From Squalus acanthias (lineage: Eukaryota), in assembly GCA_030390025.1 (NCBI GenBank), contig CM059432.1, positions 69,194,001 to 69,258,000 of the forward strand: DNA of 64,000 bases. The letters are read 5' to 3'. The notes under the pieces are model-generated. The model worked only from the letters and a program-made list of their open reading frames with translations. It searched no databases and was not told the origin of the DNA. Of the stretch, positions 1-64,000 are shown piece after piece (positions within the stretch are counted from its first letter, which is position 1; each line of letters begins with the position of its first letter). A program made the translations under genes and the position numbers.

Positions 1-854
1 ACAGCTAAAAATGTGTTTATCACCAAAAATAAGCATTTTTAATATTGGTGTCCAGTCCTCCACCTGTGATTTAAAATCACTGAAAATTACTTAAAAAAGC
101 TACTGAACCATTTAATCGTTCCATTGGTGTACACTAGACTGTTTCTTAGCAAATCAAATATTTTTTGCAAAACGTGCCTACTACTGCCTGTGCACCTATG
201 AAAGTGGATGGAATTTGAAGAGCCTTCCCGAACCAATGTAATCGGCAGAATTTCGCAATTTTGACCTGGGGGCGTGGCCAGTTTTCCGGCCGGGGCCTGA
301 TCCAGCTGAATTGAACCTTGAACCAGCGGAAAAGATCACGGAAAACATGAACGTAAATGGTTTTCGCCGTAACTCACTTACGTTTAAAATTCCCCGATCT
401 TTTGTGCTGGTTCGGCCGATTCCACCCAGGTTGCGTTGATATTACTATCGTAAACAACCTGATTCTGGACAACTGCTGAGCTGGATGGACTGAATGGCTT
501 ATTATTGTTCCTACATTCAAAGTTTCTTGTCGGTACTGAAAAGTTTTCTATTTTCACAGTCTGTACCTCCTTTAACTCATGCTATTATCAAGAACGATTT
601 ACTGTATTTTTCTAGAAATGACTGCTATGAAGTGAAATTACAAAAACACTTTTTAAAATGAATAATGAATAATTCATTACGAGACATAATTGTATCTTGT
701 CTTAGTTTTAACTGTAGTGGCAAAATATTGTCTTTTTTCTACCAGTTTTTGGAACTCGGATTCAGTTTTCCCTTCTCAACCCAGGGGCATGGAGGGCCTT
801 CCCAATATACCAGCTAAAATTAGTTAACACAGACCAGAGACTGAAGCAGGGATA

Positions 855-1400
855 ATAGAATCATAGAATCATACTGCACAGAAGGAGGCAATTTGGCCCA
901 TTGTGCCTGTGCCAGCTCTTTGATAGAACTATCCAATTAGTCCCACGCCCCTGCTCCCCTGCCTCGATTTTAAAATTCTCATCCTTGTTTTCAAATCCCT
1001 CCATGGCCTCACCCTTCCCTATCTCTGTAATCTCCTCCAGCCCCACACCCCCCACCCCCTCCAAGGTATCAGCGCTCCTCTAATTCTGGACTCTTCAGCA
1101 TCCCTGATTATAATCGCTCAATCATTGGTGGCCGTGCCTTCTGTTGCCTCGGCCCTAAGCTCTGGAATTCCCTGCCTAAGCCTCTCCGCCTTGCTACCTC
1201 TCTTTCCTCCTTTAAGACGCTCCTTAAAACCTACCTCTTTGACCAAGCTTTTGGTCATCTGCCCTAATTTCTCCTTATGTGGCTCGGTGTCAAATTTTTG
1301 TTTTATAAAACTCCTGTGAAGCACCTTGGGACGTTTTACTATGTTAAAGGTTCTATATGAATACAAGTTGTTGTTGTTGTTGCTCTTTCCCCATAGCAAA
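855..1400 (-). mobile_element. CR1 LINE 3' tail fragment, split by an L2 insertion
   Basis: (TAGAATCA)n tail followed by CACAGAAGGAGGC...GCCCA, the 3' end seen in other CR1 copies here; resumes at ~1381 (TGCTCTTTCCCCATAGC). Confidence 0.6.
958..1381 (+). mobile_element. L2 LINE 3' fragment
   Basis: Highly similar to 22645-23055; ends in the L2-type tail ...TATATGAATACAAG(TTG)n. Confidence 0.8.
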
Positions 1401-2365
1401 TTTTCCAAAATTAGCATATGACAAGTACGAAATTGATACGTATTCAGCAGGATTAGAGATCCCACCCTCCTCTGATGATGGCAACATTTGGGGCAGGTGA
1501 AGGCTTCATCCCCAACAGGCCCAAAAGCGGAACATCACCGCAAGGCCAGGGCCTGGTGTACCCACAAGATAAAAACCTCAGCCAATTAGGGAAAATAATC
1601 TGGAAAAATCTTCTCCGACCCCTTCAGGCAATCGAAACTAGTCCAGGAGACCATTCTGGCCCTGATTAATGTTATACGATACCTACCTTTTGTAAGAGGT
1701 GATCTCCACCCCAGCCAGAAACAGATCCAACTCTCGTTTGAAGAAATTCAGTGAATAGGTGTCCACCACACGAGCCGGCAGCCTGTTCCACAGATCCACT
1801 ATTCTCTGGGAAAAGAACCACCTCCTAACATTTAATCTAATTCTGCCTTTACATAACTTGGGACCCCTGACCCTCCCTAACCGATTTAGTTGAAACAAAT
1901 TGTCTACACAAACACAATCCAATCCCTTCATAATCTTATGAACCTCAATCAAATCATCCCTATGTCTACACTTTTCTAAAGGGTAGAGACCAGTTCTTTG
2001 AGCCAATCTTGGTAACTAAGATGCTTGAAACTGGGATTTAATCTTGTGACCCTCCTGTGCACCCTTTTCAAAGCTTCAATGTCACCCACCATGTGAGGAG
2101 ACCAATCCCTTAGCGCATCTAAATCTGTTTGCAATAGTCGAGCATCATTTACAGTCCTGACTCTCGCACATATCTTGGTAATATCTGCAAACTTGCAGAT
2201 TGTGACCCCCAACACCTATATCTAGATCATTCATAAAATTAGTAAATAGCAACGGTCCCAACAATGATCCCTACAGGATGCCACTGGTGACCGGTCTCCA
2301 AGCAGATCCAAATCCATCTACAACTACTTTATGCCTGTAGCTTTTAGCCAGTTCTGAAACCATCA
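1400..2365 (-). mobile_element. Degenerate CR1 LINE (3' part of ORF2 and 3'UTR)
   Basis: ORF pieces KFADITKI...LQTDLD and ...FFSQRIVDLWNRLP...FKRELD are CR1 RT/C-terminal motifs; internal deletions present. Confidence 0.8.
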
Positions 2366-2790
2366 TGCTCCATGAATATTGTTGGCGTTCAGTGCACCAC
2401 TGCTGCTTTCCCTGTAAAGCTGCCCATGTTTCTGGATGATGATCCATTTTCCAACCTGTGTTCCCATTGAGATTATGTTAAGACTAAGACCTAGAAATCG
2501 GTTTGCCCCCGAAAATAGGCAAGGGGATCGCAATGCGTTAGCAACCCATGCCCATTCGGAGGACTGCAGGCAGCACGCAAACTTTGTGCTGCCTGCTCAT
2601 TTGCATGGTTGCGATATTCAGCCCAGCACTGAATGCATTGCTGAGTGGCAGATTGCTCAACAGGGGGCCCAAGTTCGTCTGAGGCTAGCACCAATTAAAG
2701 CTAGCCTGCACATCTTAAAGAGGAGGTGAATTCCGCCTGCAGCAGCTCATTGAACTGGCTGGGGAAGAGAGTGGGAAAAATCTATTGATG

Positions 2791-4568
2791 ATGGCACAAC
2801 AGGGGAGAGAGTGCGCACCAAAGTTCTCCGATGCAGCACTGGAGGCCTCAATTCGAGGAGAGAGGTATTCTTTCCACAGGGGACCAGGAGGCCCGCCAGG
2901 CAACAGACAAAAGTGCAATGGGAACAATAGCCAATGTGATGAATGCCAGCAGTGTTGCCCCGAGGATGTGAACTCAGTGCAGAAAGAAGTTTAATGACCT
3001 CACACGAGTGCTCAATAATGACCTCACACGAGCGCTCAATGTCTGTAAATTCATCTTCAAATACCATATCCCACGATCTGCAACATTAGCTTCACACACT
3101 GCTTAATGCACCACACACCCATCACTCACCTACCAACAATCTCTACCAAACACAACTCGTACCTCACATTCATAGCTTCAGCTTCAGCTCAACCTCACAT
3201 ACTTACCACTGCTAATAGCCTCACGCTCACATCTCACAGCTTGCACACACTGTCAGCTATTCAACTAGGTCCAGCACATCACCCAAGCACATTGCACCAC
3301 ACTCACTGACACACTTCCCTTTCTCTTGCAGGAAAAGGTGGGGCATAACCGTCACCAGCAGAACCTAACCGGGAGGGGACAAGCTCGCCTGCATCACCTC
3401 ACCCCCTTGGAGGAGATGGTGCTAGTCATTCTGGGGAGGGGCAAGGGTAAGCCCATGGCCAGCGGTGGAGTTGAAAGAGTAGAAGATGCCAGTATCCTCA
3501 TACATTATCCTACTTCTTACATTCCATTCCCCCCTCATCCCACAATCTCTTCTGATTTACAATCTGCGCATGGTGTATGCATGCATCTCTTGCTTTACCA
3601 CCCACCCACTCCTCCGCTCACCACAACCTACCCTTGTGCCTTTCTCATTTCAGATACCCAAGAAATCCAACCTGCCCAGCCAGTGGTGCAAGAACAAGAG
3701 GGAGGAGAGTCATGATGAAGAAGAAACACCGTCACTCGATCTGACACTCGCAGCCACCAGCTCAGATACTGGCACTGCGCAGAGTTTAGAGGGCAGCTTA
3801 GAGGTGGGATCTGCACGTGGTGAATCACTGGGTATGAGTGGGCTACAGCCAGGGCAGGAGGAAATGGTAGCGCACATGCCAGCTCCCCGGAGGGCGAGGT
3901 CGCACACGAGTTCTGCAGCAGAGGACTCAGATGAAGACTTCGATGGGGCGGCCTACAGAAGAACACTGATGGGTATGCACAGCAAAATGCTTGGTGCATT
4001 GGCATGCCTGCCAGAAAGCCTAAGTGCAATTTCAAGGAGGGCATGGAGTAGTCCGGCACTAACCTTGCGCAGAGCTTGGAGCTCATCCTTTCCAGCATGA
4101 AGTCATGCAGGCTCAGCTTGCTGCAACACAAGCTCAGACTGCTGCCATTGTGACTGCGTTTACGAGTGTGGAAAGGGGCTTGCAGGGTCTCACAGTAGTC
4201 CACCAATCTGTCCTCCAACAGATGTATAGGAATGCTGAAACGCCACCCTGAAGGAGTTGCAGTGGCTCCTTGGAGGACGAACCTGCTGTCCTCTCTCAGG
4301 ATGACACCATTCATCCTCCCACTGCCACTCCGCTGCCTTTCAGTCACCCAGACTGCTGCCGCCCATGCTGAGGTGCTGAAGTCCAGAGCCGGGCCTTCTA
4401 GAGGTGCTCGAGGTCATTCTGCAAGGCCATCTGCAGTCTCCCCCACTGAAAGTCAGCAGCACTTCCACCAGCCATGCTGTAGCTACTGGAGTAGCACTTC
4501 GTAGGAGCACGAGGACAGGCAAAGACACACTGAAGACATGCACTAAGATAATGCAAAACGGTGATTAG
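2791..4568 (+). pseudogene. Harbinger Myb/SANT-like DNA-binding protein gene, 3 exons, frameshifted
   Basis: MAQQGRECAPKFSDAALEA...QCRKKFNDLTR exon (to ~3040); exon 2 3332-3491 (EKVGHNR...); exon 3 from 3654, homologous to 47884-48995. Confidence 0.75.
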
Positions 4569-4575
4569 TTGGCTT

Positions 4576-7346
4576 TAGAACATAGAACATAGAACATAGA
4601 ACAGTACAGCACAGTACAGGCCCTTCGGCCCTCGATGTTGTGCCGAGCATTGTCCGAGACCAAGATCAAGCTATCACACTCCCTATCACTCTGGTGTGCT
4701 CCATGTGCTTATCCAATAACCGCTTGAAAGTTCCTAAAGTGTCCGACTCCACTATCACAGCAGGCAGTCCATTCCACACCCCAACCACTCTCTGAGTAAA
4801 GAATCTACCTCGGACATCCCTTCTATATCTCCCCCCATGCACCTTATAGTTATGCCCCCTTGTAACAGCTGCCTCTACCCGAGGAAATAGTCTCTGAACA
4901 TCCACTCTATCTATCCCCCTCATCATCTTATAAACCTCTATTAAGTCGCCTCTCATCCTCCTCCGCTCTAAAGAGAAAAGCCCCAACTCCCTCAATCTTT
5001 CCTCATAAGACCTCCCCCCCAAACCAGGCAGCATCCTGGTAAATCTCCTTTGCACTCTTTCCAATGCTTCCACGTCCTTCCTATAGTGAGGTGACCAGAA
5101 CTGCACACAATATTCCAAATGTGGTCTCACCAAGGTCCTGTACAGTTGCAGCATAACCTCATGGTTCTTAAACTCAAACCCTCTGTTAATAAACGCCAAC
5201 ACACCATAGGCCTTCTTTACTGCTCTATCCACTTGAGTGGCAACCTTCAGAGATCTGTGGATATGAACCCCCAGATCCCTCTGCTCCTCCACGTTCCTCA
5301 GAACCCTGCCGTTGACCCTGTAATCCTTATTCAAATTTGCCCTACCAAAATGAATCACCTCGCACTTATCAGGGTTAAATTCCATCTGCCATTTTTCGGC
5401 CCAGCTCTGCATCCTATCAATGTCTCTTTGCAGCCTACAACAGCCCTCCACCTCATCCACTGCTCCACCAATCTTGGTGTCATCAGCAAATTTACTGATC
5501 CACCCTTCAGTCCCCTCCTCCAAGTCATTGATAAAAATCACAAACAGCAGAGGACCCAGCACCGACCCCTGTGGCACACCGCTGGTAACTGGTCTCCAGT
5601 CCGAAAATGTTCCATCCACCACCACCCTCTGCCTTCTATGAGATAGCCAGTTACTTATCCAATCGGCCAAATTTCCCTCTATCCCACAACTCCTTACTTT
5701 CTTCATGAGCCGACCATGGGGAACCTTATCAAACGCCTTACTAAAATCCATGTATACGACATCAACTGCTCTACCTTCATCTACACACTTAGTTACCTCC
5801 TCAAAGAATTCAATCAAATTTGTTAGGCAAGACTTACCCTTCACGAATCCGTGTTGACTATCCCTGATTAAGTTGCCCCTTTCCAAATGGTCATAAATCC
5901 TATCCCTCAGGACCTTTTCCATTATCTTACCAACCACCGAAGTAAGACTAACCGGCCTATAATTACCAGGGTCATTCCTATTTCCTTTCTTGAAGAGAGG
6001 AACAACATTCGCCACTCTCCAGTCCTCTGGCACCATTCCCGTGGACAGTGAGGACCCAAAGATCAAAGCCAGAGGCTCTGCAATCTCCTCCCTTGCCTCC
6101 CAAAGAATCCTAGGATATATCCCATCTGGCCCAGGGGACTTATCGACCCTCAGGTTCTTCAAAATTGCTAAAACATCTTCCCTCAGAACATCTACCACCT
6201 CCAGCCTATCCACCTTTATCACACTCTCATCCTCAAGAACATGGCCCCTCTCCTCGGTGAACACTGACGAAAAGTATTCATTCATCACCTCTCCTATCTC
6301 TTCTGACTCCATGCACAAGTTCCCACTACTGTCCTTGACCGGCCCTACCCTCACCCTGGTCATTCTTTTATTTCTCAAATAAGAGTAAAATGCCTTGGGG
6401 TTTTTCTTGATCCGACCCGCCAAGGACTTCTCATGCCCCCTCCTAGCTCTCCTAAGCTCTTTTTTTAGCTCATTCCTTGCTACCTTGTACCCCTCAATCG
6501 ACCCAACTGAACCTTGTTTTCTCATCCTTACATACGCTTCCTTTTTCCTCTTGACTAGACATTCAACCTCTTTTGTGAACCATGGTTCTCTCACTCGGCC
6601 ATTTCCTCCCTGCCTGACAGGGACATACCTATCAAGGACACGCAGTAATTGCTCCATGAAAAAGCTCCACTTTTCGTTTGTGCCTTTCCCTGATAGTTTC
6701 TGTTCCCATCTTATACTCCCTAATTCTTGCCTAATCGCATCATAATTACCCCTCCCCCAATTATAAACCCTGCCCTGCCGTATGGCCCTATCCCTCTCCA
6801 TTGCAATAGTGAACATTACCGAATTGTGGTCACTATCTCCAAAGTGCTCTCCCACATACAAATCAAACACTTGGCCCGGTTCATTACCCAGTACCAAATC
6901 CAACGTGGCCCCAGCTCTTGTCGGCCTATCCACATATTGTGTCAGGAAACCCTCCTGCACACACTGTGCAAAAACTATCCCATTCGAACTGTTTGACCTA
7001 TAAAGGTTCCAATCAATATTTGGAAAGTTGAAGTCACCCATGACAACTACTTTGTGACCTCCACACCTATTCATAATCTGCTTTGCAATTTCTTCCTCCA
7101 CATCTCTATTACTATTTGGGGGCCTGTAGAAAACTCCTAACAACGTGACCGCTCCTTTCCTATTTCTAACTTCAGCCCATATTACCTCAGACGGCAGATC
7201 CCCCTCGAACTGCCTTTCTGCCGCTGTTAAACTATCCTTGATTAACAATGCTACTCCTCCACCTTTCTTACCAACTTCCCTACTCTTACTGAAACATCTA
7301 TACCCCGGAACTTCCAACAAGCATTCCTGTCCCTGTTCTAACCATG
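4576..7346 (-). mobile_element. Young 5'-truncated CR1 LINE
   Basis: (AGAACAT)n tail at 4576-4602, 3'UTR and an unbroken ORF2 segment. Confidence 0.95.
4666..7320 (-). CDS. CR1 ORF2 (partial APE endonuclease + reverse transcriptase), 884 aa without stops
   Basis: GVFYRPP, MGDFNFPNIDW and SDHN (APE); PGPDG, YRPVSLTS, DFSKAFDKV, GVPQGSVLGP and FADD (RT). The APE N-terminus is lost by truncation. Confidence 0.9.
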   Translation of the reverse strand: MLEVPGYRCFSKSREVGKKGGGVALLIKDSLTAAERQFEGDLPSEVIWAEVRNRKGAVTLLGVFYRPPNSNRDVEEEIAKQIMNRCGGHKVVVMGDFNFPNIDWNLYRSNSSNGIVFAQCVQEGFLTQYVDRPTRAGATLDLVLGNEPGQVFDLYVGEHFGDSDHNSVMFTIAMERDRAIRQGRVYNWGRGNYDAIRQELGSIRWEQKLSGKGTNEKWSFFMEQLLRVLDRYVPVRQGGNGRVREPWFTKEVECLVKRKKEAYVRMRKQGSVGSIEGYKVARNELKKELRRARRGHEKSLAGRIKKNPKAFYSYLRNKRMTRVRVGPVKDSSGNLCMESEEIGEVMNEYFSSVFTEERGHVLEDESVIKVDRLEVVDVLREDVLAILKNLRVDKSPGPDGIYPRILWEAREEIAEPLALIFGSSLSTGMVPEDWRVANVVPLFKKGNRNDPGNYRPVSLTSVVGKIMEKVLRDRIYDHLERGNLIRDSQHGFVKGKSCLTNLIEFFEEVTKCVDEGRAVDVVYMDFSKAFDKVPHGRLMKKVRSCGIEGNLADWISNWLSHRRQRVVVDGTFSDWRPVTSGVPQGSVLGPLLFVIFINDLEEGTEGWISKFADDTKIGGAVDEVEGCCRLQRDIDRMQSWAEKWQMEFNPDKCEVIHFGRANLNKDYRVNGRVLRNVEEQRDLGVHIHRSLKVATQVDRAVKKAYGVLAFINRGFEFKNHEVMLQLYRTLVRPHLEYCVQFWSPHYRKDVEALERVQRRFTRMLPGLGGRSYEERLRELGLFSLERRRMRGDLIEVYKMMRGIDRVDVQRLFPRVEAAVTRGHNYKVHGGRYRRDVRGRFFTQRVVGVWNGLPAVIVESDTLGTFKRLLDKHMEHTRVIGSVIA

Positions 7347-7469
7347 ATTGATTGATAAAGTTGGATTGGAATGTGGTGACATTTATTTCAGCATAGTGGC
7401 CAAGAGGACGCTGTGATGGTAAGTAACAGAGAGAAGGTAAGGTGTGGGACTATTGTTGATTGGGGAATT

Positions 7470-8227
7470 GGGGTTGTGTTCACTGGTACCGCAGTTGGAT
7501 GAGTCGATCTCGGACAGCCTGAGCAGAAAGGGGCTCTTCCTCTTCCGCTTCCTACTCTTCCGCCTCCTCCTCTTCCGCCTCCTCCTCTTCCGCCGTTTGC
7601 CGTTTGCCTGGTGGCAAGGGCTGGGCCCTCTTGATAGTGAGGCTATGGAGCATACAGCAGACCATGACATGCTGCCATGTGTGGTTGGGTTGCAGTGTGG
7701 AGACATAAGCCAGGTGGTCAGCCTTTGTCACCCAGTAGCCACCGTCTGGTTTGTCTTGGTGGCTCGAAGACTGAGGGAACAGCGGACTGGCGCAGAATAA
7801 AAGCATCATGACTGCTGCCAGGATACCGGGCATTCACCATCATGATGTGCTGAGCATGGTCACACACCAACTGCACATTCAGCGAGTGGTAACCTTTGCA
7901 GTTGTGGTACATCTCAGCATTTAGATATGGTGCCCGCAAAGCCGCGTGCTTGCAGTCGAAGGCACCCTGCATCATGAGGAAGCTTGCTATCCTGGCAAAG
8001 TCACGTGTACACTCTGCCTGTTTCTCTCTGGTCAGAGAGAAGGCAATGAAGTCCCCTCTCCTGGCATAAAGAGCTTCAGTTACCTCTCTTATGCAGCAGT
8101 GGACGGTGATCTGGGAGATGTTACAGAGGTCGCCTGCTGGAAGGATCCCGACATGAAGAAATTCAGGTCCTCGGTCACTTTCACAGCCACTGGCAGCACT
8201 GACCTTGCCCTGGTGTGAGGCTGCAGG
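7470..8227 (-). pseudogene. Harbinger (HARBI1-like, DDE_Tnp_4-type) transposase remnant
   Basis: QGAFDCKH, KGYHSLNVQLVCD, YPGSSHDAFIL and WLLGDKG motifs; acidic C-terminal tract. Confidence 0.85.
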
Positions 8228-9830
8228 TCATAGAGTCATAGGGGGAAAAATTCGGTTGATTAGCGCCTCTCATTAGTGCCCTCTTAGGTTTCTTCCGACA
8301 TTGGGTGTAGGTCCTGGGCACCATGCTCCTGGAGGAGACATGCTGAGCCACCTCCCTCCACACTCTTCTATATTCGCATGGCAATGGCCTCCTGCCACTC
8401 TGTGGGTAGAGTACTGACCTTCGGCGCTCCACTGCGCCAACCAGAGCCACCAAGGTCCGGTTGCTGAAGCACTGAGCTCGTTCCCTGGGCCTCTCCATTC
8501 TTCTTTCCAGCAGAATTGAAATTCAGGTCTGACCAAGCCGAGATTCAAGGCTGCAATGAGCAGGGTGTGGCTGGAGAGCAAGATCGACCCACCCCTTTAA
8601 GAACTGGCCGGCGCCAGTGTATCTGTGTTCCATTGCTAACTGACATCACCTGAGCTTCACCAGCGCTCTGAGGTAGCGCCTCATTCCTCGGCATTAGCAC
8701 CTTAAGAGAGGTGTGTAGCGCCTGATTTAGCGCTCAAATCACCTCCACGGGCGATAGAAGCCAAGTTTGCAGTCGGAGGTGATAATTAGCGCCTGGCGCT
8801 AAACTTTGCGCCCGGCCGATAATTGCGCCCCAAACGGGGCGATACCGAATTTCTCCCCGTAGAGTCATAACGGCACAGAAGGAGGCCATTCGATCCATCG
8901 ATCCGTGCCAGCTCTCTGTCGAGCAATCCAGTCAGTCCCATTCCCCCGCTTTATCCCTGTAGCCCTGCAAGTTGATTTCCCTCAGGTGCCTATCCAGTCT
9001 CCCCTTGAAAACATTGAGTGTCTCTGCTTCCACCACTTCTGTCGGCAGCGAGTTCCAGGTCCTCACCACTCGCTGCGTAAAAAAGTTTTTCCTCACGTCC
9101 CCCCTGTATCTCTTGCCCAAAACCTTAAATCTGTGTCCCCTCGTCCTTGTACCATCAACTAGTGGGAACAGCCTTTCCCCGTCTAGCCTATCCAAACCCG
9201 TCATAATCTTGTACACCTCTATCAAATCACCCCTCAACCTCCTTTGCTCTAATGAAAACAAATCCAGCTTCTCCAACCTGTTCTTGTAGCTAAGATCCCC
9301 CATCCTCGGAACCATTCTGGTAAATCTCCTCTGCACCCTCTCATGGGCCTTCACATCCTTCCTAAAGTGTGGTGACCAGAACTGGACGCAATACTCCGGT
9401 TGTGGCCTAAACAGCGCTTTATAAAGGTTCAGCATAACTTCTCTACTTCTGTAACTCAATACCTCTATTTATGAAGCCCAAGATCCCATATGCTTTGCTA
9501 ACCACTCTCTCAATATGTCCCGCCACCTTCAGGGATCTATGCACATTAACTCCCAGGTCCCTCTGTCCCTGCACACTCTTTAAAACTGTGCCATTAAGTG
9601 TATATTGCCTCTCCCTGTTCCTTCTGCCAAAATGCATCACCTCACACTTCTCTGTATTAAATTCCATCTGCCACTTGTCTGCCCATTCTGCTAGCCTTTC
9701 TATGTCCTATTGCAGACGATTGGTATCAACATCACTGTTTGCCACCCCCCAAAGTTTGGTGTCATCAGCAAATTTAGAAATTCTACTCTGTATTCCAATA
9801 TCCAGGTCATTTATATATATCAAAAAAAGT
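8228..9830 (-). mobile_element. 5'-truncated CR1 LINE whose (TCATAGAG)n tail is split by the Harbinger derivative
   Basis: FADD region to C-terminus (EYCVQFWSPH, FFTQRVV) with a frameshift at ~9450; tail repeats at 8228-8241 and 8860-8869. Confidence 0.9.
8242..8859 (-). mobile_element. Non-autonomous Harbinger derivative (~620 bp) carrying a Myb exon-1 remnant
   Basis: TIRs GGGGAAAAATTCGGT / ACCGAATTTCTCCCC(G), flanked by TAG on both sides. Internal frame reads RPRERAQCFSNRTLVALVGAVERRR...WREVAQHV...TQCRKK. Confidence 0.8.
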
Positions 9831-11975
9831 AGCATCTTCAACAGCTTGGTCTTCATGCAATATTTGCCAAGGTCTAAAATGAAATTTGTGCCAAGGATAT
9901 AATTGCTTCTAATGTAAACATTAAAATGCTTTTAACTGATTTTGCTACTGTTCCAAAGATATTTGCTGCCTCCCTGAATTCGTCTAGCTTTCCTTTTAGG
10001 TCATATTTCCTCCGTGTAAAAAAACTGCTTTTTTCTCCATAGATTTATGCCCATTCTAGTCAGAATGTACAGCTATAAATCTGTTCTATGAGAAGCTTAC
10101 TTTAGTCCACCATGCTCCAGTTCACAAATGTTGATTTCCTGTATGCAAATACTGAATCAAGGCTTCATGTGTTGAGGTGATTTGGTTTCAAATTGACGCC
10201 AGTGTTTAAAAATAACACAGAGCTTGGAAAACAAAGTTACACTTGCTCCTAGGGTAACCTAAACCACTAAACTCATGTCTGAAGCACAAATTTCCACTAA
10301 GAACTAAATTTAACAATATCAAAGCCTTAAAAGATTTGGAACAATTATATTAAACTCCATTGTTGGCTTTGATTGAAAGTCTAGTCGCTGTAACAAAATC
10401 CTGGGTGACTGTACATTCATGCTGCATTAGACAAAGCAGAGTGCTAAACAAAATGGAGGTTTGAATGAATCTCAGCCTTAGTTAACTTTCAGTTAGATAC
10501 TGCTCAACAGTAAAATACTGATGGGAATAAAACTGTAATGGTAACAATGAGGTCAACCAGTTTCCTATCTTCTGGCCACTCGACTTCCTTGTGGAATCAC
10601 GTGGTTAACTTTATTCACTTTGTTTATGGAAATCATGAAATTCTGAGCCTGTCCTGTTAGGCTGTTGCAACAATCTTATCTTACAGTTCTACAAGGAAGC
10701 AATGCAGTACCATACCTTGCTGTTATCCTGTTTCTTACAGTGCAGTAGGCAAGAGTCTCGGTGGCTGACCCACATAATCTGTTTCACCTGACAGACTGTT
10801 TTTCTTCTCAGAATGCCCGGGGATGCCAAGTTCTAGAAATTAATTTCTGTGAGATTACGGGGCAAGGTGGCCTAAGTCTTGGCCCTGCCCCCACCTTATA
10901 CTCACCCTACAACATTCGGAGGCACGAACTGTTCAAACTGCTGCTCACATGTTCACCTGCAGATGACTTTTTGCACTGAATTTGCTGAATTTCATACATG
11001 AAAAAAGATGATTAGAATGCAAAATACAGTCAATGTGGTACTACAGATGCAAAAATATTGCATTATTTACAGATTTTTTAAAAGGACATCAAATAAGATT
11101 TTCATTAGATTCAATGAGATTTTGCCAAATTGTGAAGCTCACCAAAAGTCAGTAATACTTGATATAGCTAGCGCAGTTGTCCAAATACAAATATTTTCTT
11201 GTTAATAACTTGTGTCTGTATCTGACCTCCATCACTTTCAAAATGCTTGTAGGTGTCTAATTCACTATATTATAGAATTGGCCACACATAACAGGCCCAA
11301 GCTCAAATCTTCACTCAACATTTGTATTTGAGAGGAAAGGAAGCTTGTCAGACTTCCATTGTGTCTGCTGGATGGAGAGAAAGTAAGCCATTGGGAAATT
11401 TCTTCTTGTTCCATTCAGAAATTTCCCCTCCCTTGGAATTACCAAAGAGCACTGCTGACACCATCCATGGAGAGGACCCAGTCTGAACATTCTTGACCAA
11501 GGATAATATTGATGTAGGAGGGTTAACTCAAAGCATTCATTTTTTAAGCATTATAAAAATCTTAGAGTACATGAATGGTGTAGTGGGTAAGATCAGCCAC
11601 TTTTAATTCTGTCCAGCACAGACTAATGGGTGGAAGTCTCCTGTCTGAAGTTGTCTTCACTCTGCTCCAATAGGAAAAGCATTTCAACAGCAATGCAAGA
11701 GAGCTGTGGTTACACGGTCCCCTCACAGCTCACCTATGAGACAAGTTGCTCTTTTACTTAGAGAGATTGAAGGACAGCTCGCTGTTCTAAAATAGTATTT
11801 TTTTAAACAAAGAAGTTCTTAAAACTACAAAAAAACAGGCAATTTTGAATTCATAAGAACAGGCCATGCAGCCCTTAGTTCAGGCCTCCTAGTTCAGTGA
11901 ACAGTTTTATAAGGTAACCAAAAGACCACCTTCAAATATGCATTTCATAAGTGATGGAAGTCAGTTACAAACACT

Positions 11976-12117
11976 GGCGGTGAAATTGGTCTTGTGCAGT
12001 AGCACAAAGCAGGTGAAAGAGAATTGGCAGTCCATTTTACATCGGGCGGGTGTAAAATGAGTTTGCTGTTTTGCTATCGCCCATTTTGCGCTCTCGCCGA
12101 AGACCAATTTCACCCCC
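11976..12117. mobile_element. MITE (imperfect hairpin)
   Basis: TIRs GGCGGTGAAATTGGTCTT / AAGACCAATTTCACCCCC; flanks ACT/ACC. Confidence 0.65.
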
Positions 12118-12170
12118 ACCAGGTCTAAAACAGGAAATGTCTATACTTAGATAACAGCACCAGACATAAC

Positions 12171-12450
12171 GGCCCCGATATTTACAGGGAGGTGAGAAGG
12201 GAACGGGGCGAGCGCGGTTGTGGGGGGGAAACCCTGAAATCCCGGGGACGCGGAGGTCCTGCTGAATTTAACAGCAGGACCTCAATATGGTTTGCTTGAG
12301 GGGCCAGGGGAGCACTCCTGCAAGATGGGACACAGGCCCTAAACGTGGCAGTTTGGGGATGCCTTTCATGATTTTTAATTTTTAACCCCTCCCATCCTCG
12401 ACTCTCTCTCACCCATCGTGGGGGGGCGGGAGGTGGTTAATAATGATCCC
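12171..12450. mobile_element. Probable GC-rich MITE-like remnant
   Basis: Starts GGCCCCGATATTTA, contains the hairpin GAGGTCCTGCTG...CAGCAGGACCTC, and ends in an imperfect inverted terminus. Confidence 0.35.
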
Positions 12451-13255
12451 AACAAGTCTTACTGATTTTTGCTGAGTCTGACAGTTTTTCATCATCTTAT
12501 TGAAAACAATGAAAATCTTACTTGATTTTTTTTTTTAATCCTGTTTTTGGAAGTACAGTGCAACTCATTGCAGTAGTTAACACCTAATTTTAATGTAAAA
12601 AAAATAATCAAGTTCAATGTTAAAAAATTCATCAAGTTCAGTGGAAAAAGTGCAACCTACAGGTGAACAAACAGCAGTCTGGGCCTCTATTGCTTCTCGT
12701 GCAAAGTGAAAATGAAGCTGAACCACCTCTCAGAGATGCTGTTGCTTACTCTGATACCGGCCCTCACTGGTAGCAGTGTGCTATATTTTCTGACATCATT
12801 ACACCAAAAATCTTGGTGCAGCAGGTGCAGCATAGAGACAGCTTTAGGTTTCTATCTAAAATGAGCTTAAACAGTTTCAAGCCAGTTTCCTGTGGGCGTG
12901 ATCCACGGAATTCAGCAGCAGCTTCCACCAAAATGGAAGCCATAAGGCAGCTGGTATGAGAAATTCACACTGGGAACAATGGCTCTTACACTGGGAGGAG
13001 ATAAGCCTTAGTTTGCACCTGGGGATGCTTGATGATAAGCACAAATGTATATATTATAAAAGCAACTTTATTTGAAACAGCATAACATTAAGAGAAACAA
13101 TTGGTATTCTGATAGATTGTTTATCTCACAGCTTTGGTACAACATTGGTCCAGCACTGTGACATCTGAGCAAATCCCAGCCTCAATCTGCTCCTATCAAT
13201 CACATCTATAGGATCCTAAATCAACAAACATGACCTGTGTCAAGTACATATGTCA

Positions 13256-13360
13256 TGATGCGGAGATGCCGGCGTTGGACTGGGGTGGACAAAAATGAGA
13301 AGTCGCACAACACCAGGTTATAGTCCAACAGATTTATTTAAAATTACAAGCTTTCGGAGC
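13256..13360 (-). mobile_element. Penelope-like element terminal-repeat fragment
   Basis: Shares sequence with both halves of 31207-31321. Its reverse complement reads CTCCGAAAGCTTG...TGTTGGACTATAACCTGGTGTTGTGCG...GTCCACCCCAGTCCAAC. Confidence 0.6.
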
Positions 13361-14152
13361 TGGGCTGGTCAAATAGTTTTACTGGGTTTATGCTTCCAAT
13401 TCTCCCTCTGCTAATAAATACAGCGGAATAAAAACCTTCCTATATTAACCACAGAATGTTATTCCTGTTTAATAGTGTTTAACATTAGTTAGTCACTTGT
13501 GTTGTAAAATCTACACATTTACAAAATGATTTGTTGGGAACCTAATATATTGAGTAAAACCAGGAATAAAGAGAGACCCTAACTGCCTCAAAATCATAGG
13601 ATTGAATCTCCTCACTGGAGATAACAAAGACATTCATTTGTGTATGAAAACAGACTTTTACCTTTGTTTCTTCCTGCAGGCTTCAATCGTTGGGGATGCA
13701 AAGAGTCTCGCATCTCCGCGGCAGAGATGACAGATGGCTATTGCATTCTTCAATGCAACAACCATCTAATTTCTGCTAAAGAAAGAGGTTTGATGAGTCT
13801 TGAATACAAGAACTCATCAAACTACAGAGAATGTCAGTGTTTGACAACTTCACAGAGCTGTCAAACGATGACAATTTATCTGTCAAAAATTTTTGACAGA
13901 TGAAACATCATACGCTGACATTCTTTGTAACCGGCTTCCCCTTAATTGGCCTGCTAAGCCCGCTGGGTGGGTTTAACAAGGTCAATCAAGGGAAAATAGC
14001 ATGGGCTGGCCAGAAGTCGATGGAGGCGGGACTAAAACCCGACAAGTGGGAGTCCCGCCTCCAAAAGCTCCCCATTGGCAAAATCCAGCCCTTTATGTTC
14101 AGAAAGCTCCCAATAACACAAATGTGTCCTGCTTCTACAATGCTTTTGAGTT

Positions 14153-14356
14153 CCTAAGCTCTGGAATTCCATCCCATAATCTCTCTGTCTCTCTACCTCT
14201 CTCTCCTCCTTTAAGATGCTCCTTAAAACCTACCACTTTGATCAAGCTTTTGGTTGCCTGTCATAATATCTCCCTATGCACCTCAGTATCAATGCTCCTG
14301 TGAAGCGCCTTGTGATGTTTAAAAAGCACTATATAAATGCACATTATGGTTGTTGA
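14153..14356 (+). mobile_element. L2 3' fragment
   Basis: CCTAAGCTCTGGAATTCC...CTCCTTAAAACCTAC...CACTATATAAATGC matches the other L2 ends. Confidence 0.7.
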
Positions 14357-14759
14357 GGTTTTTTTTAAGCTTAATTTAATTTTGACATATATTTTCACCA
14401 CTTTCGTGTCATTTAACATATCATACAACGTCACGCCACAACTTGTCACTACACCTGTGAAGTAAGTCACTCAGAAAGTGGCAGAGACAAAATAAAAATA
14501 AAGTTTGAAGCTTAAAAAAATTCAAACTTAAAAGTACTAGAGTACTTGTGAGTTAGGTGGCTCACACACCTTTTCACTTAATTTTAAGAATCCATTACTC
14601 CCTGGTATGTATTCTCTGTCTATAGCCTGAAATTTTGATACAATGTCATTATATTTTGTATTTATCTTTATATCTTAAAAATACAGCAAAATCATTTACT
14701 TGTCTGAGTTATGCTCATCTTCTGGGAGCTGCCAATACGTTTGCTTCATGACAGTTCTT

Positions 14760-16330
14760 CCTGATAATCTGCATTCCAGAGTACTAAACGAGGTAGCCAT
14801 GGAAATAGTGGATGCATTGGTTGTCATCTTCCAAAATTCTATAGATTATGGAACAGTTCCGGCAGATTGGAGGGTGGCAAATGTAACCCCACTATTTAAA
14901 AAAGGAGGGAGAGAGAAAACAGGGAACTACAGACCGGTTAGCCTAACATCAGTAGTAGGGAAAATGCTAGAGTCTATTATAAAGGATGTGATAACAAGAC
15001 ACTTAGAAAATCAACGGGATTAGACAAAGTCAACATGGAGTTATGAAAGGGAAATCGTGTTTGACAAACCTACTGGAGTTTTTTGAGGATGTAACTGGTA
15101 GAATAGATAAGGGAGAACCAGTGGATGTGGTGTATTTGGATTTTCAGAAGGCCTTTGCTAAAGTCCCACATAAGAGGTTAGTGTGCAAAATTAAAGCACA
15201 TGGGATTGGGGGTAATATACTGGAATGGATTGAAAATTAGTTAACAGACAGGAAACAGAGATTAGGAATAAATGGGTCTTTTTCAGGGTGGCAGGTGGTG
15301 ACTAGTGGGGTACCGCAGGGATCAGTGTTTGGGCCCTAGCTATTCACAATATATATCAATGATTTGGATGAGGGAACCAAATGTAATATTTCCAAGTTTG
15401 CTGACGACATGAAACTAGGTGGGATTGTGAGTTGGGAGGAGGATGCAAAGAGGCTTCAAGGAGATTTAGACAAGTTGAGTGAGTGGGCAAATACATGGCA
15501 GATGCAGTATAACGTGGATAAATGTGAAGTTATCCACTTCGGTAGGAAAAACAGAAAGGTAGAGTATTATTTAAATGGTGATAGATTGGGAAATGCTGAT
15601 GTACAAAGGGACCTGGGTGTCCTTGTACACCAGTCACTGAAAGCAAACATGCAGGTGCAGCAAGCAGTTAGGAAGGCAAATGGTATGTTGGCCTTCATTG
15701 CAAGAGGATTTGAGTACAGGAGCAAGGATGTCTTACTACAGTTATACAGGGCCTTGGTGAGGCCACACCTGGAGTACTGTGTGCAGTTTTGGTCTCCTTA
15801 CCTAAGAAAGGATACACTTGCTATAGAGGGAGTGCAGTGAAGGTTCACCAGACTGATTCCTGGGATGGCAGGACTGTCGTATGAGGAGAGATTGGGTCGA
15901 CTAGGCCTGTATTCACTAGAGTTTAGAAGAATGAGAGGGGATCTCATTGAAACATATAAAATTCTGACAGGGCTAGACAGACTGGATGCAGGGAGGATGT
16001 TTCCCCTGGCTGGGGGGGTCTAAAACGAGGGGTCACAGTCTCAGAATACAGGGTAGGACATTTAAGACTGAGATGAGGAGAAATTTCTTCACTCAGAGGG
16101 TGGTGAACCTGTGGAATTCTCTACCACAGAAGACTGTGGAGGCCAAGTCACTGAATATATTTCAGAAGGAGATAGATAGATTTCTAGACACAAAAGACAT
16201 CAAGGGGTATGGGGAGAGAGCGGGAATATGGTATTGAGATAGAGGATCAGCCATGATCATATTGAATGGCGGAGCAGGCTCGAAGGGCCAAATGTCCTAC
16301 TCCTGCTCCTATTTTTCTCTGTTTCTATGA
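14760..16330 (+). mobile_element. 5'-truncated CR1 LINE, RT with several stops
   Basis: WRVANVTPLFKKG, DFQKAF, FADD and EYCVQFWSP; stops at 15021, 15238 and 15838; CR1 3'UTR. Confidence 0.92.
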
Positions 16331-16540
16331 TTCAAAACCTCTTTGCACAATCTTTGCATCTTTGCCATTCAGTTGTTTGGAAAATTGGACTTTGGAGCCA
16401 GTTTTTAGACAATCAAATGACAATCATTTTTATCATTACTAAGGATAGTTGGAGCAAGGATGCAGACGATGGACAGTAGGGAAAAAATGTAGATGAAAAA
16501 ATAAAGAAAAGGCTACAATAGATTCATCATAGTATATCAA

Positions 16541-17008
16541 CAACAAAAACAACTTGTATTTATATAGTGCCTTTAATGTAGTAAAACGTCCCAAGGCGCT
16601 GCACAGGAGTATTATGAGACAAAAAATTTGACACCGAGCCACATAAGGAGATATTAGGGCAGGTGACCAAAAGCTTGGTCGAAGAGGTAGGTTTTAAGGA
16701 GCGTCTTAAAGAAGGAAAGAGAGGTAGCGAGGCAGAGAGGTTTAGGCAGGGAATTCCAGAGCTTAGGGCCTAGGCAACAGAAGGCACGGCCACCAATAGT
16801 TAAATGATTATAATCAGGGATCCTCAAGAGGGCAGAATTAGAGGAGTGCAGATATCTTGGGGGGTTGTGGGGCTGAAGGGAATTACAGAGATAGGGAGGG
16901 GCGAGGCCATGGAGGGATTTTAAAACAAGGATGAGAATTTTGAAATCGAGGCGCTGCTTCACCGGGAGCCAGTGTAGGTCAGCGAGCACAGGGGAGATGG
17001 GCGAATCA
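16541..17008 (-). mobile_element. L2 3' fragment
   Basis: ISPVLADLHWLPVKQRLDFK...GRAFCCLGPKLWNSLP...FKTLLKTYLF, the L2 ORF2 C-terminus. Confidence 0.88.
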
Positions 17009-18535
17009 GGAAAAATTAAATAAGAGAGAACAGGATAGAAGAGAAAATGAAATGGTAAAAAAGAAGACAGATCAAGCATAAGTAAATAATTCATTTTGAT
17101 ACTTGAATTTCAATTTTGTCTGGTTATTTTTGCAGATTAAGGTTGATATTAATGTAATAGAACTTCTGGCTTTTGTGCATCTTTGTTACTTCATTATTAT
17201 TAGTGTTTGTTTCAGCATCACAGTGTGAGTTAAAAAGTTAAATCCAACTGGCTGAGGGAGACAGCTATTGGCCTACACTTACAGTCCTAGAGTTAAACAC
17301 TGATCACAGATTGAAAGAACGTGAGTACACAATTAACAAATCTTTTGTAAGACTTGAAGAATTTTTTTCTTTTACATAATGGGAGTTATGTGGCATGGAC
17401 CCCAATCAATAACAATTAATGTTGTGTTGATTAACCTCTTTATAAAGAGTTGGGTAAATATTTGGCTATGAATGGGTCTGGAGGCTATTAGGATAATTAT
17501 AAACATAGATGATCAAATATATCATGGAACAGAATGTTTCCTGTGTTGCTGAGACCATGGAAATGTCATCTGTGGAATGCAATTGGTCAGCATTGAAAAA
17601 TGGAAGTTGAAACGTTAGATTGATATTCTAGAGAGCTTTTTGCTACCTCAGGATACCTTGGAGAAATTTCAAGAAGTTCTATCTTCCTGGAAGATTTGAC
17701 TATATTTACTTGCCTCAGGATATGAACCAAATTAGAAAAAGCCTGTAAAAGAGCAAGTTGTAAATCTCTGCGGAAGGAATGAGCTTGAAGGACTGGACAG
17801 CCCTTTCTCATTCTTTATTTTCATATGGTCTTATGCATTCTGCACTGCTACTCAAATGTAATGAGAATAAAATTGCAAAAAAGTTTCTCTTCCACTTTCT
17901 TAGTATTTTTCTACAAAAAAAATAAAAGCATGGTGGGTTGAAATTGCACTGTGTGATATGAGTAACAAACTCATTGACACATTGATATGAAATTCTTTTG
18001 GCTGCAATTTTAATCAAGGTGTTAACCCATTTATTTTTAATGGATTACTTACTTTGTGAAAATAAAAAATAGAGGAACTTGATATGGTACATTAACATGC
18101 TTATTACTTATATCACACATTGGGATTTCACTCCATATAATGTGTTTGACAATACTGCCTTCCGACAAACCCATACTATTTTTCCCCAGTTTCTTCCCTT
18201 GCAGGTTCCTGTGAGCCATACAGCTCCTATTACAAGTGCTATTCTGGACACAAAAGCAGTCAATGGTCCAATTTTTCCACTACACTGAGAGAGATGTCTA
18301 TCTTTCATTCGATGTCACCCTGAAGCTGAGATCAGGAATGCATTGGATTGAGATTGAGTGTATGCCCCTTTACTTCATAGCCACATGTACCACAAAATTG
18401 AAAATGATCATTCTCATTTATAATTCACAGCACATATTGGTCAGCTTTGTTATTGCATTCAATTCTATTATTTTTGTTGATTGTTAAATGTACTTTTAGA
18501 CTTTAAATTACAAATTAATTTATTTTAGAGACACA

Positions 18536-18721
18536 GGGATAGATCTTGACTTTGTGCGATAGTGTAAAATGGGTGATAGCGAATCGGCAGCCCGTTTTAC
18601 ACCTCTCCCGATTTTTATTTCTATTGAAGTCAATGAAAATAAAAACTGAAAGAGATGTAAAATGGGCTGCTGACTCACTATCACCCATTTTACACTATCG
18701 CACAAAGTTAAGATCTACCCC
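18536..18721. mobile_element. Palindromic MITE (186 bp) with 3-bp TSD ACA
   Basis: GGGATAGATCTTGACTTTGTGCGATAGTGTAAAATGGG... pairs with ...CCCATTTTACACTATCGCACAAAGTTAAGATCTACCCC along nearly its whole length; ACA at 18533-35 and 18722-24. Confidence 0.85.
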
Positions 18722-18913
18722 ACAATCTCCAAGAAAACTGCTCCTTTTTGCTTTTCTTACTGTAGCAGTTTTCTGTTTTGATCTGCAGGGTGGCCTTAAT
18801 GTTTGAGGAAATTAAATTTCCAAGCTAACCAGTAGTGAGAGTTACACCAATGCACTGGATTGGTATCTTTGCACCCCCTTTGTCTCCACCACCAAAGCAG
18901 CATTATTTGTATA

Positions 18914-19853
18914 CGCTGGAAAAACTCAGCAGGCCAGGCAACATCCGTGGAGAGAGAAACAGAGTTAACGTTTCAGGTCGAAACCCTTCGTCGGAACTGA
19001 GAGAAGAGCAGGAAATTAAACAGATAAAAATGCAAGGGGGAGGCTGGGGGGAGGAATAAAAGAACAAAGGGGGTGGTCTATGGTAAGTAGAGACATTAAG
19101 AGATGCTCAAGGCAAGACGAGATGGTAATGGGACAGGTTAAGAAACAAAAGGTGAGGTGTGAAATGCTGGCAGAATGAGAGACAGCTGCCGTAGGGGGAG
19201 AGAGAGAAAAAAAAGGAAAAAGGCACGGACCAAAAGGGTGGATAAAATGTATATATATGTGGTAGGGGCCGGGGTTATGATCTGAAATTGTTGAACTCGA
19301 TATTGAGTCCAGAAGGCTGTAAAGTGCCTAAACGAAAGATGAGGTGCTGTTCCTCGAGCTTCCGCTGAGCTTCCGTGGAACAATCGTTTAGGCACTTTAC
19401 AGCCTTCCGGACTCAATATCGAGTTCAACAATTTCAGATCATAACCCCGGCCCCTACCACATATATATACATTTTATCCACCCTTTTGGTCCGTGCCTTT
19501 TTCCTTTTTTTCTCTCTCTCTCCCCCTACGGCAGCTGTCTCTCATTCTGCCAGCATTTCACACCTCACCTTTTGTTTCTTAACCTGTTCCATTACCATCT
19601 CGTCTTGCCTTGAGCATCACTTAATGTCTCTACTTACCATAGACCACCCCTTTTGTTCTTTTATTCCTCCCCCCAGCCTCCCCCTTGCATTTTTATCTGT
19701 TTAATTTCCTGCTCTTCTCTCAGTTCCGACGGAGGGTTTCGACCTGAAACGTTAGCTCTGTTTCTCTCTCCACGGATGTTGCCTGGCCTGCTGAGTTTTT
19801 CCAGCGTTTTCTGTTGTTATTTCGGATTTCCAGCATCCGCAGTATTTTGCTAT
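18914..19853. mobile_element. Penelope-like retroelement insertion with inverted duplicated 3' ends
   Basis: Arms 18914-19335 and 19384-19806 are near-identical inverted copies. They encode EAQRKLEEQHLIFRLGTLQPSGLNIEFNNF (GIY-YIG C-terminus typical of PLEs). Perfect 15-bp TSD AGCATTATTTGTATA at 18899-18913 and 19854-19868. Confidence 0.88.
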
Positions 19854-21289
19854 AGCATTATTTGTATATTGCACTGAATACAGTCACTGAGCACACCAAT
19901 TGACTGTCTGCAGAAATGAATATCAACAGTTAAAGGTCTACTGTCTTCATGGGAAAAGGTTTTGCAAACCTTAATTTGTATCAAAATGTGAAACTTGCAC
20001 ACGTGGCTGTTTTGCTTTTTTATACCTATTGAAATGAAAGAAAAGGTTTATCAAACATTATTTTATCATAAGATGACCTTTAAGATGACCATTTTTCTTG
20101 TACCTTAATGCTAGTTACCCCAATTTTAAAAAATCATCCAAGTTGTAGCAGAAAGATCTTCAAGGTGAATACTGTGGAATCTGATGACCAACAAATACAG
20201 ATAATGAGCTAGAAGAAGTCAAATAATTGGATCCAGCACTATTAAAAAATACCTGAAATCAGACTTAGCAATCAATTCCTACAGTGTCTTTCTTTAAGGT
20301 GGCTTTAACTAATTGGTAAGTTAACATAGGATAATATTACAACATGCTTTTATATCATAATATTAAAAGCCTGTGTTATTCCAGCATAGTGTGATAATGG
20401 GACAAAATGGATAAGATCGCATTTTGGTTTGGATCACAATGTCATCTTTTGGTGACAACATGACTTTTGTGGGTGTTCATGGTAATTTGCCATAATAAGT
20501 TTTACAAATTAAATTTTAAACACATCTTATTAATCTATGAATTTTTGGCTGGTATGGTCTATTTTAATACAGTGCATTGAAAAAAATGGAAACTATTTGC
20601 TAAAAACAAACCATCCCATAGAAGTGATAGCTCGCTGTTTGTCTGTGATTGGTCCAGGCTGGTTTGCTACATCTTTGCTTTACCCTTGGACTCAAAAAGG
20701 AAATCATCCTCATTTTGAAGAGGGATGTAACCCAGAAATGATCACTGTCATTTTGTCAGGCTAATATCACACACAATCAACACAATGGTGTTTTGGCAAT
20801 TCTATGCTATTTCTGGAAAGCTAATGATATCTTCAAGACAAGTAGGATGTTAGCACGTGCCCTATTTACAAACATAGTTAGAAAGCTTTACCAATGATTT
20901 TCCAGTGATAACAATTTCCTATTAAAATGGAATAGTTACAAGTATATTTAATTCTACAATACAAAAGACCACATGTTTAAATAAGTATTAATGTCAATGT
21001 CAACCAGTAGAATTATTTATCCAAATAAGTGCACACATTGTATGTACCTTCTACTGCTGGTGCCAGAACTCCCTATAAAACATGGAAAAATCTAAATAAA
21101 TCTCCTTTTCATTGTATAAATATAGTGGTGCAGCATGTTGGGTGTAGTGGAATGTATGTTTGAACCTCCACGCTACTGAGTTTCCAATCTCAGCCATGGT
21201 GATTTCTGGAAGTGCCACAAAGGGTCCAGCTGCCTATTCATGGGTGGATGTGAGCGAAACTTGAAAGAGTTGTCTCCATGACTTCTGTT

Positions 21290-21716
21290 AGGTAAGGGTA
21301 TCAAGGGATATGGCACTAAGGCAGCTAAATGGAGTTGGAGTACAGATCAGCCATGATCTAATTGAGTGGCAGAACAGGCTTAAGAGGCTGAATGGCCAAC
21401 TTCTGTTCCTATGTCGGAAAAACTATTTCCACTGGTCGATGAATCAGTAACTAGAGGACAGAAATTTATGATCACCAAAAGAACAAAGGGAGAGGTTAGA
21501 TTTTTTTTTAAGTGGAGGGTTGTTAGGATATTGAATGCCCTACCAGAGACAGTGATTGAAGCAAAATCCATAATAGCTTTTAAAAGAGATGATAAATATT
21601 GCAAAAAGAAAAATTCAAAAAGCGTGCGAAAGGGGCAGGAAAATGGGAACAGATAGGATCTTTCAGAGTGCATGCACAGGCTAGATGGGCCAAAATGGCC
21701 TCCTTCTACACTCTAT
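21290..21716 (+). mobile_element. Two adjacent old CR1 3' fragments
   Basis: 21290-21413 resembles the CR1 3'UTR (GATCAGCCATGATC...GAATGGCC); 21415-21716 encodes LFPLVDESVTRG...RVVRILNALP. Confidence 0.7.
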
Positions 21717-23056
21717 GTTTGAATCCCTCCAATCAGGTTTCCGCCTCGCCACAATACCAAAACGGTTCTCAACAAAGTCACAAATCACATCCTTTGTGAC
21801 TGTGACAAAGGTAAACTATCCCTCCTCATCCTTCTCGACTTGTCTGCAGCCTTTGACACGGTTGACCACTCCATCCTCCTCCAACGCCTCTCCACCGTCA
21901 TCCAGCTGGGTGGGACTGCACTCGCCTGGTTCCATTCTTATCTATTTAATCGTAGCCAGAGAATCAGCTGCAATGGCTTCTCTTCACGCTCCCGCATCAT
22001 TACTTCTGGTGTCCCCCAAGGATCGATCCTTAGCCCATTATTTCTCATCTACATGTTGTCCCTTCGCGACATCATCCGTGAGTTTCCACATGTACACTGA
22101 CGACACCCAGCTCTACTTCTACCACACTTTTCTCGACCTCTCCACGGTATCTAAATTGTCAGACTGCTTGTCTGACATCCAGTACTGGATGAGCAGAAAT
22201 TTTCTCCAATTAAATATTGGGAAGACCGAAGCCATTGTTTTCGGTCCCTGCCACAAACTCCATTCCCTAGCCATTGACTCCATACCTCTCCCTAACACCT
22301 GTCTAAGGCTGACCCACACTGTTCGCAACCTTGGTGTCATATTTGACCCTGAAATTAGCTTCCAACCACATATCCACGGCATAACTAAGACCGCCTATTT
22401 CCACCTCCGTAACATTGCCGTCTCCACCCCCTGCCTCAGCTCATCTGCTGCTAAAACCCTCATCCATGTCTTTGTTACCTCTAGACTTGACTATTCCTGC
22501 ACACTCCTGGCTGGCTTCCCACGTTCTATCCTATGTAAACTGAGGTCATCCAAGGCTCGGCTGCCCGTGTCCTAACTCGCAGCAAGTCCTGTTCACCCAT
22601 CACCCCTGTGCTCGCTGACCTACATTGGCTCCCGGTTGAGCAATGCCTCGATTTCAAAATTTTCATCCTTGTTTTCAAAACCCTCCATGGCCTCGCCCCT
22701 CCCTCTCTCTGTAATCTCCTCAGTGCCCACAACCACCCCCCCCACCCCCCGAGATATCTGCGCTCCTCTAGTTCTGCCCTCTTGAGCATCCCGGATTATA
22801 ATCACTCAACCATTGGTGGCCGTGCTTTCTGTTGCCTAGGCCCTAAGCTCTGGTATCCCTCCATAAACCTCTCTACCTCTCTTTCCTCCTTTAAGACGCT
22901 CCTTAAAACCTACCTCATTGACCAAGCAGTTGGTCATCTGCCCTAATTTCTCCTTTTGTGGCTCGGTGTCAAATATTTGTCTTATAATACTCCTGTGAAG
23001 CGCCTTGGGATGTTTTACTACGTTAAAGGCGCTATATAAATACAAGTTGTTATTGT
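21716..23056 (+). mobile_element. L2 LINE, 5'-truncated, frameshifted RT
   Basis: LSAAFDTVDH, GVPQGSIL, YTDDTQLY, NFLQLNIGKTE and LHWLPV; tail GGCGCTATATAAATACAAGTTG. Confidence 0.92.
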
Positions 23057-23919
23057 AGTAAAATTCTATTATTCTATGATTCTGTGGAAGTGCCCAGTGG
23101 TACCTTGGACCTCATGGGCATTTTTTAAACATATCCGTAATCATTAAAATGTTTAAACAATGCAGAGGCTGCTGCTTATATTGTGTCAATATTTAAAATT
23201 CAATTGCTCAGGGAGAAACTCTGGGAGCTTTTTTCTGGGCCGCAGAATTGAACCCTAAACTCTCAGCCCAGTAGCTGCAATCTTAGGTGCATTCACACAA
23301 CATCCTTAGTTCAGAGTTAAGCAGTTCCCGCTTTGCTACAAGGCTAAAAATGATGCATAAACATGGTTGATGTTGGATCCAATCAATCTGCAGACCCAAA
23401 AGTTAAACCTAATGGTTTAAGATAAGAGCTGTAGGTCTACGGCCACTGTGTAAACACTGACTTCAGCAGTTCAGGTCCCAAAGGGCAAAGTTAAGCGGGG
23501 CTATGGAGGACAAATATCAGATCATATCATAAAATTAAAAATATTTTAATGCCACCAAAATTGATTAAACAGTTTTGTTTGCATGCATCATGATGTCACC
23601 ATGCAAAAAAAATCCAACAAAATCAGAATGGAGTTTAGAAATGCCAGTATTAGTCAGCCCTCTGAACCCAAAGCAAACTCAAGAGAACTTCACTCCGAGT
23701 TCATTTGCTGGCAGGTGAATGTGTTGTAATTGTACCCATAAATGTAGCATAAGATAATGTCAACTAGATAACTTGAAATACATATGAACAGATGTTGATA
23801 GTTTTCATTGTTGTACTCACAGAACTAAAACAAATACTCTCTAACCTCGTGATCTGGGATCCTAACAGGTAGATTCAAAAACAAGACCTCTGATATATCA
23901 CAATCCATGTTTGTAGAGC

Positions 23920-24667
23920 GGTAAGTAGTGGAGTGTCATCGAACTGGACTAGCAAACCAGAGGTTGTAAATTCAAATCCCACCATACTAAGTTGTGAAAT
24001 TAGCAAATTGTGGGCTAGCACCAGGCAAAAGAAAATGACCATGAAAGCTACTGAATTGTTGTAGAAACCCAACTGGTTCACTAATTTCTTTTGGGAGAAG
24101 AAAGTCTGTGATCCCTATTTGGTCTGGCCTAAGGTGTCAGCCTTGGTTCAGTGGTAGCATCTTGCCTTCTAAATCAGAGGGTTGTGGGTTCAAGTCCCAC
24201 CCCAGAAACTGCACTGCCAGAGGTGCCGTCTTTCAGATAAGACATTAAACCGAGGCCCTGTCTGCCATCTCAAGTGGACGTAAAAGATCCCATGACACTA
24301 TTCAAAGAAGAAGAAGAGAGCTCTCCCAGCGTCCTGGCCAATATTTATCCCGCAATCAACATCACTAAAACAGATTATCTGGTCATTATCTCATTGCTGT
24401 TTATGGGACCTTGCTGTGCATAAATTGGCTTTGTGTTTTCTACATTACAACCGTGACTACATTTCAAAAGTTCTTCATTTGTAGTAAAGCGCTTTGGGAT
24501 GTCCTGATGAAAGGCGTTATATAAATCCAAGATCTTTCTTTACATATCTGGAGTGGCCTGGCAAGCCATTCAAGAAGATGTCCAGCACCTTCTCGGCATT
24601 AATAGGAATGGACAATAAATGCAGCCTTGCTAGGGTTGCCCACACCCCCAGAACAAATAAAAAAAGA
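23920..24667 (+). mobile_element. tRNA-derived SINE sharing its head and tail with the LINE at 37058-41825, interrupted by another SINE
   Basis: Head ...ACTGGACTAG...CCAGAGG...TTCAAATCCCACCAT and body AACCCAACTGGTTCACTAAT...GGTCTGGCCTA match the reverse complement of 41510-41825. Tail TTCAAGAAG...CACCTTCTC...CAATAAATGC...CCCACA matches the reverse complement of 37070-37160. Confidence 0.7.
24133..24541 (+). mobile_element. Deu-domain SINE (SacSINE1/AmnSINE1-like) with tRNA-like head and L2-type tail
   Basis: GGTTCAAGTCCC B box; core GAGGTGCCGTCTTTC...TAAACCGAGGCCC...GGACGTAAAAGATCCCA...CCTGGCCAATATTTATCCC recognised from memory as the Deu domain; tail AAAGGCGTTATATAAAT. Confidence 0.75.
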
Positions 24668-27600
24668 AACACACACCCGAAAATGAGACAGGTAGAAACC
24701 CAAACAAAACCATATGACAATGACCTGACTCCAAAACCAACCGACCACCGCAAAGCAAGAAGAGACGACTACAATCTAATAACATATCGAGCCGCGTTCA
24801 GAATGGTGGACTACATTCTGGCACAGTCTAACCTTAGCGTGGCAATTCATGAACTTTTAAAGAGACTTTAAAGCGACTTTCCGGCTTTCCATGGGCTGCG
24901 TTTAAAGGCGTTCAGCAACGCAAAGTCTACACAGTCACATTTTAGCATAGATAATAGTTTCGTTTATTTAATCAATGAAGACGATAACGCCAAAGAAAGT
25001 CACAAGTTTCGACTGCAGGCCCGTGTGCACATTTACCTACATTGCACTGTGTTCAATACAATGAATATTTCTGCATTACAACCACAAGTTATAATGTGTG
25101 CTATGCCTCAACTATGCTTCTTTTATCAGATTCTGAGCTTATGGTTTTAATGTATAGAATTTTAGAAAATAAAATTGAAAACGCAAAGCAAGACAAACCC
25201 CTCTATTGCTGAGAACTTCACTTCGCTACATATTTGATAAGCATACATTTCAATCCCTTTTGTTCCCTCTCCCTTGGGGTCAAAGGCCCAATGGTTTTAT
25301 CCTGGGTCCATTCCTAATGACTCCCCACATTGCTTTGAAGCTTTCCTGTACCTAACTGAAAGAAAAGATAAATAGTGAAAAAGCCTAGTCTTGGCTTCCC
25401 ATCAAAGAAAAAAATGCTTGCTTCAGTTCGCTTTTATTTTGGGATGTGTTTTCCCTAGAAGTCAATCCAAATGGCTGATTATTAATTGTAACTGCCCTAT
25501 TACACTGTTTTACATTGCCTTTGAAGTCGACATTAGTATTTCTCGGAGGGCTTGTTAGGAAGCTGGTTGCGTTAGGTGGTGTACGTACATGCCGTTTTTA
25601 TAACAATAAAAGGGAACACCTACAATTTATCTCAATTGATCTAATTTTCCTGAAAAAGATCCCTGTCACTGTCCAGGACCCTTAATTGAGGCGGGTCCCA
25701 ACTCGCCCCATGAGAGAATCAGTAGAATTACTTGGAACCTCCTGAAGTCCTTTCGAAAATATCTCGGAGCCAACACGGGTAAAGTAACCTTTTCCAATGG
25801 ACTTTCAGTTTCCACATATTCCAGCTTAGCCCGATGAAGAGTTATCCTATACTGCCGTGTGTGGGTTGACTGACTTACTTTTTTGAAGTAACAAAAACGG
25901 GTTCGTTTTACTAAGGAAAGAGTGGGATTGTTTTTTTTGTGTGTACAGGTATTGGGAGTTAAAAAAAATTCAAATAGATTTTAGTACAACACAATTATCC
26001 CAGGATCCGGATGAGTTTACCTGCGGTACAAGTCCTACATTTACCACGGTTATGTTGTGTGTTGGGTGTATAAAGGGCCTGACATTGTCTGCGTCTTTTC
26101 ACGTGAATATTAGTCCAATAAATTCATTCATTGGCGTTAGGATTCTTTTAATCGAACATATTAATCCGATTCAGATATCACAGTTTACTATTCCAGCCTA
26201 AAGACTAAAGAAAAGCTTGCCACTTCTCATAATTGTTAGATCAGGTCCGTTATGTCAAGTCAACAAATTGTTAGCGATTACACAGGAACATCCCATACAG
26301 GTGTAATTGAGAAAATATACGTGTCAAATCAATCACCAAATGGCATGTCGTTTCAGCAACAAAACTATAAAACGCAATGTAATTAACTTTAATTAACCGA
26401 GCCTATGTTTGAATTAGCCATCTATACATGTCAGGTAAGCAATACCTGGGTGAATACATGATTTTATTGTCGTTTTATAGTCTACTGAACCTCAAACAGT
26501 TAACCCAGTAAAAATCCGGGGGAAACGAATGCATCTGAATTTTCCAGTGGATCTGTACTACTTAAAATTGCACGTTCGCGTCAACACCAAAGTGCAGCGG
26601 TATCTGTATCATAGTTAAAGCTTGCTAAAAAAAAAATATCTAAACATGTGAGCACCTGCAATAAACAGATAAATAAATAACTCTGTGACTAAGGGGGAAA
26701 GATTTCAGTTGTAAACATTTACCCAATCGGTGCCCAGATTACAGATAGGCTGACTCAATTTAGAACGGCTGGAGCTGGCACTGAGAACATCAATCTCGTG
26801 TTCTGCATCAACATAAAGCAATCCCCTGAATGTAACCTGTGCCTACCTAGTGGACACCAGCAGGCTGTCACCAATCCCACTTCCAAAGCTCTTGCTCTTT
26901 GCTTTTCTATCCCAATCCTGTGCCATCTCATCGCCCAATATATGTGGCCGAATCTGTGTTGGAATTGAAGCGCTTTACAATGTAAGCTTGTGTTTAGTGC
27001 ATTGCTCTATTATTTGGAAAAGGGCAGGCCCGCGCTATTGTAATGTTTTACACATACAAGTTCCGAGGCCAAATCAATTCTTTGCTCGCAGACTATTGTT
27101 TTAAACTGGCTCAGGGAGGGGTTCTATTAAAAAAATGTCATCGGTTCGTCAAAGGTTCTGCTACCGTTTAGTACAAAATAGTTTGAAATGTTTCATTTGA
27201 AAACTCGATTACATTACACGAACTTTGAACTTTGAACAAAATCACGCGGATTCTTGATATTAGTATTAAACTGAAAAGCAGCAAAAGTTTTAAACTTTTT
27301 CAAATTAAAAAAATGGAATAGAGACGCATAGGGCGGCTTTGGATATAACCAGCAGCCTGCCTCCGATACAAATTTAGATTTTCACCCAAAACACAATCAC
27401 TTCCCCAGTGACCTGGTTAGTCAAAAATAACGTCCACCCATCCCACCTTAACACTTATAAAGGCCATTTGAAGAAGCGGATTACTATATACATATAATAT
27501 ATGGAGAATTGCTAATGCAGATTGTACCCGGAGACTGAAGGTAAATTTCATGTCTCACCACAATGTAACAGGTCCCTTAACAGTAAGTCCCATTTTAGAC

Positions 27601-28367
27601 GATGTGTGCGTGAGAGAGAGATTTTACCGAAAAGCTGAATATTGAAAATAATATTTCTAGAAACGTGCAATTTCAAATTATACTTAAAATTGTTAAAATA
27701 TTAGAATACGGGAAGAGTGTTCACTGTCTCTACAGAAACCGCGAATGAAGTACATGGCATATAGAAATATACCGAGAAATAAAAGCGAACTCAATGAGAT
27801 AGTGAAACAGGTAGTAAACAAAGTGAGAGAAATAATGTCGTGCAAAAGAAAATTGGAAAAAGTTTTACTTTCTGTAACAAATTAGCGAAAGGGACAAGAA
27901 AGACAGAAAAGCCAAAATAAGACTTTTTTCTAAAAAAGAAAAAAATGATAGTGGTTTCTAACCCGATTTGAATGTATTACGTTTGGCGGGGTTTGTCTGA
28001 TATGGAAGGTGTAAGATAGTGTTATCAGATAAAACTCATTTCTTATCTTCTTCAATTGTCTAAAGTGGTCAGCCTGAGCTTCATTGGCGACCAGAACGAT
28101 TTACATAATTAAATACAATAAGGGCAATGTTTTACTCGACACCACATAAAAATCATAGTTCCTCAGAATACATTACTAACACCAATTAGCAGATTCTTAA
28201 ATCCCACTTTGATCGAAAGCAAAATTCAGTCTTTGATCTTAAGGAAACTGGAACAAGTCCCCTGGGTCTCATGTTTACACTAATCTCCTTATTTTAATAC
28301 AATGTTTAAGTGAAACCTTTCACTTTATTTGTTCAGAATAAATTCGAAGTTATAAATAAGAAATAAA

Positions 28368-28503
28368 CAAAAATCAAACTACTGTAGATGATGGAAATCT
28401 GAAAAGCAAAACAGAAAGGGTCTTAGACCTGAAACAACGACTGACTTGTGTCTCTCCACAGATGCTGCCTGACCTGCTGAGTAGTTCCAGCTTTGTCCTG
28501 TTC
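28368..28503. mobile_element. Small inverted Penelope-like remnant
   Basis: 28368-28417 is the reverse complement of the terminus seen at 19807-19850; 28418-28503 matches 19734-19815 in the same orientation. Confidence 0.6.
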
Positions 28504-28579
28504 TAAATAACTAACCAGGTATAGTTAACAATGCTCGCTAGCTGTCAGTAATATTAATAACAATCTATTATTACAACTA

Positions 28580-29390
28580 TTCTTCTCAAGTGACCACATG
28601 ACCACTTCCGTGCTGCCGAACTGCCTGTCTGATTTAGGTGCTGGATGATCAAAGTGTCCTCAAACTGAACATGGGGAAGACGGAAGCCAATGTTTTAGGC
28701 ACCCACCTAAAACTCCACTCCTTCGTACCGATCACCCCGCCCCACTCCACCACCACCACCACTTGCTGGTCCATCCTGAGCCGAGTTTCAAGCCCCACAC
28801 TCCATCAGCAAGACTTCCACCTGCACAACTCTGTCAATCTCCATTCTTACTGCTGATGAAACCCATACCCATGCTACGGTTACTCGAGGTTGAAAACTTG
28901 TTCAACAATCAGCCGCACTAAGACCCGCTCGTGCATCGCTGCCATCCTCAGGGACTTTCATTAGCTCAACCAACCCATTGAATTTAAATTCTTATCCTAG
29001 ACTTCAATTCCTAGCTTGGCCTTTCTGCTGTCCTACTGCTTTCGCTGCAATATCCTTCATCTTTATGTTCGCTTCCGCACCATTGCCCCCCCCCCCCCCC
29101 CGCCCCCACACACCCAACGATGTCCTTTTTCTGCACCCTTTCCTCCATCATCGGGGACAGAGCCTTCAGTGCCTCAGCCTCACTCTGTAAACCCCTTCAC
29201 CTCCTCAATTCTCATTCTATCTTTAAAACCCTTCTGAAAGCTCAAACTTTCATCGCTTCTTCTCGCTCTCCAACTCTGTTTGGTTTCCCTTCCTTTATTC
29301 CTTTATATCTACCCACCTCCAGCCTTAAAGCGCCGTGTAATGTTTTCGATGTTAAAGGCTTGCTATTAATGGTAATAGTTATTATTGTTG
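28580..29390 (+). mobile_element. Highly degenerate L2 fragment
   Basis: LKLNMGKTEA and IGDRAFS...FKTLLK remnants; tail AAAGCGCC...GTTAAAGGC. Confidence 0.6.
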
Positions 29391-31206
29391 AAGTTCTTCC
29401 ACGACTTGGAACACTTCCACCTAACTCTGCCGGGGAACAATTCGATATTTTTAAAAGAAAATAACAATGTGATTGAAAGGTTCTCACAATTACACAGTGT
29501 AATAACACGTCTTACACGTTGACAAAAATAAAACTGAAAACGTTGTTCTTGAATATTTTCTTGCGTTAAGTCAAATAAGCAATTGTATATTTGTTTTAAT
29601 GTCGCTTTCGTTCAAAGGAGTCTGGAAACGTAGGGCCGTTCACTCATTCCGCCAGTGTTATATCTTGTTACATCTGATCGCAATAAAATCAGATTTATTT
29701 TCGCTACTGTTCTGCAGCCTTGGGCATATGACAAGTCATTCATTTTAAGGCAAACAAAATCACAAATGAAACCAGCCTATTAAAAATAAACAATCAACTC
29801 GTGTCTATGCAACATAGCCTGGAACAAATTTTTGCGTAACGACTCTCGGTAAACATTTGTATTCTAATAACATTATTTATACTTTACACGTGACTCCTGA
29901 ACAAGAGATGTAAATGAAGAGGTCAAACTTGGTACACAGCTTCAGCCAAAACCTTGACTACATGACAGGAAATCATATCAGATTTCCAGTGCTGAAAAAT
30001 ATTGGCATTCTCACACAAGGCTTTTCATTTTTGCTTTGTATAACTTCCCCCTCCCTCTAGTATACACACACGCAACACTGTAATATTGAATAAGATAAGA
30101 TTGGCAATATATCCAGGGTGCGTCTAATTAAAATCCAATTTACTTTTGTATTCCAAAAGTAATTATTTAAACGTTATTTTATAGGAGTGCCCTGTATTTT
30201 ACATTTACTAGGCACCGGCTTGTGTGATTTTCTGTTTTTATGAGGGCGATGTATTTTAATTCCGAGCAGTGTGGCTTCCAACGGTGGTTAAGATATTTAA
30301 ACAAATGTTCGTCTCGGTTTCGTAACAGGTTCGCAAAACATTTTAAATTCGAAAATTCGACATTAGCGTTTGAAGCAAGTAAAACAGAACTATGGTACAA
30401 AACAAAAATAAGGTAATAATCCAGGGCCAGCACTGATCGGGGGATTCGCATCCTTTCTTACCTTTTTACGTAGAAGTAATCTACTATCATAAACACGTCA
30501 ATCGTTACATGTGCTTTAAAAAACTAGATTCCGGCATGTTAGTGGACATCTAATCTGTTTCTAGGTCTATTTTACAATGAAATGAGAAGGCTTGTTGGAA
30601 GTGCACCCATCAGACAAGTCCTCGCGGTACCGATTCCCAACTTGTAGCAGATCGAGTTAATTACTCAATGAATTTATTAGGGACAGACGGAAGTCTTTAT
30701 TTGATTCATATTTTCATTTTTCTCTCATGTGCAAAATGTATTGCTTAAAGCAAACTCGGCACGGCATTTTTAAAATCAATGTATCATTCCATTTTCGATT
30801 CAAATACTTAACAGCAAACATTTTTTTACATCTTCACAACTAACACTTTACTCATCAACTTTAAACAGAACATCTGATTAATCAGCTTAAATGCATTGTA
30901 GAGGGAAAGCCTTTGATCTCATCAGACATCTAATTTGCTAAACACCTTTAACTCTACGAATCAACAACATTGTTTTGATTCTATCTGAACGAAAATAAGA
31001 TGTAGTTAACGTTCCGATAGAATCAAAACAATTTAAGATGTTAACTTAAAAATAGAATCTTCAATATAAACGTTTGCATTGAAAGTAAAAGCCTCAGACA
31101 GTTGTTCCAGGTAGAACCACATGGATAGGTGCGGATTGAGGATACTGTGAATAAAACAGAGTTGGTCCCAGAAAGGGTCCCGATTCCTATGACATTGTAT
31201 AGGATA

Positions 31207-31321
31207 TGATGCGGAGATGCCGGTGTTGGACTGGGGTGGACGAAGGAGTTGTAACTCCGAAAGCTTGTGATTTAAAATAAAACTGTTGGACTATAACCTG
31301 GTGTTGTGCGACCTCTCAATT
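31207..31321. mobile_element. 115-bp inverted Penelope-like insertion with 12-bp TSD
   Basis: TTGTATAGGATA at 31195-31206 and 31322-31333; its two halves match 13256-13360 in opposite orientations. Confidence 0.75.
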
Positions 31322-32119
31322 TTGTATAGGATACACAGACAGTACTCATAGTTAGCCTGAAATCTGAAATATTCTGCAAGTGTTAGAACGACAACGAATT
31401 ATTTACTTTCTGATCAAAGGTGGCCGATTAATCCTTGGAACATTTACATTGAAACTTTACTTTAGATCAGCATTAGGTCTTCGGAAGGTTTGATTTAAAA
31501 TGATAGCTTAATTGTATTAACGGTGTCGAGTACAGTGGGGACATGATTCTTTCTTAATGGTACAAAGAGCAACCGTTGTGTTTAGCCCCCCAAAAAAATC
31601 GCAATTAATTTTAAACACTTAGAAAGGCGAGGGTGGGGTGGGGTGGGGGCGGGGAGCAGTCCTGAAATAGAAAGGAACACTTTATTTAAATAAATGCATC
31701 CTTTTCCCTGTATAACAAGTATATCATTCCAAAGCTGATCAAGCGCTGGAAACACTCGGCAGGTCAGTCAGCACAGAAATTAATACAGTACATTTGTATC
31801 AGTTCAGTTCGAGGATCCAAATTTGCCATATTTCATCACAAATAAAATAAAAATCAATTTATGCAATGCCTATTGACGATTTATATTTGAAGATAATCTA
31901 AGTTACAGGTGTTTATTTCAGCAGACTGGGTCTGAATAAACGTCTGTGAATTTTTTTTCTTGACTGTTTTGAATCACATTCTCTTTAGCCAGCCATGAAT
32001 GTACGTTGTTCGTAAAAGTTGCTTATAAACAGCGTGAAAAACATTTGGAAATCTCCATAAGTAATCATAATTAATCTGTTGGAGGTGTAAGGTTCCGGAG
32101 GAGTGGGCGATGTGTGGGA

Positions 32120-32200
32120 GTTTTAGGCCCCGCCTCCTGGAGCCTTTCCCGGAAAAGCCCCGCCCCCTGGCTCCTGATTGGTCGCTGTTGTATTTATCAA
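32120..32200 (+). promoter_or_regulatory. Putative proximal sox17 promoter (two GC boxes, inverted CCAAT, TATA-like element)
   Basis: GGCCCCGCCTCC (~32126), GCCCCGCCCC (~32157), ATTGG (32177-32181) and TATTTAT (32191-32197), about 200 bp upstream of the ATG. Confidence 0.55.
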
Positions 32201-32257
32201 GCCCGGTTGCCAAAAAGTTTGGAACATCCAAAGCGGAGAATTTGAGTTAGCGAGTGA

Positions 32258-32722
<465 letters not shown>

Positions 32723-33028
32723 TAGAAGCTGGACTGTGAGGTTACTTTGTCCCAAGTACCCGTCTGGAGAATATTTCGAACTGACGCATCCGTGAATAAT
32801 GTACATATGCTTCTATGTACAAAATAGTCTACCATTCCTATACAGTATAAACCTTATAAAGTATGGCAAAAAATCTACGCACTAATAAGTCAAAAGGTGT
32901 GATTCTAATAACTAAATTGAATAAAGTAATAATTGCCATATTCATGTGATTATTCTGCCCTGTTATGTGGAGTTCAAGTTTGCTCGATAATAATGTGTTT
33001 ACCGTTTACTTGTATTGTGTACCTGCAG

Positions 33029-33951
33029 GTAAATCATGGAGAGGACTCTCCTTGGCAGAAAAACGTCCCTTTGTGGAGGAGGCAGAGAGACTTCGAGTCC
33101 AGCACATGAAAGAGCATCCTAACTACAAATACCGGCCCAGGCGGAGAAAGCAGATCAAGAGAATTAAGCGGGTAGACACGGGTCTCCTGATGCACAGCAT
33201 CTCCGAGCAGCAGCTGAGCAATGAGGGGCGCGTTTGCAGCCAAAACATTAACCTAACTTACCACGACACCGGTTACTGTATCCCAAACCAGATTCCTCCG
33301 CTCAGCCACTACAGGGAAGCGCAAACCATGGCAACCAGTATGGACAGTTTCGGCTTGCCAACCCCGGAGACCTCTCCTTTGGACGTTCTGGAGGCAAATT
33401 CTATGTTTTTCCCCCCGCATTTGCAGGAAGATTGCCAAATGATGCCTTACGGGAACAGCCCTGGTTACCACCATCACCACCACCACCACCACCATCCCGA
33501 TTACTCTGCCCAGGAAAACCAGGTAGCCATGTTCCGAAGGCACAGAGCTGAGCTGGGTCTTTCCCAGGAAGATCAGATGGGACACGACGGTAATTTCCAT
33601 GGGATGCTCAGCTCTTGCCACAACGTGGTAGCAATGTACTACAGCCAGATGTGCTCGTCAAACAGCCAGCGGCCCCAGCATGTGCATGTCGGACAACTCT
33701 CTCCACCACCCGAACCGCACCATGTGGACAACCTGGAGCATCTCAGCCAGGCCGACCTTCTGACGGACGTGGATCGCAATGAGTTCGAGCAATACCTCAC
33801 GTCGGTTTCGCGATCTGATCTGGCAGGACTTCCCTATAATACACCAGAAGCAAATCCAAATGGACTGACTTCTGTAGAGAGCAATCTGATTTCCTCTGTT
33901 CTTTCCGACGCCAGTAGTGCCATGTACTACTCCAATTTCACTTCGGCATAG
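33029..33951 (+). CDS. sox17: Sox17 coding exon 2 (rest of HMG box, transactivation region, SoxF C-terminal motifs)
   Basis: Acceptor CCTGCAG| at 33028 continues [41 protein letters not shown]. Contains [24 protein letters not shown] (SoxF beta-catenin-interaction motif) and [16 protein letters not shown] at 33949-33951. Intron 32688-33028 is 341 bp; spliced CDS is 1218 nt. Confidence 0.95.
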
Positions 33952-34373
33952 AGAACTACCTTTGTGCTTTTAAAAGGACTTGGCAAAAATATCGACAGTA
34001 TTAAAAACCAAAAATGCTTTTCTTAAAACTTGTAATTGTCCTCAGGGTGTTTTGCAAAATGTTGCCTGATAGAAAATAACTCTATTTAAGGTTGTATATT
34101 TAAAGTATCTTTGCTTTCATTTGTGCTTCAGATCAATACTACGGGGCCTGTTTTTAGTTTGTGTCTTTCAAAACTACAATTTAAACATTGTACTATTTTA
34201 TCTCTTGGAATTTTATTTTTTAATGGGGAGATTTGTAGAACCAGTGTCTCCCACAAGCAGCGAACCGCAGTTTGTACTGGATGAGAATTGCTTCAGCAAT
34301 CATTATGTAAATATTTAATTTCTTATTGAAATGAGAATGTTTTTGTACTTTTTTGCACTTTTTATTACTAGCT

Positions 34374-34379
34374 AATAAA
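34374..34379 (+). terminator. Putative sox17 polyadenylation signal
   Basis: AATAAA about 420 bp after the stop codon, at the end of an AT/U-rich 3'UTR-like stretch. Confidence 0.5.
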
Positions 34380-35445
34380 GTTTGAAAATTTTAAGATCAG
34401 AGTCTGTATTTGTAATCGGATCACATCCTTTTAGTATTTTTACAATAGTTACATAAGGTAGGATACCACTGAGGTCATCGAAACCCCAGTGCATGTCAAA
34501 CAATAGCTCCGCGCGAATCCTCGTTTCCCGGCATTTAAATGCAGAACTATAAAAAAGACAGGGCACAACCTCAGGAAAAGGCATGATTTCTAGTAAAAGA
34601 CTGCGCGGCTGCTTTTAAACTCAATTTCCGATATAAAATATGTCTTGCAAGTGTATTATAACCCAAGGGGACGCGCCATTCTGTCAGTCAAGTCTTGAGG
34701 TTACGGGGTCCAATGAAATGCGGGGGCTGCTTGTTTTACCGATAGCTGTCGATACACACACACAGTTCGAATCAATCCTTTTAATTTTAGTGCTCGAATA
34801 TTCGTAAAAATGCTTCCACTATCATTTGAACACTGATTTTTAAGACTGTACGGAGAAGCAAAAGAGAGGTTACTCGTAAACATCGAAAAGCTGTCCACCA
34901 TGAAAATAATTCAATGTTACTGAACCGATTTGTTTATTAGACTAGCCGCAAAAAAGTAATCAAGAGGAGCAAACCAACGCCGGATCATTTCTCATTAACC
35001 ATTAGTTCTGATTGTTAATCCTCACTGCCTGACGCTACATGAAAGTAGACACTGATTCATGGTTATTAGCAGAGATCATTCAAATGAGCTGCTGTATTCA
35101 GAGTGATGTCCCGCTCCTCCAACCTCTCCCCCCAATCGGCCTGACGCGAGGGTTAGATGGTCAAATTCACCATTTAAAGCTCACCAGCTGTTTTTTAAAA
35201 GTTTTTCAACATCTAAAAAATGTTTGCAGCATAATCGGCAGTTCTGAAGGAGGCCTGGGAAGATTGAGTTACAACATAATATAAAAAATAATTTACATAC
35301 ATAATTGCATTATATTATATATAAAATTTGCCATCAGTTATATTGTATCACGCAAACGTAATTAGAGTCTTGGGTTTTGTGATTTAAAAAAAATATTTTT
35401 AAACTGGCCATATTCAAGTGGCTAACTTGATTGGAGAATGCAAAA

Positions 35446-35966
35446 AATCATAGCATCATAGCATAGTGTAGCACAGAAGGAGGCCATTCAGCCCATCGAG
35501 TCTCCATTTCGAAGAGCAATCCAGTTAATCCCACTCCTCCCCTCTTTCTCCATATCCCTGCATTTTTTTCTCCAAGTATTTATCCAATTCCTTTTTGAAG
35601 GCGACTATTGAATTTGTATCCACCGCACTATCAGGCAGTGCATTCCAAATCCTAACCATTTGTTATGTAAAAAAGCTTTTCCTCATGTCGCCTTTGGTTC
35701 TTTTGCCAATCACCTTAAATATGTGCCCTTGTGTTATCGACCCTTCAGCCACTGGAAACAGTTTCTCTTTATTTATCTAAATCCTTCATGATTTTAAACA
35801 CCTCTATCAAATCTCCTCTTAGCCTTCTCTGCTCCAAGGGGAACAACTCCAGCTTCTCCAGTCTATCCATGTAACTGTATTCCCTCATCCCTGGAACCAT
35901 TCTAGTAAATCTCTTCTGTACCCTCTCCAAAGCCTAAAGCGTGGTGCCCAGAACTGGACACAATAC
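35446..35966 (-). mobile_element. CR1 3' fragment
   Basis: (CATAG)n-like tail, CACAGAAGGAGGCCATTC, and ORF2 C-terminal sequence similar to 8870-9390. Confidence 0.85.
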
Positions 35967-38900
35967 AACACAAAATAAATGGTATAATTCCTTGTATAAT
36001 TCGTACAAATCGCGAGCTGAGCAGGAAGTTTTTGGTAAATTCTGAATGTAGTACTCTGTGTGCATTACTTCCTTACTTCAACCGCACACTGGAACAGAGT
36101 AAATTCCGTTAACAGGTCGCCTACAAGTCCCACAAGTACGCACCCTAGTACTTTAATATTCGAGGTTTACAGAGGTCAAATAAAATTATTTTGATAACAT
36201 CTCACTATTGCCCCAGTTTATTGTCTTGTCCTCATAAGGATCTGTTTCCATTTCATTTTGACTAATCTCGATTTGGCAATAAAATTCACGCTCTTCACCC
36301 GACCTAGTGGCGATGTCAACTGTACCAGGGTAGAAATCCATAAGTAAATGAGCCAAAATGCTACAATAAATCGGGAAAGTTCATTGTGCCCTTAAGGAGT
36401 CATTAACAAACAGATCCATTATGTAAGCTCGCTTTCTAGCTCTCCCTGTAACCACCGAATTAAATAAAACAAATATTTTAAATTAACTTAAAGAAACGCT
36501 GGCGTTATAAATTGTTTTTGTATTCCTCTCGATGTTAAGATTTATGGACTGAATCTTGACCTGCGCTATTGGATTATTTAACTAATTCCGTTTTTGTCCC
36601 CTGGCAGGTGTTTTCTTTTAAACATTACTCGAGTTTTTTTAGGCGCTGCGATTGAAAACTAGCCACAAGATTCCAACTGCGGTGGGAATCAGTCCAAACC
36701 CGGCCACCAGCGCGATGCTAACACTGTAAAATGGAACTCCATAACATTAACCCAGTTTTAAAATTCATTCCAAATAAGGGAGGAAAGCCATTTTAACAGA
36801 ACTAAGTTTAAAAAGACAAGCTGGCCTGGCAGGCCATCGATAGGTGTTAATACTAAATAGTAACGGCCTTATTAAGAATCTTCATTTATATTTATAGGCC
36901 AGTAATATTACACATTTTGTGTCAGTGCGATGTGGTTTTGGTTTTGGTATAAATATTTAGGGGAAAGCTAGATAAGGACAGGAGGGGAGGGGATATATTG
37001 ATAGGGTTAGATGAAGTAAGGTGGGAAAGGCTCCTGTGGAGCAGAAGCACCATCAATGTTTTTTTCTTCGTTCCTGGAATGTGGGCATCGTTGACAAGGC
37101 CAGCATTCATTGCCCATCCCTAATTGCCCTTGAGAAGGTGGTGGTGAGCCGCCTTCTTGAACCGCTGCAGTCCATGTGGTGAAGCTACTCCCACAGTGCT
37201 GTTAGGGAGGGAGTTCCAGGATTTTGGCCCAGCCCCAGCGACGATGAAGGATCGGCGATATACTTCTAAGTCAGGATGGTGTGTGACTTGGAGGGGAACT
37301 TGCTGGTGGTGGTGTTCCCATGCACCTGCTGCCCTTGCCCTTCTAGGTGGTAGAGGTTGCGGGTTTGGGAGGAGCTGTCGAAGAAGCCTTGGCGAGTTGC
37401 TGTAGTGCATCTTGTAGATGGCACACACTGCAGCCACGGTATGCCGGTGGTGGAGGGAGTGAATGTTTAAGGTGGTGGATGGGGTGCCAATCAAGCGGGC
37501 TGCTTTGTCCTGGATGGTGTTGAGCTTCTTGAGTGTTGTTGGAGCTACACTTATCCAGGCAAGTGGAGAGTATTCCATCACACTCCTGACTTGTGCCTTG
37601 TAGATGGTAGAAAGGCTTTGGGGAGTCAGGAGCTAAGATACTCATCGCAGAATACCCAGCCTCTGACATGCTCTTGTACCACAATATTTAAGTGGCTGGT
37701 ACAATTATGTTTCTGGTCAATGGTGACCCTCATGATGTTGATGGTGGGGGATTCGGCAATGGTAATGCGGTTGAATATCAAGGGGCGGTGGTTAGATGCT
37801 CTCTTGTTGGAGATAGTCATTGACTGGCACTTGTGTGGCATGAATGTTACTTGCCACTTATCAGCCCAAACTTGAATGTCTTCCAAGTCTTGCTGTATGC
37901 GTGTATGCACTGCTTCATTATCTGAGGAGTTGCAAATGGAACCGAATACTGTGCAATCATCACCGAACATCCCCACTTCCGAACTTATGATGGAGAGAAG
38001 GTCATTGATGAAGCAGCTGAAGATTGTTGGGCCTTGGACACTGCCCTGAGGAAATACCGCAGCGATGTCCTGGGGCTGAGATGATAGGCCTCCAACAACT
38101 GCAAACATCTTCCTTTGTGCTAGGTATGACTCGGAGAGGTTTCCCCTGGTTTCCATTGACTTCAATTTTACTTGGGCTCCTTGATGCCACACTTGGTCAA
38201 ATGCTGCCTTGATGTCAAGGGCAGTCACTCTCACCTCACCTCTAGAATTCAGCCTTTTTGCCCATGTTTGTACCAAGGCTGTAATTAGGTCTGGAGCCGA
38301 GTGGTCCTGGTGGAACCTAAACTGAGTGTCGATGAGGTTATTGGTGAGTAAGTGGCACTTGATAGCAGTGTCAAAGACACCTTCCATCACTTTGCTGATT
38401 ATTGAGAGTACACTGATGGGGCGATAATTGGCCAGATTGGATTTGTCCTGCTTTTTGTGGACAGGACATACTTGGGCAATTTTCCACATTGTCAGGTAGA
38501 TGACAGTGTTGTAGCTGTACTGGAGCAGCTTGGCTAGAGGCGCGGCTAGTTCTGGAGCACAAGTCTTCAGCATGACAGCCGGGATGTTGTCGGGCCCATA
38601 GCCTTTGCTGTATCTAATGCGCTCAGCCATTTCTTGATATCACGTGGAGCGAATTGAATTGGCTGAAGACTGGCTTCTGTGATGGTGGGGACCTCAGGAA
38701 GAAGCCAAAATGGATCATCCACTCAGCACTTCTGGATGAAGATGGTTGCAAACGCTTCAGCCTTGTCTTTTGCACTTGCGTGCTGGGCTCCGCCATCATC
38801 GAGGATGGGATATTTATGGAGCCTCTTCCTCCCGTTAGTTGTTTAATTGTCCACCACCATTGACAATTGGATGTGGTAGGACTGCAGGGCTTTGATCTGA

Positions 38901-39852
38901 TCCATTGGTTTGGTGATCGCATAGCTCTATCTATAGCATGCTGCTTCCACTGGTTAGCATGCATGTAGTCCTGTGTTGTAGCTTCCCCAGGTTGATACCT
39001 TATTTTTAGGTACACCTGGTGCTGCTCCTGGTATGCTCTTCTGCACTCCTTATTGAACCAGGGTTGGCCCCCTGGTTTGATGGTAATGGTAGAGTGAGGG
39101 ATATGCCAGGCCATGAGGTTACAGATTATGGTGGAATACATTCCTGCTGCTGATGGCCCACAGCGCCTCATGGATGCCCAGTTTTGAGCTGCTAGATCTG
39201 TTCTGAATCTATCCCATTTAGCATGGTGATAGTGACACACAACACTTTGTCCCCACAAGGACTGTGCGGTGATCACTGCTACCAGTACTGTCATGGACAG
39301 ATACATCTGTAGATTGGTGAGGATAAGGTCAAGTAGGTTTTTCCCTCATGCTGGTTCTCTCACCACCTGCTGCAGGCCCATCTGGCAGCTATGTCCTTCA
39401 GGACTTGGCCAGCTCTGTCAGTAGTGGTGCTACCATGCCACTCTTGGTGATGGACATTGAAGTCTCCCACCCTGAGTACATTCTGTGCCCTTGCTACCCT
39501 CAGTGCTTCTTCCAAGTATTGTTCAACATGGAGAAGTACTGATTCATCAGCTGAGGGATGGCGGTAAGTGGTAATTAGCAGGAGGTTTCCTTGCCCATAC
39601 TTGACCTGAAGCTATGAGATATCATGGAGTCTGGAGTCAATGTTGAGGACTCCCGGGGCTACTCCCTCATGACTGTATACCACTGTGCCACCACCTCTGG
39701 TGGGTCTGTCCTGCCGGTGGGACAGGACACACCCAGGGATGGTGTTGGGACATTGGCTAAAAGGTATGATTCTGTGAGTATGACTATGTCAGGCTGTTGC
39801 TTGACTAGTCTGTGGCACAGCTCTCCCAATTTTGGCACAAGTCCCCAGATGT

Positions 39853-41246
39853 CCCCTGACATCGGTGGTGGGTAAAATGATGGAATCAATTATTAAAGAT
39901 GTCATAACAGACCATTTGGAAAGTGGTGACATGATAGGTCCAAGTCAGCATGGATTTGTGAAAGGGAAATCATGCTTGACAAATCTTCTGGAATTTTTTG
40001 AGGATGTTTCCAATAGGGTGGATGGGGGGGAACCGGTAGATGTGGTGTATTTGGACTTTCAGAAGGCCTTCGACAAGGTCCCACACAAGAGATTGGTGTG
40101 CAAAGTTAAAGCACATGGGATTGGGGGTAATGTGTTGACGTGGATTGAGAACTGGTTGGCACACAGGAAACAAAGAGTAGGAGTAAATGGGTACTTTTCA
40201 GAATGGCAGGCAGTGACCAGCGGGGTACCGCAGGGTTCGGTGCTGGGGCTCCAGCTGTTTACATTATATATTAATGATTTGGGCGAAGGGATTAATTGTA
40301 ATATCTCCAAATTTGCGGATGACACTAAATTGGGAGGCAGTGTGAACAATGAGGAGGATGCTAGGAGGCTACAGAGTGACTTGGACAGGTTGGGTGAATG
40401 GGCAAATGTATGGCAGATGAAGTACAATGTGGATAAATGTGAGGTTATCCACTTTGGTGGTAAAAATAGGGAGGCAGACTATTACCTGAATGGTGGCAGA
40501 TTAGGGAAAGGGGAAGTGCAACGAGACCTGGGCGTCATGGTACATCAGTCACTGAAGGTGGGAAGGCAAGTGCAACAGGCAGTCAAGAAAGCAAATGGCA
40601 TGATGGCCTTCATAGCAAGGGGATTTGAGTACAGGAGTAGGGAGGTGATGCTACAGTTGTACAGGGCCTTGGTGAGGCCACACCTGGAGTATTGTGTGCA
40701 GTTTTGGTCTCCTAACTTGAGGAAGGACATTTTTGCTATTGAGGGAGTGCAACGAAGGTTCACTAGATTGATTCCTGGGATGGCCAGACTGACATATCAA
40801 GAAAGACTGGATCAACTGAACTTGTATCCTCTGGAGTTCAGAAGAATGAGGGGGAATCTTATAGAGACGTTTAAAATCCTGACTGGTTTAGACAAATTAG
40901 ATGCGGGCAGAATGTTTCCAATGTTAGGGAAAACTAAAACCAGGGGTCACAGTCTAAGGATAAAGGGGAAGCCATTTAAGACTGAGATGAGGAGGAACTT
41001 CTTCACCCAGAGAGTGGTGAATCTGTGGAATTCTCTACCACAGAAGGTTGTTGAGGCCAGTTCGCTAAATATATTCAAAAGGGAGTTAGATATAATACTC
41101 ACAACTAGGGGGATCAAGGGGTATGGCGAGAAAGCAGGAATGGGGTACTGAGGTAGCATGTTCAGCCATGAATGCATTAAATGGCGGTGCAGGCTCGAAG
41201 GACCGAATGGTCTACTCTTGCACCTATTTTCTATGTCTATGTTTCT
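39853..41246 (+). mobile_element. Young 5'-truncated CR1 inserted in the tRNA-headed LINE
   Basis: Open RT/C-terminal frame to 41151 (FADD, EYCVQFWSP); (TTTCTATG)-like tail; ATGT at both junctions (39849-52 and 41247-50). Confidence 0.92.
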
Positions 41247-41265
41247 ATGTTAGTGAGGAGGACTT

Positions 41266-41379
41266 TAGAAAACATAAGTAGATCATTCGGCCCTGCTCCG
41301 CCATTCAACATGATCATGGCTGATCCTCTATCTCAATACCATATTCCCGCTCTCTCCCCATACCCCTTTTGTGTCTATC
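41266..41379 (-). mobile_element. Short CR1 3' fragment with TSD GACTT
   Basis: Reverse complement of the CR1 3'UTR at 16200-16330; GACTT at 41261-65 and 41380-84. Confidence 0.75.
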
Positions 41380-42504
41380 GACTTGCAGGTTCGACTGGGC
41401 TGGGTGTGTCATTGTCATGTCAGAAGCTGTTGCCTAGGTCGATGCCGTGTGGTCTGTCCAGTTTTATTCTTATAATTGTTTTTCGTAGCAGTCTTGATAC
41501 AACTGAGTGGCTTGCTAGGTCATTTCAGAGGGCAGTTAAGAGTCAACCACATTGCTGTGGGTCTGGAGTCATATATAGGCCAGAATAGGTAAGGATGGCA
41601 GATTTTCTTCCCAAAAGGTCATTAGTGAACCAGATGGGTTTTTACAACAATCCAGTAGTTTCATTGTTACTATTACTGACACTAGATTTTTATTCCAAAT
41701 TTATTTAAGTAACTGAATTTAAATTCCCCAGCTGCCATGGTGGCATTTGAACACACATCTCTGGATCATTAGGTCCAGGCCTCTGGATTACTAGACCAGT
41801 AACTTAACCACTATGCTACCATACCTGTGGTGCACTTGTTGGGCCAAATGGGATGTTTCTGTGTTGTAAATTCTATGTAATTCTATGAGTCAAATTTGCT
41901 TTGGGTGCATTTCGATACAGCAGCAGTGTATAATTCAAGTTTGGCATTCTGAATCCTAAACACACTGAACTGAGAATTCTGAGACATCTTTTAGTATGGA
42001 GTAAAGGATGCTTTTACATTCTAAAGTTGGGGTGTAAACGCAGAATCAGCCCAATACCTGTAACTAATTCCCCAGCAGTTGGTGATTTTACTCTGGAGTG
42101 CACATCATTTTCATTGGTGCAAACCATGCCTTGGGCAGTTAGGGCTCCCCAGCTTCTATTTCCCACCATGGGAATAAAAAGTGTCCTGAGATTAGTGCCT
42201 TCACTACCAGTTTACACAATCTATTGGACAAAATAAACATAAATTTGGATTATAATTATGGAGTGACATTGTCAACAAAATCAAACAACAATGCAGATAG
42301 GCTCAAATAACACACTGCTTGGTAACTGTTTTAGCTGGGGCTCTGCCATTAGCTCTCACAACTATCCAAACTGTTGAGATATCACTTCAGCATTTCCCAG
42401 TCCTCTGCATTCATTAAATCACAGCCTTTCTGAGCGACTGCAAGTCAGCGCTCCAGAATCACGGAGAACTCAAGAGCAATTCACTGTCAGATTGCTTTGT
42501 GCAG

Positions 42505-43062
42505 TATGACTTTACGCTACCATCCTCTCCTGGCTGACTTCCTTATCTTCTACCCTCTGTAAACTTCAGCTCATCCAAGACTCTGTTGCCTATATCCTAT
42601 CCCACACCAAGTCATGCTTGCCTATCACCTCATGTCCTCACTGACCACATTGGTTCCCAGTCCTGCAATGACTCAAATTTTAAATTCTCATATTTACATT
42701 TAAATCCCTCCATGATCTTTGTTACCTTCCCCAGCACAATAACTCCTCCCACCCCTTTACAGAAATCTCTGTTCCTCTGACTGCATCTTTTGCATTCCCC
42801 CTCCATTTTTTCCACCACTGGTGGCCATGCCTTCATCTTAGGACCCATGCTCTGGAATACCGCCCCCTACATTTCTCCACTTCTCCACCTCACCATCTCA
42901 CACTCCTTTAAGACCCTCCTTAAAACCCACTTACTTGATCAAGCTTTTAGTCATACTTCTTAATTTCTGCTTCCACTTTTTTTCTTACTGCTCTGTGAAG
43001 CACTTTGGGATGTTTTCTATGTTAAAGGCGCTATATAACTGCACGCTTTTGCTGTTGTTATT
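42505..43062 (+). mobile_element. Degenerate L2 3' fragment
   Basis: Similar to 22480-23055; tail GTTAAAGGCGCTATATAA. Confidence 0.75.
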
Positions 43063-43353
43063 GTAACATTGCTGGGAATTCAAAATACGTACTGTATAAA
43101 TTCAGGACTGTGCAGAACTGCATTTTAAAAATTTTCAGCTGATCCTGGGAACTTTCTAAACTTATTTTTTCATTATGTTTTCATTATTACAAGAAAATAG
43201 ATGCTCTCCTTTGAAAAGTGGAGCTCTGTGCTTTTGTCCATGTTTGCATGTGCGGAGCTCTTTTGTTACAGCGTTCAGTCTGAAGTATAGTTGACACTGA
43301 CAGCATAATTCAGGTCTGCCAAGTGTACGTTGCACTCTACAGATACCAGTAAA

Positions 43354-43456
43354 TAAAGAACTTGCATTTATATAGCACCTTTCCCAACCTCAGGACGTCC
43401 CAAAGTGCTTTACAGCCAATTAATTACTTTTCAAGTGTAGTCACTGTCGTAATGTA
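43354..43456 (-). mobile_element. Deu-SINE/L2-type 3' tail fragment
   Basis: Reverse complement of 24440-24540; another such fragment lies at ~52465-52585 (+). Confidence 0.6.
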
Positions 43457-43556
43457 ACTTCATTACATCATACAAAATGAATCTTCATCCTGCTTCAGCT
43501 TTATACTAACTGCAGTATAACTGCAACCAGTATTAAGTGAGGCTTTTAAACATATT

Positions 43557-44300
43557 GGCCCAGAAATTGATCTCGCTCTGTTCCCGCGGGGGTAAGCCTT
43601 CCCCGCGATGTCTCACCTCGCTTATGCTTTTTCTGATCCAGCTCGCACGAAATTGATGTTCCAAACATCAGCTGTGCTGGGCTTGCGTATCCCAGCGGCG
43701 TAGTTAATTCGTGCGAGCTGTGGGATCACGTGACTCAGTTAGAGCCAATGGCAGCACACCATCTTCCATTCATAAGTCTCACAGCATGGCTGTGAGACTT
43801 ATGAATCTTACACCCCCCCAAAATAACAGCTAAACCTCAATTAAATTTAAAAAAAACCCCATCACATTAATAAAATAAGTATAGTTAATTAAATTAACCA
43901 TTTTAAATAAAAAATTAAATTTTTGAAAAAATTTAAAATCTTTTAAAAAGTTATAAAAATAAACTTACCTGTCTTTAAAGTCTATAAAAAAGATATACCT
44001 GTAAAAAAAAATTCAAAAAAATACTTAATTCACTACTTACCTTCTTAAAAGCGGGTCTTACTCCTCCTTTTTACATTTCCAAAATCTTCCCTACTTACCT
44101 GCGCGTCCAAAGCATGAAGTGCACAGCGTGCGCGCAGCCTGTAGCGCGCACGCGATGCAGCCAGGCCCCGCCCCCTTTTCGGAAGAGCAATTGCCGGTTT
44201 TCAGCGCATGCGCAGGGCATGCAGAAAACCGGCAATTGGAGTGGGAATACGCGAGAGTATGCAGTGCGTACTCTCGCGTCCCGGGATCAATTTTCGGCCC
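43557..44300. mobile_element. Non-autonomous TIR element (Harbinger-type termini)
   Basis: GGCCCAGAAATTGATC / GATCAATTTTCGGCCC TIRs; flanks ATT/AAT; CpG-rich subterminal arms around an AT-rich core. Confidence 0.7.
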
Positions 44301-44454
44301 AATGTGTAACTTTTTAAAAGTTAGCAACTGTCCAACTGCCCTGCTGGCTTTTTCCTAACATTAACAGTTAACCAACACTGGATGTTAGTGAGCAGCGCTT
44401 TGTGAATGAATATAAACACCAATGAACAGTCTTCTGTTTTCCCCAGCCAGAAAA

Positions 44455-45955
44455 TCTTCTTCTTAGGCAGTCCCTCGGAACCGAGGATGAATTGCTTCCA
44501 CAATAAAAATGAGTTCTCAGGTGACCGATGAGTCCAATACGGGACCTACAATCTCTGTCACAGGTGGGGCAGACGGTGGTTGAAGGGGCGGGTGGGTGGG
44601 GTGCTTGGGTTGACATGCGCTCCTTGCGCTGTTTGCGCTTGGCTTCCGCTTGCTCTCGGCGAAGAGACTCGAGGTATTCGGCGCCTTCCCGGATGCTTCT
44701 CCTCCACTTTGTACGGTCTTGAGCCAGGGATTCCCAGGTGTCGGTGGGGATATTGCACTTTTTCAAGGAGGCTTTGAGGGTGTCCTTGAAGCGTTTCCTC
44801 TGCCCACCTGGGGCTCTTTTGCCGTGTCGGAGCTCCGAGTAGAGCGCTTTTTCTGGGAGTCTCGTATCGAGCATGCGGATGATGTGACCCGTCCATCGGA
44901 GCTGATCGAGCGTGGTCAGAGCTTCGATGCTGGGGATGTTGAAGGTGAAGGTGTTGACAATGGTTTGGAGTTCGACCTCTGAGTGTGCACAGACGCAAGT
45001 GTCGTCTGCATACTGTAATTTGATGACAGAGGATGGGACAACCTTGGATCTGGACTGGAGGCGACAGAGGTTGTACAGTTTCCCCTTTGTTCTGTAGATT
45101 AGCTCCACTCCAGCGGGGAGCTTACTGAAGGTGAGATGGAGCATTGCAGCAAGGAAGATCGAGAAGAGCTTTGAGGTGATGACACAGTCTTGCTTGACCC
45201 TGGTCCGTATGTGAATTGGGTCTGTGGTGGATCCGTTGGTCAGGATCACAGCTTGCATGTCGTCGTGAAGCAGGCGGAGGATGGTGACAAACTTTTGAGG
45301 GCAGCCGAATTTGAGGAGGACACTCCATAATCGCTCACAGTTGACAGTGTCGAAGGCCTTTGTGAGGTCAAAGAAGGCCATGTACAGCGGTTGGTGCTGT
45401 TTCCTGCATTTCTCTTGTAATTGACGCACGGTGAAGATCATGTCCATTGTGCCCCTCAGTGGGCGGAATTCGCATTGCGACTCTGGGAGGAGCTCTTCAG
45501 CCACTGGGAGAAGGCGATTGAGGAGGATTCTTGCGATGACTTTCCCTGTAGCAGACAGCAGGGAAACGCTTCTTTAATTACCGCAATCAGACTTGTCACC
45601 TTTCTTGAAGATGGGCACGATTACGGCATCTCTGAGATCTCCTGGCATGCTCTCCTCCTTCCAAATAAGAGAAATGAGTTTGTGTATTCGTGCCACTAGT
45701 GCTTCTCCGCCATGCTTTAGTGCCTCGGCGGGGATTCCGTCTGCTCCTGAGGCCTTGTTGTTCTTCAGTTGTCAGATGGCCTTTTCAACCTCATGCCGGG
45801 CTGGGGTTGTGCTGAGGTGGTGGCGGGTAGCATGCTGCGGGATGGAGTTGAGGACACTCGTGCCGAAGACAGAGTCTCGGTTAAGGAGATCTTCAAAGTG
45901 CTCCTTCCAGCGGGCACTGACTGCCTCTCTGTCCTTGATGAGTACCTCTCCGTTC
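44455..45955 (-). mobile_element. RTE-clade LINE, 5'-truncated with an internal deletion
   Basis: LPESQCEFRP.RGT.DMIF..RQLQEKC, FFDLTKAFDTV, LQYADD, QLRWTGH and a C-terminal CPTC...HLRTH finger; (AAG)n tail. Confidence 0.9.
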
Positions 45956-47122
45956 TGTCAGTTACGCCAGAATCGTGGCCATTAATTCCTGCCAGTACTG
46001 ACCCCGCCAGAGTTCACCTGTCAGTTGCAAGGCACCTAATTTACATGGGGCGCCATTACAGACGTATCTCCAGTGTCTGCCTGCTCCATGTGTCTGGAAA
46101 ATTTGGCACTCGCACACCATTGGGGTAGGGATTGCCCAGGCACATCTCACCAACCCCAGCCGTGTCTTTCTTGACCGTCTGTGTAAGGGGAGTGATCAGA
46201 AACTTTTGCAAAAGGAAAGAAGTCCAGATCACTTCACTGGCCTGAACCCATCAATTGAATCCTATTTTGCCCATTTGGAGGCCAGTATGCCTCAACCCAC
46301 CTGGTGTACCGGCCTCCAGAGATTATACGAGGTCCTGAATGAGCCAGCTTAATGGGAACTCCAATTGGAGGGAGTCTCTGCCCCTGGTTCTGCCCCTTCC
46401 CCAATGACATTTGCCTTGTAAGAAGAGGGTGGAGGTTCCACCCCTTATAAGGGCTGTTGAAAAATCCTGGACATGGCAGAGTCCCACACAACTGGGTCAT
46501 TTTCTGAAGGGTTCCACCAGTCTCCCACTGGAGTTACCACAGCAGACTGGTGTGAGACCAGTGGATCCCCCATGGAATTCTGGGTCCTTGGCCTTAGGCT
46601 TGGTAAGCACAGTAGTTGAAGGTTACCTAATGGAAAAGTTAAACTGTCATTTTCATATTAATTCAAAGTGATTTAGGGTATGCAATGCCATTAAAGTTTC
46701 ACTACAACATGGGAGTTAGGACAATGATCTGACTCCCAAGCTCACTCAAGCTGGGAGGTATGAGACCATCTCACAACAGATTGGGCTAGAAATTCATTAT
46801 AGCTCAGGAATGGGCGGCAAAATTAGAAAAGTTGGAGAATTAGTGCCAATCGCGCTAATGCTTTAGACTGCATGCAAAATTAATGCTCAATGAAATAATT
46901 GGAGCGCTAAGTAAAGTCTTAAAGCCCAAGCTCATTAGCGTTACACTCAAAGGGTGGACCAATATTGCGTGCAGTCTAATCGCAACTCATCATTGCCACA
47001 GGTTTTTCCATTTCTTAAAGGGGAGCTTCATTGATGCTGTAGAACCTCATTCTCAGCATTGCTGGCTGTGCAGCAGCAGCAGGCCAAGGAGAAGGAGCCG
47101 GAGGACTGAAGCAGCTGTACTC

Positions 47123-48995
47123 ATGGCAGATCAACGCCCCAGGGAGAGAGCCCGCAGATTCAGCGATCAAGCATTGGAGGCATTGGTGTTCACTGTGGAG
47201 AGACGGAGGGCGGTGCTCTGCAAGTCTTTGGCACCATGTAGAGGGAGGTAGCGCAGCACGTCTTGGGCAGCACTGTGGTCCTCAGGGCCCACACTCAGTG
47301 CAGGAAGAAATTTAATGACCTTACTCAGGGGGTCAGGGTGATTCAATGCTTCAACAAATGCTACATACCACCGTCTGAACCATAGTCGTCACACACTGCC
47401 CAAAGCACCAGGCCCCCAGCACTCACCCACCAACAATCTCTACCTACCAACACTCACACCCACATCTCACACCTTGCACACAATGACAGCTATTCAACTA
47501 TGGCAGGCGCATCACCCAACCACATTGCTCCACACTCACTCACACACTTTCCTTTCTCTTTGCAGGCCAAGGTGGCTCACAACAGGAGGAGCAGGAGCGC
47601 ACAGGCGAGGGACAAGCCGACACCGAACCATTGTCTGAGCTGGAGAATCGAGTGCTGCAGATTATTGGACGCCAGGTGGTGGGCGCCATGACCACCGGCG
47701 ATGTTGACCCCCTTGGGGACAACAACGGTATGTTCAGCCCTACTCCTTCTTCTCACATCCCACTTCCCCCTCACCCCACAAGCCTTTCGCACTTTCCAGC
47801 TAATCATGCTGTATGCATGCATTTCTCCCTTCCTGCCCCCCTCCCCTCACCTTAACCCGACTCTTGTGCCTTTATGTTTTCAGATAATCAGCAAGTATCT
47901 GAGCAGCCTGTCCCTGAGGGCACCGCAGAGAGTGAGGCAGAAGAAGAGGAGGAGGAGGAGGAGGAGGAAGAAGACACCTTGTCACTGCATGTCTCACTCG
48001 CAGGCACCAGCTCAGATACTGGCACTATGCATTCTTTAGAGGCTAGTATAGTAGCAGGATCTGCACAGGGTGAGTCACCGGGGACGAGTGGGCTGCAGCA
48101 AGGCCAGGGGGAAAGGGTAGCTCGGGTGCCAGCTCCCTGGAGGGCGAGTTCGCGCGCGAGTTCTGCTGCACAGGACTCAGATGAGGACCTCGATGGGGAG
48201 GCCTTTAGAAGAAGGGTGATGGACATGCACACAGAGACGATAGGTGCAATGGCAAGGGTGCCTGAGAGCCTCTCGGCAATGATTGAAGCGTGGAGGGGTC
48301 CACCTCCAACATTGCACAAGGCTCTGTGCACATCATGGAGCCCATCATTTCCAATCTCCAGAGAGACCGTGGTGTCCCAGACCTGATGCCGTGTAGGATG
48401 AGCAATCTGGCAGCTTCCATTGCAGCACAGGCGGAAGCGATGCAACGTGTTAGTGCTGTAATGCAGCCTATGCTTGGTGGCATCCAATCTCAGGCCGCTC
48501 TCATGCAGTCTCAGCTTGATGCCACGCAAGCTCTGACTGCTGCCATCGTGGCTGTGTCTACCACCGCTGACCGGGGCTTTCACGGTGTCGCAACAGGCCC
48601 GCAATCTGTGCTCCAACAGATTGCTAGGGATGCTAAGGTGTTGCCCTGGGGGAGTGGCAGTAGGTCAGTGGAGCAGGAACCTGTTGTCATCTCTCAGGAT
48701 GACAGCATTCCTGCTCCCACCACAGGCCACTCCACCATTGCCCTTGTCGCTGCCTGTCATCCAGCCAGCCCAGACTGCTGCCGCCCATGCTGAGGTGGTG
48801 CAGTCTACAGCTGGGCCTTCCAGGCCCAGAGCTGGTCAAGGGCGTCCTGCAAGGCCATCTGAAGTCTCCTGCACAGACACTCAGCAGCCTTCCACCAGCC
48901 CTGCTGCAGCCACTGGGCCAACACTTTCTAGGAGTACTAGAGTAGGCAAAGGCACAGTAACGACAGGCAATAAGGGATTGCACAAGGGTGAATAG
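47123..48995 (+). pseudogene. Harbinger Myb/SANT-like gene, exons 47123-47337, 47566-47727, 47884-48995
   Basis: MADQRPRERARRFSDQALEALV..VERRR..L, QCRKKFNDL and AKVAHNRR; GT/AG sites at the stated boundaries; poly-Glu tract; frameshifts. Confidence 0.8.
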
Positions 48996-49160
48996 TTAAT
49001 ATTTTTTGTGTAAATATGTGTTCACTGATTATTGATAAATTTATTAATTCAGTTTGGATTCTTTTGTGGTGTCTTTCATTTGAGCTTTGCGCTGTGATAT
49101 GGCCTGCAAAAGGGAATGAATGATGGGAATGTGGTGAGCAACGGGGATCTGGGGTTTAAT

Positions 49161-50343
49161 TTATTGGAACCGCAGTCTGCTGAGGCGTTCACGGACCACC
49201 CTTCCGGAAGGCCAATTGAGTGGCTGCCTCCTCCCTCGCTCCTGTTCCTCCTCCTCCTCCTTGTCATCCTCCTCATCTTCCTCCTCCACCTCCTCCCCCT
49301 CTTCCTCCTCCTGAGGTGGTCCCGTAAGCCGTGCAGGCAAGGGCTGGGCCCTCATGATGGCCAAGTTGTGGAGCATGCAGCAGACGATGACGAAATGGGA
49401 CACCTGCTCAGCCAAGTACTGGAGGGCTCCTCCTGAGCGATCAATGTAGCGGAACCATTGCTTCAGCAGGCCGATGGTCTGCTTGATGATGTTCCTGGTG
49501 GCAGCATGGCTCTCATTATATGAGTCCTGGGCAGGAGTGTTGGGGTTGCGGGGGGGAGTCATGCGCCAGGTGGAGATCAGATAGCCCTTGTCTCCGAGCA
49601 GCCAGCCGCGAGCTTGATGTGGTGGCTGGAAGAGTGCTGGCACACCTGGTGCAGGATAAGGCATCGTGGCTGCTGCCAGGATAACAGGCATTCACATTGA
49701 GGATTCGCTGTCTTTGGTCGCACACTAACTTCACATTAAGTGAGTGGTAGCCTTTGCGGTTATGGAAGATCTCAGGATTGTTATGCAGTGCCCGCAAAGC
49801 CATGTGGGTGCAGTCAATGGCGCCCTGCACCATGGGGAATCCCGCTATCCTGGCAAAGCCACATGCACGCTCGTCCTGCTTCTCTCTGGTGATGGGGAAG
49901 GAAATGTAGTCCCTTCTCCTACTGCAGAGAGCCTCTGTGACCTCCTGGATGTAGCGATGGACGGCGAACTGCAAAATGTTAGCTATGTCTCCTGTTGCAG
50001 ACTGGAAGGATCCGCTGGTGAAGAAATTGAGGGGGACAGTGCACTTGACTGCCACTGAGAGAGCCGTGGTTGTCCTGATCTGAGGCTGGAGGTCTGGTTG
50101 CAGGAGGTGGCAGAGTTCTGTGACCATCTCCTTGGTGAAATGGAGCCTTCTAATACATTGCTCCTCGCTTAATTGGAGGTAGGAGAAGTGCTCTCGGAAT
50201 ACCCTCGGAGGGTAATGCCTCCTGTTGAGAGCCCTGATGACCCTCCTCTTCCCTCTGGGCACATGTTCCACTCTTTCTCACTGCCTCTGCTCCCTTCACC
50301 GTAGGTCCTGGAGGGCCACGTCGACTGCCAGTACAGCCCCCAT
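49161..50343 (-). pseudogene. Harbinger HARBI1-like transposase
   Basis: YPPRVFR, LSEEQCIRRL, LNFFTSGSFQ, GFPMVQGAIDCTH, NRKGYHSLNV, PGSSHDA, WLLGDKGY, YNESHAATRNII and CCMLHN; frameshift at ~49660. Confidence 0.9.
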
Positions 50344-50857
50344 TAATGTAAGCCATGTGTAGTGGTTTGATTTTTTTAAAGAATAAATGTAGCTACTTTT
50401 TAGTTCCCACAACACTCCTGATACAAAATAACCTTTAAATTACTGAATTAAACTGTTGCACAATGTGCAACTGACAAGAAAGAACTGAAACTCCACTAAC
50501 CTACAGCTGCGCCTCATTACTCATGATCCCTTTAAATAACGTCCCTGGAGCTGGCTTCCAGCTGCTTCACATCAGCTCTCCCTGTCGCTGTTTGGTCAAG
50601 GCACTAAAGTAGGTGGCGACAATAAATTTCGCAGATCGGGCGGCCAGTGAGCGTTGTACGCTCAGTGACGTCACGATCTGTCTGTCATTGAAGTCCCCGT
50701 ACTGGCGGCATAACGGGGGGGGGCGAGGGGGCGGATTTGCCGTGCGGTGCTGGATTCACCTCGCCCCGGTACTACTGCATCAGCGCCCTGTTACCACCAT
50801 CTGCTGGCGCTAATGGAAGGTGCTAAGGTACCGAATTTTTCCCCCTTTGAATTTACA

Positions 50858-51720
50858 GCTTTTCTTTATTCATTCAAGGAATGTGGGCATCGCTGCCAAG
50901 GCCAGCGTTTATTACCCATGCATAATTGCCCTTGAAAAGGTGGTGGTGAGCTGCCTTCTTGAACTGATGCAGTCCGTGTGGTGAAGGTACTCCCATAGTG
51001 CTGTTAGGGAGCAAGTTCTAGGATTTTGACCCAGCGATGATGAAGGAGCAGCAATATATTGCCAAGTCAGGATGGTGTGTGACTTGGAGTGGAACTTAAA
51101 GGTAATGGTGTTCCAAAGCACCTGCTGCCCTTGTCCTTCTAGGTGGTAGAGTTCACGGGTTTGGGAGGTGCGGTTGAAGAAGCCTTGGCGAGTTGCTGCA
51201 GTGCATCTTGTAGATGGTACACACTGCAGACACGGTGTGAATGTGGTGGAGGGACTGAATGTTTAAGGCGGTGGATGGGGTGCCAATCAAGCGGGCTGCT
51301 TTGTCCTGGATGCTGCCGAGTTTCTTGAGTGTTGTGGGAGCTGCACTCATTCAGGCAAATGGAGAGTATTCCATCACACTCCTGACTTGTGCCTTATAGA
51401 TGGTGGGAAAAGCTTTGGGGAGTCAGGAGGTGAAACACTCGCTGCAGAATAGCCAGCCTCTGACCTGCTCTTGTAGCCACAGTATTTATATGGCTGGTAC
51501 GGTTAAGTTTCTGGTAAATGCTGACCCCAGAATGTTGATGGTGGGAGATTCGACGATGGTGATCCCGTTGAATGTCAAGGGCCGGTGGTTAGACTCTCTT
51601 TTGTCGGAGATAGTCATTACCTGGCACTTGTGTGGCGTGAATATTACTTGCCACTTATCAGCCCAAGTCTGAATGTCCTTCAGCTCTTGTTGCACGTGGG
51701 TATGGACTGCTACATTATTA
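50858..51720 (-). mobile_element. 3' fragment of the same CR1-group LINE family as 37058-41825
   Basis: Clearly alignable to 37060-37920 (WADKWQV.F.PHKCQ, IQDKAARLIG). Confidence 0.88.
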
Positions 51721-53340
51721 CAGCTATTGCTGTTTAACTTCAATCTGGTGTAAAACCACACTTTAAGAGTGCATGGGCACTCCCACCCATTCCCCCCTAA
51801 CATAAAAAATGAGCTGAAGGCCTATCAGAGCTCTGTGCACAAATCCAAGCATGCAAGCCCTGGGATCCTTTGTCACTGACCTCAGTAAATCCAGTCTGCT
51901 TCACTGAGGGTCGCACTTATCAGGTACTGATGTGAGGCTATATCTGTAGTGTAACTGCAGTCCCAGTCACAGTCAGCCATGTATACTTAACTCCTTAATA
52001 TTTTGTACCAATCCAGCAAGTTTGCAGTTGCCATGTGTTTTCCTGCCAAAGAAAATTCAACTACACAATGTTGCTGCCTGGATTCTGTTCCAAAGGTTGG
52101 AGTGCATATTAGGTCACAGGGAGGTACTAGACTATCTGGAGCTTTCTGTACTTTCAGTAATCATTTGGGTCAATTCCATGTTTGTAATAGTTGCCTTCAG
52201 CTGCTCCCTGTTGCCATGTTACCTAATATACAAAAGGAAAAAAAACACCATATTTGGTCCATGTAAATATTTCCTCCCATTCATTTTGATTGCACTAAAT
52301 TCAGCATAAACATTCATTGTTTTCCTTATAGGCACCTTTCTTCTTTCAACATAGCGTACCCACTGATCTAAGACATCATTGTACCATTTGTCCTAAAGGT
52401 TACACCATTAGTCACCCATTAAATAAGCCATGGTCAAAATGTTCAGGTGAGTCCAACTATATTACGTTTCTCTACATTACAACAGTAACTACACTTCGAG
52501 AAGTACTACATTGGCTGTGAAGTGTTCTGGGGTATCCAGAGATTGTGAAAGGCTCTATATAAATGCAAGTTTTTTCTTTTTTTCTTCAACTGCACAAATA
52601 CTGCTTACACTAATTCAAACTAGTGGAGGGTTTGTGGTGACACCTATAATGATTGTATTTCTGTCCTTCCCATACTATTATCTGCTGCCCTAGGGAGCTA
52701 AAACGTGCCAGCCAGTTTCTTAACAATGGAACTCCTGATTTCCCTCTAATGTGGATGAAAAATTATTGCTGGGCTTGAATACAAACAACATAGGCCGGAA
52801 TTTTCTCATTGCTGTGTGTGCAGGTTTGGAGGTGGGTCGGCTGGAAATATTGCGGAAATAGGCAGCACGTTGGGAACCCACCGTCATCCCGCCTCCTCGC
52901 GCCTTTAACTCAGGCGCGTTTACCCAGCGTGCCACGGACCTGATCGGCAGAGGCGGGCGAACTAATTCAACTCATTAACTGCTTGTTATCAGACTCACGA
53001 GGGTTTTTAACTGCAGCTTCTGAATTTAACAGCTTGAACACGGGAAGTACGCAGCTCAGGAACCTCGCCTGTGTATGGGAGGCGGAAGTTCAGTGGCCAT
53101 TGTGCGAGTGCATTAATTGACAGCTGGGAATACTACATTAATACTCACACATTACACCTCATTAGTTGCCTAAGGGAAAGGCTCTTGCTGACTCCATTTT
53201 GTGCACAGATTTAGCTTTCTGAAGTTTGCAGGTCATTTCTGCAAACTCGGATGCCACTCGCAGCACATTGCTAGTCAGTATTAGAACATTGAGGGATTGG
53301 CCTTCTGATCGCTACTTGACCTACCATCTACGACATCAGC

Positions 53341-54561
53341 ATGGGTACCGCTTATACTTTCTCACCTTGGTCCTCAGAATTGGAGCAGTACCACCAACAA
53401 TACCAGCCACACCAGCAGCAGCAGCCACACCAGCAGCAGCAGCAACCACAACACCAGCCTTCTCCTCAATGACCTGATGCTCCACAGGAGAGAGGGGGTC
53501 AGCACAGGGGCGCACCGCGCCGGAGACAATACCCCCAACACAGGGTATACAGGCAGAAGATGAGCTTTCTCAACATGACTGAGCAGCAGTGCCAAAGGAG
53601 GCTCAGGCTGTCGCACCAGGTCGTCGCAGACATTTGTAGCTTGCTGGAACAAGACCTGCTGCCCAGAGGTCCTGGTGGACTCGCCTTACCAGTCAAAGTC
53701 ACCACCGCCCTCAACTTCTTCGCCTCAGGCTCCTTCCAGGGATCCGCAGCAGACATTTGTGGCATCTCGCAGTCGGCCACCCACAGATGCATCACCCAGG
53801 TAACCGATGCCATGTTTCACAAGTGAGCCAATTAGATCAGCTTTGCCACTGATGAAGCCAGTGTTACTGAGCGGGCGCTCAGTTTTGTGGCTCTGGCTGA
53901 CTTTCCACAGGTGCAGGGCATCATCGACTGTACATGTGGCCATGAAGGCACCCCATCATCACCCAGGAGTGTTTGTGTACCGCTAAGGCTTCCACTCCCT
54001 CAATGTGCAGCCCCTCTGCAACCATCAAAAGATGATCATGCATTTGCGCGCCAGATTCCCTGGCAGCTGCCATGACTCTTCCGTGCTGCACCAGTCCACC
54101 CTCCCTCAGCTCTTCGCACCTCCAAATAGACTTACCGGCTGGCTGCTTGGAGGCAAAGGCTATCTATTGAAGATGGAGGCCAAGTACTGAGGCCAAGGAG
54201 CATTATAATGAGAGCCACATGTCCACCAGATGTGTCATAGAACAGACAATAGGCATGCTGAAGTTGTGCGTCAGATGCCTTGACAGATCTGGAGGAGCTC
54301 TTCAGTACCAACACCAGCCAGGGTCTCCAGAATCAACGTTGTTTGCTGCGCGCTGCACACATAGCGCAGCAGCGAGGATTGGAGCTGCAGGAGGAGCAAG
54401 GAGCACAGCGTACAGCCTCTTCAGAGAAGGAAGAGGAGGAGGACAAGCAGATGGAAGATGAGGAGGAGGAGGAGGAAGCTGAGATGTAGATGGCACCAGC
54501 AGCGGCGCACATTGCTGCCCGGGAGGCCCGGGCTGTCCTCATCATGGCCAGATTTACTTAA
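53341..54561 (+). pseudogene. Harbinger HARBI1-like transposase
   Basis: Gln/His-rich N-terminus; [53 protein letters not shown] and TRCVIEQTIGMLK; stops and frameshifts. Confidence 0.88.
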
Positions 54562-54854
54562 CTTGCTCCAATCCAGCCACATGCCTGCCACATGCTGTAC
54601 TAAGTTCCCCCACCAACAACACCATAAAGCATCCCTACAATGACCACACCATTCCTCTCACTCAAAGCCTCAATGCTCGAGGTTAAATAATGTGTCACCA
54701 TTCACTCCAAGTGACAAAGCCATTTCCAAGGTTTGAGGCAAAAATGGACAAGACCCAAAAATGGTACAAAGAAAAACATTTATGTGTGTCATCAAAACAA
54801 CTGAAATGTAGCACTAACATTTTTTGATACACCCACGTGCATACTCTTGTGCAT

Positions 54855-57107
54855 CTACTTTTGTGTCACTTTTCTTTTGCGAGTATTTCTACAAGGTGCA
54901 CCCCCTGTGGTTTCAGCAGAGGTAGAGGCAGGCTGCTCACTTCCCTGCTGCGACTGCGTAGACACTTTTGGCGGACGTCCTCTGGGTTTTGGAGCCTGTG
55001 ATGGCCCCAACAAAGTCTGCTCCTCCTGCAACTGTGCAGGGGCAGACTCGGCCATCTTGATCTGAGGAAGCATGTGGGTCTCTGACTGAGGGGGAGGCAA
55101 CGGGGGAGAAGTGGGAACGCTTTGAGAAGAGCCCCCACTTCCATGTCCCCTCTCACCATCATCCTTCTCATGGGCCACCCGCACTTCCCTGCTAGTAAGG
55201 AGCTGGAGAGCACTTTGTTGCACAGCATTGGGGCGATGAAGGTCCAAGTCAACGTTTACATCCTTCCTTGAGAAGAGGTCGATGAGCGTTTGCCATCTGT
55301 TGTCCACAGCTAGCATGTGCTCATGTGACTGGAGCATTTGCTGCTCCGTGCAGGTGGCCATCCCTTCCATGGAACAACACATCATCGCCATCACCTGCGA
55401 CATGTTGGTGCTCATGTTGGAGCTGGACTCCTCCATTCTCTGAACATTTGCAGACATTACGGCTGCAAAAGATGTCAGAGCCTCACGCAATTGTTGCTGC
55501 CCCTCCAAGATCACCCTCTTTTCAATGGCCCTCGAGGCTCAGCGTCTGCATGCAGCTCGGCAGAGCTTGGAGCATCCTGTACCCTCGGCGAGGAGTCTCC
55601 ACTGCTGTCCCTGTCTCCACCATCTGCTCTTGCTCACTTGTGATTTGTGAGACACCAGGTGACAACACTACTCTATGGCACAAAGGACCCACCGAGGTGC
55701 GCATATCTGCACTGGTGCTGGCTGCACTTGGGTCTGCTGACACTGCACACTCAGAGTCATAGAGTCATAGAGTCATAGAGTTATACAGCACAGAAAGAGG
55801 CCCTTCGGCCCATCGTGTCCGCGCCGACCATCAAGACCTGTCTATTTTAATCCCATTTTCCAGCACTTGGTCCGTAGCCTTGTATGCTATGGCGTTTCAA
55901 GTGCTCATCTTGAATGTTGTGAGGGTTCCTGCCTCTACTACCCTTTCAGGTAGTGAGTTCCAGATTCCAACCACCCTCTGGGTGAAGAAGTTTTTCCTCA
56001 AATCCCCTCTAAACCTCCTGCCCCTTACCTTGAAACTATGCCCCCTGGTTATTGACCCCTCTACTAAGGGGAAAAGTTCCTTTCTATCTACCCTATCTAT
56101 GCCCCACATAATTTTGTACACCTCAATCAGGTCCCCCCTCAGCCTTCTATGCTCTGCAGAGGCTGGAGGTTCCATTGAGGAGTTGTCTTCCTCCTCTGGC
56201 TGGACAGTGGCGGTGGGAGAGTAAAGAGATGAATTAGAAGTGTTTTAATAAGAATGGGTGGCGTTACCATTATGCACATGATGTCATTTCACTGGCTGCT
56301 GACATCAGTCACCATATGGGTGACTGTTGTATGCCATGTGGCTCTATGAGATGTGATTCTGTCACCAGGTTGCTGGGATTTGCCATTCTCTCCGTCTCCC
56401 ACCGCCAGCATCTCTCGAGCTCCCACAATTTCCAGAGCCGGCTCCTCTGCTGCTGTAAGATGTGCAATTACTGGAGAGCCACCTCTGGTTCTCTCCCTCT
56501 TTCTGTTGTTGTGGGCTCTCTTCTCCTGCAAGGAGGGAAAGAAGAGAAGTTTGAGTGAGAGTAATGGAATGAGTGTAAGGAATGGATGGGTTACATCTGT
56601 AGAGGGTGACTGAGGGAGTGGGGTGCCAATGCCAAATGGCCTCCTTCTGTGGTGTTGCTTGCTATGATTGCATTAGGATGAGGGTGAGTGTCAGGGGTGG
56701 TTAGTCAGATAGGGATGTGAGTATGTACATAGAGAGAGAGGGATGGGTGGACGTGCAAGGTATGTTGGTGTGAGGAATGATGTGCAGGAGTAGGCTTGGG
56801 AAGGCAGAGTGATGGGGATGTGTTGTCAGGCACATCAAGATGAAGGTGAGTGTGGCATTGCAATCACCTTTCCTGACCTCATGAGATCACTGAAGCGTTT
56901 CCTGCACTGGATCCAGGCCCTCCTCACCACATCCCTGCTGCTGACCTCCTCAGTTATATCCAGCCAGGCTGTTTTTGTTTCTTGTGGAGGTCTCCTTTGC
57001 CTATCAGCAGGGAAGAGGACCTCCCTGCCTGCTCTGACTGCCTCCACCAGAGTATGCAGTGATAAGTCTGAGAAGCATGGTGCAGCCCTCTGCTTTTGGC
57101 TATCCAT
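54855..57107 (-). pseudogene. Harbinger Myb/SANT-like gene (exon 1 57107-56868, exon 2 56525-56366, exon 3 split by CR1)
   Basis: MDSQKQRAAPCFSDLSLHTLVEAV...AWLDITEEVSS...QCRKRFSDLMRSGK|GT; AG|EKRAHNNR; basic C-terminal end RNTRKRKV. Confidence 0.8.
55753..56153 (-). mobile_element. CR1 3' fragment inserted in Myb exon 3
   Basis: (TCATAGAG)n tail; RRLRGDLIEVYKIM...FFTQRVVGIWNSLP. Confidence 0.88.
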
Positions 57108-57480
57108 CCTTGCAAATTTATAAGAATACTGTGGCCTTTGTTTGTCAGGTTCCACCCTCCTCTAGCAACCTTCAAATGAGTTGAGTGCAAGGCTGCTTTA
57201 AATATCGGCGCTGGAAATGAGTCATCGATGACGTCATCATCAACTCCACGGCGTGTGTGCTTTTTTTTCAACAGGATCCCTGCTCGCAAGTTGGCCTGAT
57301 TGACAGGTTTGGTTGTTGGCTCCCTGTTGAGCAGAGGCCGCAGCCCAGGAACAGGTAGGTTTCCTGCCGCTGGGGTAGAGATCACGAGGGGAAGCGTGGG
57401 TACAGAGTATTTGGAGGATCGGGATGATCGCGGTGGGTCGGAGACAAATCGGGGCAGTGATGGGGGGCGTTGTGGGGGGG

Positions 57481-58390
57481 CCGGTGATGATGGGGAGGGG
57501 GGCGGTGATGGTAGGGAGGGGGCCGGTGATGGTGGGGAGGGGGCCGGTGATGGTGGGGAGGGGGCCGGTGATGGTGGGGAGGGGGCCGGTGATGGTAGGG
57601 AGGGGGCCGGTGATGGTGGGGAGGGGGCCAGTGATGGTGGGGAGGGGGCCGGTGATGGTGGGGAGGGGGCCGGTGATGGTGGGGAGGGGGCCGGTGATGG
57701 TGGGGAGGGGGGCAGTGATGGTGGGGAGGGGGCCGGTGATGGTGGGGAGGGGGCGGTGATGATGGGGAGGGGGCCAGTGATGATGGGGAGGGGACCGGTG
57801 ATTGTGTGGAGTTGGGCGGTGATGGTGGGGAGGGGGGGGGGTGGTGATGATGGGGAGGGGGCCGGTGATGATGGGGAGGGGACCGGTGATGGTGGGGAGG
57901 GGGGCGGTGATGGTGGGGAGGGGGGCGGTGATGGTGGGGAGGGGGCCGGTGATGGTGGGGAGGGGGGGGGGCGGTGATGATGGGGAGGGGGCCGGTGATG
58001 ATGGGGAGGGGGCCGGTGATGATGGGGAGGGGGCCGGTGATGATGGGGAGGGGGCCGGTGATGGTGGGGAGGGGCGGTGATGATGGGGAGGGGGGCGGTG
58101 ATGGTGGGGAGGGGGGCGGTGATGGTGGGGAGGGGGGCGGTGATGGTGGGGAGGGGGGCGGTGATGGTGGGGAGGGGGGCGGTGATGGTGGGGAGGGGGG
58201 GCGGTGATGGTGGGGAGGGGGGCGGTGATGGTGGGGAGGGGGCTGGTGATGGTGGGGAGGGGGGCGGTGATGATGGGGAGGGGACCGGTGATGGTGGGGA
58301 GGGGACCGGTGATGGTGGGGAGGGGGGCGGTGATGATGGGGAGGGGACCGGTGATGGTGGGGAGTGGGGGCGGTGATGGTGGGGACGGGG
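57481..58390 (+). repeat. G-rich minisatellite, ~21-bp unit GGTGATGGTGGGGAGGGGGCC and variants, roughly 40 copies
   Basis: Tandem array directly visible, with GAT/GGT and G-run length variants. Confidence 0.95.
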
Positions 58391-60839
58391 TTGATGATAT
58401 CGTGGGGCGGATCTGATTGCAACGTGTGGGGGTTGAAGTGGGTTGGGTTCGGATTTGAGATTTTAAAAACTTTTACATCCCACCCAACCCAAATCCACCC
58501 GTTTTTGGGGGTTAAAAGTCCCCTCACTGACTCAGTTACTCACTTTACCCACTCACTAACATGCATACATGACAGCAACCCAAGCTGGCACACATGATTT
58601 GCTTAGTAAGCTGTGTTTCAGCGGATATTTTTCAGCCACCATTCCAACCTTTCCCTTCTGTTTCTACAGACCTTCCAGAAGAAGAAAACCAAATGCCCAA
58701 GTGACACTCACAAAGCCAGCTGTGAGCTGTCAGCAACATCTGTACATCAATCCTGCAGGATTTAAATCGTCAGTTTGATATAGATACATTGGGTGAAGCA
58801 CAGAGCAGATGGTGGAGGCAGAAGAAGAGCTTGAAATTGCTGTTCCAGGGGCCAGCACTTGTCCATCCTCAGCTGCAGAGCCTTAGGACCCCAGTAGCCT
58901 GTACTTAAAAGGATACCAACATTGTGCCAAGCACCCTCTAAAGTTGAAATCGCAGAAGAGTTCATTACATAAATCCGTGCAGGCATGCCTGACTGTCCAA
59001 CAGAACTGTAGTCTAGTATGGAGCACATGGCAACTCAATGGACACTTGAATTGGGTCCCCAGTGGCAGAGATCCAAGTCTAGTTGGAGTATCTCTCATAA
59101 CTGTTTAGATTACTTCTGTAGAAGCATTGGTATTCAATCTTCAAGAGGCCACCTTGTCCAAGTTCAACATGCTGAGGGATCGGATGGGGCAATTATGCAA
59201 GGCTTCACTGCTCCCACACAGATCATTGGAAATGCTGAGGGAGTGCCCAGTAGCAGGAGAATTACAAAGAGGTCACTGCCTCTCAAGCATTGCCACATCC
59301 AGCCTCTCTAGCCCCTTCCCTCGAATAACATCAGATGTGCCTGAAAGCTTGCAGAACTAATTAGTCACCAGAGCAGCAGTTGTAGTGGAGCCAATTGTAG
59401 GGCCATCTCATAAACCACCATGAGGAGGCAGGAATCACCTTATCCAGTTACCTCACTTGCTCCAGCCATTTGAGGAGCACCTTAAAGGAGCACAACACAT
59501 ACAGAAAAATTCTCTAACACCCATGCCACTGGCATGCATTGCCTGTGACTTTTCAGCCATTTCATCATCATTCACTTACAGGACAGTGTTCAAATGTCCA
59601 TTACATGAGCTATATTGTAAAACTGCAATCAAAATATCATGCTTTACAAAATTCTTTTTCAGACTGTCTGAATGCTTATTACATTTTATGGGATTTGATG
59701 TCATTTCACAGCACATAAGAATTTGAATACCACAATATCCACTTTTCAGTATTCCATTTAGACATTCCTTCCTGTTAATACTTCTTGTCCTGAGCAAGAA
59801 TGATGGAAGGCTGGATTCCTGCCTCTTTGTCGCTGGTTGAACGTTATAATTAATATGCTGGTTATGAACACCTTATTGAAATGTTTCGATTCTGCTTGGC
59901 CTCCATTAGTAAAATAACCTTCATTTTTCTTTCTTTTCTCTTCCTCTTCTGAAAGCATCAACAGATGCTGAGTGAGAATCCATAGGTGGCAGCACTTCTA
60001 TGGTGTCACACCCAAGTGACTGCTCCTTTGTATGAAGCTAGAAGGTGAGTATTGACAGGCTATTGAACTTTGGAGATAATCAAAGTCAAGCATGATTTCT
60101 TTCCTCACCTAGGGCCATTTAAGGCTCTTTTATTGAAAAATGGGCTAAATACCTGTTTTCATCATAATTTATGACTTGCTAATGAAATCGCAGGATTGTG
60201 CTGCAATTCCAGAGAATATGATTTCCTTAGTAGTTAAAAAAAGCAGCCAATGATGATTTAATGGCAATAGTGGTAGATACAGACATTAGTCAATATGATT
60301 TTAGAAGGTAGTTGTTTGGGGATCAATTGAACACATTAAAAGGGAGCTGGATTGATATCTATTGAGGAGGATTGAGGGTTATAGAGATATTTCTAGCATT
60401 GCTTTTCAGGGGAAGTAGGGTAAGAGATCCTTAAGGGGATCAGAAAACGGTGGTAGTGGGGCACTTTAACACTTCTCAATCAACTAACAAGCCACTTAGC
60501 CAGTATAAGTATTGAAAAGTTCAACAGTGCTGTGCATCATTTTGAAGAGAAATTGTGAAAAACTCATTTTACTGACCAGGCTACAAACATACTAGTTTTG
60601 GTTGGCTGTAAATATGCAATGGAGGCAACACGCATGGCAATATGTCACTCAAAGAGTGAATGTCGTCTCAATGAGTCAGCGGGAAGTCCGGAAGAAATAC
60701 AGAACATAGGGAAAACACAAGCCATGAATATTACGAGAGATGTCGCAAAGTAGTTATTGTTAAAGATACATGCAAAAATCACTGTAATGAGGTGTACACA
60801 CCCAAATGTTTGGTGCACTGGAAACGCTGCTGGAAAGCC

Positions 60840-62170
60840 TGCACTTAATGTCAAGGAGCATGGAGGAGTCCAGCACCAACAGGGCTTTGCGCAGAGCTTG
60901 AAGTCAATCCTTTCCAACATGGAACAGGTGGTCACCTCCATCAGCACAGCTCTGGAACCAACCATGATGCAGCGTCCGATGTCTCAGCTTCCATTGCAGC
61001 ACAAGCAGCTTCCACCAAAAGTCTGAGTGCTGCCATGCAAGCTCAGACTTTTGCCATCATGGCTCTTGGTACCAGTGTACAAAGGGCTTCCAGAGTGTCA
61101 CAGCACTCCAGCAATCTGCTCTCCAACTGATTACTAGGATTGCTGAGGCGCCGTCAAAGGAGAGTGGCGGTGGCTCCATGGAGTACAAACCTGCTGTCCT
61201 CTCTCAGGGTGACAGCATTCATGCTCCCGCCCCTGCCAATCCACCAGTGCTCTTGCTGATGTCTGGCAGCCACCCAGCACAGACTGCAGCAGCCCAGGCC
61301 AAGATGGTGCAGTCTGAAGCCGGGCCTCCTAGGCCCAGAGCTGCTCGAGGTCACCTTCCAAGGCCATCTGCAGTTTTCTCAACTGAAGGTCAGCAGCCTT
61401 CCACCACCCTTGCTGCAGCCACTGGGGACACACCTTGTAGGAGCACTAGGAGAGGCAAAGGCACATGGAAGAGGCACTAAGGGAATGCACAAAGGTGATT
61501 CGTTTATTTTTGTACGCATTATGTCATGATTTAATTTATAAATTTGGATTGGAATGTGCATTTTGTGATTTTTTTTCATTGTGGGTAAGAGGAAAATGTG
61601 ATGATCAGTGACAGAGGAAAGGTAAGGAGTGTAGGACTGCTGGTGAATGGGGAGTTGTGGTTGAGGTTACTGATATCGCTCCAGAATTATTTGATCATGT
61701 AGAGCCCGGGCAGAAAGGGGCTGTTAACATTGCAGCCTCCCTTCCTCTTCCTGTTCCTCCTCTTCCTCTTCCTGTTCCTCCACTGTCCTGCTTATCCACT
61801 TCCTCCTGCTCCTCCTCCTTCTGCTCCTACTCCTCAGCTTCTCACTTGATAGGTGGTGGCAAGGGCTGTGCCCTCATAAAGGCAAGGCTGTGCAGCATGC
61901 AGCTTACCACCACAAATCTTGAGACCCGCTCAGCTGTGTACTCCAGGGCTTCTCCAGAGCGGTCCAGGCAGAGGAAGCTTTGCTTGAGAATGCCGATGGT
62001 GTGTTCTATAATATTCCTTGTGGCAGCATGGCTCTCAATGTATGCCTGCTGTGCACATGTGCATGGGTTCTGGACTGGAGTCGTGAGCCATGTCATGAGT
62101 GGATAACCCTTGTCATCCAGTAGCCACCCTTTGATTTGCTATGGTAGTTTAAATACAGCTGGCACAGAGG
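60840..62170. mobile_element. Harbinger copy D remnant (3' end of Myb gene +, 3' end of transposase -)
   Basis: 61180-61500 is homologous to 48670-48995 and 4270-4568. The minus strand encodes ESHAATRNIIEHTIGILKQSFLCLDRSG and MLHSLA. Confidence 0.8.
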
Positions 62171-62185
62171 ACTTTAAAAAAAAAA

Positions 62186-64000
62186 ATCATTTATGGGATC
62201 AGGGCGTCGCTGGCAATGCCAGCATTTATTGCTCATCCCTAGTTGCCCTTGAGAAGGTGGTGGTGAGCCGCCTTCTTGAACCGCTGCAGTCCGTGTGGTG
62301 AAGCTACTCCCACAGTGCTGTTAGGTAGGGAGTTCCAGGATTTTGACCCAGCGACGATGAAGGATCGGCGATATACTTCTAAGTCAGGATGGTGTGTGAC
62401 TTGGAGGGAAACTTGGAGGTGGTGGTGTTCCCATGCGCCTGCTGCCCTTGTCCTTCTAGGTGGAAGAGATCGCGGGTTTGGGAGGTGCTGCCGAAGAAGC
62501 CTTGGCGAGTTGCTGCAGTGCATCTTGTAGATGGTACACACTGCGGACACGGTACGCCGGTGGTGGAGGGAGTGAATGTTTAAGGTGGTGGATGGGGTGC
62601 CAATCAAGCGGGCTGCTTTGTCCTGGATGGTGTCGAGCTTCTTGAGTGTTGTTGGAGCTGCACTCATCCAGGCAAGTGGAGAGTATTCCATCACACTCCT
62701 TACTTGTGCCTTGTAGATGGTGAAAAGGCTTTGGGGAGTCAGGAGGTGAGACACTCAGGGCAGAATACCCAGCCTCTGACCTGCTCTTGTTGCCACACTA
62801 TTTATGTGGCTGGCCCAGTTAAGTTTCTGGTTAATGGTGACCCCCAGGATGTTGATAGTGGGGGATTCGGCGATGGTAATGCCGTTGAATGTGAAAGGGA
62901 GGTGGTTAGACTCTCGCTTGTTGGAGATAGTCATTGCCTGGCACTTCTGTGGCGCGAATGTTACCTGCCACTTATGAGCCCAAGTCTGAACATCGTCCAG
63001 GTCTTGTTGCATGCAGGCATGGACTGCTTCATTATCTGTGGAGTTGCGAATGGCGCTGAACACTGTGCAGTCATCAGCGAACATCCCCATTTCTGACCTT
63101 ATGTTGGAGGGAAGGTCATTGATGAAGCAGCTGAAAATGGTTGGGCCTAGGACACTGCCCTGAGGAACTCCTGCAGCGATGTCCTGGGGCTGTGATGATT
63201 GACTTTCAACCACCACAACCATCTTCCTTTGTGTTAGGTATGACTCCAGCCAGTGGAGCGTTTTCCCCTTGCTTCCCATTGACTTCAGTTTTACTAGGCC
63301 TCCTTGATGCCAGACTCAGTCAAATGCTGCCTTGATGTCAAGGGCAATCACTCTCACCTCACCTCTGGAATTCAGCTCCTTTGTCCATGTTTGGACCAAG
63401 GCTGTAATGAGGTCGGGAGCCAAGTGGTCTTGGCGGAACCCAAACTGGGCATCAGTGAGCATGTTATTGGCGAGTAAGTGCCACTGGATAGCACTGTCGA
63501 TGACACCTTCCATCACTTTGCTGATGATTGAGAGTAGGCTGATGGGGCGGTAATTGGCCGAGTTGGATTTGTCCTGCTTTTTGTGGGCAGGACATACCTG
63601 GGCAGTTTTCCACATTGTCGGATAGATGCCAGTGTTGTAGCTGTACTGAAACAGCTTGGCTAGAGGTGCGGCTAGTTCTGGAGCACAAGTCTTCAGCACG
63701 ATAGCCGGGATGTTGTAGGGGCCCATAGCCTTTGCTGTATCCAGTGCGCTCAGCCGTTTCTTGATATCACGTGGAGTGAATCGAATTGACTGAAAACTGG
63801 CATCTGTGATGGTGGGGACCTCGGGAGGAGGCCGATATGAATCATCCACTCGGCACTTCTGGCTGAAGATGGTTGCAAACGCTTCAGCCTTGTCTTTTGC
63901 ACTCATGTGCTGGGCTCCACCATCATTGAGGATGGGGATATTCTTGGAGCCTCCTCCTCCCGTTAGTTGTTTAATGGTCCACCACCATTCACGACTGGAT
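62186..64000 (-). mobile_element. Less-decayed copy of the tRNA-headed CR1-group LINE family, running off the window end
   Basis: KTCAPELAAPLAKLFQYSY, YRPISLLS, LDIKAAFD, GVPQGSVLGP and FADD; alignable to 37060-38875. Confidence 0.92.

Follow-up and report, generated by a model that had tools for sequence, protein, structure and literature searches.

A tRNA-like head with putative Pol III promoter boxes opens a single-ORF LINE, very probably of the Zenon family, in Squalus acanthias

In cartilaginous fishes, the HE1-HER1 pairs consist of a tRNA-headed SINE and a LINE that have only the tail in common. Copies of the RTE element BovB have reportedly been found with SINE sequence at their ends, as lineage-specific additions described without a Pol III claim, a LINE consensus with SINE-derived sequence being the feature in common with the element described here. 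The working rule is that LINEs are Pol II-transcribed, capped and translated, and SINEs are non-coding Pol III products (PMC5786205, PMC2666806). Zenon LINEs are defined by one APE-RT ORF without an ORF1 (PMC13343379), and Persaeus, a short derivative of lepidopteran Zenon, has neither tRNA homology nor a Pol III promoter (PMC6740152). The elasmobranch Zenon family and its lack of ORF1 were published in 2026, with consensus entries (CarCar, HypSab, RhiTyp and ScyCan Zenon-1; SquAca Zenon-1, Zenon-2 and Zenon-3) whose members share >84% identity (Stuart et al. 2026, PMC13343379). Zenon LINEs are abundant in sharks and rays, and pieces of a Zenon element lie inside shark gene models.

We analysed a window of 64,000 nt of S. 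acanthias (contig CM059432.1, positions 69,194,001 to 69,258,000), in which an earlier note had described a single-ORF LINE with a SINE-type Pol III head at its 5' end. The features of this focal element, its host site and two further copies are as follows.

41826..41890, plus strand: host CR1 end, right half, including its short tandem tail; matches 7/7 CR1 ends in the window
41733..41825, minus strand: tRNA-like head, seen in the sequence, by pattern scan and by Rfam; opens 7/7 elasmobranch Zenon consensus sequences
41818-41808, 41799-41783, 41778-41761 and 41752-41742, minus strand: A box, anticodon-arm-like hairpin, extra hairpin at the variable-arm position and B box, respectively
41497..41732, minus strand: non-coding body, common to a short SINE-like partner (81% over 94 nt to SINE 24038-24131)
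41523-41515, minus strand: two-codon ATG-x-TAG frame closing the body
41380..41496, minus strand: LINE-only leader, an A-rich spacer followed by an ATG-free, Arg-rich stretch in the APE frame
41266..41379, minus strand: later-inserted CR1 3' fragment, duplication AAGTC (96% over 83 nt to 16202-16284)
41247..41265, minus strand: short element piece between both inserts, with the first APE-domain codons; the same letters lie between the sides of the joint 39852-41383
39853..41246, plus strand: later-inserted CR1 3' part in opposite orientation, duplication ACAT (78% to 14942-16329); placed with canonical CR1 in the tree
37120..39852, minus strand: one APE-RT reading frame, disrupted by stops and frameshifts; stop at 37122-37120
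37059..37119, minus strand: 3' UTR and A7 tail, common to the SINE-like partner (72% over 86 nt to 24582-24665)
36945..37057, plus strand: left half of the host CR1 end, a weak match alone; collinear across the rejoined site in 7/7
50861..51700, minus strand: LINE copy 2, 5'-truncated (86.5% to the focal copy)
62187..64000, minus strand: LINE copy 3, incomplete at the window edge (88.9% to the focal copy, its sister in the tree with support 1.0)

Removal of both CR1 inserts, which are flanked by duplications of 4-5 nt, leaves 3,251 nt (446+14+2791), in agreement with the ~3.25 kb of the earlier note. The ~450 bp leader was likewise borne out: the APE N-I-W motif already occurs at nt 456 of the rejoined element, and there is no space for an ORF1. 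Pfam recognized Exo_endo_phos_2 (E 9e-7) and RVT_1 (E 2e-28), and tblastn with P0001 returned six frame segments from 39856 to 37135, which therefore imply at least five frameshifts. The focal copy ends in A7 at 37065-37059; at that place, copy 2 is A-rich and copy 3 has a T run.

The focal element is very probably a decayed member of the elasmobranch Zenon LINEs, which have a single APE-RT ORF and, in their full-length form, begin with a tRNA-derived head. By-eye comparison with the first 400 nt of each published Zenon entry (PMC13343379 supplement) gave a clear match to the focal head, body and leader, closest in SquAca_Zenon-1. Furthermore, an RT phylogeny of the kind proposed in the earlier note (FastTree, 160/199 RT rows) grouped the focal RT, with support 0.89, with an insect set holding Euphydryas P0038, apart from the window's CR1s; the tree holds no labelled Zenon, and P0038 is presumed to be Zenon because its N-terminus, by eye, matches Zenon-1_Hmel. 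Assignment to canonical CR1 was rejected given the separate RT clade, the lack of space for an esterase ORF1, and a poly-A rather than a short tandem-repeat tail. The best 150 protein matches contained only fragments of the family protein (56-83% identity) and none at full length. The earlier question of whether such an element is catalogued thus has two answers: the family and its consensus sequences are in print as elasmobranch Zenon, but the head, present in those data, goes undescribed in the main text, where tRNA, pol III and head occur 0 times (PMC13343379).

We compared the two flanks with the CR1 ends of the window. The right half matched 7/7 (P<=0.007), and the rejoined site aligned through the junction in 7/7 (P<=0.003), as expected from the proposed insertion into one CR1 3'UTR; the left half by itself, however, matched only 3/7 at P<0.05. 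Target site duplications outside the head did not materialize for the focal copy, the longest candidate being 3 nt, which is no real TSD. No TSD thus marks the focal copy as a single insertion, as would be the case if the headed LINE were not the replicating unit, the locus being a SINE-LINE recombinant and the consensus heads artefacts of 5' extension into SINE copies. We consider this very improbable. The body common to LINE and SINE does invite recombination and chimeric extension, and no single contig among the matches listed spans head to APE. Nevertheless, the focal copy is physically continuous inside one split CR1 end, and by eye its head, including the extra hairpin, matches that of SquAca_Zenon-1.

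The published consensus sequences and contigs of other runs bear on the same point. By eye in the first 400 nt, a tRNA-like head opened 7/7 Zenon consensus sequences from elasmobranchs (a ray among the 5 species) and 0/3 from hagfish and coelacanth. The five main entries measure 3.24-3.31 kb, and their 5' boundary is identical in five species, which also speaks against an artefact. Automatic 5' extension of a consensus may run into abundant SINE copies. The joint 39852-41383, which skips both CR1 inserts, was found in 10 X1, 14 X6, 1 X15 and 0 X21 records, X15 being contigs of an RNA-labelled run whose RNA origin is only guessed. Moreover, 120 loose ends in X1 contigs continue as leader, and a 1-nt deletion at 41493 recurs in contigs (46 X1, 60 X6 and 4 X15) that accordingly span the body-leader boundary; this continuity in >100 contigs again disfavors a recombinant. 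The 252 raw reads of X21, from another organism, had 0 on the head or APE start and 0 joints, and were uninformative. The order head, body, leader, APE, RT and poly-A is that of the focal element and recurs in other genomes. Head and ORF therefore form one unit, as the earlier note had argued, and the case that it named as refuting, a junction unique to this locus, is contradicted by the contigs and by the 7 consensus sequences.

The window also holds a short partner of the LINE.

23919..24665, plus strand: ORF-less unit of tRNA head, body and Zenon tail, with a second SINE nested at ~24132-24520

Rfam placed its tRNA-like head at 23919-23990. Short derivatives unite Zenon head and body with the Zenon tail: joints from 37122-37215 to 41494-41536 occur at least 7 times among the matches listed. 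Both ends of the partner are common with the LINE, as in Persaeus-type SIDEs, but SIDEs have no Pol III promoter and the partner carries a tRNA-like head. The focal element has 5' A and B boxes with the tRNA-like spacing of a SINE2, though with one change in the B box; it was rejected as a SINE2, which is short and non-coding, since it spans 3.25 kb with APE-RT, and only the partner fits. On invertebrate relatives, many contigs of which may lack 5' ends, ARAGORN found 0 genes in 38/80 loci scanned and a search for box pairs found one weak A+B pair in 46 loci (L028); cmscan gave no tRNA match in 7 loci.

The A and B boxes lie on the minus strand where the earlier note had read them. A strict A+B pattern matched 0 pairs within the window (mean of shuffles 0.005) because the focal copy carries G where the B box has its last invariant C; a relaxed pattern, run without a shuffle control, gave 2 pairs, at 41818 and 24144. 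By eye, the standard pattern was found in the A boxes of 7/7 elasmobranch Zenon consensus sequences, with variation only at degenerate positions, and in the B boxes of 6/7, the two boxes being ~43-55 nt apart. Counted from the 5' end, the A box begins at about +6 to +11 in this set and at +8 in the focal copy, as in tRNA genes. We newly observed that the six common B-box words are confined to 6 elasmobranch Zenon rows in the first 400 nt of ~1,000 CR1-group entries. The tRNA likeness of the head is weak. Against a gathering score of 29, Rfam gave 12.4 bits to the focal head, matching its 5' half only, and 23.2 bits to that of the SINE copy, and ARAGORN reported 0 tRNA genes. Neither head (z 0.26) nor body (z -1.0) folded better than shuffles. 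An Rfam search over 41200-42000 returned only a chance lncRNA match and no known IRES or ribozyme family. An origin of the extra hairpin as a duplicated anticodon arm fits the SquAca-type head only; other species carry a different hairpin there. Also new is the observation that the two boxes persist and the acceptor stem does not, with the 5' end at a Pol III start position; the boxes resemble a type-2 Pol III promoter that has been retained.

Could the head instead act as RNA? RNase P reads the acceptor stem and T arm. A head mimicking a tRNA could be cut by RNase P and so free the 5' end from Pol II read-through, an effect that self-cleaving ribozymes have in other LINE clades. Such processing would give the same sharp 5' end and uncapped RNA, and the anticodon-arm-like and variable-arm hairpins are kept; but acceptor stem and T arm pair poorly, and by eye the consensus 5' ends are unpaired with the strand after the T arm. 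Since the cloverleaf is not kept (the fold score and half match of the focal copy given above), a DNA promoter fits better than a tRNA mimic, and we regard RNase P processing as improbable.

We give an even chance to the reading that the head works as an internal Pol III promoter of the LINE, whose RNA would be made by Pol III and translated cap-independently. TFIIIC would bind the A and B boxes, Pol III would start a few bases upstream of the A box, at the element's 5' end, and would transcribe the T-poor sense strand as far as the tail. Translation of this uncapped RNA would proceed without cap scanning, and the protein would bind the common 3' tail, target-primed reverse transcription then copying the full RNA as well as the short SINE-like forms. 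No in-frame AUG is apparent in the APE frame, a further new point from by-eye translation of the HypSab consensus and the broken focal copy only, so one of three start routes would be needed: a non-AUG start, reading through the short stop that lies upstream, or a -1 shift beginning at a conserved out-of-frame AUG. In HypSab, the one consensus visible through to APE, this conserved ATG does not share the APE frame, and the leader of the focal copy holds 12 ATGs. No 2A motif of the sort described for some LINEs without ORF1 (PMC3894237) was visible by eye in the leader frames. Pol III transcripts retrotranspose with ORF2p alone, which speaks for the mechanism; that they are uncapped and as a rule untranslated counts against it (PMC2666806). 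Absence of ORF1 does not serve as a Pol III argument, being a trait of all Zenon, headed or headless (PMC13343379).

Scarcity of T runs, the other argument offered for Pol III, did not hold either. The observations themselves were confirmed: we found 0 T5 runs in the body of each of the 3 window copies, and 0/6 body T4 runs were common to the copies in the alignable region; for the T4 at 39762-59 there is no comparable stretch in another copy. Yet 0.3-0.8 T5 runs per copy are expected (P(<=observed) 0.44-0.88), and T4 runs gave P 0.12-0.94 under base, dinucleotide and synonymous-codon shuffles; the depletion is not significant, lies within chance expectation for base composition and was set aside as Pol III evidence. 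The leader T4 at 41616-13 does recur in the SINE (24089), but it is not ancestral because the published consensus sequences have T3 in 6/7, T2 in 1/7 and T4 in 0/7. In favor of Pol III, there were 0 T4 runs within the first 400 nt of these 7 sequences, the stretch compared, whereas related LINE frames from metagenome contigs had T4 and T5 runs in 46/46. Against it, those 46 frames are all T-richer (0.228-0.355) and from other hosts, and an RTE copy in the window is equally T-poor (T 0.204).

The lack of significance of the T runs would suit another arrangement, in which the head is a Pol III promoter for the short derivatives only, the coding RNA is made by Pol II (from an internal promoter in head or body, or by host-gene read-through), and common descent together with exchange with the plentiful SINE keeps the head on the LINE. 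Transcription of LINEs by Pol II is the accepted view (PMC5786205). Moreover, X1 body depth is ~4.6-fold leader depth, so that, as far as depth is a rough guide, short forms are abundant donors, and scanning could reach the conserved ATG that follows the A-rich spacer. On the other hand, that ATG is out of frame in HypSab and the focal leader holds many ATGs, the 5' end lies at the tRNA +1 position in 7/7 consensus sequences, and the LINE head has an extra hairpin that the window's SINE lacks, hence its own history. We find Pol II synthesis of the coding RNA rather unlikely.

Returning to transcription of the LINE from its head, the fullest form of that proposal is possible but tentative: an autonomous vertebrate LINE predating the shark-ray split may be Pol III-transcribed end to end from a captured tRNA promoter, its uncapped RNA translated without an in-frame AUG, and SINEs may arise from it by repeated internal deletion, LINE and SINE being the long and the short version of a single Pol III unit. 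Pol III transcription of a protein-coding LINE would, if true, be very unusual, and raises the question of how a 3-kb Pol III RNA is translated. SINE birth by deletion of a headed LINE would reverse the usual model, in which a head is added to a deleted LINE. A high-copy shark and ray family with a SINE promoter and a LINE ORF offers a direct test of the working rule that separates LINEs from SINEs. For annotation, it will depend on the repeat library whether the same 330 nt are masked as a SINE or as a LINE.

Compared with known systems, the focal element is like elasmobranch Zenon in its single APE-RT frame, lack of ORF1, poly-A and length of ~3.25 kb, and differs in nothing structural, being merely broken and interrupted (PMC13343379). 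Lepidopteran Zenon and Persaeus likewise combine a single-ORF Zenon with short elements carrying its 5' and 3' ends (PMC6740152), but their 5' ends are unrelated to the elasmobranch ones, and Zenon-1_Hmel has an annotated ATG start. SacSINE1 and CmiSINE are also tRNA-headed SINEs of cartilaginous fish hosts with a tail common to a partner LINE, but share the tail alone (L2 or CR1) and not head and body (PMC5499810). Finally, Bov-tA, AfroSINE and SINE2-1_ACar join a tRNA head to LINE 5' and 3' parts; the head of these SINEs, however, is found only on the internally deleted form and the partner LINE is headless (PMC5786205), whereas here the coding LINE itself is headed.

As the earlier note had described, the focal Zenon LINE copy, read on the minus strand, begins with both boxes of a tRNA-like head, A at 41818-41808 and B at 41752-41742. 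Removal of two CR1 insertions leaves an element of 3,251 nt, in agreement with the former estimate of about 3.25 kb. The first APE motif lies at nt 456, consistent with the leader of about 450 bp and the lack of space for an ORF1 noted previously. The Zenon-related features of the window are:

41825-37059, minus strand: focal Zenon LINE copy
41379-41266: CR1 insert 1 in the focal copy, flanked on both sides by AAGTC
41246-39853: CR1 insert 2 in the focal copy, flanked on both sides by ACAT
50861-51700: truncated Zenon copy 2, 86.5% to the focal copy
62187-64000: truncated Zenon copy 3, 88.9% to the focal copy
23919-24665: short partner, which has a head of the same kind as the LINE and shares its body and tail, with another SINE nested inside
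24132-24520, plus strand: nested second tRNA-headed SINE (A and B pair at 24144; Rfam tRNA, 14.8 bits), with a resemblance to the Deu-domain SacSINE1 type

Pfam recognized an endonuclease (E 9e-7) and an RT (E 2e-28) in the focal copy. We interpret it as a single APE-RT frame, now broken, because the alignment with a full-length relative falls into six segments in different frames between 39856 and 37135. Its 3' tail is A7; a run of about 10 T closes copy 3 at 62186-62176 (minus strand), where other copies carry poly-A. Protein matches to the focal copy (56-83% identity) fall within shark gene models, which points to an elasmobranch host. APE or RT pieces of the element occur inside ordinarily named ones (relative proteins P0039, P0053, P0059, P0093 and P0121), reflecting either annotation carry-over or exonisation.

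The proposal that head and ORF form one unit was borne out by the seven Zenon consensus sequences from five elasmobranchs, one of them a ray (PMC13343379 supplement, first 400 nt), all of which start with head, body and leader. Two hagfish entries and one coelacanth entry of the same supplement start without them (first 400 nt). Six common B-box words matched only 6 elasmobranch Zenon rows of the 1,004-row table (first 400 nt per row). By eye, SquAca_Zenon-1 is closest to the focal copy over the first 400 nt, its extra hairpin included. Contigs or reads from 4 of 24 sequencing runs (X1, X6, X15 and X21) were aligned to the focal region at 80% likeness, and joint results rest on 15 joints listed of 4,314. 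Among these, the joint 39852 to 41383, which bypasses both CR1 inserts, was found in 10 records of X1, 14 of X6, 1 of X15 and none of X21. At 39852, 120 loose ends from X1 run on as leader. The contigs bridge body and leader, as a 1-nt deletion at 41493 recurs in 46 X1, 60 X6 and 4 X15 contigs; no single contig among those listed spans head to APE. We consider it very improbable that the headed LINE is a chimera or consensus artefact.

The reported splitting of one CR1 end by the element held: the right half matches all seven CR1 ends of the window, the left half only three of seven. The rejoined site aligns across the junction in 7/7 ends when 4 nt (41826-41829) are omitted, and the flank search revealed no target site duplication longer than 3 nt.

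The standard A and B box patterns, the role of T4 as a terminator and substrate recognition by RNase P are taken from textbook knowledge. By eye, the A box follows the standard pattern in 7/7 consensus sequences, with variation confined to degenerate positions, and the B box in 6/7; neither the sequence nor the length of the spacer between them is constant (about 43-55 nt long), and the distance from the 5' end to the A box is 6-11 nt. The 5' end of a LINE copy is that of its template RNA; hence the Zenon template would have begun where Pol III starts. We regard this position, inferred from sequence, as the strongest argument that the head may act as a promoter. In the likeliest mechanism, to which we give about even chances, Pol III would transcribe the LINE from a promoter in its head, translation would be cap-independent, and the encoded protein would copy every RNA bearing the shared tail, short deletion forms among them. 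The Rfam tRNA model scored a weak 12.4 bits for the focal head, in its 5' half only, and 23.2 bits for the short partner. A possible but less favored reading has the coding RNA made by Pol II and the head used by the short forms only. The acceptor stem is not conserved and the focal head folds no better than shuffles, and we regard a role of the head as RNase P substrate as unlikely.

The APE frame extends upstream without ATG through an Arg-rich stretch, where stops reflect decay of the focal copy, and is preceded at the body end by a two-codon ATG-x-TAG frame. HypSab_Zenon-1, the sole intact-looking consensus visible through to APE, has the same ATG-less frame by eye, and the conserved ATG that follows its A-rich spacer is shifted by one base relative to the APE frame. 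This spacer measures 36 nt in three species, and in the focal family allowing for the 41493 deletion. As it is 35, 32 or 28 nt long in three more entries, the short frame cannot generally supply the start by read-through. To make the Zenon protein, translation would have to begin at a non-AUG codon, read through a stop or shift by -1, and no full-length family protein settling the start codon was among the best 150 matches. Such a start fits an uncapped RNA, yet is found in Pol II LINEs too; initiation of non-LTR ORFs is regarded as unsettled in the part of PMC3894237 consulted.

T runs were compared with other elements of the window, listed here with its remaining features:

44368-45800, minus strand: presumed RTE-type LINE copy, T-run control
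21685-22946, plus strand: presumed L2-type LINE copy, T-run control (both named from motifs)
4666-7449, minus strand: canonical CR1 ORF2, a young copy since 927 codons are open from stop to stop; control and tree member
32258-33951, plus strand: two-exon HMG-box gene, from frames; by motif presumably a SoxF member (Sox7/17/18)
7718-8227 and 49161-50277, minus strand: frames with a likeness to Harbinger-type transposase
3269-4413, 47487-48995, 54855-55538, 60968-61480: further nearby frames
56954-58539: long GC-skewed tandem repeat, Pro/His-rich open frames in every phase

No T5 run occurs in the body of the three Zenon copies (0.3-0.8 expected per copy), and none of the six body T4 runs is shared, two of them having a common site but differing in placement; both observations of the earlier note thus stand. 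Its use of T-run scarcity as a Pol III argument carries little weight, as none of three shuffling schemes makes the T4 counts stand out. The leader T4 that it had seen in the SINE too is missing from all seven consensus sequences. In columns where two copies agree, raw counts of T3+ runs were 4 vs 14-21 for other bases, with no T4. T4 and T5 runs are present in every one of the 46 related frames examined (those with the longest matches among 80 loci); these controls come from other hosts and are higher in T content than Zenon. The RTE copy in the window is as low in T as Zenon. Given this ordinary scarcity, the T-richer controls and the T-poor RTE, the Zenon sequence allows Pol III read-through, while selection for it is not proven.

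The RT tree comprised 160 of 199 rows (39 passing rows among P0081-P0120, relative proteins, were left out) and was rooted on the window's RTE. It clusters two window Zenon copies with invertebrate single-ORF proteins, apart from the window's CR1s, in agreement with the published Zenon assignment. The longest lepidopteran Zenon 5' ends in the supplement portion consulted (Zenon.Lsi and Zenon-1_Hmel; PMC6740152) conserve a short hairpin motif. The invertebrate group includes a butterfly protein whose N-terminus resembles Zenon-1_Hmel by eye. The hairpin is reminiscent of self-cleaving ribozymes carried by other LINEs and may be one; if so, Zenons would exchange their 5' module.

Joints from 37122-37215 to 41494-41536 (among those listed) define several short forms in which the body is linked to the tail at differing points. 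These multiple breakpoints favor repeated deletion from a headed LINE. Capture by the LINE of an older SINE with head and body also fits, because the short partner in the window resembles a tRNA more closely and has no extra hairpin.

Whether the element was already catalogued is now answered: the family was published in 2026 together with its one ORF and its tail, all Zenons being described as having a poly-A tail and no ORF1 (PMC13343379, in part), and CR1-Zenon is recorded in whale shark too (10.1101/443036, in part). The head is visible in the PMC13343379 supplement yet not described there, and the words tRNA, pol III and head have 0 occurrences in the main text. No tRNA-headed or Pol III-made autonomous LINE was among the open-access full-text matches listed. 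In the nearest known systems, from the portions consulted, Persaeus and Zenon share both ends between short form and LINE but without a Pol III promoter (PMC6740152), whereas tRNA-headed bipartite SINEs carry the head on the short form only (PMC5786205).
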